Positions 1 through 64,000 of a stretch of 64,000 bases of DNA are shown here, piece after piece. The notes under the pieces were generated by a model, which saw only the letters and a program-made list of their open reading frames with translations, was not told the DNA's origin and made no database searches. The DNA comes from a virus. Its lineage: Duplodnaviria; Heunggongvirae; Uroviricota; Caudoviricetes. Positions within the stretch are counted from its first letter, which is position 1; each line of letters begins with the position of its first letter. The stretch lies in IMG/VR virus record IMGVR_UViG_3300043399_000676; one strand, given 5' to 3'. Position numbers and translations under genes: made by a program.

Positions 1-57
1 ACCACAGTTTGCAAAAAACATTCAAGCAAAATTGGGAGACCTTTTTAGTAAGAAGGC

Positions 58-86
58 TTGACAAGGCATAAATAATATATTATGAT
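58..86 (+). promoter_or_regulatory. sigma70-like promoter (TTGACA-17-TATGAT)
   Basis: TTGACA at 58-63, 17-nt spacer, TATGAT at 81-86. Confidence 0.4.
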
Positions 87-212
87 TAACTCTATGTTTA
101 CATTTTGGTCTTCGCCCGCTAATTTATTAGCCGACGCAACCATTTTGGGGACAATAAGTTCAAGAGAACGGATGCGGGGTTAAAATAACAAGAAAGTAAC
201 GTTGTAATTTTA

Positions 213-245
213 GCCCCGAAGATTAAGTTGTTCGGGGCTTTTTTA
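213..245 (+). terminator. rho-independent terminator
   Basis: GCCCCGAA…TTCGGGGC stem followed by a T7 run, immediately upstream of the HNH gene RBS. Confidence 0.7.
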
Positions 246-259
246 TTAAGGAGAGGATA

Positions 260-835
260 ATGGCTGTTTTAGCCTTAGATGTATCAGGTATTCCAAGACA
301 ATGGATCTCTTTCGATGAAGCGATCACTTATCATGCAAAAGATGCAGTAGCATGGAGCATGGGTGAAGTGGTTGCAAGATATCGCGGTGGTCTAAGCCGT
401 ATTAATGGTGGTCAAAGTGTGATCGAGACTACTAGCATCATTGCGGTTAAAGGTCATGGATTTGATCCAAATAGGTTCAGTCGTGTCTCTCTCACTAATC
501 GTACACTGTTCAAGCGTGACTTGAATATGTGTGCTTACTGTGGAAAGCAGTTTTCAGGCATTCACAGTCTTAGCCGTGATCACATTGTTCCTAAGAGTAA
601 AGGTGGTACTAACACTTGGATGAACGTTGTGACTGCATGTTGCGATTGCAATAGCAGGAAGAGTGACAAGACCTTGCAACAAGCTAGGATGGAGCTTCTG
701 TATCTTCCCTATGAGCCAAATCATTGGGAGAACTTGATTCTTCAGTCTCGCACAATTCTTGCGGATCAGATGGAATTCTTGATGGCAGGAGTACCTAAGC
801 ATTCTCGGGTACTCAAAAATCCTGAGTTTCATTGA
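260..835 (+). CDS. HNH homing endonuclease
   Basis: HNH motif CAYCGK…SRDHIVPKSKGG…NVVTACCDCNSRK; RBS AAGGAGAGG; free-standing gene next to the tRNA cluster. Confidence 0.75.
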   Translation: MAVLALDVSGIPRQWISFDEAITYHAKDAVAWSMGEVVARYRGGLSRINGGQSVIETTSIIAVKGHGFDPNRFSRVSLTNRTLFKRDLNMCAYCGKQFSGIHSLSRDHIVPKSKGGTNTWMNVVTACCDCNSRKSDKTLQQARMELLYLPYEPNHWENLILQSRTILADQMEFLMAGVPKHSRVLKNPEFH

Positions 836-843
836 AATAATGC

Positions 844-872
844 TTGACACAAAGTAGTTAGTAGTATATAAT
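844..872 (+). promoter_or_regulatory. sigma70 promoter with conserved GCTGAGAAATCAGC leader
   Basis: TTGACA-17-TATAAT; downstream leader hairpin GCTGA-GAAA-TCAGC at 881-894, shared with the promoter at 1166. Confidence 0.6.
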
Positions 873-951
873 TTGTAAATGCTGAGAAATCAGCAACGCT
901 CTTTAACAATTTGTTGGTTGACTAAATATACGATCTTACAAGGATCGTGAT

Positions 952-1149
952 ATGTCTGAACAGTTACCAAACGCTTATGAACTCAAGGTGAGAATCTTGG
1001 GGAACGAGGTTTTTGCGGTCGCAATAGGTAGTAGCAGCGATAGCAATAGGTGGATTGCTCTAGGTTTGATCACGATCTTTTCACTAATGATTGTGTTGGG
1101 TGCTTACGGTGACAAGCTGGTTGCACTCTATCAATATCTAGTTGGCTAA
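952..1149 (+). CDS. small hypothetical membrane protein
   Basis: ORF with a hydrophobic segment (WIALGLITIFSLMIVLGAYG); preceded by a promoter plus leader. Confidence 0.4.
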   Translation: MSEQLPNAYELKVRILGNEVFAVAIGSSSDSNRWIALGLITIFSLMIVLGAYGDKLVALYQYLVG

Positions 1150-1165
1150 CAAACTGTTAAAGGGC

Positions 1166-1194
1166 TTGACAGTAAAGCAAGTAGGCAGTACAAT
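1166..1194 (+). promoter_or_regulatory. sigma70 promoter (TTGACA-17-TACAAT) with GCTGAGAAATCAGC leader
   Basis: -35/-10 consensus; leader GCTGAGAAATCAGCAAAGCTCTTTAAAAAT at 1206-1235 is nearly identical to 881-910. Confidence 0.6.
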
Positions 1195-1270
1195 GCTTGC
1201 ATACGCTGAGAAATCAGCAAAGCTCTTTAAAAATCTATCGTGTTCTCAAGGCTGATGTATAAATAGTAGT

Positions 1271-1879
1271 ATGAAACCTACTTATTTATATGTTAAGACC
1301 CACAAAACAGGGTTGAAATATTTCGGTAAAACAGTTAAGGATCCCTTTGTATATAAGGGCTCCGGTGTTGTTTGGCTGCGCCATATCAAAAAATATGGTA
1401 ATGATGTTTCAACTGAAGTTTTAAACAACGGTTTACCATTTATTACTCCGGAGACACTGTCCGAAGCTGCGCTAAAGTTTAGCAAAGATAACAATATTGT
1501 TAAATCTGCTGAATGGGCTAATCTCATGAATGAAGATGGACTCACCGGTGGCGACTTCACACAAGGATACTCGGAATCCGAGTATAAAAAATTGTGCGAA
1601 CAAAACAGGCGAGCAAAGTCTCCAGAGACTATTGAAAAGCAAAGGCTAGCATCAATCATCAGTCAAAATAGACCTGATGTAAAGATGAAAAAGAGTTTGA
1701 ATGGTAAAATAGCGCAAAACAAACCTGAACAAAAACAACGCCTTAGAGATAAGGCAAAACAGTCAATTAAAGACGGCACGCATCCAAGTCAATGGACCTG
1801 GTCTTGTTCGTGTGGTGTATCAGGTAAAGGTAAATCTAACTTCAATAGATACCACAAGAATTGCGCTAAAAAAGTTTGA
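1271..1879 (+). CDS. GIY-YIG-like homing endonuclease (Seg-like) with NUMOD3-type repeats
   Basis: N-terminus TYLYVKTHKTGLKYFGKT resembles GIY…YIG; C-terminal repeated basic K/R…KSxE motifs like NUMOD3. Confidence 0.5.
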   Translation: MKPTYLYVKTHKTGLKYFGKTVKDPFVYKGSGVVWLRHIKKYGNDVSTEVLNNGLPFITPETLSEAALKFSKDNNIVKSAEWANLMNEDGLTGGDFTQGYSESEYKKLCEQNRRAKSPETIEKQRLASIISQNRPDVKMKKSLNGKIAQNKPEQKQRLRDKAKQSIKDGTHPSQWTWSCSCGVSGKGKSNFNRYHKNCAKKV

Positions 1880-2181
1880 AGGACGGCAATCCGTCAAAAG
1901 GTCTGATATTTCACCTCTGTGATCCGCTTTGCCGAGCGTCTCATAGAGAGTCCTAATAGTGTAGTGGTAGCACAACCGCCTATCGGCGGAAAGCGAGGCG
2001 TTCGATTCCCTCTCAGTGTTTATGAAACGTCAGCCTTGAGAACATGATAGACAAGATTGATTGTAGTAGCTCGCAAGCAACCGCAGGACTTGCGTTAAAA
2101 AGATGCGGAGTCAGGTGAGGTTAGCACTTTAGCTAATCCGCAGATAGTACTGACAGTAATTCGCTGCTATGATCAAACTTG

Positions 2182-2212
2182 TGCTTTACATCAAAGTAAG
2201 TAGGCAGTATAA
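2182..2212 (+). promoter_or_regulatory. putative promoter upstream of the tRNA cluster leader
   Basis: TTTACA-19-TATAAT; flanking AAGTAGGCAGTAtAATGCTT block conserved with 1176-1200. Confidence 0.4.
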
Positions 2213-2511
2213 TGCTTACATTGATTGATCGCTCTTTAAAAATTCGAAGTCATCTTAAAGCTAATTGCCGACGACAACGCCCAGAAGAATAGCTAGGCAC
2301 TATTCTCGTCCGTAGTCGCTAGCCTAGCGAGAGGTTCTGACCGGATATACGATACTCAACATGTTAGAGGGATTGAGTATCATGCGAAAGCACTATATGC
2401 CTAGTTGGTTGACATTATACTTATGCTATTTCCAATGTATACTTTAAACTGATACATTAATATATTATTCGACCTTGCAGTTAGCTTTAACGTGACTTTG
2501 TAACGAAAATT

Positions 2512-2596
2512 GCCCCGGTGGCGAAATAGGTAGACGCGAGGGACTTAAAATCCCTTCCTGAAAGGGGTGCCGGTTCGAGTCCGGCCCGGGGCACCA
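2512..2596 (+). tRNA. tRNA-Leu (anticodon TAA)
   Basis: Cloverleaf by hand: acceptor GCCCCGG/CCGGGGC, anticodon loop CTTAAAA, long variable arm, T-arm GCCGG-TTCGAGT-CCGGC, encoded CCA. Confidence 0.9.
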
Positions 2597-2692
2597 TATT
2601 GAAGCACATTACTTGCCCGTCCGTAAACGACGAGGAAAACTACTGAAGAAACAGGTTCGAATCCTGGGGACTGGTAGTGTGTTTCAATATGG
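2594..2692 (+). ncRNA. structured spacer element, copy 1 (terminal helix CCATATTGAAGCACA / TGTGTTTCAATATGG)
   Basis: Long terminal inverted repeat pairing with G·U wobbles only in RNA; internal T-arm-like CAGGTTCGAATCCTG; starts at the CCA of tRNA-Leu. Confidence 0.4.
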
Positions 2693-2878
2693 TAAAAGAG
2701 TAATTAACTTTTACTATTATCGGAAGTCATGACTCCGATGATCCGTGGTAGTTTAAAGGTAAAACGCAGCGAGGCGTCGGTTCGATTCCGACCTAGGGGG
2801 TAATGAACTCACTAGTAGCTTAATTGGAATAGAGCGCAGCGAGATAAGGGTATCGTAGTCCCTTCCACAATGGATCAA

Positions 2879-2967
2879 CTATATTGAAGCACATTCAAAT
2901 AGTTCAAGGTAACAATGCCCGAAAGGGAGACGAACTGAAACTGTTACCAGAGTGTGTTTCAATATGG
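2879..2967 (+). ncRNA. structured spacer element, copy 2
   Basis: Same terminal arms ATATTGAAGCACAT…GTGTGTTTCAATATGG; different interior. Confidence 0.4.
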
Positions 2968-3033
2968 TTGAAGGGTTTGTTTTAGGAACTGGACTTAATG
3001 TCACATTAGAGCATCACTCTAGACTTCAACCAT
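2966..3033 (+). ncRNA. hairpin RNA (GGTTGAAG…CTTCAACC) ending in CCA
   Basis: 8-bp perfect stem closing a ~50-nt interior; 3' end …CTTCAACCA abuts element copy 3. Confidence 0.3.
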
Positions 3034-3136
3034 CATATTGAAGCACATTAGAACTTCTGCGGGCAGACATTTCCCAGTAAGCCTTAAGCTGAAAAGAGAC
3101 GCAACAGTTCGACTCTGCTAGTGTGTTTCAATATGG
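3033..3136 (+). ncRNA. structured spacer element, copy 3
   Basis: Terminal arms CATATTGAAGCACAT…TAGTGTGTTTCAATATGG; internal CAGTTCGACTCTG T-arm-like hairpin. Confidence 0.4.
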
Positions 3137-3247
3137 TCAGTAAGGGATAGATCGGAGCGAAACAAGGATGCTAGTCACATTCGATGTCGTGAAGGAATCA
3201 CCTGAAGTCGGGGCTGAAAATTTCGTGACTGAAATGATGTCTCGACA

Positions 3248-3327
3248 CCATATTCAAACACATTAAAGGGCGCCCCTAGTACCAATAGGGAATCAAGGGC
3301 GAGATTGCTGAGTGTGTTTGAATATGG
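3248..3327 (+). ncRNA. structured spacer element, copy 4 (compensatory C/G swap in the helix)
   Basis: Arms CCATATTCAAACACAT…GTGTGTTTGAATATGG; the G→C change on the 5' arm is matched by C→G on the 3' arm relative to copies 1-3. Confidence 0.45.
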
Positions 3328-3338
3328 TAAAATAGTTG

Positions 3339-3368
3339 TTGACAACAAGGCTAGATTAGAATATAATC
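3339..3368 (+). promoter_or_regulatory. sigma70 promoter for the downstream tRNA block
   Basis: TTGACA-18-TATAAT immediately upstream of tRNA-Met. Confidence 0.55.
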
Positions 3369-3390
3369 TTCTTCGTTGTTAAAGATTTTC

Positions 3391-3467
3391 GCTTCTGTAG
3401 CTCAATTGGTCAGAGCAGAGGTCTCATAAACCTTTGGTTGGGGGTTCAAGTCCCTTCGGAAGCACCA
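3391..3467 (+). tRNA. tRNA-Met or tRNA-Ile2 (anticodon CAT)
   Basis: Acceptor GCTTCTG/CGGAAGC, D-arm GCTC…GAGC, anticodon loop CTCATAA, T-loop TTCAAGT, CCA encoded. Confidence 0.85.
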
Positions 3468-3539
3468 AGTTTTAGGATTCTTTCAGCAAACTTCAAACTT
3501 TTACTTTATGAAAAAGAAAAAGGAATCCTGTAATAACAT

Positions 3540-3613
3540 GCGGGTATCGTATAGTGGTAATACCTCAGCCTTCCAAGCTGAAGCGAGGAGTTCGATTCTC
3601 CTTACCCGCTCCA
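3540..3613 (+). tRNA. tRNA-Gly (anticodon TCC)
   Basis: Acceptor GCGGGTA/TACCCGC, anticodon loop CTTCCAA, T-arm AGGAG-TTCGATT-CTCCT, CCA. Confidence 0.9.
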
Positions 3614-3619
3614 TAATAC

Positions 3620-3711
3620 GGAGACATGGCCGAGTGGCCTAAGGCAGCAGGTTGCTAACCTGTCGAGTCATGCAAATGGCTCCGTGAGTTCGAATCTCAC
3701 TGTCTCCGCCA
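3620..3711 (+). tRNA. tRNA-Ser (anticodon GCT)
   Basis: Acceptor GGAGACA/TGTCTCC, anticodon loop TTGCTAA, long variable arm, T-arm GTGAG-TTCGAAT-CTCAC, CCA. Confidence 0.9.
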
Positions 3712-3717
3712 AGTTTT

Positions 3718-3794
3718 CTGCCCGTAGCTCAGTTGGATAGAGCAACGGATTTCTAATCCGTTGGTCGGGGGTTCGAATCCCTCCGGGCAGGCCA
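3718..3794 (+). tRNA. tRNA-Arg (anticodon TCT)
   Basis: Acceptor CTGCCCG/CGGGCAG, D-arm GCTC-AGTTGGATA-GAGC, anticodon loop TTTCTAA, CCA. Confidence 0.9.
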
Positions 3795-3834
3795 AAAATA
3801 AATCGCACTATTTTTAGTGCATAAATAAAACATT

Positions 3835-3909
3835 GCCTCAATAGCACAGCGGTAGTGCAACGGTTTTGTAAACCGTAGGTCGGGAGTTCGAATCTCTCTT
3901 GAGGCACCA
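3835..3909 (+). tRNA. tRNA-Thr (anticodon TGT)
   Basis: Acceptor GCCTCAA/TTGAGGC, anticodon loop TTTGTAA, T-loop TTCGAAT, CCA. Confidence 0.9.
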
Positions 3910-4068
3910 AACATTTCTACAAAGATGACTTCGAATTTTACAGAGAAATTTATCGCAATCGGTAGTATGTTACTATCCGCAGTTATAATTCTTTACATCT
4001 CATGCTGGCATTTCTGATAATCACATTATCACTCGTACTTTCAATCTACCTTTATTGGAAAGTAATCA

Positions 4069-4413
4069 ATGAACCAACTTCATGCACAGGTGACTGCAAC
4101 CAAGGAAGAAATTGTACTTGCCGCACTAAAACAACTTCTGACGATTCCCAGACCTAGAATTCTATGCAAGGACGGAGCATCGATTTCCGTCCAGGCTAAT
4201 TCTAACTGCTATTGCTCTCCTAGAAACGACACTGGTCCTTATACCCACGTAGAAGTGGGATATCCTTCACATCCTTTCCCTGAGGCTGTGACTTACAAAG
4301 AAGATTTTGATGCAGACGACTGCGACACGATCTTTGCTTATGTGCCCATTGAGCTAGTGGAAGCCTGGATATATTCACACGGTGGGTTCGCTCCCATAGA
4401 ATCTGAAAAATAA
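4069..4413 (+). CDS. hypothetical protein
   Basis: ORF with an upstream GGAAAG RBS, + strand, same direction as its neighbours. Confidence 0.45.
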   Translation: MNQLHAQVTATKEEIVLAALKQLLTIPRPRILCKDGASISVQANSNCYCSPRNDTGPYTHVEVGYPSHPFPEAVTYKEDFDADDCDTIFAYVPIELVEAWIYSHGGFAPIESEK

Positions 4414-4415
4414 CC

Positions 4416-4610
4416 ATGGAACAAGTGTACAGCACCATTGTGTTTTATTGGAGCAACAAAGGCACTAAGAGTGAATATATCGCCCATAACAGAACTCTTT
4501 CTGATGCGCTAGATGTTGCTAAAGATTTTGGATACAAGCCCAAGACTTGGTATGATCCTCGCACCTGGGGAAATTCCTACACCACTTACATTAGGATTGA
4601 CAAAAAGTAA
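4416..4610 (+). CDS. hypothetical protein
   Basis: ORF closely packed against the upstream gene (ATG 2 nt after its stop). Confidence 0.4.
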   Translation: MEQVYSTIVFYWSNKGTKSEYIAHNRTLSDALDVAKDFGYKPKTWYDPRTWGNSYTTYIRIDKK

Positions 4611-4631
4611 GTTTGGGTATATCATGTATAC

Positions 4632-5153
4632 ATGAAATCACTAACTCAACACCTCACGGAACGTCATCTCAATCTTGACTTGCATCGTCCGATGCTAGAC
4701 GAGACGGAGAGGGTAGTCACGTTCTACTTGTGGAATCTTAGTGGGCAACTAGTGGGATATCAGCAATATCGCCCCGAAGGAGCAAAAGTAGGACAAAAAA
4801 ATCCCAAAGAGGCTAAGTATTTTACTTATCGAAAGCAACCCACACTGGCGCTTTGGGGACTTGAAAGTCTACACTTGAGTCCCGATGTGGTTTTTCTGAC
4901 AGAGGGAGTTTTCGACGCTGCTAGGCTCACTGAAAAAGGATACAGCGCACTTGCAGTCCTTAGCAACGATCCTAGTAGAGACCTAGCCAACTGGCTCAGT
5001 ATGTTGAATCGCAAGGTGGTTGCAGTTTGCGACAATGACAAAGCTGGAAAAAGGCTTGCCAAGTTCGGAGACGTTGCAGTCTTTACGGACGAGAAGGACC
5101 TCGGAGACAGTACTGAAGAATTCGTGAACGAGTTGCTTGCAAAATATGCTTGA
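4632..5153 (+). CDS. Toprim-domain protein
   Basis: Toprim signatures VVFLTEGVFDAARL (Glu) and VVAVCDNDKAGKR (DxD). Confidence 0.5.
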   Translation: MKSLTQHLTERHLNLDLHRPMLDETERVVTFYLWNLSGQLVGYQQYRPEGAKVGQKNPKEAKYFTYRKQPTLALWGLESLHLSPDVVFLTEGVFDAARLTEKGYSALAVLSNDPSRDLANWLSMLNRKVVAVCDNDKAGKRLAKFGDVAVFTDEKDLGDSTEEFVNELLAKYA

Positions 5154-5203
5154 CAAATAATTAATTTGGGCATATAATAGCTTCATACACTGAGAAAACG
5201 GAG
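5150..5203 (+). promoter_or_regulatory. early promoter plus conserved leader module, copy A
   Basis: TTGACA-17-TATAAT fused to the leader AGCTTCATACACTGAGAAAACGGAG (SD GGAG); repeated at 5702, 15685 and 34474. Confidence 0.65.
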
Positions 5204-5209
5204 ATTCTG

Positions 5210-5446
5210 ATGACTTACGAATTCATTCAAGTGACTGCCCGCAAAGACAACGGCGACTTCGCCCTGTGCAGCAACCTGTCTCTCATGGATTGTGAGGGTC
5301 TGACGCCCAAGCAGGCTGTGCGTAAGTTGCAGGTCATGGCTGACAGCTATCAACTGAACGGGTATTCCATCGAGTGGACTCGCGAGGTCATGGGGGCTGA
5401 TGAGGTGGAATTTTGGGGTCCTCTGTTTGACAAAGCTGCGGCTTAA
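5210..5446 (+). CDS. hypothetical protein
   Basis: ATG 7 nt after the GGAG of the conserved leader. Confidence 0.5.
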   Translation: MTYEFIQVTARKDNGDFALCSNLSLMDCEGLTPKQAVRKLQVMADSYQLNGYSIEWTREVMGADEVEFWGPLFDKAAA

Positions 5447-5456
5447 GGAGAAATAT

Positions 5457-5705
5457 ATGAACGAACGAATCCAAAAACTTGCACGGGAAGCGTTCATTAA
5501 AGAACGTAAAGAGTTCAGTGCGGACTGGAAAGAAAGCGAACTCTCGGAAGCTCTCCTGGAAGACTTTCAGGTAGTGTTTGAAAATTTCGCTGAGTTGATC
5601 GTGGCCCAATGCGCGGAAATGGTCGCTAACGACCCCCGAATCAACTGGCTCGATGCTGCTCAAATCGCCAAGGAAATGCGCGAAAAATTTGCAGAAAAGG
5701 CTTGA
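5457..5705 (+). CDS. small protein, 'FAELI-xx-(E/Q)C' paralogue family member
   Basis: Start moved to the ATG at 5457 (RBS AAGGAG); motif NFAELIVAQCAEMV shared with the ORFs at 9578, 9960 and 10621. Confidence 0.5.
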   Translation: MNERIQKLAREAFIKERKEFSADWKESELSEALLEDFQVVFENFAELIVAQCAEMVANDPRINWLDAAQIAKEMREKFAEKA

Positions 5706-5755
5706 CAATAAAAGATTTCGGGTATATAATAGCTTCATACACTGAGAAAACGGAG
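5702..5755 (+). promoter_or_regulatory. early promoter plus conserved leader module, copy B
   Basis: TTGACA-17-TATAAT plus AGCTTCATACACTGAGAAAACGGAG. Confidence 0.65.
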
Positions 5756-5761
5756 CAAAAG

Positions 5762-6058
5762 ATGACCAAATTTGACAAGTCCAAGTTCACTGCGGGTGAG
5801 TATGTGATGTACGAAGGTCGGTTCGTCGCCCGCTTCAAGCGCGGTCATCGTGCTAGCTTTCTGAGCTTTCTGGTGAAGAACTTCACGGTCGAGGAGTACT
5901 TCCAGAAACTCGAGGTCGAGAAAATGGCCCCGCTGGAAATCCTCAAGGAAAAGGGTTACATTCTCCCGCACATCCGCAAGTGGCTCAAAGAAGCGGGACT
6001 GCCCGAGACTCCCGAAGGGCTGCAACTCTTCCTCAACCGTCAATACAATCGCGCCTAA
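5762..6058 (+). CDS. hypothetical protein
   Basis: Start placed at the ATG after leader copy B; the track ORF start at 5702 lies inside the promoter. Confidence 0.5.
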   Translation: MTKFDKSKFTAGEYVMYEGRFVARFKRGHRASFLSFLVKNFTVEEYFQKLEVEKMAPLEILKEKGYILPHIRKWLKEAGLPETPEGLQLFLNRQYNRA

Positions 6059-6072
6059 TTTAGGAGATTTAA

Positions 6073-6312
6073 ATGACTTCTCTTTCTACTCAGATCATTC
6101 GCAAACTGGCAGGCAAAGATGCTACTATCTTCAATGATTGCATGAAGGATGGTACTCGCAGTTATAAGGTCAGTGGTTGGACTATGGCTGACTATGAGAA
6201 AGCTGTGGTGCTGCTCAAGGAGCAGGGCATCTATGGTTGGATCGTCAAAGCCCGCCCTTACTATGCAGGTCGCGGTGGCAAGGTTGTTCAGAATATTCGT
6301 CTCCGCGTGTAA
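6073..6312 (+). CDS. hypothetical protein
   Basis: RBS TAGGAGA then ATG. Confidence 0.45.
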   Translation: MTSLSTQIIRKLAGKDATIFNDCMKDGTRSYKVSGWTMADYEKAVVLLKEQGIYGWIVKARPYYAGRGGKVVQNIRLRV

Positions 6313-6315
6313 CAG

Positions 6316-6344
6316 TTGACAGTAAAAAATTTCAGTAGTATACT
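6316..6344 (+). promoter_or_regulatory. sigma70 promoter (TTGACA-17-TATACT)
   Basis: Consensus -35 and -10 with 17-nt spacing. Confidence 0.5.
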
Positions 6345-6375
6345 CTGAAAAATCGTTCCTAAATAGGAGAACAAA

Positions 6376-6585
6376 ATGAGTGTCAAGGTGAAAAGTTCGG
6401 AAGCGACTGTGTTTAACGAAGAGCAATTGGTTATCATTTCCGAATTTGACGGTCGTTATCAAACGAACAAGGTTATTGCTAAAGTAATTAGTCATAATAT
6501 CAGTACGGATCAATATCTGCTTGCTTTGGCAGATGGGAGTTGGAAGTTGGCATTTGGTCGTAATCTCCGTTCGATTGGGTTTTGA
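6376..6585 (+). CDS. hypothetical protein
   Basis: RBS ATAGGAGA then ATG. Confidence 0.45.
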   Translation: MSVKVKSSEATVFNEEQLVIISEFDGRYQTNKVIAKVISHNISTDQYLLALADGSWKLAFGRNLRSIGF

Positions 6586-6612
6586 ACAGCATTCTAATCA
6601 AAAGGATTGAAA

Positions 6613-6888
6613 ATGGCAACGATTAAAGAGATCAATTCTAGCATCATGTTCGGTGAGTTCACCAACGAGGAACTCGACTCCATCATCATGGCAGTCAAGT
6701 TTGCTCGCGGGCAGCTTGTCAAGCAAGCTAGGACCACGTTGGTGAAGGGAAGCAAAGTCAAGTTCACTAGCACCCGCACTGGGCAACTGGTGGTTGGTGA
6801 GGTGGTTGAAGTTAAGCGAAAATACATTCATGTTCGCTCCGGTGCTACCACGTGGCGAGTTCCTGGAAATATGTTGAACGAGGCCTAA
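6613..6888 (+). CDS. hypothetical protein
   Basis: RBS AAAGGA then ATG at 6613. Confidence 0.4.
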   Translation: MATIKEINSSIMFGEFTNEELDSIIMAVKFARGQLVKQARTTLVKGSKVKFTSTRTGQLVVGEVVEVKRKYIHVRSGATTWRVPGNMLNEA

Positions 6889-6949
6889 AGTTATAAATAA
6901 CAATGCAGAAGATAGACTTCTGCATATAATTAATTCTAAGGAGTTTAGA

Positions 6950-7276
6950 ATGTCTACTGAAACGATTGCTTCAATCGAAGCTGAGATTGCCCTACAAAAG
7001 GAATTGCTTGCTTCTCTAGAACGCAAGCTGGAAAAAGCTAAAAAAGAATCCCCGAATTGCCAACTTGCAAAAGAGTTGCACGGTATGCTCTGTACTGTGA
7101 ATCACACCGATGGTTGTTCCTGGTTTTATGAAGTCAAAGATGGCGAGGATGACTGGACCGGATACTCGCACGGAATGTACCTGAAAAAAGCACAAAAGCT
7201 CATTCATGAGTGCAAGCAAAAAGGTGTTACTGTGGAACAGGCTCTTGAACTGCACAAATTGCTTAAGGGTATCTAA
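6950..7276 (+). CDS. hypothetical protein
   Basis: RBS AAGGAG; coiled-coil N-terminus. Confidence 0.45.
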   Translation: MSTETIASIEAEIALQKELLASLERKLEKAKKESPNCQLAKELHGMLCTVNHTDGCSWFYEVKDGEDDWTGYSHGMYLKKAQKLIHECKQKGVTVEQALELHKLLKGI

Positions 7277-7519
7277 ATGAAACCTTACCAAGAAATGATT
7301 CAATTCGTTGTCGATCAAATTGAAAACGGTACTCTTCGTTACACCCAGTGGGCTGCGGTTCTAATTATCGCAGAAGCATATGGAATTAGTTCTGCTATTG
7401 TAGGAGCTGACATCAAGGCTGAAAAAGAAATGCGAGAAAATGCTCTCAAAGAAGCTCGTAAAGCAGAAAATCAAAGAAGCAACGAGCAACGTAGACTAGC
7501 AAATCTGGCGCGTAAGTAA
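7277..7519 (+). CDS. hypothetical protein
   Basis: Tightly packed ORF. Confidence 0.4.
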   Translation: MKPYQEMIQFVVDQIENGTLRYTQWAAVLIIAEAYGISSAIVGADIKAEKEMRENALKEARKAENQRSNEQRRLANLARK

Positions 7520-7529
7520 GGATAATAAT

Positions 7530-8558
7530 ATGAAAAAATACGATACATTAGTTTTTATCGGTCGCTTTCAACCGGTCCATTCTGCACACCTCGAAATTAT
7601 CCGTCGAGCTACGCACCTCGCTTATCAGGTCATTGTCATCGTTGGTTCTGCTAACCAACCCCGCACTTACAAGAATCCTTTCACCTCGCAAGAACGTGAG
7701 CATATGTTGAAGGAATCTATCCAAGGCATGTCGGATCAGTTTGGATCGAACTGGTCTGTCAAGATCGAACACAATATCGACACGATTTACAATGATCAGG
7801 CTTGGGCCACCCGAGTTCAAGGTTTGGTTGCAAAGAATACCCTTCCTTCTGATAGAGTTGGTATCATCGGACATGACAAGGACCAATCTAGCGCATATCT
7901 AGGATTCTTCCCTCAATGGCCATTAGAAGAAGTTGGATTAATTGAGCCGCTAAACGCGACAAACATTAGAGAATTATACATAAAAAATGATGCGAACATG
8001 AATTTCATTAAACATGTAGTTCCTGATTCTACCTTCAACTTTCTCGTAGATTTTAGAAAAACTACGGCATTTAAGCAACTTGTCAATGAGCGAGAGTTTA
8101 TTGACACCTATAAATTGCAGTTTGCTAGTCTTAAGTACCCGCCGGTGTTTGTAACTACTGATGCAGTAGTTATTCAAAGCGGGCATGTATTGCTAGTTGA
8201 GCGTAAGTCAGAACCTGGCAAAGGACTTCTTGCACTGCCAGGTGGATTTTTAAATCAGCATGAAAGAATTGTTGACGGAGTAATTCGAGAACTAAAAGAA
8301 GAAACTAAGATCAAAGTTCCGGCAGCAGTTCTTCGAGGTAATATCAAAAAAATAGAAGTATTTGACCACCCTGATCGTTCTCTTAGGGGAAGAACAATTA
8401 CACATGCATGTTTTATTGAACTTCCACATGGAGAATTACCAAAAGTAAAAGGCAGCGACGATGCCAAAACTGCAAATTGGTATCCTCTTAGCGAGATTGA
8501 CTCGTCAAATATGTTCGAAGATCATTATCAAATTATTCAAACAATGTTAGGGAGTTAA
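7530..8558 (+). CDS. natV: bifunctional NMN adenylyltransferase / Nudix ADP-ribose pyrophosphatase (NadM-Nudix)
   Basis: N-terminal nucleotidyltransferase motif FIGRFQPVHSAH; C-terminal Nudix box GGFLNQHERIVDGVIRELKEET; sits with nadV as in KVP40-type phages. Confidence 0.8.
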   Translation: MKKYDTLVFIGRFQPVHSAHLEIIRRATHLAYQVIVIVGSANQPRTYKNPFTSQEREHMLKESIQGMSDQFGSNWSVKIEHNIDTIYNDQAWATRVQGLVAKNTLPSDRVGIIGHDKDQSSAYLGFFPQWPLEEVGLIEPLNATNIRELYIKNDANMNFIKHVVPDSTFNFLVDFRKTTAFKQLVNEREFIDTYKLQFASLKYPPVFVTTDAVVIQSGHVLLVERKSEPGKGLLALPGGFLNQHERIVDGVIRELKEETKIKVPAAVLRGNIKKIEVFDHPDRSLRGRTITHACFIELPHGELPKVKGSDDAKTANWYPLSEIDSSNMFEDHYQIIQTMLGS

Positions 8559-9565
8559 GCGTAACGCACTTCCCAAAATTTATCGTTTAATTTTTTTCTA
8601 CCGGCTAATCTGTTGCTTATTGCGGGGTGTTTAACTCCAAAATAAGCAGCAGCCGCATTCACTGAATGAAACCTTATTCCATTCACGATCACTGCTTTAA
8701 ATGCAGGCCGTCGTGCTTTGTTAAGATTTTCAACATGTTCAGGTGTTCGTTCTATACCCTTTAATGCAGTTGAAATGTTTTTCTTGTGTTGTTCTGTTTT
8801 CGATTTGCCAGTATGACTCCTTCTTATCTTTTCTCTAATCTCATCTTTAACCTTAATTCCTTCAGAATGGTGTTTATATAAATGACGATTTGAATGAAAT
8901 TCACTAGTAGTAATTTTTACACGTTCGCTAGTTTTTATCAAAGTAACAAATATAAATCCCTCAGCATGATGCTTGTAAAGGTGTTTATTTCTATGATATT
9001 CTTTAGTATCGACTATAGTTGTAATTCCGCTTTTTATTTCCGTAACAACTAATCGTCCTTCTAACACTCCAGTATATCTGTCAGGCTGATTAATAAACTC
9101 TTCCGATGTGATCTGTACGGTTTCTCCAGTGTTACAGTCAATAACAGACACCATTCCGGAAGAATCAAACTTTGCATCTCCCGTTGACTTGTTAATGAAT
9201 TTCGGATTTTTTGCTGCATTGAGTTTTTGTAAAACACGCTGCTCCCATTTTTTACATAATTCTATTCGTTCTTTTTCGAGTAAATCTCCCGAAAAGATTT
9301 TTCTAATTTGTATTACATCTGGATCACCATATTTGGTAAAAATTTCTTTAACGTACTTAGACGATGTAAAATAAGATTTCCAAAAATCTGACGGATGACA
9401 ATTCTTAGCAGTCCGCCGACCATAATAAAATTTATTATGAGATTTCCATCCTATTAAGTATGTATATGGAGTTGTCATAAAATATTCCTTCTTTCTTGTA
9501 TTTATCTGACAATGTTTTTTGTTGACAATAAAGCATCTTAGTAGTATAATTTTACACATGTACAT
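8555..9565 (-). CDS. GIY-YIG-family homing endonuclease (free-standing, minus strand)
   Basis: N-terminus YTYLIGWKSHNKFYYGRRT is GIY-YIG-like; C-terminal basic DNA-binding tail; the only convincing minus-strand gene; RBS AAGGAATAT. Confidence 0.55.
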   Translation of the reverse strand: MYMCKIILLRCFIVNKKHCQINTRKKEYFMTTPYTYLIGWKSHNKFYYGRRTAKNCHPSDFWKSYFTSSKYVKEIFTKYGDPDVIQIRKIFSGDLLEKERIELCKKWEQRVLQKLNAAKNPKFINKSTGDAKFDSSGMVSVIDCNTGETVQITSEEFINQPDRYTGVLEGRLVVTEIKSGITTIVDTKEYHRNKHLYKHHAEGFIFVTLIKTSERVKITTSEFHSNRHLYKHHSEGIKVKDEIREKIRRSHTGKSKTEQHKKNISTALKGIERTPEHVENLNKARRPAFKAVIVNGIRFHSVNAAAAYFGVKHPAISNRLAGRKKLNDKFWEVRYA

Positions 9566-9577
9566 AGAGAGGTTGTA

Positions 9578-9775
9578 ATGAACGAACTAATCAGAAAGTT
9601 TGCAGAACAATCTGAAGGTGATACTATATGCGAATGTGGCTCAACCGGTTTTGATTACAAAAAGTTCGCCGAGTTGATTGTGAGGGAATGTTGTGATATT
9701 TTTGTTGAACTTAGAACTCGCCCCGCTGACTTGGCTGTGAAAGATGTAAAGAAACATTTCGGAGTTGAAGAATGA
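9578..9775 (+). CDS. small protein, FAELI-xx-EC paralogue family
   Basis: KFAELIVRECCDIF motif; ends FGVEE like the ORF at 10621. Confidence 0.5.
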   Translation: MNELIRKFAEQSEGDTICECGSTGFDYKKFAELIVRECCDIFVELRTRPADLAVKDVKKHFGVEE

Positions 9776-9963
9776 ATTTCAAATATCTAATTTGGGCAAG
9801 TGTACTGATGATTGCTCTTGGCAGTATGCTAATGATTACGGCTGCATCGATGCGAGAGGATGAAATCAAACAGCAATGCGAAAATGTAGAGCATGGAAAG
9901 TTTTTAACTGTTCGCAACAAAAGCCTTTGTCTGAAGTCTGACGCTATTATTTGGATTAAATGA
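9772..9963 (+). CDS. small membrane protein
   Basis: ATGA overlap with the upstream gene; one hydrophobic helix. Confidence 0.4.
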   Translation: MNFKYLIWASVLMIALGSMLMITAASMREDEIKQQCENVEHGKFLTVRNKSLCLKSDAIIWIK

Positions 9964-10211
9964 TGAATGAACGAATTGCGAAGCTCGCAGAGCAATGCAC
10001 TGTCAGTTGCATCGATGGGCGAGGTGTTGAACTTAATGAAATAGATGTAGAGAAGTTCGCCGAGTTGATTGCACAAGAATGCATTGATATTCTTTCGCGC
10101 CCGCCTGCTGCCATGTTAGGAAAGGTTAAACTGAATAGATATAATCAAGGCTGGGTCAATGGAAGGTTGCTCGGTATAGAACATATCAAAGAAAATTTCG
10201 GGATCAAATAG
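9960..10211 (+). CDS. small protein, FAELI-xx-EC paralogue family
   Basis: MNERIAKLAEQ…KFAELIAQECIDIL, parallel to the ORF at 5457. Confidence 0.5.
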   Translation: MMNERIAKLAEQCTVSCIDGRGVELNEIDVEKFAELIAQECIDILSRPPAAMLGKVKLNRYNQGWVNGRLLGIEHIKENFGIK

Positions 10212-10309
10212 ATGAAAGTATTTTGGATGTCGTGTGCGGAGTGTTCTATGACACAGCCGATGCAGCCATGTGAGGCTTGTGTAAATTTCTACACTAGGAA
10301 GAGTACCAA

Positions 10310-10621
10310 ATGAAACCTCGCAAACTAAAAGTATTTATCAAATGGCAGTTCAATCAGATGTCTGGTTGGGTTAAAGAACGCAATGAGTTTTACGAAAAAC
10401 TAGTAATCGAAGATGCATGGTGGGCTGCACTACCTACCATTATGATTGGTATAGTGGTAGCTATTCCGCTAACGGTAGTATCAAGTATGTTTGGTGTTTC
10501 TGTGCAACTTTTTGTTTGGCTTTGGGCAATGGTAGGGTTGCTATTAATTGGCAACTACGTTAGAATTTTGCTCAAACAACAATATAAAAAGTTTCTAAAG
10601 GAAACGGGAGCTAAAGAATAA
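10310..10621 (+). CDS. membrane protein
   Basis: Two predicted transmembrane helices. Confidence 0.4.
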   Translation: MKPRKLKVFIKWQFNQMSGWVKERNEFYEKLVIEDAWWAALPTIMIGIVVAIPLTVVSSMFGVSVQLFVWLWAMVGLLLIGNYVRILLKQQYKKFLKETGAKE

Positions 10622-10839
10622 TGAATCCACGAGTTAAAGAACTAGCAAAACAATCTGGTTTTTATTTCTATGATCTACACAATATTGATGGACAAGATTA
10701 TGGTGAAACTATCGAAGCTGATAGCTGGACTGCCGCAGAAAAGTTCGCCAAGTTGATTATTCAGGAATGCATCGATATTGCTCACACAGAAGGTGACAAA
10801 ATTGATTATCTAAAAAACTATTTCGGAGTTGAGGAATGA
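10621..10839 (+). CDS. small protein, FAELI-xx-EC paralogue family
   Basis: KFAKLIIQECIDIA…YFGVEE. Confidence 0.5.
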   Translation: MNPRVKELAKQSGFYFYDLHNIDGQDYGETIEADSWTAAEKFAKLIIQECIDIAHTEGDKIDYLKNYFGVEE

Positions 10840-11240
10840 AAATCGGAGTAACAGGCACTAGAGAAGGAGCGACAGATCGTCAAATCCTTGATGTCATTAA
10901 CTACATGATTTCTCTCGGATATGACAATGAGCTTCACCACGGAGATTGCCAAGGTGTAGATATTCAAGTTGCTGCTATTGCCAAACAACTGAACTGGCGA
11001 ATTGTTTGTCATCCGCCCGAATCAGATTACCTCAGAGGATTCTTTGAATACGATGAGTGCAGAGAACCAAAAGGTTATCTAGCCAGAGATCGTGCAATCG
11101 TAAATGAAGCTGAATTGTTGATAGTCGTTCCTCTACAAGACGAATGGCAACCCAAAGGGGGCACCTGGTACACTCACGATTATGCGGTAAAGACTGGTAA
11201 ACCAGTAAAAATATTCTTTCCTAACAAGGAAAATAAATAG
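10836..11240 (+). CDS. SLOG/DprA-like Rossmann-fold protein (DUF2493/YspA-like)
   Basis: IGVTGTREGAT…HHGDCQGVDIQVAAIA…GGTWYTHDYAVKTGKPV pattern typical of SLOG/DprA nucleotide-binding folds; lies between natV and nadV. Confidence 0.45.
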   Translation: MKIGVTGTREGATDRQILDVINYMISLGYDNELHHGDCQGVDIQVAAIAKQLNWRIVCHPPESDYLRGFFEYDECREPKGYLARDRAIVNEAELLIVVPLQDEWQPKGGTWYTHDYAVKTGKPVKIFFPNKENK

Positions 11241-11270
11241 TTGACATAGAAATAACATGGTGTTATAATA
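11241..11270 (+). promoter_or_regulatory. sigma70 promoter (TTGACA-18-TATAAT) for nadV
   Basis: Consensus hexamers upstream of RBS AAAGGAG. Confidence 0.55.
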
Positions 11271-11324
11271 TGTTTTAAGTCGTAGAGATAGACTCTACGC
11301 AATCAAAAGTAAAGGAGTTTTACT

Positions 11325-12719
11325 ATGAATTTTGCATCCAATATTATCCTCAACACCGATTCCTATAAAGTTTCGATGTTCAAACAGTACCCCGAAGGTA
11401 CTACTGGTGTTTACTCTTACATTGAATCCCGAGGCGGTCGCTATGATCGTACCGTTTTCTTCGGACTTCAGGCGTTCATCAAGGAGTACTTGCTTGCACC
11501 AATCACTCAAGACCAAATTGATTTTGCAGCGGAAATTCTCACCGCGCACGGTGTCCCGTTCAACCGCGAAGGTTGGGAATACATTCTCAAAGAACACAAA
11601 GGATACCTCCCCGTCGTTATTCGTGCCGTTCCTGAAGGTACGATTGTCCCGACCAAAAATGTTTTGGCGACTATTGAAAACACTGACCCGAAATGTTTCT
11701 GGCTGACTACTTGGCTGGAGACTGCGCTGCTTCGTGCAATTTGGTATCCCACTACTGTTGCTAGTCAAAGCCGTGCAATCAAAGAGGTTATCCTCGACTA
11801 TCTGGAGAAAACTGGTGATCCTTCTACTATCGACTTTAAACTTCATGATTTCGGTGCTCGCGGTGTATCTTCTATGGAATCCGCCGGGATTGGTGGCGCG
11901 GCACATCTCGTTAACTTCATGGGGAGTGATACTATCACTGGCGTTTTGTTTGCTCGTCAGTATTACAACGCTGGTGTTGCCGGGTTTAGTATCCCTGCCA
12001 TGGAACACTCCACTGTGACCAGTTGGGGTCGTGAAAATGAGGTAAAAGCCTATGAAAATATGGTCGCTCAGTATGCTAAGCCTGGCGCTATTCTGGCTGC
12101 TGTTTCGGATAGCTACGATATCTACAACGCAGCGTCCGCCCTCTGGGGTGAAGCTCTTCGTCAACGTGTTATTGACAGTGGCGCCACCGTTGTTATTCGT
12201 CCTGACAGCGGTGATCCTGTTGAAGTGAACGCCAAGCTGATCCAGATCCTTGCAGACAAGTTCGGCTACACTGTGAACGACAAAGGGTACAAGGTTCTGA
12301 ACAACGTTCGCATCATCCAAGGTGATGGTGTCAATGAACTGACAATCCGCACTATTCTTAGTAATTTTCTGGTGCATGGTTGGAGTGCTGACAACATTGC
12401 ATTCGGAATGGGAGGTGCTCTGCTTCAGCAAGTTGATCGTGACACCCAGAAGTTCGCCATGAAGTGCTCTGCGGCTCTGGTGAATGGTGAATGGATTGAC
12501 GTTCAAAAAGATCCGATTACTGACAGTGGTAAAAAGTCCAAAGCAGGTCGAGTTGGTCTTTGGGTCAGCGGCGGTGAATACGAAAGTCGTGTCGGTCCCC
12601 CGCTTCGGTGGGTTGACAAAGGCATCGTTTGGGAGAATGCTCTTAAAGAGGTTTATCGTGACGGTAAGCTGATTAACGAGATTTCTTTTGCTGAGGTTCG
12701 TGCAAATAGCAATCGATAA
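11325..12719 (+). CDS. nadV: nicotinamide phosphoribosyltransferase (NAMPT)
   Basis: 464 aa; NAMPT motifs DFGARGVSS and SDSYDIYN, plus C-terminal GGALLQ; followed by a terminator. Confidence 0.85.
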   Translation: MNFASNIILNTDSYKVSMFKQYPEGTTGVYSYIESRGGRYDRTVFFGLQAFIKEYLLAPITQDQIDFAAEILTAHGVPFNREGWEYILKEHKGYLPVVIRAVPEGTIVPTKNVLATIENTDPKCFWLTTWLETALLRAIWYPTTVASQSRAIKEVILDYLEKTGDPSTIDFKLHDFGARGVSSMESAGIGGAAHLVNFMGSDTITGVLFARQYYNAGVAGFSIPAMEHSTVTSWGRENEVKAYENMVAQYAKPGAILAAVSDSYDIYNAASALWGEALRQRVIDSGATVVIRPDSGDPVEVNAKLIQILADKFGYTVNDKGYKVLNNVRIIQGDGVNELTIRTILSNFLVHGWSADNIAFGMGGALLQQVDRDTQKFAMKCSAALVNGEWIDVQKDPITDSGKKSKAGRVGLWVSGGEYESRVGPPLRWVDKGIVWENALKEVYRDGKLINEISFAEVRANSNR

Positions 12720-12727
12720 ACAATAAC

Positions 12728-12750
12728 GGGGAGACGATCTCCCCATTTTT
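12728..12750 (+). terminator. rho-independent terminator
   Basis: GGGGAGA-cga-TCTCCCC followed by T5. Confidence 0.7.
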
Positions 12751-12761
12751 AACTTCATAGT

Positions 12762-13292
12762 ATGAATCCTAAATATACAAAATACTTATTTTCAAAATAC
12801 GAACCCCTGTATCAGGGACATAAAAAACCAGTAACGCAAAATTTAATGAGTTTTGGGTTCGAGTGTGGTGATGGCTGGTTTAGAATAATTAACAACCTAA
12901 GTCACTTGCTCTGCTCAGACTGGTTAGAGGCTTTACAAAAGTTAAGACTTGTTGAAGGTAGAGTAGGGGAATTAATTTACCCCAATTGGAAAAAAAGCGA
13001 GTATAATAAAATTATCACCAATCAGATGGTTGATGAAGCTATTAACAACTTGGAAAGTTCTAAATTGGGTGTTCCCAATGCAGTTCAGGTAAAAGAAAAG
13101 TTTGGTTCTTTGAGATTTTACTGTTATAATACAACTGAGATCCAAGAGGCTTACATTAGGTCAGCAGAATTTATGTCTGCTGTTACTTGTGAAGTTTGTG
13201 GATCCCCTGGTAAAATAAATCGAGATGGTGGTTGGCTTCGCTGTCTTTGCAAAAAGCATAGGAAAGAAGAAAATGGAGTCAAAGACGTTTAA
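12762..13292 (+). CDS. hypothetical protein with C-terminal zinc ribbon
   Basis: CEVCGSPGK…CLCKKH. Confidence 0.45.
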   Translation: MNPKYTKYLFSKYEPLYQGHKKPVTQNLMSFGFECGDGWFRIINNLSHLLCSDWLEALQKLRLVEGRVGELIYPNWKKSEYNKIITNQMVDEAINNLESSKLGVPNAVQVKEKFGSLRFYCYNTTEIQEAYIRSAEFMSAVTCEVCGSPGKINRDGGWLRCLCKKHRKEENGVKDV

Positions 13293-13632
13293 GGAGATCG
13301 TTGACCTTATCGAAAAGCAATCTGAAGAAAAATGGAATGCTTTATCAAAGGAGGATCAATTAGATTATTTTTGTGCAGTATCACGGCGTATTATCAAGGG
13401 AGAAATCGAACAAAAAGGAACATATCGATACGTTCTTTATAATGTGTTTGGGTTTGGACCTGAAGCATATATGCCTGCGCAAATGGCAGGATATCTTTCT
13501 ATTCACAATGCAATCTATAGTTCGGAACATGAGCGTAAATTGCTAGAGGGATTTTTGCAGTATATTTGCAAAAAATACAATATGACGTATAATGATGAAG
13601 ACATTACCTCTTTCTACGAACAAACACTATGA
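13273..13632 (+). CDS. hypothetical protein
   Basis: RBS AGGAAAGAAG then ATG at 13273, overlapping the upstream 3' end. Confidence 0.4.
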   Translation: MESKTFKEIVDLIEKQSEEKWNALSKEDQLDYFCAVSRRIIKGEIEQKGTYRYVLYNVFGFGPEAYMPAQMAGYLSIHNAIYSSEHERKLLEGFLQYICKKYNMTYNDEDITSFYEQTL

Positions 13633-14195
13633 ACATTTTCTATTTGGATTCTGACCCAAAACTCGCAGCACAATATCATAACGACAAGCACACGGTCAAG
13701 ATGATTCTGGAGTATTCGCAACTCCTGTCTACTGCCCATCGGCTCATCGATGGCAAGCCAGTTGCTGCTAAGACTAAGACTGGTCGAAACATTAAACGTT
13801 GGCAGTTGAATGATCTTCGTGACGGTATTCTCTATACTGCTACGCATGCCAATCATCCTTCTGCTATCTGGGTTCGTCAGTCAGTCTACAACTATCGTTG
13901 GTTGCACAATCTTCTTTTAGAACTTCTGGAAGAATACACTTACAGGTACGGCAAGAATCATAAATGCGAGACTATTGCCCATTATCTGACTATGGCTCCG
14001 TTTGGTATGGAAATTGGTTCGTTCACTGAGCCTACCCCTGCTATGCCCGACGAGTGCAAGGTCGCAGGTAATTCTGTGCAATCGTATCGTAACTATTACA
14101 ACATGCGTAAGCAGCATATTGCTTCTTGGAAAGGCAAGGTAAATTCTCGTTCCGCACCGAGTTGGTTTATTCCTGAGGTAAGTGATGTATCGTAG
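13629..14195 (+). CDS. hypothetical protein
   Basis: ATGA-coupled start. Confidence 0.45.
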   Translation: MNIFYLDSDPKLAAQYHNDKHTVKMILEYSQLLSTAHRLIDGKPVAAKTKTGRNIKRWQLNDLRDGILYTATHANHPSAIWVRQSVYNYRWLHNLLLELLEEYTYRYGKNHKCETIAHYLTMAPFGMEIGSFTEPTPAMPDECKVAGNSVQSYRNYYNMRKQHIASWKGKVNSRSAPSWFIPEVSDVS

Positions 14196-14988
14196 CCATT
14201 GGAACTGCACTAAGTTTGCAGCAAAGATTAGAGGAGTTGCTAAGCCCAAAGCGGCTACAATGGAAGAATGGGATGCGTGGCATCAAGAAGCTAAATCCAT
14301 GCATCCTGTTCGCTATTGGATAGCGGAAGAAGGACTTAAAAAGCTACAGCACCTAGTGCTTGCACCTCGGCGAATCTTAGATGACCTTCAATGCTATATT
14401 TCAAATAGGTTTGTTGTAAAGACTCATGCATTGACCTCTACTTTGAAGAGAGGACAGTGGCATGAGTTTGAGGAAAGACTCCTTTATTGCATGTTTGATG
14501 AATTAGTCAATTATGTAGAAGGTGAACTTGCCTGGAAGAATCTCATTACTGATGATGACGTTCGTAAGAAATATGGTATTCCTAAATTCTTCAGTTTTCG
14601 CAGCTGGCGAAATCCTAAGCTAGGGCTTGACTATCTTAATTGGGAAACTACTCTAGTTATGGATGAATCTTGTGGATTGTCTCCTGAGGATCATAACTAT
14701 GGTAAACCAACCAGACAGTCTGAGACTGCACAAACGATTCTAAAGTTGTATATGTGGTGGAAGTATGAGCGTCCTAATAGGCCAGATCCTTATGAATTAT
14801 CTGGATGGCGTGAAATTTGTGCAAAGAGACCTAGAGGGAAACTTTTCTATATGGAAAAAACTACAGAAGAAAAACAAAATACTAAGGAAGCACTAGACAA
14901 ACTTCAAGAAATTGAAGAACAGTACAACAACGAGGACACCTCGATGATGATCGAGCTAATCAAACTTCGAAAAGGAATTTGGACGTGA
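14182..14988 (+). CDS. hypothetical protein
   Basis: 268-aa ORF in an operon context. Confidence 0.45.
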   Translation: MMYRSHWNCTKFAAKIRGVAKPKAATMEEWDAWHQEAKSMHPVRYWIAEEGLKKLQHLVLAPRRILDDLQCYISNRFVVKTHALTSTLKRGQWHEFEERLLYCMFDELVNYVEGELAWKNLITDDDVRKKYGIPKFFSFRSWRNPKLGLDYLNWETTLVMDESCGLSPEDHNYGKPTRQSETAQTILKLYMWWKYERPNRPDPYELSGWREICAKRPRGKLFYMEKTTEEKQNTKEALDKLQEIEEQYNNEDTSMMIELIKLRKGIWT

Positions 14989-15356
14989 ACAAACTTAGGA
15001 TTAAGTATCTTTTAAAGACATTTGTTACGCCACTTTGTTGGATCAGAAATTATCGTACAGACACTTACTGGGATAAGCAGTTGTGGGGTCTTGTCTCTAA
15101 TCTACAAAACTTCGAGGCTATTGGATCACATACGGCACTCATTGCTGGAAATATTGTCTGGATTGAAAACTATCCATATGCGTCAGGATGCAAACAAATA
15201 AATGGGTTTTCGAATAGCGATTCATGTGGTCGAGCCACGGCACTTTTTCTGCACGATCAGCTTAAGAAGGCTAAGGTTCTCCTTTTGTTAAAAGGGATTG
15301 ACAAAGAGACATCGGATCATTTGATCTTCGCTCATAAAATTGAAGATTTCAATTGA
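14979..15356 (+). CDS. hypothetical protein
   Basis: Overlaps the upstream stop. Confidence 0.35.
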   Translation: MDVNKLRIKYLLKTFVTPLCWIRNYRTDTYWDKQLWGLVSNLQNFEAIGSHTALIAGNIVWIENYPYASGCKQINGFSNSDSCGRATALFLHDQLKKAKVLLLLKGIDKETSDHLIFAHKIEDFN

Positions 15357-15412
15357 CATTTAATTAATTTGGAAGTATAATTCATACTTAATTATTCTTG
15401 AGTGAAAATTAG
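15353..15412 (+). promoter_or_regulatory. early promoter (TTGACA-17-TATAAT) with ATTAATTTGG spacer motif
   Basis: Spacer ATTAATTTGG shared with the promoters at 5150, 15685 and 34229. Confidence 0.55.
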
Positions 15413-15490
15413 ATGACTCAAACTATTCTAATTCTTCTTGCTCCTTTTGCAATCATGCTGGGTGCAATCATTATTAAAGGTGAGTGGTAA
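15413..15490 (+). CDS. 25-aa hydrophobic peptide (MTQTILILLAPFAIMLGAIIIKGEW)
   Basis: ATG after the promoter leader; single transmembrane-like helix; too short for the ORF track. Confidence 0.3.
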   Translation: MTQTILILLAPFAIMLGAIIIKGEW

Positions 15491-15491
15491 T

Positions 15492-15695
15492 ATGCGAGTT
15501 TACATCGAACCTAGGCGCGAAGAAGGCTGGCTTCTTCAAATCAAGACTGAAACAAAAGAAACGATTCGATATGTTATTCCCGCTGAGGGAAAGTTCAGAA
15601 TGGTCAATCCATACGACACCATCAATCCTAGGGGCGTCGTTTGTGAAACGCTTGAACTAGCAATCGAGGAAGCTAAAAAAACGGTTGACAATTAA
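15492..15695 (+). CDS. hypothetical protein
   Basis: RBS GGTGAG then ATG at 15492. Confidence 0.4.
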   Translation: MRVYIEPRREEGWLLQIKTETKETIRYVIPAEGKFRMVNPYDTINPRGVVCETLELAIEEAKKTVDN

Positions 15696-15738
15696 TTAAT
15701 TTGGATGTATAATAGCTTCATACACTGAGAAAACGGAG
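15685..15738 (+). promoter_or_regulatory. early promoter plus conserved leader module, copy C
   Basis: TTGACA-17-TATAAT plus AGCTTCATACACTGAGAAAACGGAG. Confidence 0.65.
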
Positions 15739-15743
15739 TTAAG

Positions 15744-16019
15744 ATGAGCAAAGCAAAGTTCGTTGAAGTCACTTTTCGCTGCTATAACGATGCAGGTGGT
15801 TTCGGTCCGAAACAGCATCATTATGAAGCCACTGTCTTCGTTACAGACCGTACGCAAATTCGTCTGCGGTTGCGCGAGGGCTTTGCAAAGGACATGAAAC
15901 CCGTCGAGACTGCGGGAGCAGGTGTCACTGTGACGGTGGATGGTGTGTGTTATACGCCCATCGAGAACTACAACACGGTGTACGCAAAAGTTACTGAAGC
16001 ACTCAATCAGGTTCTCTAA
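15744..16019 (+). CDS. hypothetical protein
   Basis: ATG after leader copy C. Confidence 0.5.
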   Translation: MSKAKFVEVTFRCYNDAGGFGPKQHHYEATVFVTDRTQIRLRLREGFAKDMKPVETAGAGVTVTVDGVCYTPIENYNTVYAKVTEALNQVL

Positions 16020-16046
16020 AGGTTAAATTAACAAAAGGAGCGGATC

Positions 16047-16670
16047 ATGCGTATGAAGTACCCTCGTACCCCGCATCTTCCTTTTAGTAAAGGGAGGACG
16101 AGCGATGACAAAGTTCTGCCCTCCCTGTCTCACTTTGAGGGTCGTGAAATCGTTGTGACTATCAAGATGGATGGTGAGAACACCAGCATCTATCGTGATG
16201 GATTTCATGCTCGCAGCTTGGATAGTCGTCATCATCCTAGTCGAGACTGGCTTGCTCGCTTTCAGGCTACGATTGGACACGATATCCCCGAAGGATATCG
16301 TATCTGCGGTGAAAATGTGTATGCTCGTCATTCGGTTGCATACGACAATTTGCCTAGCTACTTTATGGGGTTTAGTGTCTGGGACGGCGAACGTGCCCTT
16401 AGCTGGGATGACACCCTTGAGTTCTTTGAACTTTTGGGGATCACTCCCGTCAAGGAACTGTATCGCGGTGTGTTCGATCAAAAAGTTCTGGAGCAACTGG
16501 CAAAAGACTTTGACACGGAAGCTAACGAAGGATTTGTGGTTCGTGTCGTTGATTCGTTTCAATACAAAGAATTTGGTAAGTCAGTAGCAAAGTGGGTTCG
16601 TTCTAATCATGTTCAGACTGATGAACATTGGATGCACTCTGCTATTGTCCCCAACGCACTTAAGGATTAA
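16047..16670 (+). CDS. Rnl2-like polynucleotide ligase/adenylyltransferase (nucleotidyltransferase domain only)
   Basis: KYPRTPHL…EIVVTIKMDGENTSI matches the T4 Rnl2 N-terminal and motif I (KxDG); 207 aa, no C-terminal domain. Confidence 0.5.
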   Translation: MRMKYPRTPHLPFSKGRTSDDKVLPSLSHFEGREIVVTIKMDGENTSIYRDGFHARSLDSRHHPSRDWLARFQATIGHDIPEGYRICGENVYARHSVAYDNLPSYFMGFSVWDGERALSWDDTLEFFELLGITPVKELYRGVFDQKVLEQLAKDFDTEANEGFVVRVVDSFQYKEFGKSVAKWVRSNHVQTDEHWMHSAIVPNALKD

Positions 16671-16673
16671 AAA

Positions 16674-17078
16674 ATGGCTAGGAAAACTGCTGCTGAACGT
16701 CAAGCCGAACAACAGGCTAAGCGTCTGGAAATGGAAGCGTTCGAATGGTCTGAACTTGTTAAGACGTATGCCGAGAGGTTCGCTCGACTCATGTTTGAGT
16801 ACAGCAACAAACCTCGGGCCGTGTTCAAAGTGACTCGCACTGAAGATCCCAACGTGTATCTGTTTGAGTCTTGGCAAGATTGGAGTGATGAGTTTGTTCT
16901 TCCCGCTCGTCTTCCTGCTGAGTACAATGAACAACTCATCATGGATCTGAACAGTGCCGAACGGGCGCTCAGTCGGGCCGAAGAAGTTGAGGCTGAAGAA
17001 AATCGTCGTAGGCAACTTAAAGCCTCGGCACTTGCTAAACTCACTGAAGAAGAACGTCAAGTCTTGGAGATTAAGTAA
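16674..17078 (+). CDS. hypothetical coiled-coil protein
   Basis: Charged, helical; RBS upstream. Confidence 0.4.
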   Translation: MARKTAAERQAEQQAKRLEMEAFEWSELVKTYAERFARLMFEYSNKPRAVFKVTRTEDPNVYLFESWQDWSDEFVLPARLPAEYNEQLIMDLNSAERALSRAEEVEAEENRRRQLKASALAKLTEEERQVLEIK

Positions 17079-17201
17079 TGTACGAACTTTTCATGTCTAG
17101 TGAAAAAACGGAAGACGGCAATTACATCCTCGAATGGGAAGCATTTAAAGATGAATATGAAAAATGGTTGGATCAATTCAAGTTTCCAGAGGAAGAATAA
17201 G

Positions 17202-17429
17202 ATGCGAGTCACTATCATCGAAAAAGTTGTTATCATGATTATCGGTATCATTGTATTCATGATGGCTTTCAATGTGTACAATGGAGTCAGCGGCAATAAT
17301 ACAATCAGCTTCGGTATCAATGGTATGACCGAAATGCGGTGTATCGATGGATATCGATTTATCGTTGGGGAACACGGACAAGTTCGTCAAGTCATGGATG
17401 AGTTTGGTAAGGGACTGAAGTGTAACTAA
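17202..17429 (+). CDS. small membrane protein
   Basis: RBS GAGGAAGAATAAG then ATG; transmembrane helix VVIMIIGIIVFMMAF. Confidence 0.4.
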   Translation: MRVTIIEKVVIMIIGIIVFMMAFNVYNGVSGNNTISFGINGMTEMRCIDGYRFIVGEHGQVRQVMDEFGKGLKCN

Positions 17430-17609
17430 ATAGATGCATGAAGAAAGCTAAGTACCTATATGAAAGTGCAGCAGGCCATTATTGGGTTGAATGCATAATT
17501 TTGGGGTACTCAAATGAATACATTCATTTGAAGTTTCAAGACCCGTTCATCCCTTCCGTAGTTCACGAACGACTAGCACCTAAACACAAAGTAACATTTG
17601 AGGATTGAG

Positions 17610-17996
17610 ATGATTCCTGAAGATTGCCGTGCTGAGATTGTACATACTGGTATTTCCTTTATGCGTTCGATTACCGAAGCATATGGAGCTGAAGAGGGTC
17701 AAAAGCTTTGGGATACTATAGCTAACACTCTTGATCCTGATATCAAAGGACAAATCTTTTTCGCAATGTTGACTGGCAACTTTAGTCACAAGGTTGTTCT
17801 TTTGGGCTATACTGAAGGCGGCAAAATTCCTGCTATCAAAGCTATTCGTACAGTGACTGGACTTGGTCTCAAAGAAGCAAAGGATATTGCCGATCAACTT
17901 GATTATGGCATTAAGCCAGTGTCAATTACGTTGAGTGATCCTACTAAACGTAATGTCGCAGTTAGTATTTTGCGAGAGGCGGGTGTCAGGCTATAA
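17610..17996 (+). CDS. hypothetical protein
   Basis: RBS GAGGATTGAG then ATG at 17610. Confidence 0.4.
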   Translation: MIPEDCRAEIVHTGISFMRSITEAYGAEEGQKLWDTIANTLDPDIKGQIFFAMLTGNFSHKVVLLGYTEGGKIPAIKAIRTVTGLGLKEAKDIADQLDYGIKPVSITLSDPTKRNVAVSILREAGVRL

Positions 17997-18003
17997 ATAA
18001 AGT

Positions 18004-18267
18004 ATGCCAGGAGCAACTAGAGAAAGTCAAGATCAAGCAGGGGGAACAAATATTGAAGGTTCTCCCGATGTATTCACGAACGGCACCCCACAAGTAAGAG
18101 TGACGGACGACGTTCAGGGACATGGCAAGTGTCCTCATTGTGGTCCTGTTATGGCAGAAGGGTCAGGTACAGTTTTTGTAAATTACTTGGCCGCTTGCAG
18201 GGAAGGAGACAAAGCTACATGTGGTTGTCCAGCTACAGGTAGTGGAGATGTTTTTATAGGTGGTTAA
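18004..18267 (+). CDS. PAAR-repeat protein (baseplate spike tip, gp5.4-like)
   Basis: GSGTVFVNYLAACREGD…CGCPATGSGDVFIGG matches the PAAR fold pattern; Cys/His cluster. Confidence 0.5.
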   Translation: MPGATRESQDQAGGTNIEGSPDVFTNGTPQVRVTDDVQGHGKCPHCGPVMAEGSGTVFVNYLAACREGDKATCGCPATGSGDVFIGG

Positions 18268-18269
18268 TT

Positions 18270-18353
18270 GCCCCGGTGGTGGAATGGTAGACACGGTGGA
18301 CTCAAAATCCACTGCTGAAAGGCGTGAGGGTTCGAATCCCTCCTGGGGCACCA
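18270..18353 (+). tRNA. tRNA-Leu (anticodon CAA)
   Basis: Acceptor GCCCCGG/CTGGGGC, anticodon loop CTCAAAA, long variable arm, T-arm AGGG-TTCGAAT-CCCT, CCA. Confidence 0.9.
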
Positions 18354-18393
18354 ATTCAATTTACGTCGATAAATACTGTTATAGGAAAATATC

Positions 18394-18708
18394 ATGACAA
18401 CTTATAACTTTAAAATTGATTCACTAACGTGCGATCAATCAAATCCTAACTATCCGAATTTAGTCAAAACAGTAGGTGTAACAGTATCGGCGGTTACAGA
18501 AACAGAAGGTACTCTTTCAGTTAGTACTATCGTGGATGTCAGTCCTTCTGAATCCTTTACTCCATATCAAGAATTAACTCAATCTCAGATTCAATCTTGG
18601 ATACCTTCTCAAGTTTTGGCTGACCTTCAGTCGATGCTAGAGAAGCAAATATCGGATATCCAACTTGAAAAGGTTAAAGAACAACCTCTTCCTTGGTTAG
18701 CTAAATGA
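18394..18708 (+). CDS. hypothetical protein
   Basis: RBS TAGGAAAA then ATG. Confidence 0.4.
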   Translation: MTTYNFKIDSLTCDQSNPNYPNLVKTVGVTVSAVTETEGTLSVSTIVDVSPSESFTPYQELTQSQIQSWIPSQVLADLQSMLEKQISDIQLEKVKEQPLPWLAK

Positions 18709-18950
18709 AAAAACTCATTAGTGCTCTACTGATGGCACCGTTTATTGTGGGTTGTGCCCATGATACTCATTGGATCGTTCCCGCAGCAGCAGGAGTAGTA
18801 GTAGGTGCAGCGGTTATGCATTCTTCACATCATCGAGCACCTCAACCGCATTATCATCATTATCCTAGTAGGCCTACTGTTTACTACTCTCATCCTTACA
18901 GTGTTCCTCGACCTGTAATCTATGATCCTTATTGCAGGTGCTATCGATGA
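18705..18950 (+). CDS. His/Tyr/Pro-rich lipoprotein
   Basis: Signal peptide plus lipobox IVGC; C-terminus HHRAPQPHYHHYPSRPTVYYSHPY. Confidence 0.45.
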   Translation: MKKLISALLMAPFIVGCAHDTHWIVPAAAGVVVGAAVMHSSHHRAPQPHYHHYPSRPTVYYSHPYSVPRPVIYDPYCRCYR

Positions 18951-19237
18951 AGAAAGTTCTGCTGCTAACACTTTTGCCTGTTTCTGTATTTGCTCAAAGT
19001 AATGTAGAATTGGATAAAAAGGTGTTATGCAATAAACCGAGTGCTATACTTTCTGCATTAGCGTCGAATGGATACAAAGAAGTTCCTGTTTGGTCAGGTG
19101 AAGAAGGTGAGACTCGTCTATTATTGCTAGCTAACGAAAAAACAGGCACTTGGACTATTGTTCAAATGACTTCCAAAGCTGCTTGTATTATCGGGAGCGG
19201 TGATAAGCACAAGATGATCGTAGCCAACAAAGTCTGA
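18947..19237 (+). CDS. secreted protein
   Basis: Signal peptide MKKVLLLTLLPVSVFAQS. Confidence 0.45.
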   Translation: MKKVLLLTLLPVSVFAQSNVELDKKVLCNKPSAILSALASNGYKEVPVWSGEEGETRLLLLANEKTGTWTIVQMTSKAACIIGSGDKHKMIVANKV

Positions 19238-19332
19238 TAGTAAAAATCAATTAAATCAATAAAAACATATTTTTCAATTAGTGCTTGCTATTGCACTACA
19301 TATTCGCTATACTCTAATTTTAAGGAGATGTT

Positions 19333-19782
19333 ATGGAAATCACAATGAAGAACCTAGAGAGTGCCCTCGCTGGTGAGAGCATGGCTCATATCAAGTATCG
19401 TTACTTTGCTAAGATCGCACGAGAAGAAGGTTTCGAAGATGTTGCGAAACACTTTGAACACACTGCGGATCAGGAAATTCTACATGCTTGGAGTCATCTT
19501 GAACTGCTAATCGGTAAACCCTCAACTAAGGAGTGTCTTGAAAAGGCCATTGAAGGTGAAACTTATGAATTCACCACAATGTATCCTGAGTTTCATCGAA
19601 TTGCACTCTATGAAGGAAATGTCGCTGCCGCTGCTGAAGCTGAAGAGCAGATCGCAGAAAGTAAAGAACATGCTGACCAATTCAAGAAAGTTTTGGCTAT
19701 CGCACAAAAACGTTTTGCTGCACTAGCTAAAGTTGAAAAACGTCATGCAGAAGCATATCAAAAAGTTAAGGAGAGTCTATAA
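19333..19782 (+). CDS. rubrerythrin-like diiron (ferritin-like) protein
   Basis: Rubrerythrin-type AGESMAHIKYRYFAKIAREEGFEDVA…HAWSHL and EGETYEFTTMYPEF…EH glutamate/histidine ligands. Confidence 0.65.
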   Translation: MEITMKNLESALAGESMAHIKYRYFAKIAREEGFEDVAKHFEHTADQEILHAWSHLELLIGKPSTKECLEKAIEGETYEFTTMYPEFHRIALYEGNVAAAAEAEEQIAESKEHADQFKKVLAIAQKRFAALAKVEKRHAEAYQKVKESL

Positions 19783-19922
19783 TGAGTGATACTATTAAAA
19801 TCATGCGGTGCGTAGTTTGTGGGCATGAAATGTCGGTAGAAGACTGGGAAAGTCTTCCTGAAGAAGTTTGCTGCCCTGAGTGCGGTGTCAGTAAACATGA
19901 CTACGAATTAGTAGAACTGTAA
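19782..19922 (+). CDS. rubredoxin-like zinc ribbon protein (split rubrerythrin C-terminal domain)
   Basis: 46 aa with CVVCGH…CPECG; TAATG overlap with the rubrerythrin-like gene. Confidence 0.5.
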   Translation: MSDTIKIMRCVVCGHEMSVEDWESLPEEVCCPECGVSKHDYELVEL

Positions 19923-20323
19923 TGTTAGACTGTCTCATTATAGGAGACAGTATTGCTGTAGGAAGCCACATGTTCCGCAAGGAGTGTGTGGCTTTTGCCA
20001 AGGGCGGCATTACTAGTCATGGTTGGGATAAAACATACGGACAGAATGAGTTGAGCAGTGAAACAGTCATTATTAGTCTTGGAACTAATGACTGGGAAAA
20101 AGCAAACACTGTTACTAAACTAACAGAGATCCGTAAGAAGATTAAGGCTAAGAGAGTCTTTTGGATAGCACCACATCAGGGATCTAAATCTAAAGCGTAT
20201 GCAGATGTAAATCAGGTTGCAGCTATGTTTAATGATACTGTGATTACAACAGAAAGATATCAACCTGATAAGATTCATCCAAGCTGGGCAGGATATAAAG
20301 AGTTGATGGAGAAAACTAAATAA
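19922..20323 (+). CDS. SGNH/GDSL hydrolase
   Basis: N-terminal IIGDSIAVG (GDS block). Confidence 0.55.
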   Translation: MLDCLIIGDSIAVGSHMFRKECVAFAKGGITSHGWDKTYGQNELSSETVIISLGTNDWEKANTVTKLTEIRKKIKAKRVFWIAPHQGSKSKAYADVNQVAAMFNDTVITTERYQPDKIHPSWAGYKELMEKTK

Positions 20324-20341
20324 TTTATAAGGAGAAAAATT

Positions 20342-20971
20342 ATGAACTTAGTAGAACATACTAGAAAACTCTTGAATATAATCAAAGAGGCTGCGGAAGT
20401 AGCAATCACGCAAGAACAGCTTGCTAAAATGTATCCAACTGCAAAACCTATGCAGTTTATTAAAAACATTCCGGTTGCATTAGTTCCATTTACACAACTA
20501 GAGAAATATGTAGGACCTGACAAAGCAAAAGAAATAGAACAAATTGCAGGTGCCGTGGATAAAACTTCATACGATGACGCATTTAAAAGCGGAGCGTATG
20601 TAGTGTTCCAATGGAATAGTAAAGAAAATAAACCTGATTTCTATTTCGCAGATCCTAACTCAGTCAAAGCAGAGTATACTAAGTTTACTGGGCAACTTCC
20701 TACTGATCCAAACGGTAGAAGTAAAGTACCTTCATTAGTGGTATTGGATAACTTAGGTATTGATGCTAGTAGAATTCCGATGTTTGTTAAGATAGTTCCT
20801 ACTCAGATGGTTAGTGCAGACGAGCTAGGGTTAGCAGGTAAGAAGATACAAACACGTTGGGGAGAACCGACGGTTCAGCAAGGTGGATTTTTAGTTAGAG
20901 AATACGATGGGCATATCTATACCGTTGCACCAGATGCAAACGGATTACCAATTGGATATGTTAGTGTATGA
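20342..20971 (+). CDS. hypothetical protein
   Basis: RBS AAGGAGAAAAATT then ATG. Confidence 0.45.
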   Translation: MNLVEHTRKLLNIIKEAAEVAITQEQLAKMYPTAKPMQFIKNIPVALVPFTQLEKYVGPDKAKEIEQIAGAVDKTSYDDAFKSGAYVVFQWNSKENKPDFYFADPNSVKAEYTKFTGQLPTDPNGRSKVPSLVVLDNLGIDASRIPMFVKIVPTQMVSADELGLAGKKIQTRWGEPTVQQGGFLVREYDGHIYTVAPDANGLPIGYVSV

Positions 20972-21669
20972 AAATTAGCGAAATACAAATAACGCCTGAC
21001 GATACTGAACCATGGGACGCTTCTGGAAGAGTCCCCGAGAAAAAAAGTATGTCGGGATTGAAGTTAGTTCCTGGTAGTGATAGATATGCATACTCTGCGA
21101 AAGCAGAAAGTGGGCACACGTTCACAGGAACTGACAAGAACATATTCATCTACGACACAAAGACTGAAAGTGGTGAAATAAAATTCATAGGGTATCTTGG
21201 TCTACGAAAGAGAAGTGACTTCCCTTCACCTAAGGCCTTTCAAGTGTCCAATGTAGCGATAGACAGTGCATATCGAGGGCAAGGAATTGGTCAGCTATTA
21301 TATTCAGTTCCATTGAGAGAATTAGGATATACGTTAATCGCAGATGACACACAAACTGGCGCTGCTATGAAATTGTGGGTCAACCTAAGTAAAGATCCTA
21401 ATGTGAGTGTTAATGGATATATAACTTATGATCCTGAAGAGGCTAGAGAACCTGAAACAAAGGTTTTCTTAACTAGAAAGCTAAAAGCTACGAAAATGGG
21501 TACTAGATCCTATATTTCGTATTATAGTTTTCCAGTTTCTGAAAACGTTGAATTGAAGAGACTACAGGCAGCAGTGAAAAAAATAAAAATCTACAGTAAG
21601 GAACATCCTGAGGATCAAGAGCAAATAGTAGGTCTTTATGCGAGATGGGCTAACCAAGAGGGTATTTAA
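20968..21669 (+). CDS. GNAT-family acetyltransferase-like protein
   Basis: Motif A VAIDSAYRGQGIGQLL. Confidence 0.45.
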   Translation: MKISEIQITPDDTEPWDASGRVPEKKSMSGLKLVPGSDRYAYSAKAESGHTFTGTDKNIFIYDTKTESGEIKFIGYLGLRKRSDFPSPKAFQVSNVAIDSAYRGQGIGQLLYSVPLRELGYTLIADDTQTGAAMKLWVNLSKDPNVSVNGYITYDPEEAREPETKVFLTRKLKATKMGTRSYISYYSFPVSENVELKRLQAAVKKIKIYSKEHPEDQEQIVGLYARWANQEGI

Positions 21670-21840
21670 TGATAGACTACACAAAGTTTGAAGTACAGAA
21701 GAAGATTCTTTTAGATTACCTTCAAGTAATGATTGCACTTGAAGATTGGCATGGCGTAGCAGATTTGGCTATGGACTTGCGTGAATTGGAAGCCAAAAAT
21801 AACGCTATCAAAGATAAATAATAGTAAAAGGAATATAAAA

Positions 21841-22086
21841 ATGAGCACTGCTAGAGTAAGAAAAATATTAAATCTGTTGGAGTCGGTACAATTACAAAAT
21901 ACCCGTGATGATGTTGGTATACATAAAGTATATCGAAATTCAGATGGTTCTGCTACTGTTGTTTTAGAGTCTGGGCAATCATTATGGTTTAACGCACAGT
22001 TTGTTGCAAGAGTTTTGATCAATGAAAACAATAAAATTAATTCTAAATTGATTTTAGAAGCGATAAAACACAAGTCCTTAAATTAA
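21841..22086 (+). CDS. hypothetical protein
   Basis: RBS AAAGGAATATAAAA then ATG at 21841. Confidence 0.4.
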   Translation: MSTARVRKILNLLESVQLQNTRDDVGIHKVYRNSDGSATVVLESGQSLWFNAQFVARVLINENNKINSKLILEAIKHKSLN

Positions 22087-22203
22087 ATTGGTGATAAGCT
22101 AACCGGGCCGTTTGGTAGATCCGCAATAGCCAAGGTAGAAAAAAGAGCCAGAGAAAGGCGAAACAGTCTTCCTGATTATAACCGTGCAATAAACGCTGAT
22201 CTT

Positions 22204-22626
22204 ATGAGTAAAGGACCCCAAGAGCTTGAATATTCTCCAAAAGAATGGGCAGAGATAAGAAGACAACAGAAACTAACTGCCAAAAATTCAGATAATGCAG
22301 CTGCCAGACTACGAAAACCATTTAACCCAAAGGGGTTGACAGCACCTCTTCAGAAAGTTGGTAATGCACTTTTAAATAGACCTAATAAGTATCCGGGATT
22401 CACTGGATCAGAACTACGAGCAGATGCCAAATTTTATGCACAGGAACTAAGAAAGGAAGAAGCAAAGAAAAAGTGGAAAGAAAAGTACCTGTCTAGTGGA
22501 TTTTCAGGACCGGAAAAACCAATCAACCTAACTCCTTTGAGAAATAAAGTAAAAGATACAAACGCAGAACTTGAACGTTGGGAAGAAACTTTACCGACCC
22601 GAGTAGCAAAAAAACGAACACCATAA
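22204..22626 (+). CDS. lysine-rich basic protein
   Basis: Highly basic, low complexity. Confidence 0.4.
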   Translation: MSKGPQELEYSPKEWAEIRRQQKLTAKNSDNAAARLRKPFNPKGLTAPLQKVGNALLNRPNKYPGFTGSELRADAKFYAQELRKEEAKKKWKEKYLSSGFSGPEKPINLTPLRNKVKDTNAELERWEETLPTRVAKKRTP

Positions 22627-22715
22627 TTTGTTGCCCAACTTTATTGATCAATGCGATAGTAGGAGATATAATATAATCTATTGCTGTATGAAGTGAATTG
22701 AAAGACGGGCAAGAC

Positions 22716-22743
22716 TCGGGTTCGACTCCCGACAGGTCCACCA
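22716..22743 (+). other. orphan tRNA 3' half (T-arm, acceptor 3' strand, CCA)
   Basis: TCGGG-TTCGACT-CCCGA then CAGGTCC-A-CCA; no matching 5' acceptor/D/anticodon arms upstream. Confidence 0.35.
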
Positions 22744-22766
22744 TAAGGAGATTGAATAAATACTAG

Positions 22767-23225
22767 ATGCGTATAAATGAAATACTAATCGAATCCACGA
22801 CTGATGATTTAGTATCTGAATTCTTAAAGAGTATATCACCCAAAGAGTTGAGATACTATTCTCGTAGAGATAACTGTGGTCCTGCCGCACTCCATATGAT
22901 AAGTTGGGCCAGAGAAAAAGGGTTAGAATTGCAAAGATACGGCGGTTATTTTGTAGCAGATAATGTTGTATACGACAAAGCGGACTTTACAAAAGAAATG
23001 AAGCGTGAGTTTTTACAACAAGGACTAGATTTTAATGATCCTCAAGAAAGAAAAGAGTTCATTGAATCAAATCCAGAATATAGTGAAGAATGGAAAAAAG
23101 TCCCTCACTACTGGTTACAAGATAAATCGGGAAATGTATATGATCCAACAGGATACATTCAGTTTGTTAATACTGGATTAGCAAAGGATTTAAACGCATC
23201 AAGATATTTAGGCAAGCCAAGTTAG
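22767..23225 (+). CDS. hypothetical protein
   Basis: RBS AAGGAG. Confidence 0.45.
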   Translation: MRINEILIESTTDDLVSEFLKSISPKELRYYSRRDNCGPAALHMISWAREKGLELQRYGGYFVADNVVYDKADFTKEMKREFLQQGLDFNDPQERKEFIESNPEYSEEWKKVPHYWLQDKSGNVYDPTGYIQFVNTGLAKDLNASRYLGKPS

Positions 23226-23515
23226 TCTTCTTATGATGGGCCTGCAATGGTATCGATTGACGGACGAGTAGAGGAATGGACAGCACGATAGGCGATGATC
23301 GTTAATCAAGCAAACTAAAGTAAATGCAAAAGCAAATACTACAACTGGTGAGTACAAAGTCGAAGTAAGCAAGTCTTTCCGTTTCGGAAAAGTTGCTGCC
23401 AACGATGACCGTGCTTTACTAGCAGCCTAAACAGCAAGCTAGACCGGGGTGGAGACAACCACCTGGCAACAGAATCAATCAGAAAAGGTCCGAAAGGACC
23501 TTTTCTTCCATAAAT

Positions 23516-24103
23516 ATGTGTATGAGATATTGGAAAAAAGTTTACGCAGGTGACTATCTAAGTTATTCAAAGAAGATTCTTGATTATGGAAAGGAAAACA
23601 TTAACTTCGAAAAATGTCCTTTTTGGAATCAACTGAATCTTTCTCGTCTAAAAGAATCTGTTCCGGAGCTATTTGAAGGCGTTGCAGAGTTCGGAGAACC
23701 TAAAGTTATTGCACTTCTATACATTAGAATGTATGATGCTAGTACAGTTCACATTGATCATACTGTTGGCTTGAACTTCGGAGTTCAAGCAAGGCTTAAC
23801 ATACCAATTTTGAATACAGAAGGAACAAGAACAGCTTTTTATGAATTGCCGATGCCACAAGTTCTTAACTTTAAATCAAATAGCGATGGTACAAAGTTTT
23901 GGCCACAAAGTTATAAGACTAGATTCTCTCCTATCACGGAAGTTGAAGTGGATTCTCCAACTATATTGAGAACTTCGGCAGTACATTCAGTTAAATGTCC
24001 TCCAAACGCAGCTATGCCTAGAATTACACTTACTATTGCGTTTCAGGAAGACTTGGTAAAGTATTTGGATATCGAAGATAATGACGAAGAAAAAAAAGTT
24101 TAA
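23516..24103 (+). CDS. hypothetical protein
   Basis: 195-aa ORF upstream of the sugar kinase gene, overlapping it by 23 nt. Confidence 0.4.
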   Translation: MCMRYWKKVYAGDYLSYSKKILDYGKENINFEKCPFWNQLNLSRLKESVPELFEGVAEFGEPKVIALLYIRMYDASTVHIDHTVGLNFGVQARLNIPILNTEGTRTAFYELPMPQVLNFKSNSDGTKFWPQSYKTRFSPITEVEVDSPTILRTSAVHSVKCPPNAAMPRITLTIAFQEDLVKYLDIEDNDEEKKV

Positions 24104-24839
24104 TGTATTGGTAGTAGGAGATAGTTGTATAGATGGATATTGCTATGGGACTTGCGAAAGATTAAGCCCTGAAGCACCAGTTCCTATTCTGAAACTTGCA
24201 AGAATGGAACAACGAGAAGGAATGGCTGCTAATGTAAAGAACAACCTTGAAGCATTAGGAGTACTAGTTACATTTAAGACAAATAAAGAAATAATTTCTA
24301 AAGTAAGGTTCATAGATGAAAAGTACGGCCAGCATTTGATTAGAGTGGATGAAGATACGTTAGTTGAACAATGGGATGGTGCAGACAAACTAAATTTAAC
24401 GAGATTTGATGCGATTGTGATCTCAGATTACAATAAGGGGTTTATCAGTTATAACACAATCTCCTCATTAAGACGCCGATTCGAAGGTCCTATTTTCCTT
24501 GATACTAAAAAACAAGATTTGGCACAATTCCATGGTATTTTTGTAAAGATCAATGAGCTAGAATACAAGAATAGATATAGCATCAATGACAATTTGATTG
24601 TCACTCTTGGAAAATCAGGAGCAATGTATAAAAAATTTAACGATGAAAAGTTCTATGAAACGCCAAAAGTTGATGTAGTTGATGTATGCGGTGCCGGTGA
24701 TACCTTTTTATCCGCACTAGCATTCAAGTATCTTGAGACTGGTTCTATTGATGATGCAATCAACTTTGCTAATAAGGCAGCATCAATTACAATTCAACAT
24801 ATGGGTACATATGCACCTACCTTAGGCGAGATAGAGTAG
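24081..24839 (+). CDS. PfkB-family sugar kinase, HldE/RfaE domain-I-like (heptose-7-phosphate kinase type)
   Basis: VLVVGDSCIDGYCYG…SPEAPVP (RfaE/HldE hallmark) and GAGDTF (PfkB signature). Confidence 0.6.
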   Translation: MTKKKKFNVLVVGDSCIDGYCYGTCERLSPEAPVPILKLARMEQREGMAANVKNNLEALGVLVTFKTNKEIISKVRFIDEKYGQHLIRVDEDTLVEQWDGADKLNLTRFDAIVISDYNKGFISYNTISSLRRRFEGPIFLDTKKQDLAQFHGIFVKINELEYKNRYSINDNLIVTLGKSGAMYKKFNDEKFYETPKVDVVDVCGAGDTFLSALAFKYLETGSIDDAINFANKAASITIQHMGTYAPTLGEIE

Positions 24840-25075
24840 TGACTGAGCGAACTTGGCTGATACCCAATATTACTGAAGAAGAAATACAGTGGGTGTTAGA
24901 TAACAAGCTGCAATGTTATAGCATTCCACCTGAAGTAAACGAACTTGTTTCGTATGGTCAAGTGGTCAAGGTGATGACAAGTCCTAGACATTTTTTTATT
25001 ATCACTGCTAATGAAAAGGAGGAAATGTGGGTAACTCTTAGGTTTCCAGACAAAATGTTGTTTATTGAAGAATAA
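24839..25075 (+). CDS. hypothetical protein
   Basis: ATG at 24839 overlaps the kinase stop codon TAG (TAGTG). Confidence 0.4.
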   Translation: MTERTWLIPNITEEEIQWVLDNKLQCYSIPPEVNELVSYGQVVKVMTSPRHFFIITANEKEEMWVTLRFPDKMLFIEE

Positions 25076-25178
25076 TAACCAAAGTAGTGTAAGACTAAAT
25101 ATTACTTTGGTAAATCTGATGCTTGTATGTAAGATCAGAGTTTGTTAAAATAGTCAAACTTTATAGAAAGGAAAAACA

Positions 25179-25625
25179 ATGAAAAAACTAATCATCGCTT
25201 CACTAATGGCAGCAGCAATTGGAACAGCAAGTGCATACGAGATCGGCGTTACTGCCGGTCGTGATGGTACTGCAGGCGTAAACACCGCAGGTGTTACTGT
25301 TGGTCAACGTTGGGACAAAGTTACCGCTACTCTAGGTTATGAGCGTGTTAACTATATCGACAACGAGCAAAATCGCTGGAGTCTCACTGGTGGATATGAT
25401 GTAGTTAAACTAGGACAACTTACTGTTTCTGCACTAGCAGGGGTGTCTTATCTGGACAATCGTGTTGGTGAAAATGGTTATGCTCTACGAGCAGGTGTTG
25501 GTGCATCGTATCCTGTCACTAAGAACGTTGCCCTAACCGCAGCAGCATTCCGTCAGTTTGGACAAGATCGCGTCAGCATGTATGACGGCAACAACGTCCA
25601 AGTTGGTCTCAAGTATTCGTTCTAA
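25179..25625 (+). CDS. outer-membrane β-barrel protein (Ail/Lom/OmpX-like)
   Basis: Signal peptide; alternating amphipathic β-strands; C-terminal GLKYSF aromatic terminus; followed by a terminator. Confidence 0.55.
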   Translation: MKKLIIASLMAAAIGTASAYEIGVTAGRDGTAGVNTAGVTVGQRWDKVTATLGYERVNYIDNEQNRWSLTGGYDVVKLGQLTVSALAGVSYLDNRVGENGYALRAGVGASYPVTKNVALTAAAFRQFGQDRVSMYDGNNVQVGLKYSF

Positions 25626-25646
25626 TTTTTAGTTAGTAACGGGAAA

Positions 25647-25676
25647 AAGGCTCCCAAGGAGCCTTTTTCATTTTGT
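25647..25676 (+). terminator. rho-independent terminator
   Basis: AAGGCTCC-caa-GGAGCCTT followed by a T run. Confidence 0.65.
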
Positions 25677-25698
25677 GGAAAGCTGCTATAATCAATGT

Positions 25699-25953
25699 AT
25701 GAAAATTGAAAATTCATTAGATTGGGCAAAGGTAAGTATTTCGTTGATCAAGGATTTGTCCAAGATTCCATACAACAAAGATTTGTATAAGATGATGGAT
25801 AATATATCTCACATGATAACTGAACTTAGCAAAAAAGAAGTCGCTGCTCGCCAACAACGAAACCCGAATTATTTAAGTGCAGATATAGAAAAGATCAACG
25901 GCTCAATAGCTCATCTAGAAAAACTTATTTTTATGGCTACATTAATGAGGTAA
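25699..25953 (+). CDS. hypothetical protein
   Basis: ATG at 25699; a TATAAT-like -10 at 25686-25691 precedes it. Confidence 0.35.
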   Translation: MKIENSLDWAKVSISLIKDLSKIPYNKDLYKMMDNISHMITELSKKEVAARQQRNPNYLSADIEKINGSIAHLEKLIFMATLMR

Positions 25954-25955
25954 AC

Positions 25956-26237
25956 ATGTCTAAAGATTGGAAAAAAATTGCAGGTTGGTTGAAGTCTATT
26001 CTAAATGAAGAGGTAGTAAAGGTAACGTTTACTAAAAAAGACGGAACTGATCGAGTCATGAATTGCACTAGAAAACCAGAGTTAGTTCCAAAAGTTGAAG
26101 TAACAGAAGGTAAAAAAGCCAAAACCGTTTCTGAAGATATTATTGTTGTATATGATGTGGATGTTGAGGGTTGGAGAAGTTTCAACATTAACTCTGTCAA
26201 AGAAATTTCTTTCTCTCTTTCAAAGGAACAAGTATGA
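25956..26237 (+). CDS. hypothetical protein
   Basis: Tightly coupled ORF. Confidence 0.4.
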   Translation: MSKDWKKIAGWLKSILNEEVVKVTFTKKDGTDRVMNCTRKPELVPKVEVTEGKKAKTVSEDIIVVYDVDVEGWRSFNINSVKEISFSLSKEQV

Positions 26238-26467
26238 ATGTTAGATACGGGGACACCGTTCAAGTCACTTGTGTTGACAATGGACAAACACTAGTAGCGG
26301 ATGTACTATCATTTGACCCTGAGAAGTTTTTATCTGTTAGTCTTCAGAAATCAATAAAGTTAGGAATGAAGTACAATACAAATACGAAGGAATACTTTGG
26401 AGATTTGTACGGAAAAACATTCACATCCAAAGGGCCAACTGCGACTAGATACACAGTAGGAAGGTAA
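26234..26467 (+). CDS. hypothetical protein
   Basis: ATGA overlap. Confidence 0.4.
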   Translation: MNVRYGDTVQVTCVDNGQTLVADVLSFDPEKFLSVSLQKSIKLGMKYNTNTKEYFGDLYGKTFTSKGPTATRYTVGR

Positions 26468-26573
26468 GTTGTCAAAGTAATAACATATTTTATGTACCAT
26501 ACCTTGCTATATAAGATTCTCTTACTTCAAAATCTAGTCACTAAATATCATCGTTATTGGAAGAAAAACAAAA

Positions 26574-28889
26574 ATGCCTATACATGTATTAAAAAGATCA
26601 GGTAATAAAGAACCACTTACTATTGAAAAATGGCAGACGCAGATCGCTAAGGTTTGTAAGGGAATCTCAGAGGTAAGCCAAAGTATGATTGAAATTAAAG
26701 CTCAACCTCATTTTTACGATGGTATCAGTACTAGAGAAATTGATGAAATTACTCTAAGAGCAATTGTAGACTTGATCGATGTAGAAACTAATCCAGACGT
26801 AGGACATACTAACTATCAGTACGTTGCGGGAAAACAAAGACTTACAATGTTGCGTAAGGACGTATACGGGGATTACGAAGTTCCTCATATTTACGAGATT
26901 GTAAAAACCAATGTTAAGGCAGGGTTGTATACTCCAGAACTTCTAGAGTGGTACACCGAAGAAGACTGGAATAAGATGGAGGACATGATCGATCATTCTA
27001 AAGATGAAGAATATTCTTATGCTGCTATCGAACAACTAATCGAAAAATACCTAGTTAAGAATAGGGCAACAAATCAATCTTACGAAACACCTCAGATTCG
27101 ATACATGGTGGCAGCGGCTACAGTTTTTCATAAGGAAGAACCCAACTCAGCTAGAATGCGTTACATAAAGGAATACTACAATGCTGCTTCAGATGGTCTT
27201 TTTACCCTTGCAACTCCTGTGTTGGCTGGTCTTGGTACTCCTACTAAGCAGTTTAGCTCTTGTGTTCTCATCAGGTCTGATGATGATCTTGATAGCATCT
27301 TCGCTAGTGGGGAAATGATGGCTAAGTATGCTAGCAAACGTGCTGGCATTGGTTTGGAGATTGGTCGTCTACGTCCCTTAGGTAGTCCCATTCGTGGTGG
27401 CGAAATCATGCACACGGGAATGGTTCCCTTCTTAAAGAAATGGTTCGGTGATCTGCGTTCATGCAGTCAAGGGGGAATTCGTAATGCGTCAGCTACTGTA
27501 TTTTATCCGATTTGGCATCATCAATTTGATGACCTCATTGTTCTCAAGAACAACCAAGGAACAGAAGAAACACGGGTTAGACACATGGACTACGGTGTCG
27601 TACTCTCGGCGTTCTTTTGGCGTAGGTTTAAGAACAAAGAAAATATTACATTCTTCGACCCGAATGAAGTACCCGACCTCTACGAAGCCTTCTACAGCAA
27701 CACCGAAGAATTCGAAAGACTCTACCTAAAGTACGAAAAGCAATCAGGTCTTCGTAAGAAGACAATGAGTGCTGAGGAAGTATTCAAAAGTGGCATTCTT
27801 AAAGAGCGTACTGATACTGGACGAATTTATCTTGTGTTCGTTGATAACGTAATGAACCAAGGTCCGTTCGATCCAGAGTATCATACAATTTACCAGAGTA
27901 ACCTTTGCTGTGAAATCCTATTACCGACTGTACCGTTTAAGCGTCTTGATGACAGCAATGGCCGCATTGCTTTGTGTACTTTGGGCAGCATCAATTGGGG
28001 CGCATTCCGTAATCCTGAAGATATGCGCCGTGCTTGCCGTATTCTTCATCGTAGTCTTAACAATATTCTCGATTACCAAGACTTCTTGTCGATCCAATCG
28101 AAACTAAGTAATGACGAAATTCGTCCTCTTGGTATTGGTGTTACTAATCTTGCATACTGGCATGCTAAACGTGGACTACAATATGGTGAAAAGGATGCTC
28201 TTGCAGAAGTTAAATCTTGGATTGAACATCAAGCCTACTATCTAACTGAAGCATCGGTTGAACTTGCTAAGGAAAGAGGCAAGTGCCTTGATAGTGATAA
28301 GACTAGGTATGGCAAAGGAGTTTTCCCTTGGGAGCTCCGTGCTAAAGGAGTCAATGAACTCGCTGACTTTACTCCTGAGTTAGATTGGGAACCTCTTCGA
28401 GAGCAGATGAAAAAATATGGAGTAAGAAACGCTACTCAAATGGCAATCGCACCAGTTGAATCAAGTTCAGTTGTAATTAACTCAACTAACGGTATCGAGA
28501 TGCCCATGAGTCTTATCTCCACTAAAGAAAGTAAAGCTGGCTCGTTTACTCAAGTAGTTCCCGAGTACCACAAGCTGAAAAACAAGTATCAGCTAATGTG
28601 GGAACAGAAAGACTGTGATGGATACCTTAAGACTGCTGCTGTATTGGCTGCGTATGTCGATCAAAGTATCAGCACCAATACTTTCTATAACCCTGCTAAT
28701 TTCTCAGATAGAAAAGTTCCTACTACACTAATCGCTAAGAATCTAATGCAGGCTCATATGTGGGGGCTGAAAACTTTCTATTACAGCCTTATCAATAAAG
28801 CTGGATCAAAAGCAGTTGCAGAAGAAGCTCCGGCTATGTTAGAAGAAATTGACTTCGATGATTTAGACTGTGAGGCGTGTAAGTTGTAG
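26574..28889 (+). CDS. nrdA: ribonucleotide reductase class Ia large subunit
   Basis: 771 aa; ATP-cone-like N-terminus; active-site block SNLCCEILLP; C-terminal CEACKL cysteine pair. Confidence 0.9.
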   Translation: MPIHVLKRSGNKEPLTIEKWQTQIAKVCKGISEVSQSMIEIKAQPHFYDGISTREIDEITLRAIVDLIDVETNPDVGHTNYQYVAGKQRLTMLRKDVYGDYEVPHIYEIVKTNVKAGLYTPELLEWYTEEDWNKMEDMIDHSKDEEYSYAAIEQLIEKYLVKNRATNQSYETPQIRYMVAAATVFHKEEPNSARMRYIKEYYNAASDGLFTLATPVLAGLGTPTKQFSSCVLIRSDDDLDSIFASGEMMAKYASKRAGIGLEIGRLRPLGSPIRGGEIMHTGMVPFLKKWFGDLRSCSQGGIRNASATVFYPIWHHQFDDLIVLKNNQGTEETRVRHMDYGVVLSAFFWRRFKNKENITFFDPNEVPDLYEAFYSNTEEFERLYLKYEKQSGLRKKTMSAEEVFKSGILKERTDTGRIYLVFVDNVMNQGPFDPEYHTIYQSNLCCEILLPTVPFKRLDDSNGRIALCTLGSINWGAFRNPEDMRRACRILHRSLNNILDYQDFLSIQSKLSNDEIRPLGIGVTNLAYWHAKRGLQYGEKDALAEVKSWIEHQAYYLTEASVELAKERGKCLDSDKTRYGKGVFPWELRAKGVNELADFTPELDWEPLREQMKKYGVRNATQMAIAPVESSSVVINSTNGIEMPMSLISTKESKAGSFTQVVPEYHKLKNKYQLMWEQKDCDGYLKTAAVLAAYVDQSISTNTFYNPANFSDRKVPTTLIAKNLMQAHMWGLKTFYYSLINKAGSKAVAEEAPAMLEEIDFDDLDCEACKL

Positions 28890-28970
28890 TATGCGGAACT
28901 TTTTAATTACAATAAAAGAAACTATAATTGGTATGTTTCTTTTAGCTAAAGTTTTACTTTTTAGGAAACA

Positions 28971-29297
28971 ATGATATCCGTAACTGATGTTGCTGCGACC
29001 AAGATCAAAGACTTTCTGAAAAAGAGAGGAAAAGGTCTTGGTATAAAAATAGGAACAAAGACTACCGGGTGTTCCGGTCTTGCGTATACGTTAGAATATG
29101 TAGATGTAGGTCCAGTAACCCGAGACTACTTTCTTTATGAGGACAAGGATGTTAAGATATGGGTCTCAGGTAAAGATTTCGCCTACGTCAATGGAATGAC
29201 GATTGATTGGGTTAAACAAGGATTAAACGAAGGGTTTGAGTTTATCAACCCTAATGAAAAAGATCGCTGCGGATGTGGCGAAAGTTTTAGGATTTGA
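28971..29297 (+). CDS. IscA/HesB/ErpA-type A-type Fe-S cluster carrier
   Basis: 108 aa; conserved Cys triad TTGCSGLAY…RCGCGESF; lies between nrdA and nrdB. Confidence 0.7.
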   Translation: MISVTDVAATKIKDFLKKRGKGLGIKIGTKTTGCSGLAYTLEYVDVGPVTRDYFLYEDKDVKIWVSGKDFAYVNGMTIDWVKQGLNEGFEFINPNEKDRCGCGESFRI

Positions 29298-29298
29298 T

Positions 29299-29730
29299 AT
29301 GAAAATTAATGAATTAGCGAACAACCCTAACCCATATGAAGTTGAGTACGAAGACGAAGACGACAAGGTCATCAACAGTTCTGATTTGGCCCTTTCAGTT
29401 TATCTTACTAGAGGGTCATTGGGGAAAGATGATAAAGTCAATATAGAATTTAGTGTGATGGGTAGATATGATATAACTGGCGCCGGAAAACAATTTAAGA
29501 TTTTTTCGACTGTAAACGCTATTTTGAAGGAGCATTTACCTCTTTTCTTGAAATCAAGTGACAGATATGTTGATTTTACCGCAGACAAAACAGAACCAAC
29601 TAGAGTTAAATTTTATAAAAGTTGTGCCCCTTATGTTTCTAAAATATTAGGCAATAATTGGGAATATATGGAAGAGGATTTACCTGAGCATAATCTAGTA
29701 AGATATCTCTGGACTAAGATTAACCGATAA
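29299..29730 (+). CDS. hypothetical protein
   Basis: Start moved to the in-frame ATG at 29299 to avoid a 62-nt overlap. Confidence 0.4.
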   Translation: MKINELANNPNPYEVEYEDEDDKVINSSDLALSVYLTRGSLGKDDKVNIEFSVMGRYDITGAGKQFKIFSTVNAILKEHLPLFLKSSDRYVDFTADKTEPTRVKFYKSCAPYVSKILGNNWEYMEEDLPEHNLVRYLWTKINR

Positions 29731-29740
29731 AGATAACTAC

Positions 29741-30844
29741 ATGTCAAAACAACAATATAACCTAAATACAAAACCAGATTACCTAAACAGAAAGATGTTT
29801 CTTGACCCTGCTGGTCCAGTAACCATTCAAAGATTTGAGGAAGTCAAATACAGCAAAATTTCTAACTTTGAAACTACTGCACGAGGATTCTTTTGGGTGC
29901 CCGAGGAAATCTCGCTGACTAAGGACGCACAAGATCATAAGAACGCTAGTGAAGCGATCAAACATATCTTTACCAGCAACCTATTACGTCAAACTGCATT
30001 AGACAGTTTACAAGGGAGAGGTCCAAGTCAAATCTTCACCCCTGTTATTAGCCTACCTGAACTAGAAGCACTCGTTTATAATTGGACTTTCTTTGAGACT
30101 AATATTCACAGTCGTAGTTATAGCCACATTATTCGCAACATCTATAATGTTCCAAAAGAAGTTTTCAACACAATCCATGACACACAAGAAATCGTTGACA
30201 TGGCTTCAAGTATAGGAAAGTATTACGACGACTTACATAAACTAAATTGCCAAAAAGAAATCGGAGATATGCTAGTTAGCGAAAAAGATCATATCAAGGC
30301 AATCTGGCTAGCCCTACATGCAAGCTATGCACTTGAAGCATTCCGTTTTATGGTGTCATTTGCTACTAGTCTAGCAATGGTTGAAAACAAGATTTACATC
30401 GGCAACGGAAACATCATTAGTCTAATTCTACAAGATGAACTTCTACACAAAGGTTGGACTGCATATATCATCAATCAAGTAGTCAAAGAAGATGAACGTT
30501 TTGTTAAGGCAGCAGCAGAATGCGAGCAAGAAGTACTACAGATTTATAAGGATGTAATTCGTGAAGAAAAGGAATGGGCTGACTATCTTTTTAAGAAAGG
30601 GCCAGTCATCGGACTGAATGCAACGATTCTCAAAGACTTTGTTGACTTTACAGCAGTAGGTGCATTGAAGGATATTGGTATCAAGTATTGGAACCCTGCC
30701 CCTAAGACTACACCCATTCCTTGGTTCAACAAGCATTCCGATACAAGTAAGAAGCAGACGGCTTTGCAGGAAAATGAATCGACAAACTACGTCATTGGGT
30801 TACTGAGTGACAACCTAGATTACGAACAATTACCGAACATCTAA
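29741..30844 (+). CDS. nrdB: ribonucleotide reductase small subunit
   Basis: 367 aa ferritin-like R2; directly downstream of nrdA; C-terminal acidic/aromatic tail. Confidence 0.85.
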   Translation: MSKQQYNLNTKPDYLNRKMFLDPAGPVTIQRFEEVKYSKISNFETTARGFFWVPEEISLTKDAQDHKNASEAIKHIFTSNLLRQTALDSLQGRGPSQIFTPVISLPELEALVYNWTFFETNIHSRSYSHIIRNIYNVPKEVFNTIHDTQEIVDMASSIGKYYDDLHKLNCQKEIGDMLVSEKDHIKAIWLALHASYALEAFRFMVSFATSLAMVENKIYIGNGNIISLILQDELLHKGWTAYIINQVVKEDERFVKAAAECEQEVLQIYKDVIREEKEWADYLFKKGPVIGLNATILKDFVDFTAVGALKDIGIKYWNPAPKTTPIPWFNKHSDTSKKQTALQENESTNYVIGLLSDNLDYEQLPNI

Positions 30845-30851
30845 AAAGTAC

Positions 30852-30880
30852 TTGACAAATAATCCTCAGAGTGTTAGAAT
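30852..30880 (+). promoter_or_regulatory. sigma70 promoter (TTGACA-17-TAGAAT)
   Basis: Consensus hexamers. Confidence 0.5.
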
Positions 30881-30908
30881 GCTAATTCTTGACTTTGAGG
30901 ATTATTCC

Positions 30909-31241
30909 ATGATCATTCACTCGCCCCGTCAAAAAAGCAAACCCAAAAAGCCTAACGCCAAGCAGCGTGAACTCGACGCACAATGGCAGCAATTGATGAG
31001 TCAGTACAAACCGAAAAAGGTAGAAGCAAAAGTGCCACAATATTCTGCACCCAAAGTTCCTGCTAATCGTTCCACCAGGCAATTCAAAAGTGTGGATACT
31101 GGTATCGGGAATGCATCCCTGCCCGAGCAAAAAGTCTATACGGGTACGAAGGTCAAAGGTATTGCGACGATGCACAAGTCCAATGCCGTGCCTGTCTTTA
31201 GTGATGAGGCTGCGGTCGATATTTCCAAAATGCGGCGTTGA
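30909..31241 (+). CDS. basic hypothetical protein
   Basis: ATG at 30909 downstream of the promoter; the track start at 30852 is the -35 TTG. Confidence 0.4.
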   Translation: MIIHSPRQKSKPKKPNAKQRELDAQWQQLMSQYKPKKVEAKVPQYSAPKVPANRSTRQFKSVDTGIGNASLPEQKVYTGTKVKGIATMHKSNAVPVFSDEAAVDISKMRR

Positions 31242-31266
31242 CAACAGTAAATAGGTAGTATATACT
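31238..31266 (+). promoter_or_regulatory. sigma70 promoter (TTGACA-17-TATACT)
   Basis: Consensus hexamers. Confidence 0.5.
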
Positions 31267-31291
31267 CTTTTCTCACTCAAGGAGATCATGT

Positions 31292-31450
31292 ATGAAGTTC
31301 ATCGTTGAATCTGGCAATGGTCGTGTAATCTTCAAAGACTTCACCCGAATGTCTGAGGATTTCAGTAAGGTTTTTCGTTTCATGCTGTCTCTGCAAGCCC
31401 GCGAAATGATTCAGGGCAAAATCACCTACAAAATTAAAGTAGAAGGCTAA
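31292..31450 (+). CDS. 52-aa hypothetical protein
   Basis: RBS AAGGAGATC; not in the track (under 60 aa). Confidence 0.35.
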   Translation: MKFIVESGNGRVIFKDFTRMSEDFSKVFRFMLSLQAREMIQGKITYKIKVEG

Positions 31451-31451
31451 C

Positions 31452-31628
31452 ATGATTAAAAGTTTGTTTGCATTGATTCTTACCTTTGGTTTGGTATATG
31501 GATCAATCGAACTGTTTCGTTCGCTCACAAAACGGGAAAAATGGGAGTTTACAAAGCAGGCAGGATATAGTATTATTGTCGGGTTAATCGCGTTTCTCAT
31601 TCTCTCTCTTATCGTACTCTTCTTTTAA
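31452..31628 (+). CDS. 58-aa membrane protein
   Basis: Two hydrophobic helices; start adjacent to the upstream stop. Confidence 0.35.
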   Translation: MIKSLFALILTFGLVYGSIELFRSLTKREKWEFTKQAGYSIIVGLIAFLILSLIVLFF

Positions 31629-31639
31629 AGGAAATAAAC

Positions 31640-32434
31640 ATGAATCGTTTTGCTAAAATTTCTCTTATCGCACTCGCTGTTTCTACCGCTGTTGGCTGCA
31701 CTCGTATTGAGACCGGTGAAGTCGGTGTTCGAGTCGGCTTTGACAAGCAGATCCAACAAGGAGAACTGCTTCCTGGATCGTTTAACCAGACTTTCTGGGG
31801 AGATGTTCTTACGTTCCCTGTGAAGGATGTTAACGTCACGCTGAATGACATGACGCCTGTTGCAAAAGACAATAGCACCATGAAGGATATGGATGCGGTT
31901 GTTGTCTACAACATCAACCAAAATCAGGTTGCTGAACTTTACAGCCAGAAAAATCGCAGCTTCCATGCTACCGCAAATGGCGATGTTTATCTGATGTATA
32001 ACTACGTCACTCAGATGGCACGAAATGCGATTTACAAGGCTGCTCGCAAGTACGAAGCCCTTGATATGGCAGACAATCGTACTGAAATGGAAGCTCTGAT
32101 TAAGGACGAAATTGTTCGTAATCTTGCCGAAGAAAAGCTCGACGGATCGATCACTATCAGTCAGGTCATGATTCGTAATGTGCAACCTGCTGATGCTGTC
32201 ACCAAGAGTGCAAATGAACTGGTTCGTGCTAAGAACGAACTGAAGCAGAAAGAGGTCGAAGTTAAGACTGCCGAAGCAGAGGCTCGTCGTATGGCAGCAC
32301 TGGCTAATCAGTCGAGTCAGTCTATTGCTTACATGCAAGCTCAGGCTATGCTGAACATTTCTGAGGGTATCAAGAACGGCAAAGTTCAGACTATCGTTGT
32401 CCCGTCGAACTTTACTGCGCTGATGACTAAGTAA
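31640..32434 (+). CDS. SPFH/band-7 domain lipoprotein
   Basis: Signal peptide plus lipobox AVGC; VGVRVGF…SPFH-like N-terminus; coiled-coil C-terminus. Confidence 0.5.
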   Translation: MNRFAKISLIALAVSTAVGCTRIETGEVGVRVGFDKQIQQGELLPGSFNQTFWGDVLTFPVKDVNVTLNDMTPVAKDNSTMKDMDAVVVYNINQNQVAELYSQKNRSFHATANGDVYLMYNYVTQMARNAIYKAARKYEALDMADNRTEMEALIKDEIVRNLAEEKLDGSITISQVMIRNVQPADAVTKSANELVRAKNELKQKEVEVKTAEAEARRMAALANQSSQSIAYMQAQAMLNISEGIKNGKVQTIVVPSNFTALMTK

Positions 32435-32436
32435 AA

Positions 32437-32700
32437 ATGATAAACTTGTTTGGTTGGTTCAGGAAGAAAAATTCAAATGTAATTCCTTTTCCTAAGCCAA
32501 ATAAAATTGGAGGGGAGAAAAGAATCCTCCCCTCCCCTCCTGAAAAGGTGCCACAGGTTTATTACACTATCGGGTTTACTGACGACAACCGTGTTTTATT
32601 GACAGTTAAGTACCCTGGATTATTAATGAACAAAGAGGGCTGCCAAAAGCTGATTGATAAAATTACTATTTTTATGAACGGACTAAAGGATCAAGAATGA
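32437..32700 (+). CDS. hypothetical protein
   Basis: Operon continuation. Confidence 0.4.
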   Translation: MINLFGWFRKKNSNVIPFPKPNKIGGEKRILPSPPEKVPQVYYTIGFTDDNRVLLTVKYPGLLMNKEGCQKLIDKITIFMNGLKDQE

Positions 32701-33215
32701 TTACGCTTAAAGATTGGTTTGAAGCTATTCAGTACAAGATTACTGAGGGATCTGAGTACGGCTGGAAATGTTACGGTGATAGCCCGTTTCGTCTAACTTC
32801 TTTTGCTGGTTGGAAAGAAGGTCAAGAAGGCCCTTGCTCTGAGGTAATCTTCGACACGAATACTCAACAGGTTTTCGAAATTACAGTTTCGGACAATAGA
32901 CACAATCGTTTCTATCGATGGATCAATCCTGACTATGTTAAAGCATACGAGGATGAGTCCAAGAGTCGTGGTGTGGATGCTAAGGCTGTATTCGATGATT
33001 TCGACTTTATCGACCTAGAAGTCGAAGAAGAAATCATCGAAAAAACTAAGTGCATCATGGCAGGTCTTCCGTATGACACGAGGGTGCAAGTTCCAATCGA
33101 GCTAGAAGATGAGGAAATTTTTCAACTCATGAAAATGGCTCATAAGTACGATGTAACACTTAACGAATTTGTGGGACGTATTCTTCTAGAGGCGCTCAAT
33201 AAAACAAAGGAATAA
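32697..33215 (+). CDS. hypothetical protein
   Basis: ATGA overlap. Confidence 0.45.
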   Translation: MITLKDWFEAIQYKITEGSEYGWKCYGDSPFRLTSFAGWKEGQEGPCSEVIFDTNTQQVFEITVSDNRHNRFYRWINPDYVKAYEDESKSRGVDAKAVFDDFDFIDLEVEEEIIEKTKCIMAGLPYDTRVQVPIELEDEEIFQLMKMAHKYDVTLNEFVGRILLEALNKTKE

Positions 33216-33217
33216 CA

Positions 33218-33892
33218 ATGCATGTATGTATCGGCAAGTACAACCGGTGGTGGGGTCCATATCAGATCGCAGAAAAAATTCTGTTTTGGATGGACAAGCA
33301 TGATGACCGAGTTCATAACTTCGGTACTTGGCTTGCCGATAAAAAAGACGGCAGTGATAGTTGGTTAACCAAAGTTTGTCTTTGGATTGATAAGAAGAAG
33401 AGTCGTGAGGTTTATATTAAGATTCATAAGTATGATACTTGGAGTATGGATCATACTCTTGCTCTTATTATCTACCCCATGCTCAAACAACTTAAAGAGC
33501 AAAAACAAGGAGCACCGATCGTAGATGACGAGGATGTTCCTGTAGAATTGCGAAGCACCACAGCCCCTAAACCAGAGAATCAGTGGGATACCGATGGCAA
33601 TTGGTTCAAGCGTTGGGATTGGGTACTCGATGAAATGATTTGGACCTTTGAACAGTTGTCTAATGACGATAACGAAGAACGATTTTATTCAGGTACTTCT
33701 GACTTGCAGATGGTCGAGACAGGTGAAACCTATCCTAACCCTGAGACAGGCAAAGAAGAACCTGTCTTCAAGATGGAAGAAGGACCTAATCATACAATGA
33801 CGATAGATAAGGAAGGTCTTACTGCACACAATGAACGTATCCAGCGCGGGTTGTTATTGTTTGGTAAGTATTTTAGGAGCCTTGCATCTTGA
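33218..33892 (+). CDS. hypothetical protein
   Basis: 224-aa ORF. Confidence 0.45.
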   Translation: MHVCIGKYNRWWGPYQIAEKILFWMDKHDDRVHNFGTWLADKKDGSDSWLTKVCLWIDKKKSREVYIKIHKYDTWSMDHTLALIIYPMLKQLKEQKQGAPIVDDEDVPVELRSTTAPKPENQWDTDGNWFKRWDWVLDEMIWTFEQLSNDDNEERFYSGTSDLQMVETGETYPNPETGKEEPVFKMEEGPNHTMTIDKEGLTAHNERIQRGLLLFGKYFRSLAS

Positions 33893-34239
33893 ACTATCAA
33901 GAACCTGCAAAGGGTATTTCTCAAGTAGGTGATTACGGAACAGCAAAGAGTTATCACGTTGATTGCTCTTGTACTTCACCCGATCACGCATTATCAATGT
34001 GGATTGAAGTAACTGGAGACGAAGATGTTAAGGATGTGGAACTTACCTTCTACGGGACGTTTTACACCTCAAGCAAACTAGTCGAATCGTTCAAAGAACG
34101 ACTCAAGCTAGCATGGACTATTCTGACTAAGGGGGTCTACACTGCTGAACATTCTACGTTACTCAATAAACAAGCTGCCTATAATCTAGCAGAAACTATC
34201 AATCGCACTATAAAAGACCTAGAAAAGGTTGAAAATTAA
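33889..34239 (+). CDS. hypothetical protein
   Basis: Start ATG overlaps the upstream stop (ATCTTGA). Confidence 0.45.
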   Translation: MNYQEPAKGISQVGDYGTAKSYHVDCSCTSPDHALSMWIEVTGDEDVKDVELTFYGTFYTSSKLVESFKERLKLAWTILTKGVYTAEHSTLLNKQAAYNLAETINRTIKDLEKVEN

Positions 34240-34289
34240 TTAAATTGGGTCTATAATAGACTCATAAACTGAACAACACGGGGCAGGTT
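34229..34289 (+). promoter_or_regulatory. early promoter (TTGAAA-17-TATAAT) with a divergent leader variant
   Basis: ATTAAATTGGG spacer; leader TAGACTCATAAACTGAACAACACGGGGCAGG is related to the conserved leader. Confidence 0.5.
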
Positions 34290-34469
34290 ATGAAGAAAGT
34301 TTATTTGCTGATCGAAGAAAACGGCGACAACCTCGATAGAGAGGTTATTGGAGTGTTCTCTAGTCTCAAAAAGGTCCTGAGTGAGCGTGATGCCTACCGT
34401 GAAGTGGCTGACACCACTAGCGGTGGCGGCTCGGTGTTCTTTTCTATCAAGGAAATGGATGTTGAGTAG
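34290..34469 (+). CDS. 59-aa hypothetical protein
   Basis: ATG after the leader; not in the track. Confidence 0.35.
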   Translation: MKKVYLLIEENGDNLDREVIGVFSSLKKVLSERDAYREVADTTSGGGSVFFSIKEMDVE

Positions 34470-34473
34470 TACT

Positions 34474-34526
34474 TGACATTATTTTGGTTTGGCTATATAA
34501 TAGCTTCATACACTGAGAAAACGGAG
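34474..34526 (+). promoter_or_regulatory. early promoter plus conserved leader module, copy D
   Basis: TTGACA-16-TATAAT plus AGCTTCATACACTGAGAAAACGGAG. Confidence 0.65.
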
Positions 34527-34532
34527 AATCGA

Positions 34533-34949
34533 ATGGCTTACATGAACCAAGAACGCAAGGCTGTTATTTCTGCTGCACTCAAGCCGATTTTGGCTAAGTA
34601 CAAAGTCAAAGGTACCCTTTCGGTTCGTAATAATCTCGCTATCACTCTTACGGTGAAATCGGGTGCTATCGATTTCATTGGCAATTGCAACAAAGTTTGC
34701 GGTAACAGTCATTACCAAGTTTCTAGCGGATTCCGTCCGATCACGGAAGGGTATACTGACGTTAATCAGTATTGGTATCAGGATCACTTTGATGGTGCGG
34801 CTAAGGAATTTCTCGATGAAGCGTTCAAGGCGCTGAAGGCCGCGGGTTGGTATGATGAATCGGATGCAATGACTGATTATTTCAACACCGCATATTACAT
34901 TGACATTCAAATCGGAAAGTGGAATAAACCCTACGTTTTCACTGCTTAA
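34533..34949 (+). CDS. hypothetical protein
   Basis: ATG at 34533 after leader copy D. Confidence 0.5.
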   Translation: MAYMNQERKAVISAALKPILAKYKVKGTLSVRNNLAITLTVKSGAIDFIGNCNKVCGNSHYQVSSGFRPITEGYTDVNQYWYQDHFDGAAKEFLDEAFKALKAAGWYDESDAMTDYFNTAYYIDIQIGKWNKPYVFTA

Positions 34950-34959
34950 GGAGCATTAC

Positions 34960-35160
34960 ATGGCTTACCGAGTTTTCAAGCACAATCAAGAGTATGGTCC
35001 TCGCAAAGGTCTTGAGGGGCCTTTTCACTATCCGAACGGACAGGTTCTCTACTACGATGCGAAAGAAGGTTCGTACTGGGATCCTCGTACTGACTTCTAT
35101 GTTCCTGCTGACGAGGTTGTGCGTCTTCAGGCTCAGATTTTCGACATCGTGAGGGCTTGA
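34960..35160 (+). CDS. hypothetical protein
   Basis: RBS AAGGAG then ATG at 34960. Confidence 0.4.
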   Translation: MAYRVFKHNQEYGPRKGLEGPFHYPNGQVLYYDAKEGSYWDPRTDFYVPADEVVRLQAQIFDIVRA

Positions 35161-35161
35161 T

Positions 35162-35773
35162 ATGCGGCTCACTATGCTAGGTTCGCTGCCTGAAAACCCG
35201 ATGATTGCATTGAGTGGCGGCGTGGATAGCATGGTAGTCGCGGACTTTATTTCTCGCACTAGGGAAGTTACTTGTCTGTTCTTTCACCACAAAACTGAGA
35301 CAAGTGAAAAGGCTCATTCCTTTCTAGTGGATTATTGTAAGAGTCGAGATTGGTACTTAATCGTTAAATACTTGTCTGAGGAGAAACCCAAACATGAAAG
35401 CTACGAAGAGTTCTGGCGTAATCAACGCTATTCCTGGTTTGATTCCTTTAGTAGAACTGTCGTTACCGGTCATCATCTGGATGATTGCGTAGAGACTTAT
35501 CTTTGGAGTACTATGCACGGTACCCCAAAGACGATCCCTTATCAACGAAACAATGTGGTTCGCCCTTTTCTACTGACGCCAAAGCAGGCAATGTATGACT
35601 GGGCAAAAAGACATAGTATTCCTTGGATCGAAGATGAAACGAACAAGGACACTTCCTACATGCGAAATTTTGTTAGGCATGAACTACTACCCAAAGCATT
35701 GCATGTAAACCCCGGACTTCAAAAAGTGGTTGCAAGAAAAGTAAAAGCCTGCTATAATGCTGCTCTTAATTAA
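35162..35773 (+). CDS. PP-loop ATP pyrophosphatase family protein (TilS/QueC-like N-type ATPase)
   Basis: SGGVDS PP-loop motif (ALSGGVDSMVV); 203 aa. Confidence 0.5.
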   Translation: MRLTMLGSLPENPMIALSGGVDSMVVADFISRTREVTCLFFHHKTETSEKAHSFLVDYCKSRDWYLIVKYLSEEKPKHESYEEFWRNQRYSWFDSFSRTVVTGHHLDDCVETYLWSTMHGTPKTIPYQRNNVVRPFLLTPKQAMYDWAKRHSIPWIEDETNKDTSYMRNFVRHELLPKALHVNPGLQKVVARKVKACYNAALN

Positions 35774-35789
35774 ATAATCAGGAAACAAA

Positions 35790-36821
35790 ATGCGTCAGCT
35801 TGCTACTATCCGAAAAATTGATTCTATCCTTCCCATCGAGGGCGCCGATGCAATTGAGTGCGCGGTGGTCGGTGGCTGGAAAGTTGTGATCAAAAAAGGT
35901 GAATTTCAACCTAACGACCTCGCAGTGTACGTCGAGATCGATTCATGGGTTCCTCACGAACTTGCTCCTTTTCTGTCGAAAGGTAAAGAGCCTCGGGAGT
36001 TCAATGGCGTCAAGGGTGAACGTCTTCGTACTGCAAAGCTCCGCGGGCAAATCTCGCAAGGTCTTTTGCTTCCTCTTTCTGTCTTCCCTCATTCCCTTGG
36101 ATTTGAGTACGCAACAGAAAAAACAATCGGCGAAGATGTTACTGAATGGTTGAAGATTCAAAAATGGGAAGCTCCTATCCCTGCTCAACTCGCGGGTGAT
36201 GTCGAAGGTCTGTTCCCTTCGTTCATTCCTAAGACCGATCAGGAGCGAATTCAGAACCTCGGGGCTGAGTACGATGCTTGGAAGCAAGAAGGTGATGAGT
36301 GGGAAGTCACCGAAAAACTTGATGGTTCTTCGATGACTGTGTTTCTCAAGGACGATCACTTTGGTGTCTGTTCTCGTAACTGGGAACTCCGTGAATCGGA
36401 AGGTAACTCTCTTTGGCGTGTTGCTCGTCAGTACGATATTGAAGGGATTTTGCGTTCCAAAGGACACTTCGCCCTGCAAGGTGAATTGATCGGTGAAGGT
36501 ATTCAAGGCAACCCCTACAAGATCAAAGGACAGGACTTCTTTGTCTTTGATATCTACGACATTGATCAAGGGCGTTATCTGTCTCCCTCGGAGCGTAAAG
36601 CGTTCCTTGAAGGCACTGCACTGAAGCACGTTCCGATTCTGAATGAAGCTGAATCGTTCAAGGATCATGTTGGTACTATCCATCATGTTCTTGGTTGGGC
36701 TGAAGGGAAAAGCGTTCTGAACGGCCAGACTGAACGTGAAGGATTGGTGTTCAAACGTCGAGACGGTGCTGTTTCGTTTAAGGCAATTTCCAACAAGTTT
36801 TTGCTTAAAACGGGCGGTTGA
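35790..36821 (+). CDS. RNA ligase with N-terminal accessory domain (NgrRnl/Rnl5-like nucleotidyltransferase)
   Basis: Motif I EKLDGSS at about residue 180, preceded by a ~170-aa N-domain; 343 aa. Confidence 0.55.
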   Translation: MRQLATIRKIDSILPIEGADAIECAVVGGWKVVIKKGEFQPNDLAVYVEIDSWVPHELAPFLSKGKEPREFNGVKGERLRTAKLRGQISQGLLLPLSVFPHSLGFEYATEKTIGEDVTEWLKIQKWEAPIPAQLAGDVEGLFPSFIPKTDQERIQNLGAEYDAWKQEGDEWEVTEKLDGSSMTVFLKDDHFGVCSRNWELRESEGNSLWRVARQYDIEGILRSKGHFALQGELIGEGIQGNPYKIKGQDFFVFDIYDIDQGRYLSPSERKAFLEGTALKHVPILNEAESFKDHVGTIHHVLGWAEGKSVLNGQTEREGLVFKRRDGAVSFKAISNKFLLKTGG

Positions 36822-36846
36822 CTTTTATTCCTTGCTCTGCTATAAT
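36818..36846 (+). promoter_or_regulatory. sigma70 promoter (TTGACT-17-TATAAT)
   Basis: Overlaps the ligase stop. Confidence 0.5.
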
Positions 36847-36876
36847 GTTGTTAATGAGTAGAGCAAGGAGTAAATC

Positions 36877-37026
36877 ATGATCAGCGGTAGGACTAAAAAA
36901 GAAATCACTTATTCGTACTACCTCGAACTTTGCAGGAAATACTCTGAAAAGACTATTACCGATGACGAAGGATTCGATCTTGAACTCTGTCTTGCTGAGT
37001 TCGAAACCGACAGTTGGTTTAGGTAA
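36877..37026 (+). CDS. 49-aa hypothetical protein
   Basis: RBS AAGGAGTAAATC then ATG, identical to the RBS of the next gene. Confidence 0.35.
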   Translation: MISGRTKKEITYSYYLELCRKYSEKTITDDEGFDLELCLAEFETDSWFR

Positions 37027-37036
37027 GGAGTAAATC

Positions 37037-37378
37037 ATGCCTTGCAGGGACTATGAAAGTGATACTTGGGGTTACGGTTCGGGGATTTCAATGAAAGCAT
37101 ACGAAGAGCTTAAACAACAGGCAGATAAGTTGGCGAGGATCGCGTGTAAAGCAATGTCCGCACTTGAACAGGGAACCACACTTAACCAACTCTTGGAAGA
37201 TCCAGAGGTTTCAAAATGGTGGCCTGCTCACAAGAAGGCGGATGCTGCTAGGCAAAAAAAAGAAGCCGCCGAAAAAATCAAAAAAGAACAGGAAGCACTT
37301 CTTAAAAAAGAAGTGTTGGCAAAGCTGACGGAAGAAGAGCTTCAGGCATTTGGTTTGATTAAAAAGAGAAAATCATGA
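37037..37378 (+). CDS. hypothetical coiled-coil protein
   Basis: RBS AAGGAGTAAATC then ATG. Confidence 0.45.
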   Translation: MPCRDYESDTWGYGSGISMKAYEELKQQADKLARIACKAMSALEQGTTLNQLLEDPEVSKWWPAHKKADAARQKKEAAEKIKKEQEALLKKEVLAKLTEEELQAFGLIKKRKS

Positions 37379-37713
37379 CTGATGAAAGAGAAGAAGGTTA
37401 TTCGCAAGATGATGTTTATCAATACTTGTTGACTCATCGAATTGAAAGTCCGTGGGGAATCGATACTGATAAGATTGCAACCAATCTAATGATCGAATTG
37501 CTCAAGGCGAACGGCGGTGTGGTCATGGCTCTATTTCTCAAAGATGACAAGCTTCGGGAATGGTGGAATCGAAGAGTAGAATTTGCAAAGCAAAAACTTT
37601 CAGAAAAAGCAGAAAAGATGCGGCTTTACAATGTCAAGCTAGCAGCATATAATAAACTCACTCCTGCTGAAAGAAAGCTAGTTGGCATTCGTAAACCCAG
37701 AAAACCGAGTTGA
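37375..37713 (+). CDS. hypothetical protein
   Basis: ATGA overlap. Confidence 0.45.
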   Translation: MTDEREEGYSQDDVYQYLLTHRIESPWGIDTDKIATNLMIELLKANGGVVMALFLKDDKLREWWNRRVEFAKQKLSEKAEKMRLYNVKLAAYNKLTPAERKLVGIRKPRKPS

Positions 37714-37731
37714 TATAATAAATAAAGTATC

Positions 37732-37926
37732 ATGAAAATTTCTGACATTTCCAAAACTAGCCAAAAACGTCTTACGGAAGACCTAAGTAAGGATGAATCT
37801 GGATTCCTTACTGAGGATCTAGTAAAAATTGTCCAAGCTCACCAAGCAGACAATTGGTCTGAGCCGATCGATGGAGAGGACTATCTCCAGCTTCTGAAAC
37901 AAGGCAAATTGACGTGGCAGCGGTAA
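37732..37926 (+). CDS. small acidic hypothetical protein
   Basis: 64 aa; overlaps the next ORF. Confidence 0.35.
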   Translation: MKISDISKTSQKRLTEDLSKDESGFLTEDLVKIVQAHQADNWSEPIDGEDYLQLLKQGKLTWQR

Positions 37927-38285
37927 GAGTCTTAGAATGTGATCTCTTTAGAGAAACTGCTGCGATTCATTTGAAACCGGGATCTTCGACTGAAGAAAGT
38001 TTCCAAAATTTTATTGCAACTAAGATTCAAAATCCAATCGCAAGTTACGGTAAATCGGATAAGGCGAACCCAGCAGGAACGCCAATGGCACAATATGTTC
38101 CTAAAATTCGTCATGCCCACTTAACGCACGATATCAGCATATTTTATACCATAAGTGGGTCTAACCCATCTGAGCTTAGACTATACGGTGTTTTGACTCA
38201 CGATGAAGCAGGCACAGGCCAACCAGTTAATAATAAGCGTCAAAAAAGTGTAGCAAAGAGGTTTTCTAACCAAGATTTCAACTAA
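37914..38285 (+). CDS. hypothetical protein (weak RelE/ParE-like pattern)
   Basis: …HLTHDISIFYTISGSNPSELRLYGVLTHDE; tentative only. Confidence 0.35.
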   Translation: MAAVRVLECDLFRETAAIHLKPGSSTEESFQNFIATKIQNPIASYGKSDKANPAGTPMAQYVPKIRHAHLTHDISIFYTISGSNPSELRLYGVLTHDEAGTGQPVNNKRQKSVAKRFSNQDFN

Positions 38286-38289
38286 ACGG

Positions 38290-38318
38290 TTGACAAAAAA
38301 CCCAAACTGTCGTATAAT
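38290..38318 (+). promoter_or_regulatory. sigma70 promoter (TTGACA-17-TATAAT)
   Basis: Upstream of the pnk mini-operon. Confidence 0.55.
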
Positions 38319-38347
38319 TTACTTAAGTTAGATAGAAGGGGTAACAA

Positions 38348-38482
38348 ATGTCTGTCAAGCACAATCAACTGAAACCCTCCCCGCAATGGTGGAAGCATCT
38401 GCGTGAATGGAAGCGTGTCTTTTGGAAAAAAGAACGTAAAGCGTGGCAAAAAGAAATCAAAAATCGTAAGGATGTCGAATGA
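38348..38482 (+). CDS. 44-aa basic peptide
   Basis: RBS AAGGGG; ATGA-coupled to pnk. Confidence 0.3.
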   Translation: MSVKHNQLKPSPQWWKHLREWKRVFWKKERKAWQKEIKNRKDVE

Positions 38483-38880
38483 AGCTGATTCTGATTCGCG
38501 GTCTCCCTGGCTCTGGTAAATCGACGCTCGCCAAAACGCTGATGACCGACAATACGGTCCACGTTGAAGCGGACATGTACTTCATCGATGATGCTAGCGG
38601 CAAGTATGTTTTCCATCCCGAACTGATTCGTCAGGCACACGGCTGGTGTCAGAATACGACTGGTGCTGCACTTGCGGAAGGCAAGGATGTGATCGTGTCG
38701 AATACGTTCACGACCATCAAGGAGCTTCGCCCGTACTTCGACATGGCGAAAAATTTCGGCATCGTGCCTACTGTGATTCTCGCACAAAACCAGTTTCAGA
38801 ACGAACACAATGTCCCCGAAGAAACCCTGAAGCGTATGCGTGATCGGTTTCAGTATGATCTCACTCAACTTTTTGCTTAA
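38479..38880 (+). CDS. polynucleotide 5'-kinase (T4 Pnk kinase-domain-like, no HAD phosphatase domain)
   Basis: P-loop GLPGSGKST at the N-terminus; length and layout match the T4 PseT kinase domain; no DxDGT phosphatase motif. Confidence 0.6.
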   Translation: MKLILIRGLPGSGKSTLAKTLMTDNTVHVEADMYFIDDASGKYVFHPELIRQAHGWCQNTTGAALAEGKDVIVSNTFTTIKELRPYFDMAKNFGIVPTVILAQNQFQNEHNVPEETLKRMRDRFQYDLTQLFA

Positions 38881-38889
38881 GGAGCAAAC

Positions 38890-39093
38890 ATGAAATATCT
38901 TGGTTACTTTCTCGTTATCGCGGGCCTCGCAATTGGTCTTGGATTGCTTTTCGCTCTTCCTGTCATGTTGCTGTGGAATTACTGTCTGGTTGATGCAGTC
39001 GATGGAGTAAAAGAAATTACGTGGCTACAAGCGTGGGGATTGAATGTTCTCACTCATCTTCTGTTCACCAAGGCTAGTGTGAAGTCTGACTGA
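38890..39093 (+). CDS. small membrane protein
   Basis: Two hydrophobic helices. Confidence 0.4.
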   Translation: MKYLGYFLVIAGLAIGLGLLFALPVMLLWNYCLVDAVDGVKEITWLQAWGLNVLTHLLFTKASVKSD

Positions 39094-39115
39094 TATTAGA
39101 AAGTAGTCGAGTTAA

Positions 39116-39158
39116 ATGGAGTTTATGGTTGACATAAACTCCATTTCCATGTATAATG
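39116..39158 (+). promoter_or_regulatory. hairpin-embedded sigma70 promoter
   Basis: ATGGAGTTTATG…CATAAACTCCAT 12-bp inverted repeat flanking the -35 TTGACA; TATAAT at 39153. Confidence 0.45.
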
Positions 39159-39184
39159 TTTGTATTCTGAATAAGGAAATGCAA

Positions 39185-40075
39185 ATGGATAAGGACTCTC
39201 TGCGTCAATTCGTGCAAGACAACCCGAAGCTGGTTACGATGCGTGAAACCTCTACGCCTGGTCTTTTTGTGATCAAATATTCCAAGCGTGTTTTCTTCGA
39301 CAATCTTTGGAATGAATTCCTCGAAGAGTGTCGCGGCTTGATCGTTGACGCGGACTGGAACCCTGTTGTGCGTCCTTTCAAGAAGGTGTACAATTTCGGC
39401 GAGAACGGTGCTTCTTATGATCGTGATCGTATGGTGTATGTCGAGCGTAAAGTAAATGGCTTTATGGGTGCTGCGACCTATGTCTCGTCTGTTGATCAAG
39501 TTATCTACTCCACGACTGGTTCGCTGGATTCTGACTTCGCGGTGATCGTTCGTAAGTGGCTGTCTCCGTACGAACAGTTTTTCCGCTATCATCCGAATCG
39601 TACCTTTTTGTTTGAGGTGTGTGACAAGTCTGATCCGCATATCATCCCTGAAGTCGAAGGGGTGTATCTGATTGGTGCTCGTAATGCTGGAAAGTGGGAC
39701 AATGAAGTTCGTTGTGCGAACACTGATATGCTGGATTGGTATGCGAAATATATGGGCGGCGGAATTCTTCGTCCTTCGCACTCTGTTCAACGGTTTGGTG
39801 ATGTGGTTCAGCAAGTCAAGACTTGCTACCATGAAGGGTTCATTGTGTATCCGGTAGATTCTTGGGAGACTGATGCGGGACTGAAGATCAAGTCCAAGTA
39901 CTATCTGATTCAAAAGGCGTTGGCTCGTAAAAAGGATATCATGACCCTGAACAAGCAACTGCTGGATGAAGAATTCTATCCGCTCGTTGATCATCTCAAC
40001 GGAATGAAGGACGAGTTTAATGCTATGGACGAGCAGTCGCGTCTGGATTACATGCGTAAGTTTTTGCAAGCATGA
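39185..40075 (+). CDS. RNA ligase, Rnl1/Trl1-type (KxNG motif I)
   Basis: Motif I ERKVNGFMG (KxNG as in Trl1-type ligases); 296 aa; immediately downstream of pnk. Confidence 0.5.
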   Translation: MDKDSLRQFVQDNPKLVTMRETSTPGLFVIKYSKRVFFDNLWNEFLEECRGLIVDADWNPVVRPFKKVYNFGENGASYDRDRMVYVERKVNGFMGAATYVSSVDQVIYSTTGSLDSDFAVIVRKWLSPYEQFFRYHPNRTFLFEVCDKSDPHIIPEVEGVYLIGARNAGKWDNEVRCANTDMLDWYAKYMGGGILRPSHSVQRFGDVVQQVKTCYHEGFIVYPVDSWETDAGLKIKSKYYLIQKALARKKDIMTLNKQLLDEEFYPLVDHLNGMKDEFNAMDEQSRLDYMRKFLQA

Positions 40076-40232
40076 TCTATAAAGTAAAGATGCCCGAAGC
40101 ATATGCTAGGGTCGAGTGGTGCAAGAAACATCTGGGTACCTCTATTAGAGGTGAGAACTGGTGGAGACACAAAGGACATCTTTACTTTTGTAACGAAAAA
40201 GATTATACTTTCTATTTACTGAGGTGGAAGTA

Positions 40233-40889
40233 ATGGCAAGAGTTGAAGTTTGGAAGTGCGATCATTCTGGTAAACTTTTTGAAGATAGGAAAAGGTACGT
40301 TGCTCATCTTCGAAAGTTGGCGAGGGTGAATAGGTATGAAAGACGAGTTCAGTGCCTCAATGAAGAACGTGATGCGCTTATGACTACAATGGGAGATACG
40401 GTCAAGTACATGGACCAGCTTGTTCAGTTCATCAAAGACAACTGGAAGTGGTTTTTTTATAACGGGTTGCGGCACGAGCCTTTCAATCGTGAAAAGACTG
40501 AAGATTGGCATGAACTAGTGTCTTTGTCTTTTGAGCAGATGCGTTGGAACAATAATGCTAGTAACAGTCACGTTGCACCCAAAAATGGTGTTCTAAACTG
40601 GTCTAAAAAAGAAACCTTTCCCGATGGAACTCCTAAACCCACTGGATATCCTGGCTGGACCGGACAAATGAAAATATCAATCCGCGGTGACAAATACACC
40701 TATCGAGGAAAAGAAAAGTTCACTACCGGATTCGGTAGTCGCTATTTCACCGACACTCCAATTAAGACTGGTTCAGGAGGAGGTGGACCAGACGTATTTA
40801 ATTACGGGGTTACTCTTTTTGCTGATGACTTCCCTGCTATGGCAGAGCAGCGTGAAAAGGATCTCATCTGGGATAAGATAACTGCGTAA
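40233..40889 (+). CDS. hypothetical protein
   Basis: RBS GAGGTGGAAG then ATG; first gene before the paralogue array. Confidence 0.45.
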   Translation: MARVEVWKCDHSGKLFEDRKRYVAHLRKLARVNRYERRVQCLNEERDALMTTMGDTVKYMDQLVQFIKDNWKWFFYNGLRHEPFNREKTEDWHELVSLSFEQMRWNNNASNSHVAPKNGVLNWSKKETFPDGTPKPTGYPGWTGQMKISIRGDKYTYRGKEKFTTGFGSRYFTDTPIKTGSGGGGPDVFNYGVTLFADDFPAMAEQREKDLIWDKITA

Positions 40890-40890
40890 T

Positions 40891-41106
40891 ATGGATCTAA
40901 ACACTCTTCTTTATAGATTGCATGTCAAGTACTTGGGCTCAGTATGGGATGATGTCACGTTTAAGCATATGAGTGAAGATGTAAAAACCGTATTCCCGCA
41001 AATTAGACGAATTGAGTTTGATCGCACACGAATGTACCCTACAGTACTTGACATCGAATTTAATACCGAAGAAGATAAGATTTGGTTTTATCTGAAAAAT
41101 AAATGA
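40891..41106 (+). CDS. small paralogue array member 1/15
   Basis: Ends …WFYLKNK; the next gene overlaps by ATGA. Confidence 0.45.
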   Translation: MDLNTLLYRLHVKYLGSVWDDVTFKHMSEDVKTVFPQIRRIEFDRTRMYPTVLDIEFNTEEDKIWFYLKNK

Positions 41107-41372
41107 TTGTCAAAAAGAAATATGAAAACTCAGTTAATCTAGATGACCCCAATGGATACTGGGAGAACTTCTATGTTCATGTAGTGTCTGAACAGATTAT
41201 GCAAGCAGCAGGCAAGATGAATAGAATCCCGCCGAGTGTCCTGTATGAGGCGATTAACGATGCTTTGAAGCCATATAAGGCGAAGTTGGATAACGTCTTC
41301 ACCAACCAATACTTAACTGTGGTGTTTCAAGATGAAGCTGCGTATGCTTGGTTTAAACTGAAGTGGTCATGA
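41103..41372 (+). CDS. small paralogue array member 2/15 (…FKLKWS)
   Basis: ATGA coupling; C-terminal aromatic-L-K-W. Confidence 0.5.
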   Translation: MIVKKKYENSVNLDDPNGYWENFYVHVVSEQIMQAAGKMNRIPPSVLYEAINDALKPYKAKLDNVFTNQYLTVVFQDEAAYAWFKLKWS

Positions 41373-41548
41373 CTAAGGTTAGAATATCCTGTCCTATAAC
41401 CTGGTATAAGCAGTGCGAGTGGATTCAGAAAAACTGTAAAGGTTACATAGATGTCACTGAGTGGTCAGCTTGGAATATAGGATACGATGATATTTACTAC
41501 TATCTTAGTGATGAAGATGCTATAATCTTTTATTTGATGTGGTCGTGA
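41363..41548 (+). CDS. array member 3/15 (…FYLMWS)
   Basis: ATGA coupling. Confidence 0.5.
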   Translation: MVMTKVRISCPITWYKQCEWIQKNCKGYIDVTEWSAWNIGYDDIYYYLSDEDAIIFYLMWS

Positions 41549-41781
41549 AGAAAATAAATCTAAAATTTAGTCGAGCAAAATGGCATATCGCCGAAAGTGT
41601 TCTCCGCCCGAATTGGTTTTTTTCAGGTGAAGAAGCTCAAGAAAAAGTTAGATGGTGTCAAGAACAGTTCGGTCCTGTAACCTATCCACCTAATGGCTAT
41701 ACACGATGGTATGTTAGTGGGCTCGATGTTAGATTCCGTGACGAAAAAGATTACATTCTGTTTCTATTGAGGTGGACATGA
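41539..41781 (+). CDS. array member 4/15 (…FLLRWT)
   Basis: ATGA coupling; RW codons AGGTGG form the SD for the next ORF. Confidence 0.5.
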   Translation: MVVKKINLKFSRAKWHIAESVLRPNWFFSGEEAQEKVRWCQEQFGPVTYPPNGYTRWYVSGLDVRFRDEKDYILFLLRWT

Positions 41782-41963
41782 GCTACATCTTTAGAAGACC
41801 TGTTAACTCAGGTTTTAAAGAGACAGAAGAAATGACCAAGTGGGCTGTACAACATTGCCCGTCGTATATTGCCAACGATGTAGACCAGACGGGTGAATGG
41901 TGCTACCGTCTTTATTTTAGTGACGAGAAAGATTACCTTATGTTTGTGTTGAGGTGGGCATGA
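41772..41963 (+). CDS. array member 5/15 (…FVLRWA)
   Basis: ATGA coupling. Confidence 0.5.
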   Translation: MDMSYIFRRPVNSGFKETEEMTKWAVQHCPSYIANDVDQTGEWCYRLYFSDEKDYLMFVLRWA

Positions 41964-42343
41964 GTTATAATAGAGCAGCATTTTTTGGTCCAATGGATAC
42001 AGTTCTTAAAATGCGATTGAAATTGTTAGAAGAGTTTGGTACGATAGATACATTTTGGTGGAAGTTAGTACCTGGGGTAGAAATAGAAGTTAAATGGCCA
42101 AGGGGTGAGATAGTAATTGACGAATCAATGCCGCAATGGGATTGGACTGTAGGACCAAGTAAGTATATCGTAGAATCTGCTGACCCTAATGATCATTATC
42201 GCCCCGAACTGGAACGACTTGTAGGTACACAGAGATGGGATTGGGATTGGAAAATTAATCCAAACAATCTTGATAGACTTACAATAAAGTTTAGAAAGGG
42301 GAAAGCAAAGTATGCATCTTACTTTGCTTTGAAATGGACATGA
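41954..42343 (+). CDS. array member 6/15 (…FALKWT)
   Basis: ATGA coupling. Confidence 0.5.
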   Translation: MGMSYNRAAFFGPMDTVLKMRLKLLEEFGTIDTFWWKLVPGVEIEVKWPRGEIVIDESMPQWDWTVGPSKYIVESADPNDHYRPELERLVGTQRWDWDWKINPNNLDRLTIKFRKGKAKYASYFALKWT

Positions 42344-42594
42344 TACTTATAAAAGCAGGAGAAATATACTACAATACTCAGGTATATTTTCGCAAACATA
42401 TCTTAGATAGTCTTCCGAACGATGACAAAGTATGGGAAGCAGAATATAAAAAGTGGCTCAAGGATCAAGGAGCAGTTGTTATAAAACCTAAACGTCAATG
42501 TTTAACAACTGCACTTGGTGTAAGTCCATTTTATGATCATTTCGGTTTTGAAAATGATCATGATGCTGCTGTGTTTGTGTTGAGGTGGTCATGA
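42334..42594 (+). CDS. array member 7/15 (…FVLRWS)
   Basis: ATGA coupling. Confidence 0.5.
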   Translation: MDMILIKAGEIYYNTQVYFRKHILDSLPNDDKVWEAEYKKWLKDQGAVVIKPKRQCLTTALGVSPFYDHFGFENDHDAAVFVLRWS

Positions 42595-42836
42595 GTATTA
42601 AAGAGTATTTGAAAAAGAATCGAAACCAGCACTTGGGTGCTCTTAATTATAGAACTATTCTTATTCGACAAGGTTACCCTAATGTGTTGTTAGGTAATGA
42701 AGGCCATAAGAATTGGAAAGAAGTGCATCGATGGTGTAAAGAGCAATACGGAGAAGACCATTATACGTGGACTGGAAGTAGATTTTGGTTTGAGACAGAG
42801 CAAGATGCTACGTGGTTCGTAATGAGGTGGGCATGA
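42585..42836 (+). CDS. array member 8/15 (…FVMRWA)
   Basis: ATGA coupling. Confidence 0.5.
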   Translation: MVMSIKEYLKKNRNQHLGALNYRTILIRQGYPNVLLGNEGHKNWKEVHRWCKEQYGEDHYTWTGSRFWFETEQDATWFVMRWA

Positions 42837-43054
42837 ATGATATAACTAGAGTCTTTCCCAAAGGATGCACTGATTACACTATGATCGATGTTTCTGAAAA
42901 ACGAGATAGTAACTGGTTAACATGGGAATCAGAAATGTTACGATGGCTAACAGAATTTGACCACGACAGCTGGTTTGCATGGGAGAGACCTGCTAATAAA
43001 GTAATCTTTGAAAAAGAAGATATCGCTATTTTATTCGCTTTAAGGTGGTTATGA
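42833..43054 (+). CDS. array member 9/15 (…FALRWL); near-duplicate of member 15
   Basis: ATG at 42833 inside GGGCATGAATGA; about 80% identical to 44247..44453. Confidence 0.5.
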   Translation: MNDITRVFPKGCTDYTMIDVSEKRDSNWLTWESEMLRWLTEFDHDSWFAWERPANKVIFEKEDIAILFALRWL

Positions 43055-43227
43055 AGAAATATGTAATAGCGGTTGAAAGATGGGCTGACAGAGACAAGTT
43101 TGTTAAATGGTTGGAAGATAACTATGGGCCTGAACACATCCGATGGGGCGTTGAACAAGACTTTAATTTAGAAAACTTGTGGATGGACGAAGATATCTAT
43201 GTACTATATAAGTTAAAATGGAGTTAA
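43045..43227 (+). CDS. array member 10/15 (…YKLKWS)
   Basis: ATGA coupling. Confidence 0.5.
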   Translation: MVMKKYVIAVERWADRDKFVKWLEDNYGPEHIRWGVEQDFNLENLWMDEDIYVLYKLKWS

Positions 43228-43475
43228 AAATGGCTATTGCGTTTAACGAAATAACTCACTACGTTGAATTTGTAGACTATATTCCAGAGAATGCCAGCGA
43301 CTCTAAAAAAGTTGTGTTTAGGTGTTCAGGTGATCCTATCAAGATCATTAAATGGTGTCGTAGAAACTTTGGTGAGAGGGGAGACGGTTGGGACTTTACT
43401 GGTTCAGGCAAAAAGGTAGATATTATCATTTGGTCTAGCAGACTGATAACTATGTATGAACTATGGCAGAATTAA
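43218..43475 (+). CDS. array member 11/15 (…YELWQN)
   Basis: Overlapping start; divergent C-terminus. Confidence 0.45.
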   Translation: MELKMAIAFNEITHYVEFVDYIPENASDSKKVVFRCSGDPIKIIKWCRRNFGERGDGWDFTGSGKKVDIIIWSSRLITMYELWQN

Positions 43476-43790
43476 ATGTTAATCAAAAAACTAGACAAAC
43501 GAAATAAAGGTCACGAATACTTTAAGTACTACATCAAAACATCCTATCCAGTCCAAACAAAAGATCCGGACTACCATGAATTGAGAGCTTGGATGTGGCA
43601 AACCTGGGGACCTAGTAAAGAACTAGTAGACTGGATAGATGATGAAAATGAAAAGCACAGGCTAGTAACATATAGAAAAAACATCAGTTGTCAAAATGAA
43701 CATTGGTGTTGGCAAAATGATGACTATTACAGTAGGTTGTACCTCACGGGAGATGACGAATTAGTTCTGTTTAAATTAAGATGGCAATGA
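43476..43790 (+). CDS. array member 12/15 (…FKLRWQ)
   Basis: TAAATG adjacency. Confidence 0.5.
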   Translation: MLIKKLDKRNKGHEYFKYYIKTSYPVQTKDPDYHELRAWMWQTWGPSKELVDWIDDENEKHRLVTYRKNISCQNEHWCWQNDDYYSRLYLTGDDELVLFKLRWQ

Positions 43791-44071
43791 TTTTAACCAG
43801 GCAAGAGTTCATCGATATGTGGAACTCTTATCGTATTGGTCTAGGAGATTATGATAGTCCTCTTTGGACATTGGAAGTAACTAAGAATTTCCAATGCCAT
43901 TGGTTCGTGTGCGTTCGACCAATAAACGATATGGAAACTCATAATCAATGGTGTTCGGATCATTGCAAAGGTAAAATGCTATGTTATTCTTCTGACGATG
44001 AAAACAATGAAGAATGGTACGGGTTCACAGAGAAAGATGACATTATCTGGTGGCTACTAAAATGGGGTTAA
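43787..44071 (+). CDS. array member 13/15 (…WLLKWG)
   Basis: ATGA coupling. Confidence 0.5.
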   Translation: MILTRQEFIDMWNSYRIGLGDYDSPLWTLEVTKNFQCHWFVCVRPINDMETHNQWCSDHCKGKMLCYSSDDENNEEWYGFTEKDDIIWWLLKWG

Positions 44072-44250
44072 AGGTAAACTTGCCATATGATCCAACTTGG
44101 CAAGCAGTAGCGTGGGCAAAAAAGAACTGTCCTAGCTATGTAACCTGTTTCATTACTGAGGACAAGGTTAAAATGACTCAGAAACCTGTTATAGCTTATG
44201 TGTTCTCTGACGAAAAAGATGCCACTTTTTTCGCGCTGAGGTGGTCATGA
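44062..44250 (+). CDS. array member 14/15 (…FALRWS)
   Basis: ATG overlaps the upstream stop. Confidence 0.5.
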   Translation: MGLKVNLPYDPTWQAVAWAKKNCPSYVTCFITEDKVKMTQKPVIAYVFSDEKDATFFALRWS

Positions 44251-44453
44251 TTGATATAACTAGTGTCTTCCCAAAAGGATGTACAGATTACACTGTGATT
44301 GATGTTTCGGAAACACGAAGTAATAACCGAGAAATGTTGCGATGGTTAAGAGAATTTGACCATGACAGTTGGTTTGCATGGGAGAGACCTGACAATAAAG
44401 TAATCTTTGAAAAAGAAGATATTGCTGTGCTATTCACATTAAGGTGGTTATGA
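44247..44453 (+). CDS. array member 15/15 (…FTLRWL)
   Basis: ATGA coupling; near-duplicate of member 9. Confidence 0.5.
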   Translation: MIDITSVFPKGCTDYTVIDVSETRSNNREMLRWLREFDHDSWFAWERPDNKVIFEKEDIAVLFTLRWL

Positions 44454-44494
44454 ACGTTGTTTAGATGGTTTAGTAAGCGGTTCAAAATAGTACT

Positions 44495-44541
44495 GGTTTC
44501 CTCGAAGGTTCTAGCTAAATAAAAGAACCTTCGAGGAAACC
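44495..44541 (+). promoter_or_regulatory. 18-bp perfect hairpin sequestering the SD of the downstream 688-aa gene
   Basis: GGTTTCCTCGAAGGTTCT…AGAACCTTCGAGGAAACC; GAGGAAA at 44533-44539 sits in the 3' arm and the ATG follows at 44545. Confidence 0.6.
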
Positions 44542-44544
44542 TTC

Positions 44545-46611
44545 ATGCCATTAAACCCATCGATACCGACCCCAGCCGAAACAATAGTTAACATTAACGA
44601 AGATCCGGCGTTAGTTAAATTATACGCAAAACAAGCCGAAACGGTAGTAAACACAACTACAAAATCGTCGGCCAAATTTGCAGTTCCTGCACCAACTGTT
44701 ACAATGGTAACAAAACAGGTGTTTGTTAATAACATAGTTAATAATCAGGCAACAGGAAACATAAATGAACTTCAGTTCAAATCATCAACTGGATTCAGTA
44801 GTGATCCAGAGTTATCCTATAATCCAAACCTAAATGAGTTAACTGTGGAAGGTAATATTGAAGCAACTGCTATACTTACAGATAACTATTTTTATAGTAA
44901 TGGTGTTTCAATATTTTCAACATTAGGATCAGGAAACACTGGTGACATCACGTTCGATGCTACAACTATATCCGCACCTGATGAGAGTACTATTACTATA
45001 GAGAGTAAATTTGAAAATGTAGTTAAATCTAAGTTGGTGTTAAATCCAGAGTATGCTATAGCTAAACTCGAATCTAAATCTACGGACCAAAATACAACTT
45101 TCTTCAGCGGTGACGGATTCTGGGTTACTGCTAATTGGATTGTGAATCAGTATGGTCGAGGAGAGTTAGTATTTACAGGTTCTGAACAACTTTACAGCTT
45201 TTTAAATAGTTCACCTTCTTGGAACAGCGGAGAGAACAAGCGTTTTAGCTGGAATAGCGGCTCTCCTCTACAGTTTAGTGGGTGGGGATACGGTGGCGGA
45301 ACGCTGAATATAGATGTGGGAACTGAACTACTACCTCCTGTAGATCCTACTGAAATTACAGAAATTTCTTTTATTTGGGACAATGTATCTCGTGTGTCAG
45401 TTGACAGTAATGATTATCAAGAATTACAAATTCAAGCTCGCGGAATGAATATTGAAATTGACAGCACTAGCGACGTTAACATCGAAGCCGGTGACGATCT
45501 AAGACTAACAGGCAATGATGTTGTTAGTATTCGCAATAGATCCGTTTCTGACCCAATTACTATTGTTACAAACTACAACGGTGCATCTCCAACATGGAGT
45601 TTTGAAGCAGATGGTGCCTTAACATTACCCAACGGCAGCTTCATCAGAGAAACCGTAGTGACAGGGAATCCTACTATTGAATTAGAACCTGCCAATGCTG
45701 AAGGAGCTAGTCAGAAACTAGTCATCAAAGGTGGTGGCCCAGTTTTCTCTAACACAGAAAACGGTATCACTGTGGAAGTCTTTAATACCATAACTTATGC
45801 TCAAGGCGATACTGTCTATATGGGAGTTAGCACAGGACTAGCTCAAGGCACTACACTTTACTGGTGGATTGATAACTATAGCCCAGGAGCACAGTTTACT
45901 CCGGACAACGGAGAACTAACTATTAATGAGTTCGGTGGTGCATCATTTAACTTTGTAGTCAATGATGATACTATTCCATTCCGTGTTTATGTAGCAGATA
46001 CATTATACAACGCCTACATTAATAATCTCGGTGCGGTTAGCGTTGACATGAATGCAGGTGCGGTGGATAACAGCCTACACTTACATTTGACTACTGGTGA
46101 TTTAACTGCGACCAGCATTTTCTTAGGTACAGACGATCACAACGTTAGAACAAAGCCCAACGGTAATATAGAAGTTACAGTCTACAATTCCGAGGACGGA
46201 GTTTCAAAAGCTTGGAACTTCGGTAACGATGCCAAGTTGACATTCCCTTTACCAGTTAACAATGATATTCCATCCATAGAGTTCCCAGTTCCCAATGGCA
46301 GTGCTGGAATTGGTGTTAGTCCAAATGGATTTGATATTAGAGTCTTAGATAGCTACTGGACATTTAGCCCTCTACTTACAGGTGAAGGGACTGTTCCTGC
46401 TAAGATAACATTCCCGGACGGAACTCAACAAGTTACTGCTTGGGCAGGTGGTCGAGTAGTTAATATTCCAAATTCTAGTACAGGTGCTGCAGGTGACAAG
46501 TCAGGAGACATTTCATTTGATTCTACCTTCATGTATTACTGTGTAGCTGACTATACTGATGGATTATCAAATATATGGAAGCGTATAGCTTGGAGTGCTG
46601 ATACTTGGTAA
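44545..46611 (+). CDS. large fibre/adhesin-like structural protein
   Basis: 688 aa rich in S/T/N/G with repeated β-strand-like segments; C-terminal aromatic tail. Confidence 0.4.
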   Translation: MPLNPSIPTPAETIVNINEDPALVKLYAKQAETVVNTTTKSSAKFAVPAPTVTMVTKQVFVNNIVNNQATGNINELQFKSSTGFSSDPELSYNPNLNELTVEGNIEATAILTDNYFYSNGVSIFSTLGSGNTGDITFDATTISAPDESTITIESKFENVVKSKLVLNPEYAIAKLESKSTDQNTTFFSGDGFWVTANWIVNQYGRGELVFTGSEQLYSFLNSSPSWNSGENKRFSWNSGSPLQFSGWGYGGGTLNIDVGTELLPPVDPTEITEISFIWDNVSRVSVDSNDYQELQIQARGMNIEIDSTSDVNIEAGDDLRLTGNDVVSIRNRSVSDPITIVTNYNGASPTWSFEADGALTLPNGSFIRETVVTGNPTIELEPANAEGASQKLVIKGGGPVFSNTENGITVEVFNTITYAQGDTVYMGVSTGLAQGTTLYWWIDNYSPGAQFTPDNGELTINEFGGASFNFVVNDDTIPFRVYVADTLYNAYINNLGAVSVDMNAGAVDNSLHLHLTTGDLTATSIFLGTDDHNVRTKPNGNIEVTVYNSEDGVSKAWNFGNDAKLTFPLPVNNDIPSIEFPVPNGSAGIGVSPNGFDIRVLDSYWTFSPLLTGEGTVPAKITFPDGTQQVTAWAGGRVVNIPNSSTGAAGDKSGDISFDSTFMYYCVADYTDGLSNIWKRIAWSADTW

Positions 46612-46618
46612 AAAAAGG

Positions 46619-46668
46619 TTGACAAAAAATCCCTTTCGTACTATAATAACAAAATAGTTGAAAGGGAT
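46619..46668 (+). promoter_or_regulatory. sigma70 promoter (TTGACA-18-TATAAT) within an AATCCCTTTC…GAAAGGGATT inverted repeat
   Basis: 10-bp inverted repeat with the -10 element in its loop, then a T run. Confidence 0.45.
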
Positions 46669-46673
46669 TTTTT

Positions 46674-47240
46674 ATGAAAAACATTTGGTTCACCTCTGAC
46701 ACGCATTTCTATCATCGGAACATTCTGAAGTTCTGCCCGAATACGCGGGAAGGTGCGGATTCTGAGGAAATGACTGAACTGATGATCCAGCGCTGGAACG
46801 AAAAGGTCAAGCCTCACGACCGCATTTACCATCTTGGTGATTTTTCGTTCGCCAACCATCAGCGTACCCTCCAGCTTCTGCTTCGTCTGAACGGGCAGAT
46901 TCACCTGATTCAGGGTAACCATGATCATGTGATTGACAATAACGACATTCGCAGCCAGTTTGTCGATATCAAAGCGTACAAGGAGATCAAGGTCGGTACA
47001 GAAAAAATCTGCATGTTTCATTTTCCGATGTACGAATGGAACAGGATGCATCATGGTGCGTGGCAGCTTCACGGACACACTCATGGTGAGGTTCAGATCG
47101 AAGGCAAATCGCTCGACGTTGGCATTGACGGACCTGTGACGAAGGGTATGTCTCCGGTTCACTTCGATGAAGTGGCTGAATGGATGAGCAAGCGAGAAAT
47201 TCGCACTCATCATGGAAAACATGGAGAAAATATACTTTGA
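46674..47240 (+). CDS. calcineurin-like metallophosphoesterase
   Basis: MPP motifs DTHFYH, GDFSF, GNHDH and a later H/HGH. Confidence 0.6.
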   Translation: MKNIWFTSDTHFYHRNILKFCPNTREGADSEEMTELMIQRWNEKVKPHDRIYHLGDFSFANHQRTLQLLLRLNGQIHLIQGNHDHVIDNNDIRSQFVDIKAYKEIKVGTEKICMFHFPMYEWNRMHHGAWQLHGHTHGEVQIEGKSLDVGIDGPVTKGMSPVHFDEVAEWMSKREIRTHHGKHGENIL

Positions 47241-47265
47241 CAGTAAATCCGAATTAACGTATACT
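47237..47265 (+). promoter_or_regulatory. sigma70 promoter (TTGACA-17-TATACT)
   Basis: Overlaps the MPP stop. Confidence 0.5.
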
Positions 47266-47288
47266 TATACATAATTTGAAAGAGGTCA

Positions 47289-47732
47289 ATGATGAACATC
47301 CAAGTTATCAGTAAGTCTAAAGCAAAGCGGCCTTTTATTGAAGCGATTGCTTTGCTTTATGAAAACAAATTGAATCTTGGGTCGAACAAAGTTGACCTCT
47401 TGATTTATACTGTCGCTAACTTCAGGAATTCTACTGGGTTTAATGGTGCTGCATATCAAATTGATGACAGGACTATCTCCGTGGCACTCGACAGTCGCCT
47501 CAAGACCGAAGAACTGGTGCATACTCTTGCACATGAGATGGTTCATGTAAAGCAATACGCCAAAGGTCAACTTAAAAACAAAGTTGATAAAAAAGGAAAA
47601 ACTTATCAGACATGGCTCGGTCGTCGTTATGACGTTCACTACTATGATCAACCTTGGGAAATCGAGGCATTTAAACGTGAGCGGCTTTTGGCGAACGAAG
47701 TAGCCAAACTCGTAATAAACAAAGGAAAATAA
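47289..47732 (+). CDS. putative zinc metallopeptidase (HExxH, SprT-like)
   Basis: HTLAHEMVHV motif. Confidence 0.35.
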   Translation: MMNIQVISKSKAKRPFIEAIALLYENKLNLGSNKVDLLIYTVANFRNSTGFNGAAYQIDDRTISVALDSRLKTEELVHTLAHEMVHVKQYAKGQLKNKVDKKGKTYQTWLGRRYDVHYYDQPWEIEAFKRERLLANEVAKLVINKGK

Positions 47733-48175
47733 TGAAAACTACTTCATATGGAGTTCTTATAGTGAACGAAGAGTTGGAGGTTCTACTTGCACATCCAACC
47801 CATAATAGATTTTGGAATCTTCCCAAAGGTGGCGCCGATAACGGCGAAAGTCCTATGGCTGCTGCAATCAGAGAAGCAGAAGAAGAAATTGGTGTAAAGT
47901 TTAGTCCCTCTGATCTTACAACTTTGGGAAAGTTCAACTACCTTCCATCGAAAGACCTTTATCTATTTTTGGTTAGAGTGAGCAAAGCTGAACTTAACAT
48001 CGATGATTGTGTTTGCAACAGCACATTCGAATTGTACGGCAGGACATTTCCTGAAATGGACAATTTTGTTTGGGCAACACCAGAGATGGTTCGTGGAATG
48101 TGCACCAAGAATTTGTCAAATATCATCCTTCCGATACTAAGTAAAATCGAACAAGGAGAGTATGGTGAAAATTGA
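47732..48175 (+). CDS. Nudix hydrolase
   Basis: Full Nudix box GGADNGESPMAAAIREAEEEIGV. Confidence 0.75.
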   Translation: MKTTSYGVLIVNEELEVLLAHPTHNRFWNLPKGGADNGESPMAAAIREAEEEIGVKFSPSDLTTLGKFNYLPSKDLYLFLVRVSKAELNIDDCVCNSTFELYGRTFPEMDNFVWATPEMVRGMCTKNLSNIILPILSKIEQGEYGEN

Positions 48176-48815
48176 TAGAATTTTTAACACCGCACAGCAA
48201 TTTATTCTAGTAAAAGATATGACCTCATTGATTAATTTTGAGGACATCCATGAGGAGTTTGAAAAACTAGAGTATGAACCAAACATTGGCAATATGATTA
48301 GTACTGACACAAATTTCTTTGACAAAGAAAAGTTCGTGGATACTAAAACTGCCCTAGAAAATGAATGCAAACAATACTTAAACAATGTATTTGGTCTTCG
48401 TTCCTTTTACGAAGGTTTAGTAATGACAAACTCGTGGGGAAATATCACTGGTCCAAATATGTTTCACCATGAACATACCCATCCGTTTAGTGTAGTCAGC
48501 GGAGTACTGTTCTTAGATAACCACGCAGGAAATCTAAATCTAACGATTGAGGCTCACCTTCCGCAAATCCCTCATTTTTTGGATCGATCTAGACCTTTTA
48601 TCTCTCTGCGAAATCTTGCCGACGATGCAGAAGTTGATACTGACATTTTAGAAAATTATAGGCATTGCCTAGTGCTATTCTTGTCTAACCAACATCACTA
48701 TGTTCGGCAATTGCCGAAAGAAGAAATTGCAAGGAGAAGGACTATTTCTTTCAATACATTTTGGAAGGGAAAAGTTGGAGTAGAGAATAAAGACTTGGCT
48801 TCTATCACATTTTAA
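48162..48815 (+). CDS. hypothetical protein (possible Fe/2OG-oxygenase-like His cluster)
   Basis: FHHEHTHPF plus a later H; weak. Confidence 0.3.
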   Translation: MVKIDRIFNTAQQFILVKDMTSLINFEDIHEEFEKLEYEPNIGNMISTDTNFFDKEKFVDTKTALENECKQYLNNVFGLRSFYEGLVMTNSWGNITGPNMFHHEHTHPFSVVSGVLFLDNHAGNLNLTIEAHLPQIPHFLDRSRPFISLRNLADDAEVDTDILENYRHCLVLFLSNQHHYVRQLPKEEIARRRTISFNTFWKGKVGVENKDLASITF

Positions 48816-48817
48816 CA

Positions 48818-49057
48818 ATGGAAGTTCCTGTACATCTTGATTTGCTTGGTCGCCCGGTAAAAGAGGGGGACTATGTTGCTGTTTGTCATCATAACTCTTT
48901 GATGGTATGTACTGTTAAGAAGCTGATAAACAAACAGATTAGAGTAATTCCTATGAATGGAAAAGGATGGAGATCTGAAGATGGTTATTTAAAATACAGC
49001 AACCAATGTGTAATCATCGGTGGTCCTGATCTAATGATGTACATTCTTAAATCTTAA
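48818..49057 (+). CDS. hypothetical protein
   Basis: Tight operon spacing. Confidence 0.4.
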   Translation: MEVPVHLDLLGRPVKEGDYVAVCHHNSLMVCTVKKLINKQIRVIPMNGKGWRSEDGYLKYSNQCVIIGGPDLMMYILKS

Positions 49058-49068
49058 AGGAGTAAACG

Positions 49069-49272
49069 ATGATTGTATACGTGGTGCATTCTACTATTAG
49101 CGGGTACGCTAGAGAAGATCCGAAGAATAGTCATGTGACAGGTGTGTATGAGGATGAAAACCTGGCTAAAAATCTCGCAAAAGTCACTCAAGGGCGAGTC
49201 ACTGCGATTCAACTGAATCATGTGGCCCGCGGACTGAACGATGCTTTGGAGTTATTTGGTCTGAAGGCTTGA
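49069..49272 (+). CDS. hypothetical protein
   Basis: RBS AAGGAG. Confidence 0.4.
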   Translation: MIVYVVHSTISGYAREDPKNSHVTGVYEDENLAKNLAKVTQGRVTAIQLNHVARGLNDALELFGLKA

Positions 49273-49298
49273 CAATAAATCCAATTTCGTGTACAATA
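49269..49298 (+). promoter_or_regulatory. sigma70 promoter (TTGACA-18-TACAAT)
   Basis: Consensus hexamers. Confidence 0.5.
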
Positions 49299-49324
49299 CA
49301 TGTATTGACGATAAGGAATTGGAC

Positions 49325-49462
49325 ATGCAATACACTCTGATTACGAAGTCCGGCAAGATCATGCAGTTTTACATCAAGGCTTTGGCTGAGAGTTATCAAG
49401 CTGCATATGGCGGAGTCATCGTCACTGATGCTATTCTTTCCACTGAACAAACTACGGTTTAA
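49325..49462 (+). CDS. 45-aa hypothetical protein
   Basis: RBS AAGGAATTGG; not in the track. Confidence 0.3.
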   Translation: MQYTLITKSGKIMQFYIKALAESYQAAYGGVIVTDAILSTEQTTV

Positions 49463-49474
49463 TTAGGATAATTC

Positions 49475-51622
49475 ATGATTCTGAATAACGCTCCCCAAGA
49501 TCAAGCAGTTCTTTCCAACGTCGGCCAAATCGGCGAGTTTCGTATTCGCAACTCCGCGAAGGCATTTAGTATTCTGTCTTCGGGGCTGTACGCAAACAAG
49601 ATCCGCGCGATCATCCGTGAACTTTCCTGCAATGCGGTTGACTCGCACGTTGCAGCAGGCAAATCGGAAACCCCTTTCGATATTCATCTTCCGAATGCTC
49701 TTGAGCCTTGGTTCAGTATTCGTGACTACGGTACTGGGCTCGATCACGCTCAAGTAACCAACATCTATACGACCTACTTCGAATCTACCAAAACGGAATC
49801 GAACGATTTTATCGGTGCGCTGGGTCTGGGTTCGAAGTCCCCGTTTTCGTATACTGACAATTTCACCGTGACTGCGATCAAGGATGGTCGCAAAGGTATC
49901 TACACCGCATTCATCAATGAACATGGTGTTCCGAGCATTGCCCTGATGTTCGAGGAAGAAACGACCGATCCGGCTGGTGTCGAGGTGAAGTTTTCGGTCA
50001 ACGATAAGCATGACTACGAAAAGTTCAACCAAGAAGCGAGGAACGTTTATGAATATTTCAAGCTGCGTCCGGTAGTCAGCGGTCGTTCGGATTTCAAGTT
50101 CAGTGATCCTCACTTTGAAGATCGTGACATCGTTCCTGGTGTTCATACGCTGAAGGTTAATCGTGCTTATGATAGCATTAGTTTTGCTATCATGGGTAAC
50201 ATTGCGTATCCCGTGAATGTTCCGGAAGCTGACAAGACGCTAGGTACTCTTCGCCCGCTGCTTAAGTGTGGTCTGGTGATGGAGTTTGGTATCGGTGAAC
50301 TGGATTTTCAGGCTTCGCGTGAAGGTCTCTCGTATGTTCCTCTGACGATTGAATCGATTCAGAAAAAGCTGGTCGTTCTGAATGATCAACTGGTTAAGTA
50401 CGTTGCGAAAGAAGCTGAAAAGATCGAGAATCTGTGGGAACGTGCAGTCTGGCTTGCTAAGAAGCGTGACTATACGCTTTGGCGTAACGCGGTCGATAAG
50501 TATGTTACGGATACGAAGTTTCCTCTTGCATCGGGTAGCACGAATCGTTGGGAATTCCTGAACTCGTTTAAGTTCACTGTCGAAGAACTTCGTGAAAAGT
50601 ACAACATCGTTATTCGAGGCTTTCAGAAGCAATCCGGATATCAGCATATGTCTACGCTGAAACCACGTAGTGTGCATAACTCCGTTTACGGTACTTTTAA
50701 GGAAACTTGGGAATTTACGATTGACCTGAACAAATCATTTGTCTTCAACGACACTAATGTCGGAGCACTTGAACGAGCCAAGCATCACTGGAAATCTGCG
50801 GATGACGTACACCATGCATCCGTCTATGTCATCGATGCATTTGTCAAAGGTAATCCTATCAAGAAGCAGGAATTCCTCGATGCACTGATGAACCCTCCTT
50901 CTAATATGTTTTTTAAAGCTAGCGAACTTGCTAAGAAGGACAGCAAGGCTCGTATTGGCAAAAATGTTTCGATTCTGAAGCTGGAAGAACGTCGTCGCAG
51001 TTCTTGGAATACTGAATGGGTCTGGGCTGCTGCTGGTAAGATTGACAGTTTTTCTGACAGTGAAACCTTTTACTACGTCGAAATGTCTGCGTGGGAGCCC
51101 CTCGATATTCCAGTCGATATCAAAACTCTCCGTCTCCGACTTTATGAATCGGATGTGTTTAAAGGTTCGATCTACGGAGTTCGTAAGTCTGATATCGAAG
51201 AAGTTCGTAGTCGTAAAAATTGGGTCAGCCTGAACGAGATGATCAAGTCCTCGCTTGGTAAGTTGGATACTTCTAATGTGATGGGAATGGTCAAACAATC
51301 GGTTGACATCAAGGCACTTTACAAGTATATTAACGTTATCAACAAAGTTGATCAAAATAGTCCGTATGTCAAACTGTACAATGTTTTTAAGGATGTTAAA
51401 GATGACAGCCCGGTGAAACGTCAAGCACTAGAGTTTCTCTGCAAGAAATATGGAATCACAACTGCTGCAAAAGTTGATCCGAATGCATTGATTGCTAAGT
51501 ACAATGGAGAAGTTGCAGCGATTTATATTCGATATCCCCTGCTTCGCAGCCTGAGCCACACGGTCGATTCTCAAGCTGTTGCTGAATACATTAACCTCAT
51601 CGATCAAAACAAAGGAATTTAA
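49475..51622 (+). CDS. rIIA: rIIA lysis-inhibition protector (GHKL ATPase N-domain)
   Basis: 715 aa; N-terminal blocks KAFSILSSGLYANKIRAIIRELSCNAVDSH and ESNDFIGALGLGSKSPFSYTDNF match T4 rIIA; Bergerat-fold ATPase motifs. Confidence 0.8.
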   Translation: MILNNAPQDQAVLSNVGQIGEFRIRNSAKAFSILSSGLYANKIRAIIRELSCNAVDSHVAAGKSETPFDIHLPNALEPWFSIRDYGTGLDHAQVTNIYTTYFESTKTESNDFIGALGLGSKSPFSYTDNFTVTAIKDGRKGIYTAFINEHGVPSIALMFEEETTDPAGVEVKFSVNDKHDYEKFNQEARNVYEYFKLRPVVSGRSDFKFSDPHFEDRDIVPGVHTLKVNRAYDSISFAIMGNIAYPVNVPEADKTLGTLRPLLKCGLVMEFGIGELDFQASREGLSYVPLTIESIQKKLVVLNDQLVKYVAKEAEKIENLWERAVWLAKKRDYTLWRNAVDKYVTDTKFPLASGSTNRWEFLNSFKFTVEELREKYNIVIRGFQKQSGYQHMSTLKPRSVHNSVYGTFKETWEFTIDLNKSFVFNDTNVGALERAKHHWKSADDVHHASVYVIDAFVKGNPIKKQEFLDALMNPPSNMFFKASELAKKDSKARIGKNVSILKLEERRRSSWNTEWVWAAAGKIDSFSDSETFYYVEMSAWEPLDIPVDIKTLRLRLYESDVFKGSIYGVRKSDIEEVRSRKNWVSLNEMIKSSLGKLDTSNVMGMVKQSVDIKALYKYINVINKVDQNSPYVKLYNVFKDVKDDSPVKRQALEFLCKKYGITTAAKVDPNALIAKYNGEVAAIYIRYPLLRSLSHTVDSQAVAEYINLIDQNKGI

Positions 51623-51680
51623 AATGAGCTACCCCTATCTGATTCAAGGAAAGGTATAAATACTAGTACGAGGTACTAGT

Positions 51681-52415
51681 ATGAATTATCAAAAAATATA
51701 CGACACGCTTATAGCAAGAGCTATCGGTAGGAAAAAAATGAATAAACATGATCCTGGTTATGTTTATTATGAACGACATCATATTGTTCCTAAATGCTTA
51801 GGCGGCACCGATTCTACTTTAAATTTGGTTTATCTGACAGCAGAAGAACATTGGATTGCTCATTTATTACTAGTAAAGTTGAATCCCGAAAACAATAAAT
51901 TAGTGTATGCTTGCCAAGCAATGTCGATGTCTGGTGGGAACAATAAGAGAACTACAAATAAGTTATTTGGATGGATCAGGAGAAAGTACAGTAATGCCAC
52001 TAGTGAGCGGCAAAAGGGCCGCGTTGTAACGCAGGAACAAAGACTTAAAATAAGCTCATCACTAATAGGTAGGCCGGCTCTTCATCAACAAGGCAATAAT
52101 AACATATCAAAAAGACCTGAGGTTGCCAAAAAAATAAGCGAGTCAAATAAGGGCAGGAAGCAGAATTTCTCGAACCCTGAATTGCGATTAAAAAGAATAA
52201 GTGAGGCTAAGAAAGGAAAACCTCACTTATCAGGAGAATCAAACCCTGCATTTAAAGGATGGATTATAGGTACTCCAGTAGAAGGTGGACCTGAGATAAG
52301 AATATCATCCAAAAAAGACATGGATTTTTATGGGTTTACCAAAACATCAGTATATAAGTGCGTAAACGGCATTAACCATCAACACAAGGGTTACAAATTT
52401 AGAAGAGAAGAATAG
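51681..52415 (+). CDS. HNH homing endonuclease with NUMOD3 repeats, inserted between rIIA and rIIB
   Basis: YYERHHIVPKCLGGTDSTLNLVYLTAEEHWIAH HNH motif; C-terminal S/K-rich NUMOD3-like repeats. Confidence 0.75.
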   Translation: MNYQKIYDTLIARAIGRKKMNKHDPGYVYYERHHIVPKCLGGTDSTLNLVYLTAEEHWIAHLLLVKLNPENNKLVYACQAMSMSGGNNKRTTNKLFGWIRRKYSNATSERQKGRVVTQEQRLKISSSLIGRPALHQQGNNNISKRPEVAKKISESNKGRKQNFSNPELRLKRISEAKKGKPHLSGESNPAFKGWIIGTPVEGGPEIRISSKKDMDFYGFTKTSVYKCVNGINHQHKGYKFRREE

Positions 52416-52487
52416 CCCAAAAAGCATTGATATTTGCGACATTTTCAGTTAAAATCAACTTTCGTTAATTACACTAAAAGGAACATC

Positions 52488-53462
52488 ATGAATTCGACTC
52501 CGGCCTATCTTATTCAAGGTAACAACATTACCGTTGTCATCGACAACAAACCCTACACGATCTCCAAGACTCATATCACCTACAATAAGGTTCTTGAGGC
52601 AATCAAAGCAGGTGACTGGGAAGCAGTCAAAGATGCGATTGAACCTAAGAAAATTTTCTACAAGTTTTCTAATGGTGTGGTCAAAATCGAAGACGGCCAG
52701 TTCTTCTGGAAAGGTCAACTCATGCATAATGCGCTGACCACTCGTATGATTGAAATGCTGAAGGAAGATTTTCCGATTGACCCGCTCATCAATTTTATGA
52801 GCAACCTGATGTCGAATCCCAGCAAGCGTTCAGTCGATGAACTGTATGGCTTTCTGGAGAAGAACAACCTTCCGATTACTCCCGATGGACACTTCCTTGC
52901 TTACAAGCGTGTTCGTAATGACTACAAAGATTGTCACTCGGGTACGATGGATAACAGCATCGGTAGTATTGTCGAGATGGAACGCAATCAAGTCGATGAT
53001 GACAAAGATCGCACTTGCAGCACTGGTCTGCACTTCTGCTCGCATGAGTATCTGAAGAGTTTTGGTGGCGAACGCACGGTGATTCTGAAGATCAATCCTC
53101 GTGATGTTGTCAGCATTCCGTCTGACTATAACGATAGCAAAGGTCGCTGCTGCCGTTATGAAGTTATCGGTGAGGTTGATCACACTCCGGATGAGTCTGT
53201 TGAATTCAACAAGCCTGTGCAGTCGAACGCTAACTCGGTAAAATCTGAAAGACCCAAAAAGGGAGACTCTGAATTTTATCGTGGGTATTCAGAAGGATAT
53301 GACGACCTAGACTTTGACGAAACTGTGTGGGATGATGAGGATGCGGATGAGTATGAAGATGGATTCAACCAAGGGTGTGATGATAGGCTTGCAGGAAATC
53401 CTGCACGATACGAATTCGATGACTTTTCTGATGGATTTGAGTTTCCTACCCGCATGCCTTAA
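52488..53462 (+). CDS. rIIB: rIIB protein
   Basis: Blocks DGHFLAYKRVRNDYKDCHSGTMDNS…CSTGLHFCS…INPRDVVSIPSDYNDSKGRCCRYEV match T4 rIIB; acidic C-terminus. Confidence 0.8.
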   Translation: MNSTPAYLIQGNNITVVIDNKPYTISKTHITYNKVLEAIKAGDWEAVKDAIEPKKIFYKFSNGVVKIEDGQFFWKGQLMHNALTTRMIEMLKEDFPIDPLINFMSNLMSNPSKRSVDELYGFLEKNNLPITPDGHFLAYKRVRNDYKDCHSGTMDNSIGSIVEMERNQVDDDKDRTCSTGLHFCSHEYLKSFGGERTVILKINPRDVVSIPSDYNDSKGRCCRYEVIGEVDHTPDESVEFNKPVQSNANSVKSERPKKGDSEFYRGYSEGYDDLDFDETVWDDEDADEYEDGFNQGCDDRLAGNPARYEFDDFSDGFEFPTRMP

Positions 53463-53484
53463 ATAATCATTTGATCAGCTTCGG

Positions 53485-53513
53485 TTGACATTAAATAAAC
53501 TCGGTGCTATAAT
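53485..53513 (+). promoter_or_regulatory. sigma70 promoter (TTGACA-17-TATAAT)
   Basis: Consensus hexamers. Confidence 0.55.
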
Positions 53514-53522
53514 AGCATTATA

Positions 53523-53882
53523 GTGAATCAAACGGAGCGTCAGATGGAAAAAGAACTGAATCAGTATCTGGAAGCGATTCGTAATGACTATCGTGCGTGG
53601 CAGTCGCGGTGCAACGTTGGCACTGGTCTTGACATTGACCGCAAGATCCGTGACAAGATGACCGAAGAATTCTGCGAGAGCCTCTCCTTCAAGGAAGGTG
53701 GCAAGTACATCAAGGTCATCCGCGAGTCCAGCGTTCACTCGTTCATCGTCAAGGAAGACGGTGGCAAGTTCAAAAAAGGTGACATTCTCAAGGCTGCTTC
53801 TTGGAATGCTCCTGCCCGCAACTTCGCCCGCGGGAACATTCTGAAGGGCGGTTACAAAATTTCTTGGACTGGTGCAGTCTAA
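53523..53882 (+). CDS. hypothetical protein
   Basis: RBS ACGGAG. Confidence 0.45.
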   Translation: MNQTERQMEKELNQYLEAIRNDYRAWQSRCNVGTGLDIDRKIRDKMTEEFCESLSFKEGGKYIKVIRESSVHSFIVKEDGGKFKKGDILKAASWNAPARNFARGNILKGGYKISWTGAV

Positions 53883-53884
53883 GG

Positions 53885-53913
53885 TTGACAAAAATCTCAG
53901 GCTAGTATATACT
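53885..53913 (+). promoter_or_regulatory. sigma70 promoter (TTGACA-17-TATACT)
   Basis: Consensus hexamers. Confidence 0.55.
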
Positions 53914-53949
53914 AGCATCTCTTAGTTAATCACTTCAAAGGAAAAGCAA

Positions 53950-55047
53950 ATGGCTCAAGTTAGCGATCATATCACTGTCACTTCGATTCAAGCCAAGAAG
54001 GCTCTCAACAAAGCTATCCGCGTTCAGCGCCCGGTCGTTCTCTGGGGTCCCCCGGGAATTGGCAAGTCGGATGTCGTTCAGCAAATTGCTGATGACCTCG
54101 GCGGTGTCCTGATCGACGTTCGTCTCTCGCAGTGCGAGCCGACTGACATTCGTGGTATTCCGTTCTACAATAAGGACCTCGGCAAGATGGACTGGGCTCC
54201 CCCGGTCGAGCTTCCCGACGAGGAGTTCGCTTCGCAGTATCCGGCTGTGATTCTGTTCCTCGATGAAATCAACGGTGCTGCGCCCGCTGTTCAGGCTGCT
54301 GCTTACCAGCTGATTCTCAATCGTCGTATCGGCAAGTACGTTCTTCCGAAGAACGTGTCTATCGTCGCTGCGGGTAACCGCGACTCTGACAAAGGCGTGA
54401 CGTATCGCATGCCGATGCCCCTCGCTAATCGTTTCATTCACTTGGAAATGCGTCCTGACTTCACTAGCTGGCAACAGTGGGCCGTCAACAAAGGCATTCA
54501 CAAGGACGTGGTTGGTTATCTGTCGTTCGCCAAGCAGGATCTGTACGATTTCGATGCCCGCTCGTCGTCGCGTTCGTTCGCTACTCCGCGTTCGTGGTCG
54601 TTCGTTTCGGATCTGCTGAAAGACGAGGATATCGATACTGATACCCTGTTCAATCTGGTCGCTGGTACTGTCGGCGAAGGTCTCGCTACGAAATTCGCTG
54701 CTCACCGCAAGGTGGCTGGCAAGATGCCCGAACCGAGTGATATTCTCTCGGGTAAGGTCAAGGACCTCGCAGTCAAGGAAGTGTCCGCAATGTACTCGCT
54801 GACGATCTCCATGTGCTACGAACTGCGTGATGCTATCGAGAATAAAAAGGTCAAAAGCAAAGAGTTCCACGAAATGGCTGATAACTTCTTCAGCTTCATG
54901 ATGGATAACTTCGAAACGGAGCTCGTGGTTATGGGCGCTCGTATCGCTCTCAAGACCCACGAACTTCCGATCGAGCCCTCGCAGTTGAAAAACTTCGATG
55001 CCTTCTACAAAAAGTTCGGCAAGTACATCATCGCTAGCAACGAATAA
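53950..55047 (+). CDS. MoxR/CobS-like AAA+ ATPase
   Basis: Walker A WGPPGIGKSD, Walker B ILFLDEIN; about 365 aa, as in phage CobS-like proteins. Confidence 0.7.
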   Translation: MAQVSDHITVTSIQAKKALNKAIRVQRPVVLWGPPGIGKSDVVQQIADDLGGVLIDVRLSQCEPTDIRGIPFYNKDLGKMDWAPPVELPDEEFASQYPAVILFLDEINGAAPAVQAAAYQLILNRRIGKYVLPKNVSIVAAGNRDSDKGVTYRMPMPLANRFIHLEMRPDFTSWQQWAVNKGIHKDVVGYLSFAKQDLYDFDARSSSRSFATPRSWSFVSDLLKDEDIDTDTLFNLVAGTVGEGLATKFAAHRKVAGKMPEPSDILSGKVKDLAVKEVSAMYSLTISMCYELRDAIENKKVKSKEFHEMADNFFSFMMDNFETELVVMGARIALKTHELPIEPSQLKNFDAFYKKFGKYIIASNE

Positions 55048-55056
55048 TTGCTAGAT

Positions 55057-55089
55057 AAAAAGGGGAGTTTTCTCCCCTTTTTATTTTTG
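55057..55089 (+). terminator. rho-independent terminator
   Basis: AAAAGGGGAG-tttt-CTCCCCTTTT followed by a T run. Confidence 0.7.
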
Positions 55090-55118
55090 TTGACAAAAAA
55101 TCCAAGGTTTGCTATAAT
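55090..55118 (+). promoter_or_regulatory. sigma70 promoter (TTGACA-17-TATAAT)
   Basis: Immediately after the terminator. Confidence 0.55.
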
Positions 55119-55144
55119 TATAAAATCAACTTAAGGAGTTTTAC

Positions 55145-56422
55145 ATGGCGAACACCGCAGTCAAGAACAAAGATCGTAACACCAGTCTCGACAACCTCGT
55201 TGGTTCGACCGACGCTAAAATCGACGCTCAAGCCCGTGAGCGTATCGTTACTTCCCGAATTGGTCTGCTGCTGAAACATTCCTTTTTCGGCAATCTGGCT
55301 ACTCGTCTGCAACTCGTTAACGCGGATGAGTGGCTCCCCACTGCTGCGGTCGACGGTATTCGCTTCTATTACAACAGTCGGTTTGTGATGAAACTCAAGC
55401 CCAAGGAAGTCGATTTCCTGGTTGCTCATGAGATTCTTCACCTGGTCTACGATCACCTTGATCGTCGTCAGAATCGTGATCCGCAGATGTACAACATCGC
55501 CTGCGACTACGCGGTCAATGCTGACCTGAAACGTCAACGTATTGGTCAATTCATTACGACTGTTCCGTGTCTGTACGAGCCCAAATACGACGGTAAGGCT
55601 TCTGAGGAAATTTACGATGACCTCATGAAGAATGTTCAGAAACTCGACCTCGATCAACTGCTTGACCAAATGATCGATCAACACCTCGACGGTGATGATG
55701 GTGATGGTGACGGCGATGAAACTGACGGCGAAGGCAAACCGAAAAAAGGTCCTGCTAAGATGTCGGATGCTGAACGTGAGCAGGCCCGTCAGGAAATGAA
55801 GCAGGCAATCATCTCGGCTGCTCAGTCTGCCGAGGCTGGTTCGCTTCCGCGGGGCGTCGAGCGTATGATCAAGGATCTGACTAGCCCGGTCATGCCCTGG
55901 CGTGATCTTATTCAGGTCAATCTGACTTCTGCTATTCGCAACGACTATAGCTGGATGCGTCCTTCTCGTCGTGGCTGGCACATGGATGCGGTGATGCCTG
56001 GTATGACTCCCGGCGAGGAAATCGATGTTGCTGTGGCAATCGATATGTCCGGTTCTATCTCTGACAAACAGGCTAAGGCATTCCTTAGCGAGGTCGTCGG
56101 AATGATTGAATCGTTCGATGGTTTCAAACTGCATATCTTCTGCTTTGACACTAACGTGTACAATGCTCAGGATTTCAGTAGCGATAACCTCGATTCTGTC
56201 GAAACTTACGAACCGAAAGGTGGCGGTGGTACTGATTTCACTGCGATTTATACGCACCTCAAGGACAACGATAACGTTCCGAAACGTCTGATTGTCTTTA
56301 CTGATGGTCTTCCGTATGGTTCGTGGGGCGATCCTGACTACTGCGACGTTACGTGGATCATCCATGGTAGCAAGGATATCACTCCCCCGTTTGGTCAGTG
56401 GGCCTATTTCGATGACAAATAA
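55145..56422 (+). CDS. VWA-domain protein (CobT-like partner of the AAA+ ATPase)
   Basis: MIDAS motif AIDMSGSISD; acidic DGDDGDGDGDETDGEG linker; 425 aa. Confidence 0.65.
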   Translation: MANTAVKNKDRNTSLDNLVGSTDAKIDAQARERIVTSRIGLLLKHSFFGNLATRLQLVNADEWLPTAAVDGIRFYYNSRFVMKLKPKEVDFLVAHEILHLVYDHLDRRQNRDPQMYNIACDYAVNADLKRQRIGQFITTVPCLYEPKYDGKASEEIYDDLMKNVQKLDLDQLLDQMIDQHLDGDDGDGDGDETDGEGKPKKGPAKMSDAEREQARQEMKQAIISAAQSAEAGSLPRGVERMIKDLTSPVMPWRDLIQVNLTSAIRNDYSWMRPSRRGWHMDAVMPGMTPGEEIDVAVAIDMSGSISDKQAKAFLSEVVGMIESFDGFKLHIFCFDTNVYNAQDFSSDNLDSVETYEPKGGGGTDFTAIYTHLKDNDNVPKRLIVFTDGLPYGSWGDPDYCDVTWIIHGSKDITPPFGQWAYFDDK

Positions 56423-56432
56423 GTATTTGGCA

Positions 56433-56744
56433 ATGTGGTGTTCGGAGGGGCTAGAATGCCTCTTCAACATCACTGAGTGGGAAAAGAAAAGGGTGTGGAG
56501 TACGATAAAAGATGAGAAACAACCTCAAGCTCCTAACCTGCAAATGCTAATAATCAGAGCAAGGATGAACACTCAACGAAGGTACGAAATCTACGTCTTT
56601 AACGCTGATGAAAGTCTGAGTGAATACGATATTGGAAAAGCCTTTAAGGAAGATCCTCAGTATCTGGTAGACTTTATTCGACAACATGGAGAAAAGTTGT
56701 ACAGTGACTATTCCCCAAACACTGGTAGACAAGTAATCACTTAA
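56433..56744 (+). CDS. hypothetical protein
   Basis: ATG at 56433 after the VWA stop. Confidence 0.35.
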   Translation: MWCSEGLECLFNITEWEKKRVWSTIKDEKQPQAPNLQMLIIRARMNTQRRYEIYVFNADESLSEYDIGKAFKEDPQYLVDFIRQHGEKLYSDYSPNTGRQVIT

Positions 56745-56747
56745 CTT

Positions 56748-56771
56748 AAGCCCCGCAAGGGGCTTTTTTTT
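56748..56771 (+). terminator. rho-independent terminator
   Basis: AAGCCCC-gcaa-GGGGCTT followed by T8. Confidence 0.7.
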
Positions 56772-56816
56772 CGAAGATATTTTTGTCAGTTAAATATGAG
56801 ATCAAGGAGAAATAAT

Positions 56817-57542
56817 ATGAAATTTTTAAGACATATAGGCAAAGTTGGTGATCGTAAAGTAGCAGTAATTTTTAGGGAAATTCCAGGGGAAGATCATATG
56901 TGCCTGCTTGTTCATACCGAACTACTGAACTCGCATATTCATGATCCATTGATGCAATGCATTGAGTCTGATATTGGACAAAACAGTGAAAACTTGGGCG
57001 ACGCACTTAATCGATCTTTTACAAAAGACGGGAAGATTATTCTTCAAGTACTTCACAAAGAAGGCTTATTGAAAAAGATGCAATCATCACAAGTATTGAT
57101 GACACCTACCCCGACTACAACCATCCGTTTAGATGAACTAAACAAGATCCTAACTGAAATGAAGCAAGGTGAAGAGGCAGTTAAACGCCTAGCTGAACTT
57201 GATCGAGCCGCTGGCATGGGACAACCACCGAGTACTTATGCAAAGCAACTTTATGAAGCTGGTGCTAGGCGAGTTACTGAGCGTCCACAGACACAATCTC
57301 AACCAGCGCAAAGTGTCCAGGCAGGCGTAAATGGTGCGCTAGATGACGCTGCGTTAGCGAATAACCTAAGGGCACAGGCTGAAAGAATGACTAGAGAAGC
57401 AAATGGATTGATGGCTGAAGCAAGTAGATTACTACAAGAGGCAGCGACGATTGCACCTACAGAATCAGTAACACCAGCAACTACACCTGAACCAGTCACA
57501 AAGAAACGAGGTCGTCCCGCAAAAGCAAAGGTCACTGCTTAA
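56817..57542 (+). CDS. hypothetical protein with basic C-terminal tail
   Basis: RBS AAGGAGAAATAAT then ATG; C-terminal KKRGRPAKAK AT-hook-like. Confidence 0.45.
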   Translation: MKFLRHIGKVGDRKVAVIFREIPGEDHMCLLVHTELLNSHIHDPLMQCIESDIGQNSENLGDALNRSFTKDGKIILQVLHKEGLLKKMQSSQVLMTPTPTTTIRLDELNKILTEMKQGEEAVKRLAELDRAAGMGQPPSTYAKQLYEAGARRVTERPQTQSQPAQSVQAGVNGALDDAALANNLRAQAERMTREANGLMAEASRLLQEAATIAPTESVTPATTPEPVTKKRGRPAKAKVTA

Positions 57543-57550
57543 TTTAGATT

Positions 57551-57847
57551 ATGAAAGAAGAACTATACAAGAAATGGGAAGCTGTTCTTGATGGTGTAGA
57601 AAAGAGTCGCATCCCTATTAGATTTGTCAAGAAGTTTGTTTGTAAGTTGGAAGGAAGGAAGCAACATACAATTAACATACAGAATTTACTAAAGCAAGGA
57701 TTAGATCCTGAAGATATCGAAGATATCGTAAATCGTAAAATCGAAGAACTAGATGAGTCTATGGTAAGCTTTGAAATCATTCTCAACATAGATGAAATTG
57801 CTAATGTTGTTCAACCAGAAACTGATAAATTACTCGGGAATCTATGA
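57551..57847 (+). CDS. hypothetical protein
   Basis: Operon context upstream of frd. Confidence 0.4.
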   Translation: MKEELYKKWEAVLDGVEKSRIPIRFVKKFVCKLEGRKQHTINIQNLLKQGLDPEDIEDIVNRKIEELDESMVSFEIILNIDEIANVVQPETDKLLGNL

Positions 57848-58329
57848 AGGCAATTATAGCATGTGACCCAAATGGGGGAATAGGATATAAAGGCAAACTA
57901 CCTTGGGAGAAACTCGACGGCGATCTCCCAAGATTTAAAAAACTGACAATGGGCAAAACTGTTATTATGGGAAGAAATACATGGGATAGCTTGCCATTTA
58001 AACCATTGTCAGGAAGAAGTTCAGTAGTTGTCACTTCAAGACCACTTGACACAGAATATGAAAACGTAATTACAGTACCATCGCTGGAGAACTTCAAAAC
58101 GTATGAGGATGATTGGTTAATAGGTGGAGCTTCACTGTTAGAAAGCAGTTGGGGTTTAGTAGAGGAAGTCCATTTATCTAGAACATTTGCCGAATACACT
58201 TGTGATACTTTCATTGATCTGATAAAGTTCACAGAGAGATACTGGTGCGAGGTAACGTATACCCAATCAGATCACACCTATGAAATTTGGAGAAAAGTAG
58301 ATGAAGCAATACTCGGACTTATTAATTGA
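57844..58329 (+). CDS. frd: dihydrofolate reductase
   Basis: MKAIIACDPNGGIGYKGKLPW…MGRNTWDSLP DHFR signature; directly precedes td as in T4. Confidence 0.85.
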   Translation: MKAIIACDPNGGIGYKGKLPWEKLDGDLPRFKKLTMGKTVIMGRNTWDSLPFKPLSGRSSVVVTSRPLDTEYENVITVPSLENFKTYEDDWLIGGASLLESSWGLVEEVHLSRTFAEYTCDTFIDLIKFTERYWCEVTYTQSDHTYEIWRKVDEAILGLIN

Positions 58330-59200
58330 TATTTTAACTAACGGAGAAGAGAGATCAGATCGCACTGGTGTTGGAACAAAGTCTGTTTTTGGTAGACATC
58401 TAAGATTCGATCTTCGTGAAAGTTTTCCTGCAATAACGACAAAGAAGTTAGCATGGAAAGCTTGCGTCGGTGAACTTCTATGGTTCATTGAAGGAAGTAA
58501 TGATGAACGAAGGCTTGCAGAAATCACACACGGGTCAAGAGAAGGACCAGTAACTATTTGGACACCTAACGCACTTGCCCCGTATTGGAAACATAAGGCA
58601 ACATTCTTAGGGGATCTAGGAAGAGTCTACGGAGTACAATGGCGTCATTTTAATAAGTACACTGAAGTAAAAGACTATGGATCTGCACACGGCGGTGGCG
58701 AAAGATTAGCCGTAAACAAAACTGAAGTAGATCAACTAATTAATTTAGTGAATGGACTGAAAACCAATCCTTACGATAGACGACATATTCTTAGTGCTTG
58801 GAATCCAGGAGAACTAGATCAGATGGCACTTCCCCCTTGTCATGTCCTTGCACAGTTTTACGTTAGTAAGAACAAACAACTAAGTTGTCACATGTATCAA
58901 AGGTCAGTTGATGTATTTTTGGGATTGCCGTTTAACATCGCAAGTTATGCGTTACTGACTCATATGCTAGCACAGGTGTGTGATTATGAAGTAGGGGAGC
59001 TAATTATTAGTACAGGTGACACTCACTTATATTTGAATCATTTGGATCAAGTAAAAGAGCAGCTTACTAGAACTCCGCTGCGCCAACCTGTGCTTTGGTT
59101 AAAACCAAATATAAAAGACATAACTAAATTCACTATAAACGATGTGAAGCTGGTTGGATATGAGTCACATGGCCCACTTACTGCGCCAATGGCTGTTTGA
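58301..59200 (+). CDS. td: thymidylate synthase
   Basis: ThyA active-site block ALPPCHVLAQFYV…; 299 aa. Confidence 0.9.
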   Translation: MKQYSDLLIDILTNGEERSDRTGVGTKSVFGRHLRFDLRESFPAITTKKLAWKACVGELLWFIEGSNDERRLAEITHGSREGPVTIWTPNALAPYWKHKATFLGDLGRVYGVQWRHFNKYTEVKDYGSAHGGGERLAVNKTEVDQLINLVNGLKTNPYDRRHILSAWNPGELDQMALPPCHVLAQFYVSKNKQLSCHMYQRSVDVFLGLPFNIASYALLTHMLAQVCDYEVGELIISTGDTHLYLNHLDQVKEQLTRTPLRQPVLWLKPNIKDITKFTINDVKLVGYESHGPLTAPMAV

Positions 59201-59232
59201 CAAATAAAATTAAATCCTAGATAAATATCAAT

Positions 59233-59742
59233 ATGAATTTTATTTTGAACTTCATTCCAGAAGCCATATTCTATCTAGGTGCTTTTATAGGGATAATAGG
59301 AATTCTGATCAGTGTCCTATTATCCGCTTTCCCCTTCATTCAAAAGTTTCAGTCTGCACTTACCATCGCATTTACTATTTTGTTTGGACTTTCGATATAC
59401 TACATCGGTGGAATAAACCAAAAAGAAATTTGGGAAGCAAAAGTAAAAAACTTAGAAATACAATTAGCTGAGGCAAAAGCAAAAAAAGCTGAAGTCGATA
59501 CAAAAATAGTAACCAAAGTAATAACTAAACGGCAGGTTATCAAAGAGCGTGGAGATGCCATAGTTGAGTACATCGATAGAATACACCCTGTTCCTAATTG
59601 CCCTGTTCCTGAAAAGTTGATAACTGCACATAATGCAGCCGCCAAAAATGAAGCAATTGTGGAAGTTGAAAACAATGTAACTACAACCACGCATGATACT
59701 GCCGCTAAAAAACCTACACTAAAGCTAGTACCTAAGAAATGA
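59233..59742 (+). CDS. membrane protein with periplasmic coiled coil (i-spanin/holin-like)
   Basis: N-terminal transmembrane helices, then coiled coil EAKVKNLEIQLAEAKAKKAEV; ATGA overlap with the downstream lipoprotein. Confidence 0.4.
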   Translation: MNFILNFIPEAIFYLGAFIGIIGILISVLLSAFPFIQKFQSALTIAFTILFGLSIYYIGGINQKEIWEAKVKNLEIQLAEAKAKKAEVDTKIVTKVITKRQVIKERGDAIVEYIDRIHPVPNCPVPEKLITAHNAAAKNEAIVEVENNVTTTTHDTAAKKPTLKLVPKK

Positions 59743-60020
59743 AAAAAGTAATTATCATCGCAGCCTTGGTGTTGACTGGATGCTCAACAACTCTCCCGGT
59801 GAAACAAACTTTTCCTGCGTTGCCAGAAGAGCTTCGAAAACCGTGCGAACCACTCCAAACTGCGGATGACAAGGTCGTTCCTTTAAATGAACTAATAAAG
59901 ATCGTAGTTCGAAACTATATGAAGCGGCATGAGTGTGCTGCTCGATTGGATGCAGTCATTGAATGGCACGATGAGCAAAAGAAAATATTTGATTCCGTAA
60001 ATTCAGGCAAATCCAAGTAG
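59739..60020 (+). CDS. outer-membrane lipoprotein (o-spanin-like)
   Basis: Signal peptide plus lipobox LTGC; 93 aa; overlaps the upstream membrane protein. Confidence 0.45.
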   Translation: MKKVIIIAALVLTGCSTTLPVKQTFPALPEELRKPCEPLQTADDKVVPLNELIKIVVRNYMKRHECAARLDAVIEWHDEQKKIFDSVNSGKSK

Positions 60021-60069
60021 TTTTTTGTTCCGAATATTTGATAAATAACAATACATTCGGAACAAAAAT

Positions 60070-61107
60070 ATGGCCCAAGAAATAATCAACACCGGTGCAT
60101 TGCCAAACGACGGAGAAGGTGATCCTCTCCGTGTTGCGTTTACAAAAATAAACAACAACTTTTCTGAACTATTCAGTGAGTCATCATCTGAAGGGTCGAA
60201 CGGGGCTATACAATATAATCTCGTTACAGTAGGATATGGAGCAACAGCACATTCAGTAATAACTGGTGGAGTTGTTACCGACATAGTTATTGACCTAGTA
60301 GGTTCTGGTTATAAATCACTTAATCCTCCTTCTGTTAGTATAACTCCTGCGTCGGGAGACACAACAGGGTCAGGAGCTACAGCAATCGCTGAAGTTACGG
60401 ATGATTACGTTTCTTCTATTTTAATTACCAATGGAGGCAATAGTTATACGTTGCCACCAATAGTAACACTATCCCAGACGTTTGATAACGAATTGAAAGG
60501 TAGTGAGGATTTAGTCTATAACTTGGAAGAGCATTCTATAACAATGGGAGCAAACTTATTAGTATTCACTAATAATACATACCAAATAGGTGATACTCAC
60601 AATAGAATAAAACAAATCTTTCTTAATCAAGCAGGCGCAACTATAGGTAATGTTTCAGTATCAGAAACAGGGAATACGCTTTACTTTCAAGTAAGTGCTA
60701 ATACGCAGGTTAAGTCAGACATTGTAGTATCAAATATCACCGCACAAAATATCACCGCTGCTTCTATAAATAGTGGAAATGTTTCAGTTTCTGACAAGGT
60801 AACTATTACTATTGATAATGATCCTAATCAATCTATCTTAGAAATACCCGTAAGTGATTTTAGTTATGGTAAATTTATGGTATCATCTAGACAGGCTAAT
60901 TCTCAATTTTATCAATCTGCAACAGTAGACGGAACAAAGAGTTCAGATGGATCATCAGTAAAGTATATGGTTTATGGAACTATATTCAATGGAACAGTTG
61001 TTAACTCGTATGATATGGACATCTTTAATGGGAACGTTAGATTGCTAGTTTCTCCTCAACCAAACGAAGTGGTTACGCATAAAGTAAGTTATCAAATAAC
61101 TAAATAA
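60070..61107 (+). CDS. tail-fibre-like structural protein
   Basis: N-terminal ALPNDGEGDPLRVAFTKINNNFSELF motif seen in phage fibre proteins; S/T/N/G-rich body. Confidence 0.4.
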   Translation: MAQEIINTGALPNDGEGDPLRVAFTKINNNFSELFSESSSEGSNGAIQYNLVTVGYGATAHSVITGGVVTDIVIDLVGSGYKSLNPPSVSITPASGDTTGSGATAIAEVTDDYVSSILITNGGNSYTLPPIVTLSQTFDNELKGSEDLVYNLEEHSITMGANLLVFTNNTYQIGDTHNRIKQIFLNQAGATIGNVSVSETGNTLYFQVSANTQVKSDIVVSNITAQNITAASINSGNVSVSDKVTITIDNDPNQSILEIPVSDFSYGKFMVSSRQANSQFYQSATVDGTKSSDGSSVKYMVYGTIFNGTVVNSYDMDIFNGNVRLLVSPQPNEVVTHKVSYQITK

Positions 61108-61118
61108 TCGAGAAAAGA

Positions 61119-61493
61119 ATGAGAGCCAGAGAATTCATAAGAGAAACGACAGAAGGTCATTTATCTAAAAGACAGCAAAATCCTACCGTAGGACTTAACA
61201 CTTTTTCTGACGGGGAACGTTGGAATACTGATTATGTAGCATATAGGTTAGGGGTCGCTGTAGCTAGTACTGACGGAAAAACTGAACCAAACGTTGACGG
61301 GAAAAGTTGGGTAGGAAAACGAAAGACTGCACATCCATATACTAAAGAAGAACAAGCAATGCTGAAGAAAGCTTATAAAGCAGTCGGAGCAGATTATGAA
61401 GATTTAAACCACGGAGACATGAAGAGTAAGGAATTAGATTCCACTAATAAAACAAGTCCAGTGTTAGGGTTCAAAGGGTTTAAAAATAAATGA
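61119..61493 (+). CDS. hypothetical basic protein
   Basis: 124-aa ORF. Confidence 0.4.
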   Translation: MRAREFIRETTEGHLSKRQQNPTVGLNTFSDGERWNTDYVAYRLGVAVASTDGKTEPNVDGKSWVGKRKTAHPYTKEEQAMLKKAYKAVGADYEDLNHGDMKSKELDSTNKTSPVLGFKGFKNK

Positions 61494-61540
61494 CGACCTA
61501 TAAATTTGAATAAGTAACTCTATATTTTACGGAAAGTAAT

Positions 61541-62233
61541 ATGATAGACATAAACAAAACACTAGATGTAGTCAAACTTAGATTTTATCAAGAATGGTTG
61601 TATTCTACTCATCTATACGATGAAGGCGAATCACAATTTCATCAATCGTTAACCGGGGAAGTTGTTAGAAGATATGTTGACCCACTAGAATTACCTAAGG
61701 ACAGTAGAATCTTAGACCTGGGATGCGGCCCAGGATACTTCTTAGATGAGATGAAAGCACGTGGATACAGTAATCTATTAGGGGTCACTCTTAGTGCATC
61801 CGACATAGAACTTTGCAAAAGTAAAGGTCATTCAGTGCAAGACTATGACATTACCTTCTTACCACAAAGCGCAGGGTTCACGGATGAAAGTGTTGACTTT
61901 ATCTTTTTGCGTCATGCATTAGAACATAGCCCTTATCCAATCTTTAGTTTAATGGAATATAATAGACTTCTGAAAAATAAAGCTAAAATTTATATTGAAG
62001 TCCCTGCCCCTGATTGTGATAGGAAACATGAGTTTAACTCCAACCACTATAGCATCTTAGGTAGCACTCAACTATCAGCGTTATTAGATAGAACCGGGTT
62101 TACTGTTGATTCATTTAACAAAATGGAATTCGATGTTTCTTTGAAAGAAGACGATGGTACTTCCAAGCAAAATCTAAGAGAAGTATACTATTGCGTTATT
62201 GCAACAAAAAATAGACCATTGGATATAAAATGA
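61541..62233 (+). CDS. SAM-dependent methyltransferase
   Basis: Motif I ILDLGCGPGYF; Rossmann-fold spacing. Confidence 0.65.
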   Translation: MIDINKTLDVVKLRFYQEWLYSTHLYDEGESQFHQSLTGEVVRRYVDPLELPKDSRILDLGCGPGYFLDEMKARGYSNLLGVTLSASDIELCKSKGHSVQDYDITFLPQSAGFTDESVDFIFLRHALEHSPYPIFSLMEYNRLLKNKAKIYIEVPAPDCDRKHEFNSNHYSILGSTQLSALLDRTGFTVDSFNKMEFDVSLKEDDGTSKQNLREVYYCVIATKNRPLDIK

Positions 62234-62511
62234 CTTTTGACGCCTGGAAACAAGCTGCGATTCAGAATAGTTTCCAGCGAATAAAAGAAAATAAAATTGC
62301 TTCGATTGAACCTGTCGAAGATTTAGCTGAACTCAAAGCATTGGCAGGGATCAAAGACAAAACTAACATTTCGGGTGAGTTGTCTGTAATCAATCATAAC
62401 GAAAAGGCTGAACTTATGCGAAAGCATAATATTCAGCCTGGAACACCAGAATGGTTCAAACTTTGGTTTTCAAAACCGTATTTAACAGGAGAGAAACCAA
62501 TTAAAGACTAA
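62230..62511 (+). CDS. hypothetical protein
   Basis: ATGA overlap. Confidence 0.4.
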   Translation: MTFDAWKQAAIQNSFQRIKENKIASIEPVEDLAELKALAGIKDKTNISGELSVINHNEKAELMRKHNIQPGTPEWFKLWFSKPYLTGEKPIKD

Positions 62512-62522
62512 ATACTAGTACT

Positions 62523-62792
62523 ATGAGAGCTACCGATTTTATCAGAGACCTGTTGGACATTATCGACAGGATTGACTGCCAACTTACCGATGATGTAATT
62601 GATGTTGAAGTAGATGTCGTTCAAGACGTTGAAGAGCTACCGTTTTCAAACACCCCTGATGAAATGTATGCGGACATTGGAAAAGTAACGGTAGATGCAG
62701 GCGGAGGAGTTAACGGTCCTAAACACCCAGCAGACATACGAGCAGATAGCGTGGCAATGTACCCCCACCTAGCTTACCGAGGTAAATCGTAA
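62523..62792 (+). CDS. hypothetical acidic protein
   Basis: ATG at 62523 preceded by purine-rich CTAGTACT spacer. Confidence 0.4.
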   Translation: MRATDFIRDLLDIIDRIDCQLTDDVIDVEVDVVQDVEELPFSNTPDEMYADIGKVTVDAGGGVNGPKHPADIRADSVAMYPHLAYRGKS

Positions 62793-63211
62793 TGGCAAAT
62801 ATTACCATTCAAGTTCAGAGTATGCTTAATACTGCGACATACGATTCATATACGGTTTCGGATGCAATCACAGTCTCAACTCTTAAAACAACTATTCAAG
62901 CAGCAACTGGGTTCAACCCTTCTTGGTTCAATTTGTATTTTCAATACGAAACCCTTAGCGATACTGATGTGCTTGCCACTAAAGGTATCGTGAATGGATC
63001 AGTTATCAGAACAATAAACGTAATTCGTTCTCTATCTTCCAAAGAAGATCGTCAAAAAGCTAAACTTGCTCTAGCAGCACTCGACAGAACTGCCTCAGGA
63101 AATCCACGAGATAGTTTTGATATCACTGAGTTGCCCACTCAATATAGTGGTAATACTGTAGTAGATAACCCAAACGTAGGCGGGTTGGTAGAAGGTAGAC
63201 CTTGGAACTGA
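62792..63211 (+). CDS. hypothetical protein with possible N-terminal ubiquitin-like β-grasp domain
   Basis: TVSTLKTTIQAATGFNPSWFNLYFQYETLSDTDVLATKGIVNGSVI resembles ubiquitin-fold spacing. Confidence 0.35.
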   Translation: MANITIQVQSMLNTATYDSYTVSDAITVSTLKTTIQAATGFNPSWFNLYFQYETLSDTDVLATKGIVNGSVIRTINVIRSLSSKEDRQKAKLALAALDRTASGNPRDSFDITELPTQYSGNTVVDNPNVGGLVEGRPWN

Positions 63212-63212
63212 T

Positions 63213-64000
63213 ATGGGCGTACAAAATCCTAATTCCACTCCATACATTCATCCTGACGAACCAAACTTAGTAAACCTACACAAAGCAATGGAGTATAACG
63301 ATCAGGGTAAACCTGTCGTTAGAGTTCAAGGCGGAGCAGATACATATGGTGTAAGTGTTAGTTGGGCAGATAGTCCTAGTATTACTTCATTCGGTAGGGC
63401 AAGAATGAGTGACAGTCGAATACTAGGGGAGTATCGATATCAGTATGGTGAAGGCACCCTATTTGAGATGAATGACTTCACTGCCGGTGGCGGTAGTATT
63501 TCAATGGACTATACTAGGGTATGTGCGTTAGGAAACATAGGTACTGCATCTGGTGATAGAGTAGTTAGACAAACTAAACAGTACCATCCTTACATATCAG
63601 GCACTAGTAATCTATTCTTCATTACCTATGTAATGAATGCTCCTAAAGAAAATCTAGTTCAAGCTGTGGGTGCGTTTGATGATGACAATGGTGTATTTTT
63701 TAGACTCAATGGACTAATTCCGCAGGTAGTTATAAGAAAGAATGGGGTCGATACTGAAGTAATTGATCAGGATGACTGGAACGTAGACAGAATGGATGGT
63801 AGTTTTGCAACAGATCCAGCAGGAAACCCTAGTCACTTAACAATTGACTTTAGTAAGGCGCAAATTCTTACCCTAGACTATCAATGGTTAGGCATCGGTA
63901 GAGTTAGAATTGGATTTGTAGTTGATGGCAAGATACATCATGTACATCATTTTCAACATGCTAACATAGTAACCGAAGTCTATATGACCCAACCTAGTTT
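63213..64000 (+). CDS. partial CDS (runs off the window end), probable structural protein
   Basis: ATG at 63213 with an open frame to the window end; β-rich composition. Confidence 0.35.
   Translation, partial: MGVQNPNSTPYIHPDEPNLVNLHKAMEYNDQGKPVVRVQGGADTYGVSVSWADSPSITSFGRARMSDSRILGEYRYQYGEGTLFEMNDFTAGGGSISMDYTRVCALGNIGTASGDRVVRQTKQYHPYISGTSNLFFITYVMNAPKENLVQAVGAFDDDNGVFFRLNGLIPQVVIRKNGVDTEVIDQDDWNVDRMDGSFATDPAGNPSHLTIDFSKAQILTLDYQWLGIGRVRIGFVVDGKIHHVHHFQHANIVTEVYMTQPS

What the first reader, a model, noticed from the sequence alone, without database searches (positions are those of the whole stretch)
2594..3327. Family of four structured spacer RNAs in the tRNA cluster with covarying terminal helices
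Four elements (2594–2692, 2879–2967, 3033–3136, 3248–3327) each begin with (C)CATATTGAAGCACAT and end with (T)AGTGTGTTTCAATATGG. The arms pair only at the RNA level (G·U wobbles). Copy 4 carries a compensatory G↔C swap on both arms (TTCAAAC/GTTTGAA versus TTGAAGC/GTTTCAA), which is classic covariation for a functional RNA helix.

Interiors differ, but copies 1 and 3 contain T-arm-like hairpins (CAGGTTCGAATCCTG and CAGTTCGACTCTG). Each element directly follows a sequence ending in CCA (the tRNA-Leu CCA, …CTTCAACCA, …GACACCA).

They could be tRNA-like small stable RNAs, analogous to the unexplained T4 RNA species in its tRNA region. They could be processing cassettes that define tRNA and small-RNA 3' ends, or decoys for host anticodon nucleases.
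Basis: seen in the sequence. Interest (0 to 1): 0.7.

Follow-up and report, generated by a model that had tools for sequence, protein, structure and literature searches.

The report
Hairpin cassettes clamping phage tRNA ends
The four elements are real members of a large, apparently undescribed family of RNA hairpins in the tRNA gene arrays of uncultivated T4-like phages; a conserved 17-18 bp stem starts at the CCA end of the preceding tRNA and encloses a fast-changing "cargo" sequence, most likely acting as a processing and packaging module for tRNAs and small RNAs.

Summary
A covariance model built from relatives finds exactly the four reported elements (2594-2692, 2879-2967, 3033-3136, 3248-3327, + strand, 42-53 bits) and nothing else convincing in 64 kb.

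They are not tRNAs (ARAGORN, Rfam) and match no Rfam family. The same stem (CCAUAUUGAARCACAUU...AGUGUGYUUCAAUAUGG) occurs about 180 times in roughly 150 IMG/VR phage contigs. It is always co-oriented with tRNA genes and often shares the CCA of the upstream tRNA and the first GG of the downstream tRNA.

It was not found in 185,579 bacterial and archaeal genomes. The canonical arms matched no cultured phage record, and the model found nothing in the two cultured relatives whose arrays I scanned.

The stem shows heavy compensatory change and a sense-strand excess of G·U over A·C (270 vs 50). The enclosed sequence ranges from a 5-nt loop to about 120 nt and is unrelated even between close relatives. 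A minority of cargos are conserved tRNA-like RNAs; copy 1 is one.

Best reading (about 0.4): a co-transcribed processing stem that separates tRNAs and releases stem-closed small RNAs. The shared arms would also allow cargo exchange by recombination. The cleaving enzyme and the cargo function remain unproven.

The parts
2185..2213 (+). sigma-70-like promoter (TTTACA-17-TATAAT, 11/12) upstream of tRNA-Leu and the four hairpins
   Evidence: consensus match only, so transcription is inferred
2512..2596 (+). tRNA-Leu(UAA); its 3' CCA (2594-2596) forms the first three base pairs of element 1
   Evidence: ARAGORN; Rfam tRNA 61.2 bits; sequence
2594..2692 (+). Element 1: 5' arm 2594-2611, cargo 2612-2674 (tRNA-like class with T-arm CAGGTTCGAATCCTG), 3' arm 2675-2692
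   Evidence: R1 53.1 bits, E 7e-11; fold z = -5.2. The cargo class is conserved in L022, L080, L020 and L094, with covariation.
2742..2800 (+). tRNA-like unit lacking an anticodon arm, lying between elements 1 and 2
   Evidence: Rfam tRNA 34.8 bits (gathering score 29); not called by ARAGORN
2879..2967 (+). Element 2: arms CUAUAUUGAAGCACAUU / AGUGUGUUUCAAUAUGG; cargo of about 53 nt with no relative among the fetched loci
   Evidence: R1 43.6 bits; fold z = -6.6; singleton cargo cluster
2967..3031 (+). degenerate cloverleaf-like unit ending in CCA, preceding element 3
   Evidence: fold: 7-bp acceptor-like stem GUUGAAG/CUUCAAC followed by CCA. The z-score is only -1.3, so this is weak.
3033..3136 (+). 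Element 3: arms UCAUAUUGAAGCACAUU / AGUGUGUUUCAAUAUGG; cargo of about 68 nt with a weak T-arm-like CAGTTCGACTCTG next to the 3' arm
   Evidence: R1 42.4 bits; fold z = -4.7
3248..3327 (+). Element 4: arms CCAUAUUCAAACACAUU / AGUGUGUUUGAAUAUGG (compensated C-G at position 8, A-U at position 11); cargo class shared with L086, L094 and L109
   Evidence: R1 49.0 bits; cargo alignment with covariation
3339..3367 (+). perfect sigma-70 consensus promoter (TTGACA-17-TATAAT) between element 4 and tRNA-Met
3391..3909 (+). downstream co-oriented tRNA array (Met, Gly, Ser, Arg, Thr)

Best explanation
The four elements are sense-strand RNA hairpins of one family, which I call 'CCA-clamp hairpins'. They reside in the tRNA arrays of uncultivated T4-like and large phages.

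Architecture:
- A conserved helix of 17-18 bp begins with the 3'-CCA of the preceding tRNA or tRNA-like RNA.
- It ends with a UGG that lies just before, or overlaps G1G2 of, the next tRNA.
- It encloses either nothing (a 5-nt loop) or a cargo of up to about 120 nt.

Proposed mechanism: the hairpin is transcribed with the tRNAs. The long perfect duplex acts as a punctuation and processing stem, analogous to the leader-trailer helices of rRNA operons. An endonuclease cuts it; a double-strand-specific RNase III-type enzyme is the simplest candidate. After the cut, the upstream tRNA keeps a short trailer that is trimmed back to CCA, the downstream tRNA keeps a leader that RNase P removes, and the cargo is released as a small RNA closed and protected by the remaining stem.

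Because all elements carry near-identical arms, recombination within the arms can swap cargos between sites and between phages. That would explain identical stems around unrelated interiors.

Shown: existence, strand, pairing and covariation, anchoring on CCA, cargo turnover, distribution.

Inferred: transcription, cleavage, the enzyme, product stability, cargo function, and recombination in the arms.
For: Family and strand:
- The 5'-arm pattern alone retrieved 119+ IMG/VR loci. In 84 cases the complementary arm lay 59-152 nt downstream. Position 8 was always compensated: 80 G with C and 4 C with G.
- When the strand was inferred only from the two wobble positions, it equalled the strand of the nearest tRNA in 78 of 78 cases.
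- With strand-symmetric detection, 195 distinct elements carry 270 G.U but only 50 A.C on the tRNA-sense strand. Thirty of the A.C are at one position in one subfamily.

Covariation:
- Across 93 distinct stems, 14 of 18 pairs show double changes, with 124 compensated cells against 20.5 in shuffles (0 of 500 shuffles reach the observed value). Slid controls give 28-51% paired against 98.7%.

Anchoring:
- 28 of 80 elements share NCCA with an upstream tRNA; the discriminator base varies (A, G or U).
- In 10 of 80 the downstream tRNA starts inside the terminal GG, and about 13 more start within 4-13 nt.
- Minimal 39-nt versions, stem plus a 5-nt loop, exactly fill tRNA-tRNA spacers.

Independent sample:
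- 80 arrays were fetched through an unrelated gene, giving 1574 co-oriented tRNAs and about 50 elements.
- CCA-anchored hairpins follow tRNA-Gln in 26 of 51 cases. The orthologous stems differ by compensated changes, for example CCAUAUUGAAGUACAUU versus CCAAACAGAAACAUACU.

Cargo:
- There are 54 unrelated classes among 73 elements.
- At the orthologous post-tRNA-Gln site, cargo identity is 0.47 against 0.45 for shuffles, even where tRNA-Gln is at least 95% identical.
- The same cargo class follows tRNA-Leu, Tyr, Gln or Lys in different phages.

Setting in the window:
- The elements lie downstream of a promoter-like site, with no terminator-like site on the + strand.
- An 18-nt perfect inverted repeat brackets the whole cluster.
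Against: - No expression or end-mapping data exist, and no cultured phage with the element was found.
- RNase III does not need a conserved sequence, yet the consensus stem is nearly identical in many divergent phages, and a U.G wobble at position 16 is kept in 122 of 195 elements. This hints at a sequence-specific partner.
- A 17-18 bp helix is at the short end for RNase III substrates.
- Some cargo classes are at least as conserved as the stem, so for them the cargo, not the punctuation, may be the selected function.
- Only a minority of long tRNA spacers carry the hairpin: 53 of 332 spacers of 61-250 nt. It therefore cannot be a general requirement for array processing.
- No RNase III gene was seen among the roughly 36 window ORFs scanned, so a host enzyme would have to be assumed.
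Confidence: 0.4

Rival explanations
1. A family of stable small RNAs built on a shared protein-binding handle, working like Y RNAs. The conserved stem, with its invariant U.G wobble, would be bound and not cut by a phage or host protein. The variable cargo would give each RNA its specificity; tRNA-like cargos would act as tRNA mimics or decoys.
For: - The stem is conserved in sequence beyond what pairing needs, including a conserved U16.G and a conserved A8.C subfamily.
- Cargo classes c1 and c4 are conserved across phages and have their own covarying helices.
- T-arm-like motifs occur in 6 of 97 cargos against 0.085 expected. They always lie 1-16 nt from the 3' arm, where a tRNA T-arm sits relative to the acceptor strand.
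- Several paralogues occur in tandem, as with Y RNA genes.
Against: - Rfam YrlA and Y_RNA models do not hit the elements.
- No TROVE/Ro, RtcB or other obvious partner was found among the scanned window ORFs.
- Empty elements with a 5-nt loop exist.
- Most cargos are singletons and turn over at the rate of random sequence, which is hard to reconcile with specific functions.
Confidence: 0.25
2. Primarily a DNA-level element. The inverted arms would be recombination or mobility sites (a cassette system comparable to PeSL modules or integron attC sites) that shuffle sequences in and out of tRNA arrays, and the RNA hairpin would be incidental.
For: - Identical arms surround unrelated cargos within one genome (window copies 1-3).
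- Cargo turns over rapidly at a fixed site.
- The same cargo appears after different tRNAs.
- Homing-endonuclease genes lie in and beside the arrays: the HNH gene at 260-835 has homologues inside the arrays of L001, L014 and L104.
Against: - Mismatches show a strong strand bias (270 G.U against 50 A.C on the tRNA-sense strand) and co-orientation is 78 of 78. A double-stranded DNA site should not show this.
- Helix length and pairing are maintained through many compensated changes.
- No target-site duplication, no conserved interior, and no transposase or integrase was seen.
- Arms show no within-genome homogenisation (p = 0.65).
- No attC R-box, and perfect helices without extrahelical bases (sequence).
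Confidence: 0.12
3. A regulatory clamp. By pairing the tRNA's CCA (and sometimes the next tRNA's G1G2), the hairpin would delay or gate maturation and aminoacylation of particular phage tRNAs until an endonuclease or helicase opens it.
For: - The CCA is always inside the helix.
- There is a preference for particular tRNAs: Gln 51%, Lys 44-47%, and Glu, Leu and Thr about 15%.
- From my own knowledge, not a tool result: 3' hairpins next to CCA are reported to inhibit RNase P processing in E. coli tRNA operons (Mohanty and Kushner).
Against: - Many family members follow non-tRNA sequences, including window copies 2-4.
- The idea gives no role for cargo.
- It cannot be tested with these tools.
Confidence: 0.1
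4. Neutral debris: decayed tRNA genes or spacer junk that happens to be flanked by a conserved leader and trailer, with no function of its own.
For: - Degenerate tRNA-like pieces are common around and inside the elements.
- Cargo evolves like random sequence.
Against: - The helix persists through many compensated substitutions and in about 180 instances across divergent phages.
- Empty versions keep the full stem.
Confidence: 0.05

Closest known systems
Leader-trailer processing helices of bacterial rRNA operons and phage T7 RNase III sites
   Same: A long perfect duplex formed by sequences flanking an embedded stable RNA within a polycistronic stable-RNA transcript; a plausible double-strand endonuclease target; its position defines the ends of neighbouring RNAs.
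   Different: Here the helix is only 17-18 bp, is conserved in sequence, starts exactly at a tRNA CCA, and is repeated many times per array. It may enclose nothing or unrelated cargos. Cleavage is not demonstrated.
Phage T4 species 1 and 2 RNAs (rnaC, rnaD)
   Same: Non-tRNA small RNAs encoded inside a T4-type tRNA cluster. rnaC has a canonical T-arm, as does window copy 1. Their function is still unknown.
   Different: No sequence similarity, and no CCA...UGG closing helix in their predicted folds. They are single genes, not a modular family.
Bacterial Y RNAs (YrlA family, Rfam RF02553)
   Same: About 100 nt long; the 5' and 3' ends form a conserved long stem; the interior is variable and may contain a tRNA-like domain with a T-arm; tandem paralogues occur; also known from phages.
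   Different: The YrlA and Y_RNA covariance models do not match. No Ro/Rsr gene was found nearby. The stem sequence is unrelated. Most interiors are not tRNA-like. The elements are fused to tRNA ends.
PeSL mobile regulatory cassettes of T4-type phages (from my own knowledge: Arbiol et al. 2010)
   Same: Short conserved repeats with a stem-loop in hyperplastic regions of T4-like genomes, flanking highly variable inserts and thought to mediate modular shuffling by recombination.
   Different: PeSLs are early promoter plus stem-loop units flanking protein ORFs. Here no promoter fits the arms (rejected from the sequence), the cargo is non-coding, and the strand-biased wobbles point to an RNA-level role.

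Membership tests
tRNA (RF00005) | Cloverleaf with anticodon arm, detected by ARAGORN or the Rfam tRNA model | tested here: not met
   ARAGORN tRNAs, none overlapping the elements. Rfam tRNA at E <= 10 hits 2742-2800 and 1950-2020 but none of the four elements.
Any Rfam 15 family | A covariance-model match | tested here: not met
   The only overlap with an element is a spurious mir-653 match (21 bits against a gathering score of 77) at 2875-2972.
Y RNA / YrlA | Match to RF02553 or RF00019 | tested here: not met
   YrlA gives only 19-21 bit partial hits, on tRNA T-arms at 3683-3743 and 2775-2835 and not on the elements.
Y RNA / YrlA | Terminal stem formed by the 5' and 3' ends, with a variable interior | tested here: met
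Y RNA / YrlA | tRNA-like domain (T-arm) in the interior | tested here: inconclusive
   Present and covarying in copy 1 and its class, weak in copy 3, and absent in copies 2 and 4. Found in 6 of 97 family members.
Y RNA / YrlA | Linked Ro/Rsr (TROVE) gene | tested here: not met
   No TROVE hit among about 30 Pfam-scanned window ORFs, including all those of 425 aa or more. The smaller ORFs were not all scanned.
T4 species 1/2 RNAs | Sequence or structural similarity to rnaC/rnaD | tested here: not met
   T4 region fetched and folded. The CCA...UGG 17-bp helix is absent and the sequences are different.
RNase III processing stem | Uninterrupted dsRNA of roughly two helical turns flanking stable RNAs | tested here: met
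   18-21 bp helices in the window; 17-24 bp in relatives
RNase III processing stem | Cleavage by RNase III in vivo or in vitro | not testable with these tools
   Needs RNA end-mapping or enzyme assays.
MITE / TIR transposon | Conserved interior, target-site duplication, near-identical copies | tested here: not met
   Interiors are unrelated (54 clusters among 73 elements). The flanks ACCA and UGGU are inverted, not direct.
Integron attC | R''/L''-L'/R' boxes (GTTRRRY), extrahelical bases, an integron integrase | tested here: not met
   No GTTRRRY box in the arms; perfect 17-bp helix; no integrase among the scanned ORFs.
CRISPR / TIGR arrays | Direct repeats separating spacers; associated Cas or Tas protein | tested here: not met
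   The arms are inverted, not direct, around each cargo. No such protein was seen.
Intrinsic terminator | G+C-rich stem followed by a U tract | tested here: not met
   No + strand terminator-like site in 1800-4100. The stems are A+U-rich and are followed by GGU.

The most novel reading that the evidence does not exclude
The hairpins are docking sites of a cassette system for small RNAs. A fixed RNA 'socket', welded to tRNA 3' ends, supplies transcription, processing and stability. Recombination in the near-universal arms lets phages capture and exchange arbitrary small-RNA cargos, including tRNA mimics. This would be an RNA-gene analogue of integron or PeSL cassette shuffling, with a dedicated, still unknown stem-recognising factor.
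Probability: 0.2. Interest if true: 0.85.

Novelty: new variant of a known kind. Interest (0 to 1): 0.66.

Why it matters
Phage tRNA arrays are usually annotated as tRNAs plus junk spacers. This family shows that a sizeable share of the spacers in a large clade of environmental T4-like phages is built from one conserved structural module that physically engages the tRNA CCA end.

If the stem is a processing signal, it reveals how long phage tRNA arrays are cut up, and how extra small RNAs are produced alongside tRNAs. It could also serve as a compact, portable RNA-release module for synthetic tRNA or guide-RNA arrays.

If the stem is a protein handle or a recombination socket, it points to an unknown RNA-binding factor, or to a new route for small-RNA gene exchange between phages.

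It also offers a concrete, testable relative of the 50-year-old puzzle of the T4 species 1 and 2 RNAs.

Tried and rejected
- Ordinary or relaxed tRNA calls: none on the elements.
- Known RNA families: none in Rfam 15, including YrlA.
- Literature: no paper holds the arm sequence, and keyword searches on tRNA arrays, hairpins and phage ncRNAs found no description. Supplements of the 10,006-csRNA catalogue are not held.
- Cultured phages: the canonical arms are absent from 50,697 phage records. R1 finds nothing in the tRNA arrays of the distant cultured relatives Stenotrophomonas phage DLP6 and Xanthomonas phage BUDD. The Ralstonia RsoM2USA region held no array.
- Bacterial and archaeal genomes: 91 single-arm hits, the number expected by chance, and none with a partner arm.
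- 'Flipped' reading, with arms flanking tRNA cassettes instead of cargos: rejected because single 5'-then-3' arm pairs occur alone in 10-kb arrays.
- Promoter in the 3' arm: rejected because the downstream sequences share no -10 element, and a tRNA often starts inside the arm.
- Antisense or guide function of the window cargos: no complementarity to the other 62 kb beyond chance, at most 13 nt.
- Genome-specific arms (co-evolution with a phage factor, or gene conversion): within-locus arm distance equals between-locus distance. This sample was ascertained on the canonical arm.
- YkuK/DUF458 RNase H-like nuclease as the dedicated partner. It is embedded in many of these arrays. It is also present in arrays of cultured phages that lack the hairpins and is absent from this 64-kb window. 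It is therefore not specific.
- T4 rnaC/rnaD homology: rejected.
- The array-bracketing 18-nt inverted repeat (2239/3922) was not found in other loci.
Full report
**1. What is in the window**

Between tRNA-Leu(UAA) (2512-2596) and tRNA-Met (3391) lie four hairpins on the + strand: 2594-2692, 2879-2967, 3033-3136 and 3248-3327.
- Each has the arms (C)CAUAUUGAAGCACAUU and AGUGUGUUUCAAUAUGG. Copy 4 has UUCAAAC / GUUUGAA instead.
- Independent repeat finding recovers both arm families and the inverted pairs.
- The arm motif is enriched over shuffles, 9 matches against 2.8 expected.
- Each element folds with an 18-21 bp closing helix, z = -4.7 to -6.6.
- ARAGORN calls none of them, and no Rfam family matches them even at E <= 10.
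- A covariance model built from relatives' stems (R1) recovers exactly these four intervals at 42-53 bits. Each scores 10-17 bits better on + than on -. The only other hit is one weak match, probably chance, at 44855-44914.

**2. It is a large family**

- In 84 cases the complementary 3' arm lay 59-152 nt downstream.
- Stem position 8 was compensated in all 84: 80 G-C and 4 C-G.
- R1 finds roughly 130 distinct elements in those loci.

A second sample is independent of the arm sequence. It consists of 80 tRNA arrays fetched through a gene embedded in such arrays. It contains 1574 co-oriented tRNAs and about 50 further elements.

In contrast:
- A scan of 185,579 bacterial and archaeal genomes gave only chance-level single arms and no paired element.
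- 50,697 cultured-phage records gave no match to the canonical arms.
- The tRNA arrays of the nearest cultured relatives I could find (Stenotrophomonas phage DLP6, Xanthomonas phage BUDD) contain none.

On the host phages:
- Proteins in the related loci include RegA, T4-type RNase H and dCMP deaminase. The window itself has rIIA, NrdA/B, thymidylate synthase and three RNA ligases.
- These genes, together with contig sizes of 160-400 kb, place the hosts of the element among T4-like and large myophages known only from metagenomes.

**3. Evidence that the helix is selected at the RNA level**

Co-orientation:
- When the strand is inferred only from the two wobble positions, it agrees with the nearest tRNA gene in 78 of 78 cases.

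Mismatch bias:
- A detection that treats G.T and A.C alike finds 195 distinct elements. On the tRNA-sense strand these carry 270 G.U against 50 A.C.
- Thirty of the A.C cases are one conserved A8.C in a single subfamily.

Covariation:
- On 93 distinct stems, 14 of 18 pairs show changes on both sides, with 124 compensated cells against 20.5 in shuffles. Slid registers pair only 28-51%.
- That set was ascertained by pairing, so the percentage paired is circular. The diversity of pair types and the pattern-only result in section 2 are not.
- At the orthologous site after tRNA-Gln, stems read CCAUAUUGAAGUACAUU, CCAAACAGAAACAUACU, CCAAAUAAAAGUACACU and CCAUAGAGAAGCACAUC, each with a matching 3' arm.

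Helix geometry:
- Helix length is constant at 17-18 bp. Conservation stops there.
- A U.G wobble at position 16 is kept in 122 of 195 elements.

**4. Relation to tRNAs**
- Twenty-eight of 80 elements share NCCA with the 3' end of an upstream tRNA. The discriminator base varies, so the CCA belongs to the tRNA.
- In ten, the downstream tRNA begins inside the terminal GG. About thirteen more begin within 4-13 nt.
- Where no tRNA is called upstream, the flank is often a small hairpin followed by NCCA.
- In the window, the units between the hairpins are degenerate tRNA-like sequences.
- Two 39-nt 'empty' elements, a stem plus a 5-nt loop, exactly fill tRNA-Lys/tRNA-Asp and tRNA-Lys/tRNA-His spacers.
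- In the independent sample, CCA-anchored hairpins follow tRNA-Gln in 26 of 51 cases, tRNA-Lys in 44-47%, and tRNA-Glu, Leu(UAG) and Thr in about 15%.
- Other stem families anchored on CCA exist after tRNA-Glu and tRNA-Lys.

**5. The cargo**
- Seventy-three unique elements fall into 54 unrelated interior clusters.
- At the post-tRNA-Gln site, cargo identity is 0.47 against 0.45 for shuffled sequences, even between phages whose tRNA-Gln is at least 95% identical. Stems stay at about 0.75 identity.
- Some classes are nevertheless conserved:
  - Window copy 1 belongs to a class found in four other contigs. It has an invariant T-loop, a covarying T-stem and a covarying second hairpin. In those contigs it follows tRNA-Tyr, Gln or Lys rather than Leu.
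  - Copy 4 belongs to a class shared with three contigs.
- Strict T-arm motifs occur in 6 of 97 cargos against 0.085 expected, always next to the 3' arm.
- The window cargos show no complementarity to the rest of the window beyond chance.

**6. Mechanism**

The region lies downstream of a promoter-like site (2185-2213). It has no + strand terminator-like site, and a perfect sigma-70 consensus follows copy 4. Co-transcription with tRNA-Leu is therefore plausible but not shown.

I favour a punctuation and processing stem, for these reasons:
- It is an uninterrupted duplex of about two helical turns, placed exactly between stable RNAs.
- It uses the tRNA's CCA and the next tRNA's leader.
- It can be empty.
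- It is maintained while its contents are replaced.

A blunt hairpin left on a tRNA 3' end would resist exonucleases, so an endonucleolytic cut in or at the stem is required. RNase III is the simplest candidate; this is an inference from established tRNA and rRNA processing. The released cargo would retain a protective closing helix.

The near-universal arms also provide homology for cargo exchange. This fits identical arms around unrelated cargos, and the same cargo appearing at different sites.

Against a plain RNase III site:
- The stem is conserved in sequence, including the fixed U.G and the A8.C variants.
- The helix is short for an RNase III substrate.
- Some cargos are conserved.
- The hairpin is absent from most long spacers.

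These points keep a Y-RNA-like 'handle' model alive. A purely DNA-level model is disfavoured by the strand bias.

An RNase H-like YkuK/DUF458 gene is strikingly embedded in many of these arrays. It also occurs in arrays without hairpins and is missing from this window, so it is not a specific partner.

**7. Comparison and novelty**
- The closest functional analogues are rRNA-operon processing helices.
- The closest contextual analogues are the T4 species 1 and 2 RNAs, which lack this architecture.
- The closest architectural analogue is the bacterial Y RNA, whose models do not match and whose Ro partner is absent.

Neither Rfam 15 nor the searchable literature describes the element.

I classify it as a new variant of a known kind: structured processing or small-RNA modules in stable-RNA operons. 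There is a roughly 20% chance that it is something more distinctive, namely a small-RNA cassette platform.

**8. Limits**
- All functional steps are inferred.
- Both homologue samples come from IMG/VR fragments.
- The first sample is biased toward the canonical arm.
- E-values from R1 are rough.
- The window's ORFs were not scanned exhaustively.

Noticed in passing
window 22682-23430: Two-piece (permuted) tmRNA gene: Rfam tmRNA_permuted, 65 bits against a gathering score of 47. ARAGORN missed it. A roughly 470-nt insertion between the acceptor piece (...UCCACCA) and the coding piece carries an ORF (22767-23225, 152 aa) with no Pfam or PHROG hit; a 32% homologue lies inside the tRNA array of L003.
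   Followed up: partly
window 2239-2256 and 3922-3939: Perfect 18-nt inverted repeat (AAAATTCGAAGTCATCTT / AAGATGACTTCGAATTTT) bracketing the entire tRNA/hairpin cluster. It starts about 25 nt after a promoter-like site and ends just after the last tRNA. It may be a leader-trailer helix for the whole transcript. It was not found in the other fetched loci.
   Followed up: partly
window 2742-2800 and about 2812-2877: Two tRNA-like units with D- and T-arms but no anticodon arm. Both have GCAGCGAG in its place. The first reaches the Rfam tRNA threshold (34.8 bits). The module 2676-2883 is conserved after an element in L017, L098 and L021.
   Followed up: partly
window 16047-16670, 35790-36821, 39116-40075, 35162-35773: Three RNA ligase genes (two PF09414, one Rnl1-like) and a TilS-like PP-loop ATPase lie within 25 kb of each other. 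This is an unusually heavy investment in RNA repair and tRNA modification next to the tRNA cluster.
   Followed up: no
L015 2976-3455, 20 other pattern-fetched loci, L213-L292; cultured phages DLP6 (L293 14992-15474) and BUDD (L294 19995-20468): An uncharacterised RNase H-like gene (PF04308, YkuK/DUF458) is embedded inside tRNA arrays. It is always co-oriented with the tRNAs and typically lies 14-30 nt after one of them. There are 250 IMG/VR stretches, and it also occurs in KVP40-like vibriophages. It is a candidate array-specific RNA-processing nuclease that is independent of the hairpins.
   Followed up: partly
L007 6638-6676, L292 7805-7889, L229 4013-4111, L242 3181-3277 and about 25 others: A subfamily, CCAUAUAAAAACACAUU...AGUGUGUUUCUAUAUGG, keeps an A.C opposition at stem position 8 on the sense strand. 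It is a conserved mismatch, or an A+.C wobble, at the same position that covaries elsewhere.
   Followed up: partly
L213-L292 (e.g. stems TACCATTAGTTTTG... after tRNA-Glu; CAGTTTTCTTTGGGG... after tRNA-Lys(UUU)): Further, sequence-unrelated families of long hairpins (100-200 nt) also start at the tRNA CCA. CCA-anchored trailer hairpins therefore seem to be a general feature of these arrays.
   Followed up: no
window 3339-3367: A 12/12 sigma-70 consensus promoter (TTGACA-17-TATAAT) lies directly upstream of tRNA-Met. This splits the tRNA region into at least two putative transcription units.
   Followed up: no
window 260-835 and 1271-1879: An HNH endonuclease gene and a neighbouring 202-aa ORF (no Pfam or PHROG hit) lie immediately upstream of the tRNA region. 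Homologues of the HNH gene (about 67% identity) sit inside the tRNA arrays of L001, L014 and L104.
   Followed up: partly
window 1950-2020: A sub-threshold tRNA-like sequence (Rfam tRNA 26.5 bits against 29) lies upstream of the promoter-like site. ARAGORN did not call it.
   Followed up: no

Follow-up and report, generated by a model that had tools for sequence, protein, structure and literature searches.

A Probable Split RNA-Repair Gene Set with Two Further RNA Ligases and a TilS-like Protein in a Large T4-like Phage

Known RNA Repair Systems and the Phage Window

[quoted passage not shown] In bacteria, Pnkp unites kinase, phosphoesterase and ligase domains in one polypeptide, as in Clostridium thermocellum Pnkp/Hen1 and Pnkp1-Rnl-Hen1, with a lambda-phosphatase-like phosphoesterase. 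For jumbo phages, Iyer et al. (2021, Viruses 13:63, PMC7824862) predicted the same healing and sealing logic and described repertoires in which one genome combines multiple ATP-grasp RNA ligases with polynucleotide kinases and numerous tRNAs, including multi-ligase kits such as the three Rnl2-family paralogues in XacN1, while a minority of these phages was reported to have calcineurin-like or HD phosphatases.

The window, that is, the whole 64-kb stretch of phage DNA analysed here, encodes both rIIA and rIIB, and a 338.6-kb contig encodes a kinase and a phosphoesterase identical to those of the window. The coordinates and motifs given for every gene described in an earlier sequence-only reading were all verified by ORF calls, motif positions and profile, structure and motif tests, and its estimate of seven or more tRNAs agrees with the seven called by ARAGORN. 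The profile matches are strong and not due to chance, and the gene set is a real RNA-repair kit, though a fairly ordinary one whose type has been recorded before in big phages. Taken as a single joint reading, we consider it fairly probable that the window comes from a large T4-like phage, in which it would be a region of early or auxiliary genes with three separable RNA-related modules: a heal-and-seal triad of kinase, Rnl1-like ligase and phosphoesterase, two extra ligases, and a separate TilS N-domain protein.

The window thus shares with T4 the lineage marked by rIIA and rIIB, phage tRNA genes, an Rnl1-family ligase and the presumed heal-then-seal order, but its kinase lacks the HAD domain, which is replaced by a separate metallophosphoesterase gene, and Rnl2 gives way to two ligases, one of the Rnl5 type and one a stand-alone PF09414 protein. 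Unlike bacterial Pnkp, it has three genes rather than one polypeptide, an aq_1665-like rather than lambda-phosphatase-like phosphoesterase and an Rnl1-type ligase; no Hen1 was found in the window, where the methyltransferase at 61541-62233 has no Hen1 match. The modular split had been called unusual, which is true relative to T4 only, whereas among phages split triads and multi-ligase sets are common, as indicated by the presence of the phosphoesterase in 1,540 cultured phage records and by the survey of Iyer et al. (2021).

The Kinase and the Rnl1-Family Ligase

The kinase gene (38479..38880, plus strand) encodes a stand-alone P-loop polynucleotide 5′-kinase-like protein of 133 aa, with the P-loop GLPGSGKST at residues 8-16, which in profile searches matches Pfam AAA_33 (E 1.2e-14) and also PHROG 505, 'polynucleotide kinase'. 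Profile and ORF checks of the 133-aa protein revealed no HAD or other phosphatase domain and a stop codon that closes the frame, in agreement with the earlier description of a kinase-only Pnk without the 3′-phosphatase domain. As in the other families described here, the catalytic motifs do not vary among the homologues. T4 Pnk holds its acceptor through an Arg three residues past the catalytic Asp; the window kinase reads D32-M-Y-F and is without this Arg, which counts against the heal-and-seal reading.

T4 Pnk also phosphorylates RegB-cut mRNAs, and the kinase might accordingly serve mainly in mRNA turnover, together with an upstream RelE/YafQ-like protein, and not in tRNA repair. In favour of this, rIIA and rIIB mark the phage as T4-like, and a 123-aa RelE/YafQ-like ORF (37914-38285), whose family profile matches the YafQ-type toxin HP0892 (E 0.002) and in which the His/Asp/His positions are kept, stops 193 nt upstream of the kinase. 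However, a kinase lies near the RelE/YafQ-like gene in only 2 of 26 loci, while the conserved partner of that gene is a 64-aa upstream ORF (18/26 loci); the kinase instead follows the ligase and phosphoesterase across lineages, and a perfect sigma-70 promoter (TTGACA-N17-TATAAT; 38290..38318, plus strand) separates the two genes, which makes a role mainly in mRNA turnover quite improbable. The window contains 14 such perfect TTGACA-N17-TATAAT sites, all on the plus strand, against 0.06 expected, and each triad gene stands behind its own, which suggests early expression.

The ligase gene (39185..40075, plus strand) encodes an Rnl1-family ATP-dependent RNA ligase of 296 aa. The longest ORF is 39116-40075 (319 aa), with 39116 as the formal alternative start; the start at 39185 is preferred because homologues begin there, because an AAGGAA ribosome-binding site stands just ahead of it, and because the perfect sigma-70 consensus promoter 5′ of it (39129..39157, plus strand) falls within the longer ORF. 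The protein has KVNG at residue 89 and in profile searches matches PF09511 (RNA_lig_T4_1) above the gathering score (E 1.4e-9). Its family profile finds the T4 Rnl1 structure 2C5U (E 8e-11) and no Trl1 structure, and the earlier label of Trl1-like, drawn from the Asn of motif I only, is not supported. Compared with T4 Rnl1, the ligase is some 80 aa shorter and truncated in its C-terminal region; only about 60 residues follow motif V, and the protein therefore lacks a tRNA-binding C-domain of T4-Rnl1 size, a further point against the heal-and-seal reading.

The best PHROG match, phrog_562 (E 5.5e-45), bears the name 'RNA ligase and tail fiber protein attachment catalyst', which would fit a protein kept mainly for a structural role in attaching tail fibres, as in the other activity of T4 gp63, with ligation secondary. 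This is very improbable, since the nucleotidyltransferase catalytic residues are all invariant in an alignment of divergent homologues (K89-x-N-G, E144, DPH150, E217-G-F and K234-x-K236), genomic linkage is seen with end-healing enzymes and not with tail genes, and the gene stands behind an early-type promoter.

The Phosphoesterase and Its Linkage to the Ligase

The third gene of the triad (46674..47240, plus strand), preceded by a perfect sigma-70 consensus promoter at 46619..46647 (plus strand), encodes an aq_1665-type metallophosphoesterase of 188 aa, a putative 2′,3′-cyclic-phosphate/3′-phosphate end-healing enzyme. All five metal motifs (DTH, GD, GNHD, H116 and GHTH) are intact and invariant; the profile of the protein finds aq_1665 (1XM7; E 4e-24), and the protein matches phrog_547 (E 4e-56). 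The profile search with it returned no PPP or lambda-phosphatase match, which places it outside the Ser/Thr-phosphatase clade; the earlier comparison to bacterial Pnkp is no more than an analogy, since the enzyme belongs to the aq_1665 clade and not to the lambda-phosphatase clade of Pnkp.

Gene neighbourhoods of 10 kb were compared across 87 viral loci with an Rnl1-like ligase, dereplicated to 52 lineages. In 43 of the 52 lineages, a phosphoesterase homologue is encoded no more than 10 kb from the ligase (median gap 484 nt); a small P-loop kinase is near the ligase in 40, and both are found together in 35, the median gaps of the triad partners to the ligase being about 0.5 kb. For instance, one locus (L014) has a contiguous operon of ligase (3164-4045), phosphoesterase (4085-4648) and kinase (4645-5037), the triad forms the consecutive genes 010-012 of Vibrio phage VnaP, and one contig (L055) encodes a 479-aa ligase-kinase fusion. 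This neighbourhood, often one of direct adjacency, backs the proposal of the sequence-only reading that the phosphoesterase is the missing 3′-end-healing partner, and the prediction that it works with the Rnl1-like ligase is well supported by gene neighbourhood. Whereas Iyer et al. (2021, PMC7824862) treated calcineurin-like phosphatases as rare, the aq_1665-type enzyme is here a near-constant partner of this Rnl1 clade. No assayed enzyme from this phosphoesterase, mini-kinase or short Rnl1 clade was found in the literature consulted.

In the window itself, the gap between phosphoesterase and ligase is 6.6 kb, at the extreme end of the observed range and counting against the heal-and-seal reading, since a gap above 5 kb occurs in only 1 of the 43 lineages. 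The neighbours of the phosphoesterase are a SprT-like protein, a Nudix protein and a 2OG-oxygenase; among characterised structures, diesterases such as GpdQ are the nearest to it (E 0.005), and some calcineurin-like phage enzymes are predicted to target nucleotide signals (Iyer et al., PMC7824862); in addition, the 207-aa ligase and the TilS-like gene discussed below are each unlinked to the triad (0/87 loci). These points would suit unrelated accessory genes that share an early region, with a phosphoesterase whose substrates would be, for example, DNA ends or cyclic-nucleotide defence signals and not RNA ends, and a "toolkit" that is the earlier reader's construct. We judge this unlikely in view of the 43 linked lineages, in which the pair is often overlapping or less than 100 nt apart and on the same strand, and of the contiguous three-gene operons; comparable linkage was seen for no other gene, none of the remaining window genes being linked to the ligase in more than 14 of the 87 loci.

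[quoted passage not shown] The metallophosphoesterase would strip the cyclic or 3′ phosphate, the 133-aa kinase, to judge by fold, motifs and linkage, would add a phosphate to the 5′-OH, and the short ligase, as a member of the Rnl1 family, would close the break via lysyl-AMP at K89. The triad may thus perform the task of T4 Pnkp and Rnl1 with the phosphatase exchanged, as a split version of bacterial Pnkp with its three domains for kinase, phosphoesterase and ligase.

The Two Additional RNA Ligases

The gene at 35790..36821 (plus strand) encodes a predicted nick-sealing RNA ligase of 343 aa of the Rnl5 (DraRnl/NgrRnl) type. It aligns over its full length with Naegleria NgrRnl (5COT; E 2.6e-101) and exceeds the TIGR02306 equivalog cutoff (189 against 151 bits), both of which bear out the earlier NgrRnl/Rnl5-like assignment. 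As in NgrRnl and DraRnl, an N-terminal OB domain (PHA02142 OB domain/PF21189) precedes a C-terminal nucleotidyltransferase domain (PF09414) with motifs I, IV and V, KLDG beginning at residue 176, and no difference from these enzymes was detected at the sequence level. It would be expected to seal duplex-RNA nicks like NgrRnl; 10 of the 52 lineages have an Rnl5 homologue in the neighbourhood of the Rnl1-like ligase.

The other additional ligase (16047..16670, plus strand) is a stand-alone nucleotidyltransferase-domain protein of 207 aa that matches PF09414 (E 1.4e-32), has KMDG at residue 40 and counts 5,777 homologues. Its AF2 model (pLDDT 90.5) has the nucleotidyltransferase fold at equal distance from Rnl3, Rnl5 and Rnl2, and the earlier term Rnl2-like is therefore suitable in the broad PF09414 sense but not as a specific assignment, the bacterial family being the partner of HD-Pnk. 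Profile searches place all three ligase-type proteins of the window among genuine covalent nucleotidyltransferases of RNA-ligase families, as had been proposed.

In bacteria, homologues of the 207-aa ligase have HD-Pnk as a direct neighbour or fusion partner in 70 of 80 loci; the ligase either lies just 5′ of the gene for the HD-AAA_33 (HD-Pnk-like) protein or is joined to it. The same layout has been described for the Runella-type cassette (Munir and Shuman, cited in PMC6097658), to which the window ligase is likened by gene arrangement. The Runella ligase adjoining HD-Pnk self-adenylylates and did not seal any of the 3′-OH/5′-PO4 substrates tested (PMC6097658), which counts against the reading proposed here. 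The window ligase differs in standing alone, with no HD-Pnk or other HD protein in the 64 kb, and its phage relatives, jumbo-phage homologues among them, often bear an N-terminal HNH domain instead.

The TilS-like Protein and Its Probable tRNA

The PP-loop protein (35162..35773, plus strand; 203 aa), which had been counted as a member of the RNA-repair set, is the N-terminal domain of TilS, a lysidine synthase, and therefore belongs to a tRNA modification module and not to repair. It has the motif SGGVDS and matches PF01171 (E 1.9e-33) and TIGR02432 (119.5 against a cutoff of 93.6 bits). Cellular TilS has C-terminal tRNA-binding domains, which the window protein lacks; its homologues in the Pseudomonas jumbo phages PA5oct and MIJ3 are annotated TilS (PMC6892783) and share 45% identity over about 180 aa.

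A likely substrate is the tRNA with the anticodon CAT at 3391..3467 (plus strand), probably a tRNA-Ile2. ARAGORN labelled it Met(cat), but its best E. coli matches are to a tRNA-Ile gene with the anticodon CAT and not to tRNA-Met, one tRNA-Trp match aside. The TilS-like protein is probably paired with this tRNA(CAU) and would probably convert its C34 to lysidine so that AUA is read, an activity unrelated to repair. A 'tRNA-Met' is also listed for phages MIJ3 and PA5oct (PMC6892783).

Conserved Linkage of an RNA Ligase, a Kinase and a Phosphoesterase

Relatives of the Rnl1-like ligase encoded at 39185–40075 were collected on 87 viral contigs, and the window proteins, together with HMMs derived from their matches, served as queries against the six-frame ORFs of these contigs; dereplication at 80% ligase identity gave 52 lineages, and the neighbourhood was taken as the region within 10 kb of the ligase. 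It was found that a homologue of the window phosphoesterase (46674–47240) lies in this neighbourhood in 43 of the 52 lineages and a small P-loop kinase of either type in 40, with a kinase like that of the window (38479–38880) in 24 lineages and one closer to the HD-Pnk kinase domain in 15; phosphoesterase and kinase occur together in 35 lineages, and 4 lineages have neither. Among loci that extend 5 kb or more beyond the ligase in each direction, the phosphoesterase is present in 47 of 49, and the loci without it are mostly truncated. The gaps to the ligase have a median of about 0.5 kb, many of the genes abut or overlap, and all three are consecutive in Vibrio phage VnaP and in the viral locus L014; the distance between phosphoesterase and ligase in the window, 6.6 kb, is unusually large. 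An Rnl5 ligase is found within 10 kb in 10 lineages, NAMPT near the ligase in 10, and an HD phosphohydrolase within 10 kb in 13, where it often lies immediately before the kinase. Any other window gene is linked in at most 14 of the 87 loci, and the 207-aa ligase and the TilS-like gene in none of the 87.

The viral loci were also inspected for gene fusions. A single 479-aa ORF in L055 (9974–11413) joins an Rnl1-like ligase to a C-terminal P-loop kinase, a Rosetta-stone tie that links the two functions, and no phosphoesterase–kinase or phosphoesterase–ligase fusion was found in these loci. Because its linkage to the ligase is conserved, the phosphoesterase is well supported, by guilt by association, as the end-healing partner of the ligase, the role that the sequence-only reading had proposed for it. 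Among about 75 window ORFs scanned, there was no HAD (DxDxT) 3′-phosphatase domain of the kind carried by T4-type bifunctional Pnkp, nor any other HAD, HD, 2H, RtcB, Tpt1, RlaP or CCA-adding enzyme; a candidate Hen1-like methyltransferase at 61541–62233 was set aside, its matches being only to generic class-I methyltransferases.

The small kinases found with the ligase and phosphoesterase (in L010, L050, L074 and other loci) fall into two distinct classes: the window-like class of about 130–180 aa, and a class of about 155 aa that matches the kinase half of bacterial HD-Pnk (E 1e-10 to 1e-14). Other genes lie near the ligase elsewhere and are absent from the window (examples at L020 1817–2323, L086 6196–7608 and L056 1905–2405); they include a Cys-phosphatase-like protein (HCxxGxxRS) and a 470-aa protein that is TROVE/DUF2828-like by eye, each in 11 of the 52 lineages.

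Features of the Three Enzymes

Every ORF on which the sequence-only reading relied was present where that reading had placed it. The ORF of the Rnl1-like ligase may start at 39116 (319 aa), but the start at 39185 (296 aa) is preferred because homologues begin there, a ribosome-binding site precedes it, and a perfect TTGACA-N17-TATAAT promoter (39129–39157) lies inside the longer ORF. PF09511 (RNA_lig_T4_1) matches the protein over the whole profile (E 1.4e-9; 38.6 bits against a cutoff of 28.3), and PHROG 562 matches it at E 5.5e-45; nine divergent homologues show no change at K89-V-N-G (motif I), E144, DPH, E217-G218-F or K234-x-K236. The marks of the Rnl1 family, that is, nucleotidyltransferase motifs I, III, IIIa, IV and V together with PF09511, are all present. 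In a search of the PDB with the family profile, T4 Rnl1 (2C5U) was matched at E 8e-11 in its nucleotidyltransferase domain only, the alignment ending at T4 residue 252. "Trl1-like", the label first given to this ligase, was dropped: its only basis is the Asn of motif I (KVNG), because the profile matches T4 Rnl1 and no Trl1 chain at E ≤ 1, although Trl1 LIG structures are in the PDB. The C-terminal helical domain of T4 Rnl1 confers tRNA specificity; since the window ligase has only about 60 residues past motif V, compared with about 120 in T4 Rnl1, it is predicted to be without a C-terminal domain of that size.

The kinase has 133 aa, and Pfam AAA_33 spans its whole length (E 1.2e-14), leaving no second domain; "kinase-only Pnk" is a fair label for a protein that would be expected to have 5′-kinase activity. 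It matches PHROG 2071 and PHROG 505, annotated as polynucleotide kinase, and all of 41 homologues keep the P-loop (G8–T16), E30, D32, the SNTFTT strand and R123 without change. A P-loop, a catalytic Asp about 18 residues past the P-loop Lys and an Arg-bearing lid (RMRDR, 119–123), the features looked for in a Pnk, are all present. The AlphaFold model from the 41-homologue alignment has a pLDDT of 90.8; T4 Pnk and CthPnk are among the top matches of the sequence profile in the PDB, and in the fold test the nearest structures are polynucleotide kinases, not nucleotide or sugar kinases. In T4 Pnk, an acceptor-binding Arg (R38) lies three residues past the catalytic Asp, whereas the window kinase reads D32-M33-Y34-F35 and its family has no conserved Arg there.

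The phosphoesterase (188 aa) carries all five motifs of calcineurin-like metallophosphoesterases (DxH, GD, GNH[DE], H and GHxH), as D9-H11, G55-D56, G81-N82-H83, H116 and G134-H135-x-H137, with little or no variation among 41 homologues. The Pfam Metallophos models do not reach E 0.01, and a weak precomputed match to PF12850 is on record. Against the PDB, the phosphoesterase profile matches aq_1665 of Aquifex (1XM7) over its full length at E 4e-24, and the next match is the diesterase GpdQ at E 0.005. Membership in a Ser/Thr-phosphatase clade acting on proteins, which would speak against a role in RNA repair, was checked with a negative outcome, as neither the single sequence nor the profile retrieved any chain of PP1, calcineurin, lambda-phosphatase or the CthPnkp phosphatase at a PDB E ≤ 1. 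The same result bears on the comparison with bacterial Pnkp that had been drawn for this protein: it stands outside the Ser/Thr-phosphatase clade, but it does not belong to the clade of bacterial Pnkp either. Bacterial Pnkp unites its three domains in a single polypeptide, and its phosphoesterase is lambda-phosphatase-like, whereas the window has separate genes and an aq_1665-like phosphoesterase.

The split layout departs from that of T4, as the sequence-only reading had said, but among phages it is not unusual: 785 cultured phage records contain the Rnl1-like ligase and 1,540 the phosphoesterase family, the latter also found in therapeutic phages of Pseudomonas, Staphylococcus, Listeria and E. 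coli.

Promoters

The window contains 14 perfect TTGACA-N16–18-TATAAT sigma-70 consensus promoters, at 844, 3339, 5150, 5702, 9522, 11241, 15353, 15685, 34473, 38290, 39129, 46619, 53485 and 55090, all on the + strand, where 0.06 would be expected by chance. The genes behind them include the tRNA cluster, NAMPT, and the kinase, Rnl1-like ligase and phosphoesterase, each of the last three having its own. The pattern resembles that of T4 early promoters and fits co-expression of the three as early genes.

The Rnl5 Ligase and the 207-aa Ligase

The ligase at 35790–36821 aligns over its full length to Naegleria NgrRnl (E 2.6e-101) and matches TIGR02306 (DRB0094) with 189.2 bits against a cutoff of 151.15; its domains are an OB fold (PF21189, residues 4–96) and a nucleotidyltransferase domain (PF09414, residues 169–332). 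At the level of sequence, the assignment to Rnl5 is unambiguous, and the enzyme would, by analogy, seal nicks in duplex RNA.

The 207-aa ligase at 16047–16670 matches PF09414 at E 1.4e-32 and belongs to a large and well-conserved family with 5,777 homologue matches, in which K40, E89, E161-G162 and K182 are invariant; the model of the protein (pLDDT 90.5) consists of a nucleotidyltransferase domain and nothing more. In Foldseek, Rnl3, Rnl5, Rnl2, Trl1 and Rnl1 are about equally distant from it (TM 0.45–0.58), with Rnl3 and Rnl5 ranking above Rnl2. Because of these roughly equal distances, the description "Rnl2-like" holds in the broad sense of PF09414 only, and both the C-terminal domain of T4 Rnl2 and a specific structural closeness to Rnl2 are absent. 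In bacterial loci, an HD + AAA_33 (HD-Pnk-like) protein lies directly downstream of, or is fused to, a ligase of the 207-aa type in 70 of 80 cases. The same ligase/HD-Pnk arrangement is described for Runella, whose ligase is reported to have adenylylated itself and to have sealed none of the substrates tested (PMC6097658). Such an HD-Pnk partner is typical of the bacterial ligases, whereas the window ligase stands alone: a search of the 64-kb window with the HD-Pnk HMM found no HD domain or HD-Pnk partner, the only match being a marginal one to the 133-aa kinase.

In jumbo phages such as CcrSC and ME3, the homologue of the 207-aa ligase has an HNH domain at its N-terminus, in agreement with the HNH-fused Rnl2-family ligases remarked on by Iyer et al. 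2021 (PMC7824862); in Burkholderia, the same domain is a separate gene. A gene string of ligase, HNH and HD-Pnk is seen in a Burkholderia locus (L008, 6001–8243), and many actinomycetes (L101–L175, from Streptomyces and others) fuse a ligase of the 207-aa type to a kinase-bearing protein in single ORFs of 550–900 aa. Two candidate partners in the window were rejected. The ORF at 15744–16019, considered as the OB domain of a split Rnl5, has no Pfam or PHROG match, and the N-terminal extension of the longer homologues is HNH, not OB; the ORF at 16674–17078, considered as a partner shared with Burkholderia, has no similarity to the 141-aa gene that follows the Burkholderia ligase.

Neighbouring Genes Outside End Repair

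The PP-loop protein at 35162–35773 (203 aa) had been counted among the repair enzymes, but it is a TilS N-domain and so part of a tRNA-modification module, outside end repair. TIGR02432 matches it with 119.5 bits against a cutoff of 93.6, and SGGVDS lies at residue 18; the full-length TilS model NF007942 gives 73 bits against a cutoff of 606 and covers profile positions 21–221 of 439 only, the C-terminal tRNA-binding domains of cellular TilS being absent. A protein of phages MIJ3 and PA5oct, reported as the first phage TilS (PMC6892783), is 45% identical to it. The tRNA at 3391–3467 is labelled Met(CAT) by ARAGORN; its best E. coli matches are tRNA-Ile with anticodon CAT beside a P2-like prophage, with no tRNA-Met among them and one strain's tRNA-Trp as the exception. 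In the simplest reading, the PP-loop protein is probably a lysidine synthase paired with the phage's own tRNA-Ile2, serving AUA decoding in an AT-rich phage.

Between the Rnl5 ligase and the kinase, ORFs of 64 aa (37732–37926) and 123 aa (37914–38285) overlap by 13 nt. The 123-aa family comprises 270 clusters, and its profile matches HP0892, a YafQ/RelE-type toxin of H. pylori, from end to end (E 0.002), with the His/Asp/His positions conserved. A pairing of this RelE/YafQ-like gene with the kinase, comparable to RegB and Pnk, was considered; across 26 viral loci, the 123-aa gene is accompanied by the upstream 64-aa ORF in 18 and by the kinase in 2, and this linkage speaks against such a pairing. 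The two ORFs look like a putative toxin–antitoxin-like RNase cassette, independent of the repair genes and unlinked to them. A MoxR/VWA pair also recurs in loci with the RelE/YafQ-like gene; in the window, the pair occupies 53950–56422, with a DUF2201 metallopeptidase/VWA protein coming after a MoxR-type AAA ATPase.

Proposed Repair Route

Bacteria cleave tRNAs in defence, which phages counter by carrying repair enzymes and tRNAs to spare; to our knowledge, the Pnkp/Rnl1 route of T4 is the only one worked out biochemically. The families and folds of the proteins, their intact active sites and the conserved linkage lead us to infer that in the window phage the phosphoesterase would open the cyclic end and take the phosphate off, the kinase would supply the 5′ phosphate, and the Rnl1-type ligase would close the break via K89-AMP; Rnl5, by analogy with NgrRnl, would act on nicks in duplex regions. 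The window is a clear case of an alternative wiring, with a separate kinase and an aq_1665-type phosphoesterase in place of Pnkp; in the comparative data, this arrangement proves to be the norm across a large clade of Rnl1-like ligases. It is tentatively proposed, with somewhat less than even confidence, that the short Rnl1 ligase, the aq_1665-type phosphoesterase and the mini kinase form a distinct and very widespread phage repair pathway, a trans-acting counterpart of Pnkp built on a different phosphoesterase clade, and that here it is one of three ligase systems, each for its own RNA break (loop breaks, duplex nicks and the substrate of the HD-Pnk clade). If true, this division of labour among ligases would let the phage survive several host defences that cleave tRNA or rRNA.

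It has been reported that jumbo phages carry several RNA ligases per genome, polynucleotide kinases and many tRNAs, and that calcineurin-like or HD phosphatases occur in few of them (Iyer et al. 2021, PMC7824862); current ideas are not overturned, and a predicted category is filled in. Among the papers searched, none assays any of the three proteins, whose main value is as a well-defined biochemistry target: assays would give the aq_1665 structural-genomics fold a function and would reveal if phages of this sort can withstand anticodon-nuclease defences. The orphan ligase of the HD-Pnk clade gives access, from the phage side, to an enzyme for which the Shuman laboratory is reported to have sought a substrate without success.

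Phage Setting

The window has 41% G+C, codes nearly entirely on the + strand and contains seven tRNA genes; it is the part of a large T4-like phage genome that holds early or auxiliary genes. Since megablast found no near-identical DNA among cultured phages, in which the closest genes are 40–58% identical, the phage itself is taken to be uncultured. It is probably a jumbo phage from an environmental metagenome, because 100% identical copies of the kinase and the phosphoesterase are recorded on a 338,587-bp contig and shorter Logan and ENA contigs, one of them a 20-kb Logan contig, have the same gene order as the window.

The window also encodes a class I ribonucleotide reductase, thymidylate synthase and DHFR, and an NAD+ salvage set (7530–8558, 11325–12719 and 24081–24839) whose members are a bifunctional NMN adenylyltransferase/Nudix protein (NF003786, 402.6 bits against a 397-bit cutoff), NAMPT and, tentatively, a truncated PfkB-family kinase. 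The region 49475–53462 holds rIIA and rIIB, with a homing endonuclease gene (51681–52415) inserted between them. In a 132-aa protein at 17598–17996, which has homologues in several related viral loci, Pfam recognises the C-terminal domain of ribosomal protein L7/L12 (E 1.4e-9, exceeding the gathering score). The adjacent 113-aa and 112-aa genes at 37037–37713, both with Lys-rich tails, form a pair of weakly similar tandem paralogues (29% identity, E 2e-5) that also lie side by side in the viral locus L075.

Follow-up and report, generated by a model that had tools for sequence, protein, structure and literature searches.

A putative early phage operon of small paralogous genes whose LRW tail codons double as a ribosome-binding site for the gene that follows

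Positions 40891–44453 of a 64,000-nucleotide stretch of DNA (termed the window) from a large, uncultured, T4-like phage hold 15 adjoining small open reading frames (ORFs) of 58–127 aa with ATG or GTG starts. These appear to belong to an early operon made up largely of one family found only in phages. The codons of a conserved C-terminal Leu-Arg-Trp (LRW) tail serve a second time as the ribosome-binding site of the following gene, and the gene products may, at low confidence, be early protein-binding modules. The probability that this reading is correct is put at roughly 0.6.

The tandem run of 15 genes was reported in a preliminary description of the sequence, with lengths of 60–129 aa; the run itself stands, but a sixteenth member lying upstream (m0) had been overlooked. 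The features of the region are listed in Table 1. The lengths of m1 to m9 are matched by an independent gene caller in another assembly, and no long competing ORFs are present on the opposite strand of the array. At 11 of the 14 junctions inside the array, stop and start codons overlap by 4 nt (10 ATGA and one GTGA), and because of this the reading frame shifts by −1 from gene to gene, as had been stated. The other three consist of a gap of +2, a gap of 0 and a 10-nt overlap. Overlaps extend upstream of the array as well, with −4 nt (ATGA) between the RNA-ligase-like gene and m0, and −1 nt between m0 and the 218-aa ORF.

Table 1. Features of the putative operon, with positions counted from the first nucleotide of the window
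Feature	Position	Strand	Description
Promoter	39129..39157	+	Perfect sigma-70-type TTGACA-17-TATAAT
RNA-ligase-like gene (T4 gp63/Rnl1-type)	39185..40075	+	PHROG 562, E = 5.5e-45; first gene of unit
m0	40072..40233	+	53 aa, ends LLRWK; profile match; 69% identical orthologue in L007; 3′ end CTG AGG TGG AAG TAATG gives ribosome-binding site and 1-nt overlap for next gene
218-aa ORF	40233..40889	+	Separates m0 from m1; outside the family; orthologues near arrays at 3 other loci; no match in Pfam and PHROG searches
m1	40891..41106	+	71 aa, ends WFYLKNK; family-like pattern IEFNTEEDKIWFYL, without Trp
m2	41103..41372	+	89 aa, ends FKLKWS; family profile matches C-terminal part only
m3	41369..41548	+	59 aa, ends YLMWS; next gene's GTG start in GTGA overlap
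m4	41545..41781	+	78 aa, 'KFSRAKW...WC.EQFGP' subfamily, ends LLRWT; junction TTGAGGTGGACATGA
m5	41778..41963	+	61 aa, 'NCPSYI.ND' subfamily; modelled (see text)
m6	41960..42343	+	127 aa, ends FALKWT; divergent subfamily, orthologues end x-[RQM]-W-x
m7	42340..42594	+	84 aa, ends FVLRWS
m8	42591..42836	+	81 aa, ends FVMRWA
m9	42833..43054	+	73 aa, ends FALRWL; m15 paralogue
m10	43051..43227	+	58 aa, ends YKLKWS; end TGG AGT TAA AA ATG gives GGAG ribosome-binding site for m11
m11	43230..43475	+	81 aa, ends MYELWQN; divergent subfamily without Arg
m12	43476..43790	+	104 aa, ends FKLRWQ, Arg = AGA; orthologues in L024, L001
m13	43787..44071	+	94 aa, ends WLLKWG; Lys-Trp codons (aaATGg) make the m14 start codon, giving the 10-nt overlap
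m14	44062..44250	+	62 aa, ends FALRWS; 'NCPSYV' motif, kin to m5
m15	44247..44453	+	68 aa, ends FTLRWL; last array gene; m9 duplicate
Hairpin	44495..44541	+	Perfect 18-bp stem, directly 3′ of array; fold z = −6.0

The family is defined by a C-terminal domain of about 50 aa with the pattern W(helix 1)...W...F-x-x-E-x-D-x-x-x-F-x-L-[RK]-W-x-stop. The array block contains 13 instances of [LM][RK]W followed by 0–2 residues and a stop; the whole 64-kb window, read in six frames, has only 30 [LM][RK]W tripeptides, these 13 included. Twelve of the 13 tails are in the 15 ORFs first described, all of which were said to share the motif; the exceptions are m3 (LMWS), m11 (ELWQN) and m1 (YLKNK). The claim of paralogy does extend beyond the tail, as a profile made within the window and run against its 628 ORFs picks out 12 members at E<1e-3 (m0, m2–m5, m7–m10 and m13–m15), with m12 at 0.003, and matches no ORF outside the array members. 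Full-length orthologues with W-x tails in arrays of other phages join m6, m11, m12 and m13 to the family, and for m6, m11 and m12 there are weak profile matches in addition. The m11 orthologues (40–65% identical, seven loci) end in YE[LM]W[QK]x. It should be pointed out that the iterated profile was built on stop-to-stop ORFs and partly learned the upstream junction ('VEVV'), and its weak E-values are not relied on alone. Membership of m1 is doubtful: profile searches give it no statistical support, and its only homologues are orthologues, 76–85% identical, that likewise end in YLKN[KR]. Thus 14 of the 15 ORFs belong to the family as proposed, and with m0 there are 15 members (m0 and m2–m15) of a single phage-restricted family.

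The family was not recognised when first described, and curated resources do not contain it. No window member has a match below E = 0.01 in Pfam-A, NCBIfam 20, PDB sequences or PHROGs v4, the last of which covers many anti-defence proteins. The starting profile finds 247 ORFs in IMG/VR, and iteration yields 332 unique members at 47 loci, with up to 16 members per locus in other uncultured phages. A metagenomic search of 1.84 billion proteins finds about 970 clusters (50% identity) at E<=1e-3; the best 150 of these include two clearly unrelated repeat proteins. Pattern matches number zero in 185,579 cellular genomes, compared with 47 stretches in IMG/VR, and tblastn searches with m4 and m5 find nothing in 50,697 GenBank phage records.

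Promoter matches of at least 11/12 are found 28 times on the + strand and never on the − strand. The match at 39129 is the sole one between 38290 and 46619, and a consensus scan finds none inside the array; this promoter therefore probably heads the transcription unit that includes the array. The RNA-ligase-like gene appears to start just past it, at 39179 or 39185. The hairpin at 44495 likely marks the 3′ boundary of the unit. It is not followed by a T-run, and its 3′ arm carries GAGGAAA, the ribosome-binding site of a 688-aa ORF starting at 44545. The array would represent the distal part of an early operon transcribed by host RNA polymerase, 'early' being judged from consensus promoter matches only, and the order would be promoter, RNA-ligase-like gene, m0, 218-aa ORF, m1–m15 and hairpin.

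T4-type phages have clusters of small, non-essential early genes, and genes 37–60 of SPO1 constitute a host-takeover module. The array is similar in having many small, tightly packed genes without an assigned role, situated downstream of a strong host-type, putatively early promoter in the variable part of a T4-like genome. It differs in that the T4 and SPO1 clusters consist of mostly unrelated genes, whereas 15 of the 18 genes of the unit are from one family (16 of 18 if m1 is counted). Array members have no matches to T4 or SPO1 protein families in PHROGs and Pfam.

The terminal Arg of the tail is encoded by AGG in eight of nine cases in the window, as opposed to 10% of other Arg codons (p ~ 1e-7). 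Homologues provide a natural experiment on the proposed second role of these codons. There are 219 unique homologues, a set gathered by one DNA pattern (DEKDY..F.LRW) that is biased to phages with the m4-like subfamily and whose members are phylogenetically non-independent, and 189 of them show a stop/start overlap. AGG encodes the terminal Arg in 149 of 175 tails where the next start overlaps but in only one of 13 whose next 12 nt contain no start codon (Fisher p = 1e-8); at internal Arg positions of the homologues its frequency is 8.5%. The Leu codon is TTG in 102 of 140 ATGA junctions, and the Trp is followed by exactly one residue in 204 of 221 members. The consensus junction reads TTG AGG TGG TCA TGA, i.e. 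G-AGG-TGG-TC. These data uphold the original suggestion that the terminal codons form the Shine-Dalgarno sequence of the next gene, with a correction to the spacing: only 2 nt, and not 4–5 nt, separate the end of GAGGTGG from the ATG, and it is the GAGG core that ends 5 nt ahead of it. Thus selection maintains a Shine-Dalgarno sequence within the last codons of the upstream gene, and it acts on synonymous choices, with AGG favoured for Arg and NNG favoured for Leu.

Shine-Dalgarno sequences situated within the upstream gene, at overlapping ATGA or TGATG pairs, have been described in connection with termination-reinitiation (Huber et al., 2019; PMC6728339). The array has the same −4/−1 nt overlaps of co-directional genes and the same placement of the ribosome-binding site in the upstream 3′ end, and therefore coupled translation is expected. 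Ribosomes ending one gene would reinitiate on the next, and the entire set of proteins would be made together, early, from a single mRNA. Unlike in the published pairs, the arrangement is found here in one paralogue after another across the family; as the conserved C-terminal tripeptide of the family supplies the site, the same 15-nt junction is met with hundreds of times.

AlphaFold2 modelling of m5 shows a beta-alpha-beta-beta-alpha arrangement (pLDDT 90.8), and the domain of an m4-like orthologue group (P0014) has the same topology (pLDDT 85–94). Structure prediction, proposed initially as a check on the core of about 50 aa, thus gives one topology for two subfamilies modelled independently. 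The family core is predicted to be a truncated ferredoxin-like domain of about 50 residues at the extreme C-terminus. Conserved are three Trp, two Phe, one Leu and an E-x-D helix cap; all except the cap look like a hydrophobic core, as judged from sequence pattern and secondary structure rather than coordinates. Most remaining positions and the N-terminal extensions vary between subfamilies. UniProt proteins of uncultured Caudovirales phages, for instance A0A6J5LK55 and A0A6J5L7H3 (BFVD models), resemble the family in fold and size (TM 0.7–0.8, identity <=27%). They are labelled 'Uncharacterized protein' only and are probably true family members.

At low confidence, the array proteins would be a set of small modules that bind proteins or serve as adaptors. 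Each module would have its own host or phage partner and, judging by the putative early-gene position, act early in takeover or counter-defence. Alternatively, the proteins might be small nucleic-acid- or ligand-binding regulators that employ the ferredoxin-like fold, and not protein binders, as the nearest structures are ACT, RRM, the NikR C-domain, Lrp/AsnC RAM and the papillomavirus E2 DNA-binding domains. This is unlikely. Relative to ACT, RAM, RRM and the NikR C-domain, the family domain has no fourth strand, shows no sequence similarity and gives generic scores only, and the conserved ligand- or RNA-binding motifs are absent. With neither the four-stranded sandwich nor these motifs, membership in the ACT, RAM or RRM families is rejected.

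The junctions can also be looked at as recombination patches. Here the conserved 3′ junction of about 15–48 nt (...TTGAGGTGGTCATGA) would allow in-register duplication, loss and reshuffling of whole genes, largely dispensable cargo, within and between phages. An identical 15-mer is present at 39 of 140 ATGA junctions across phages, a 48-nt direct-repeat family is located at gene ends in the window, and subfamily order varies between phages. In addition, the repeat shared by m9 and m15 extends some 30 nt upstream of the start codon, into the preceding gene's conserved 3′ end. The probability of such a cassette system is nevertheless low: protein and ribosome-binding-site constraints fully explain the junction conservation, nucleotide identity outside the 15-mer is just 60–85%, and a recombinase, an inverted repeat and an attC-like structure are all absent. 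Purifying selection on m9 and m15 also indicates that the genes are in use. The proposal concerns how the array was assembled, and as such is compatible with the early operon.

The array was initially taken for a diversifying family with a recent duplication, and one might think of an arms-race family with copies made in this phage under positive selection, since members are in tandem and window paralogues are only 20–35% identical apart from one close pair. This is improbable, as for 12 of the 16 members other phages carry full-length orthologues (36–69% identity), much closer to the member than its paralogues in the window; therefore the divergence is older than these phages. The paralogues represent old subfamilies common to many phages, with their order shuffled from phage to phage. 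The sole lineage-specific duplicate is the pair m9/m15, given as about 80% identical; the measured value is 84% over 68 aligned codons, or 78% when a 5-residue indel is counted. With dS 0.52 the pair does not bear out a recent duplication, and with dN/dS 0.17 it shows purifying selection on both copies rather than diversification. In another subfamily, dN/dS between orthologues is about 0.15–0.4.

It had also been suggested that the LRW protein motif is itself in part an mRNA signal. Taken to its limit, the tail would be conserved mainly as a Shine-Dalgarno sequence, and the extreme AGG and TTG bias and the presence of GAGGTGG just ahead of nearly all downstream ATGs appear to favour this. However, 16 homologues without a start within 12 nt downstream keep R/K-W, and in the 13 of these that have Arg the codon is mostly CGA, AGA or CGT. 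In 26 overlapping genes, too, the terminal Arg has a codon other than AGG. Conservation of Trp, Leu and Phe is 89–97%, and these residues are part of helix 2 in a fold predicted with confidence. As R/K-W stays where nothing follows and AGG goes, the motif is a protein constraint and the codon choice alone is the mRNA signal. The LRW tail is needed by the protein itself, and an mRNA-level artefact is very improbable. That the ORFs are not genes at all, i.e. degenerate repeats or reading frames that arose by chance in an AT-rich spacer, is suggested by their small size alone and can be dismissed, since dozens of assemblies contain orthologues, dN/dS is well under 1, structure predictions are confident, independent gene calls are identical and long competing ORFs on the opposite strand are lacking.

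In other phages, members of the m4-like subfamily carry strings of the best-conserved peptide motifs of phage hallmark proteins, capsid and reductase motifs among them. The fusions are in frame and under purifying selection, and comprise the Gp23 capsid 'GVQPM' region, the ribonucleotide-reductase catalytic loop 'SNLCxEIxLP', the polymerase-B motif 'KxxxNSxYG' and a P-loop 'YQ...GRQxGKS'. The LRW domain could be a scaffold for early molecular mimics of phage hallmark proteins, an idea with little likelihood at present. If so, decoys would occupy host immune sensors or factors of competing phages that recognise conserved phage proteins, and the plain window members would direct this scaffold to different partners. 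The fused motifs are also classic sites at which inteins and homing endonucleases insert, and therefore a role in mobile-element conflict is an alternative reading. No window member matches Gp23 (PF07068), and m4 of the window is without Gp23 motifs. Identity with the Gp23 capsid protein is rejected: the m4-like relatives share with T4 Gp23 short motif copies, fragments of 25–52 residues in other phages, but differ in having no capsid fold. The copy of the Gp23 N-terminal motif is about 40 residues long (E down to 1e-11), and some m4-like members also bear the C-terminal motif.

Fifteen small open reading frames of 58–127 aa (m1–m15) follow one another in the array, the start codons chosen being those that produce stop/start overlaps. 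The same boundaries of m1–m9 come from a gene caller applied to a separately assembled, near-identical phage. Neighbouring genes overlap by 4 nt at 11 of the 14 internal junctions (10 ATGA and one GTGA), and therefore the array reading frame shifts by −1 gene by gene. At the three other junctions the genes are 2 nt apart, abut with no gap (0 nt) or, at m13/m14, overlap by 10 nt; in this last case the Lys-Trp codons of m13 contain the m14 ATG. The array block contains 13 copies of the tail [LM][RK]W followed by 0–2 residues and a stop, and only 30 [LM][RK]W tripeptides are found across the six frames of the entire 64-kb window. The tandem array with stop/start overlaps noted in the preliminary description is thus confirmed, and it is extended by m0, a clear family member (tail ...YLLRWK) that had been overlooked upstream of m1. 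An unrelated 218-aa ORF lies between m0 and m1.

Similarity within this LRW-tail family spans ~50 residues, i.e. it reaches beyond the tail alone, with the pattern W-[CLA]-x-E-x-[FC]-G ... W ... [FIV]-x-F-x-x-E-K-D-[AY]-x-x-F-x-L-[RK]-W-x. Single-sequence searches connect m0, m3, m4, m5, m8, m9, m14 and m15. A profile iterated among the 628 ORFs of the window finds 12 members at E<1e-3, with m12 at 0.003, and has no match outside the array block. For the divergent genes m6, m11, m12 and m13, arrays of other phages contain full-length orthologues (37–65% identity) that terminate in W-x tails. An initial placement of m6 in the ‘INEIGGGD’ subfamily was ruled out by BLAST, as its orthologues form a different group. 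The gene m1 shows a family-like pattern (IEFNTEEDKIWFYLKNK) without the Trp, and its membership finds no statistical support, its sole homologues being close orthologues that share its ending. Of the fifteen paralogues originally proposed, 14 therefore stand on profile and orthologue evidence and m1 does not; m0 is to be added to the count.

The family had not been recognised from the sequence, and scans of Pfam, PHROGs and NCBIfam and a PDB sequence profile search likewise give no match for any window member. Searches of 50,697 GenBank phage records with m4 and m5 (tblastn) and with the array block (megablast) found no match, Rfam found no RNA family in the array block, and a literature search turned up no paper that describes the family. 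By comparison, when a profile is run against 1.84 billion cluster representatives, 973 proteins score E<=1e-3. Among the 150 best, most have the domain finishing at the C-terminus or a few residues before it, and two are repeat proteins that clearly do not belong to the family. Related loci were collected with a DNA pattern for DEKDY..F.LRW that is neutral at the Leu and Arg codons. The pattern matches 47 stretches of IMG/VR viral contigs and has 0 matches in 185,579 bacterial and archaeal genomes. These stretches hold 247 ORFs by the first-pass profile and 332 unique members after iteration, the largest array having 16 genes. One of the source records carries the label freshwater. Thus a large phage-only family, with about a thousand 50%-identity clusters and up to 16 copies per genome, is unnamed in curated resources, and it is a concrete target for Pfam/PHROG curation and functional screens.

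In one related locus (L003) a lone family gene carries an extension with the C-terminal motif of the capsid protein Gp23. It sits between genes for a sugar epimerase and a DegT-type aminotransferase, with an ATGA overlap on each side, and therefore the family is present also as singletons in unrelated operons.

Structure prediction, which the preliminary description had proposed, yields a confident fold. The AlphaFold2 model of m5 is beta-alpha-beta-beta-alpha (pLDDT 90.8), and the domain of a protein from another phage that belongs to the same subfamily as m4 (m4-like) has the same topology (pLDDT 85–94). Strong conservation is seen at three Trp, two Phe, one Leu, an E-x-D helix cap and an Arg/Lys. 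Judged from sequence and secondary structure, most of these are probably core positions.

The tail codons have a double role. The consensus at junctions is TTG AGG TGG TCA TGA. The G-AGG-TG segment complements the usual 3′ end of 16S rRNA, and through a G-U pair the pairing may reach GTC. In the window, AGG is the terminal Arg codon in 8 of 9 cases, whereas its share of Arg codons is 10% in other window genes and 12% inside the array genes (binomial p 9e-8; 8e-7 with the m9/m15 duplicate counted once). Among 219 unique homologues, AGG accounts for 149 of 175 terminal Arg codons where the start of the next gene overlaps the stop (156 genes at −4 nt, 33 at −1 nt), vs 1 of 13 where there is no start within 12 nt downstream of the tail (Fisher p = 1e-8); it accounts for 8.5% of internal Arg codons in the same genes. 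The group lacking a downstream start keeps the R/K-W tail, with CGA, AGA or CGT as its Arg codons. It is thus the protein that constrains the motif, and the synonymous choices reveal selection for a downstream ribosome-binding site. The suggestion that the motif is itself partly a ribosome-binding signal holds for the choice of codons and fails for the amino acids.

Other features of the tails concern the same site. Some CGA tails form another site from the Trp codon and the codon after it (TGG AGA TAG TT ATG, giving GGAG), and m10 in the window likewise has a site formed by its Trp codon and the following codon. The Leu codon is TTG at 102 of 140 ATGA junctions, vs a share of 16% among the Leu codons of the remaining window genes, and exactly one residue follows the Trp in 204 of 221 members. 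The array junctions are enriched in TTR Leu and AGR Arg codons, and the window encodes tRNAs that read them: tRNA-Leu(TAA), tRNA-Leu(CAA) and tRNA-Arg(TCT).

A ribosome-binding site inside the upstream gene is a known general feature of overlapping gene pairs, and such internal sites matter for reinitiation in most tested E. coli pairs (PMC6728339). We infer that translation is coupled along the array. Small early phage genes that are coupled and have their ribosome-binding sites in the gene upstream are an already known kind; what is unusual is that the arrangement runs through an entire paralogous family, itself large, phage-only and uncharacterised. The tail codons provide a clean, quantitative natural experiment that parts protein-level from mRNA-level selection, and this should be useful to gene callers, to models of translational coupling and to readers of conserved C-terminal motifs in compact genomes.

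The array had been viewed as a diversifying family with a recent duplication of m9 and m15, and neither view is upheld. The two copies are 84% identical over 68 aligned codons, plus a 5-residue indel, with dS 0.52, dN 0.086 and dN/dS 0.17; thus both are being kept, and the duplication is not of very recent date. Twelve of the 16 members have a full-length counterpart in another phage locus (36–69% identity, E of 1e-13 to 1e-38) that is a far better match than any paralogue in the window, and therefore the subfamilies predate the divergence of these phages. Subfamily order varies from phage to phage. The history of the array does not fit a recent local burst. Two ORFs lie antisense to m9/m10 and to m15; they resemble each other only because both fall within the m9/m15 duplicate, and nothing indicates that either is a gene.

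The window belongs to a contig of 338,587 bp from a T4-like phage, and no close relative is found among sequenced phages. Genes in the window include those for NrdA and NrdB, rIIA, two RNA ligases and a nicotinamide phosphoribosyltransferase. Across the 64,000 nt, a threshold of at least 11/12 consensus positions yields 28 sigma-70-type promoters on the + strand, every one with a 17-nt spacer, and none on the − strand. Several of the 28 are followed by the same leader of ~25 nt, AGCTTCATACACTGAGAAAACGGAG; promoter and leader look like a repeated cassette.

One promoter is followed in order by an RNA-ligase-like gene, m0, the 218-aa ORF and m1–m15. Promoter and terminator scans within the array find nothing beyond shuffled expectation, and a perfect 18-bp hairpin (fold z = −6) follows the array. 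The upstream promoter, the lack of internal signals and the 3′ hairpin together argue that the array is probably the distal part of one early 18-gene operon. The 3′ arm of the hairpin contains GAGGAAA, the ribosome-binding site of a 688-aa ORF, and the loop contains TAAATA. The hairpin presumably parallels the situation in T4, where a late gene has its ribosome-binding site concealed in early transcripts that read through.

No PHROG matches the 688-aa ORF, whose product is rich in Ser, Thr, Asn and Gly and hence may be structural, for example a fibre. The 218-aa ORF has a Gly-rich SGGGG stretch and no Pfam or PHROG match, and its orthologues are found near LRW arrays in three other loci (best 41% identity, in locus L034).

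Coordinates of features in the window and of one related gene
Feature	Position	Strand	Remarks
Sigma-70-type promoters (examples)	844, 3339, 5150, 5702, 9522, 11241, 15353, 15685, 34473, 38290, 39129, 46619, 53485, 55090	+	
tRNA cluster	2512–3909 and 18270–18353	+	
Weak additional tRNA	2742–2800		Rfam
Permuted tmRNA match	22682–23430	+	749 nt
152-aa ORF	22767–23225		
Promoter upstream of m0	39129–39157	+	
m0	40072–40233		
218-aa ORF	40233–40889	+	
m1–m15	40891–44453	+	
m4	41545–41781		
Antisense ORF, opposite m9/m10	42874–43158	−	94 aa
Antisense ORF, opposite m15	44288–44485	−	65 aa
Hairpin	44495–44541		
688-aa ORF	44545–46611	+	directly past array
Lone family gene	3858–4181		in locus L003

Five facts bear on function. 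The family is confined to phages, its genes are within a putative early transcription unit, and numerous old subfamilies are retained next to each other. In addition, the conserved residues look structural, with variation found in the remainder of the domain and in the N-terminal extensions, and the truncated predicted fold has an open sheet edge. The best fit is therefore a set of small protein-binding or adaptor modules active early in infection, a reading whose probability we put at about one in three.

The related loci provide the most specific clue to function. There, in most other phages, the N-terminal extension of m4-like proteins consists of short copies of the best-conserved motifs of phage hallmark proteins; the m4 of the window is without such an extension. 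These mosaics are fused in frame with the LRW domain in loci L008–L038 (proteins P0014, P0020, P0077, P0100, P0101, P0135 and P0152), and nearly all short ORFs bearing such motifs in the fetched loci finish in the LRW tail. The Gp23 capsid motif ‘...ILMPMIR..P.LLAQ.ILGVQPMTG.VGEIFTM’ matches Pfam PF07068 (E = 1e-11, 2e-8 and 9e-7) and, by tblastn, capsid genes of T4-like Rhizobium phages (6e-5). Some members have the Gp23 C-terminal motif ‘FFYAPYIPL’. A copy of the ribonucleotide-reductase catalytic loop, ‘YDSNLCKEIILPTKP’, is identical at 12 of 18 positions to the window's own NrdA (residue 443). The polymerase-B motif ‘K...NS.YG’ is weakly supported (Pfam E = 8e-4), and the P-loop ‘YQ...GRQTGKS’ is weakly assigned to terminase or DnaB; a first reading as terminase was dropped, with a pairwise E of ~0.05 and Pfam pointing weakly towards DnaB.

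The Gp23-like piece has a dN/dS of ~0.15 with saturated dS, and therefore is a translated peptide under purifying selection and not a recent DNA copy. One may speculate that the mosaic extensions are decoys or mimics, and they might indicate an undescribed form of molecular mimicry in these related phages.

It should also be pointed out that ARAGORN reports no tmRNA in the window, and that Rfam gives a match to a permuted (two-piece) tmRNA, at 65 bits vs a gathering score of 47, which overlaps a 152-aa ORF.
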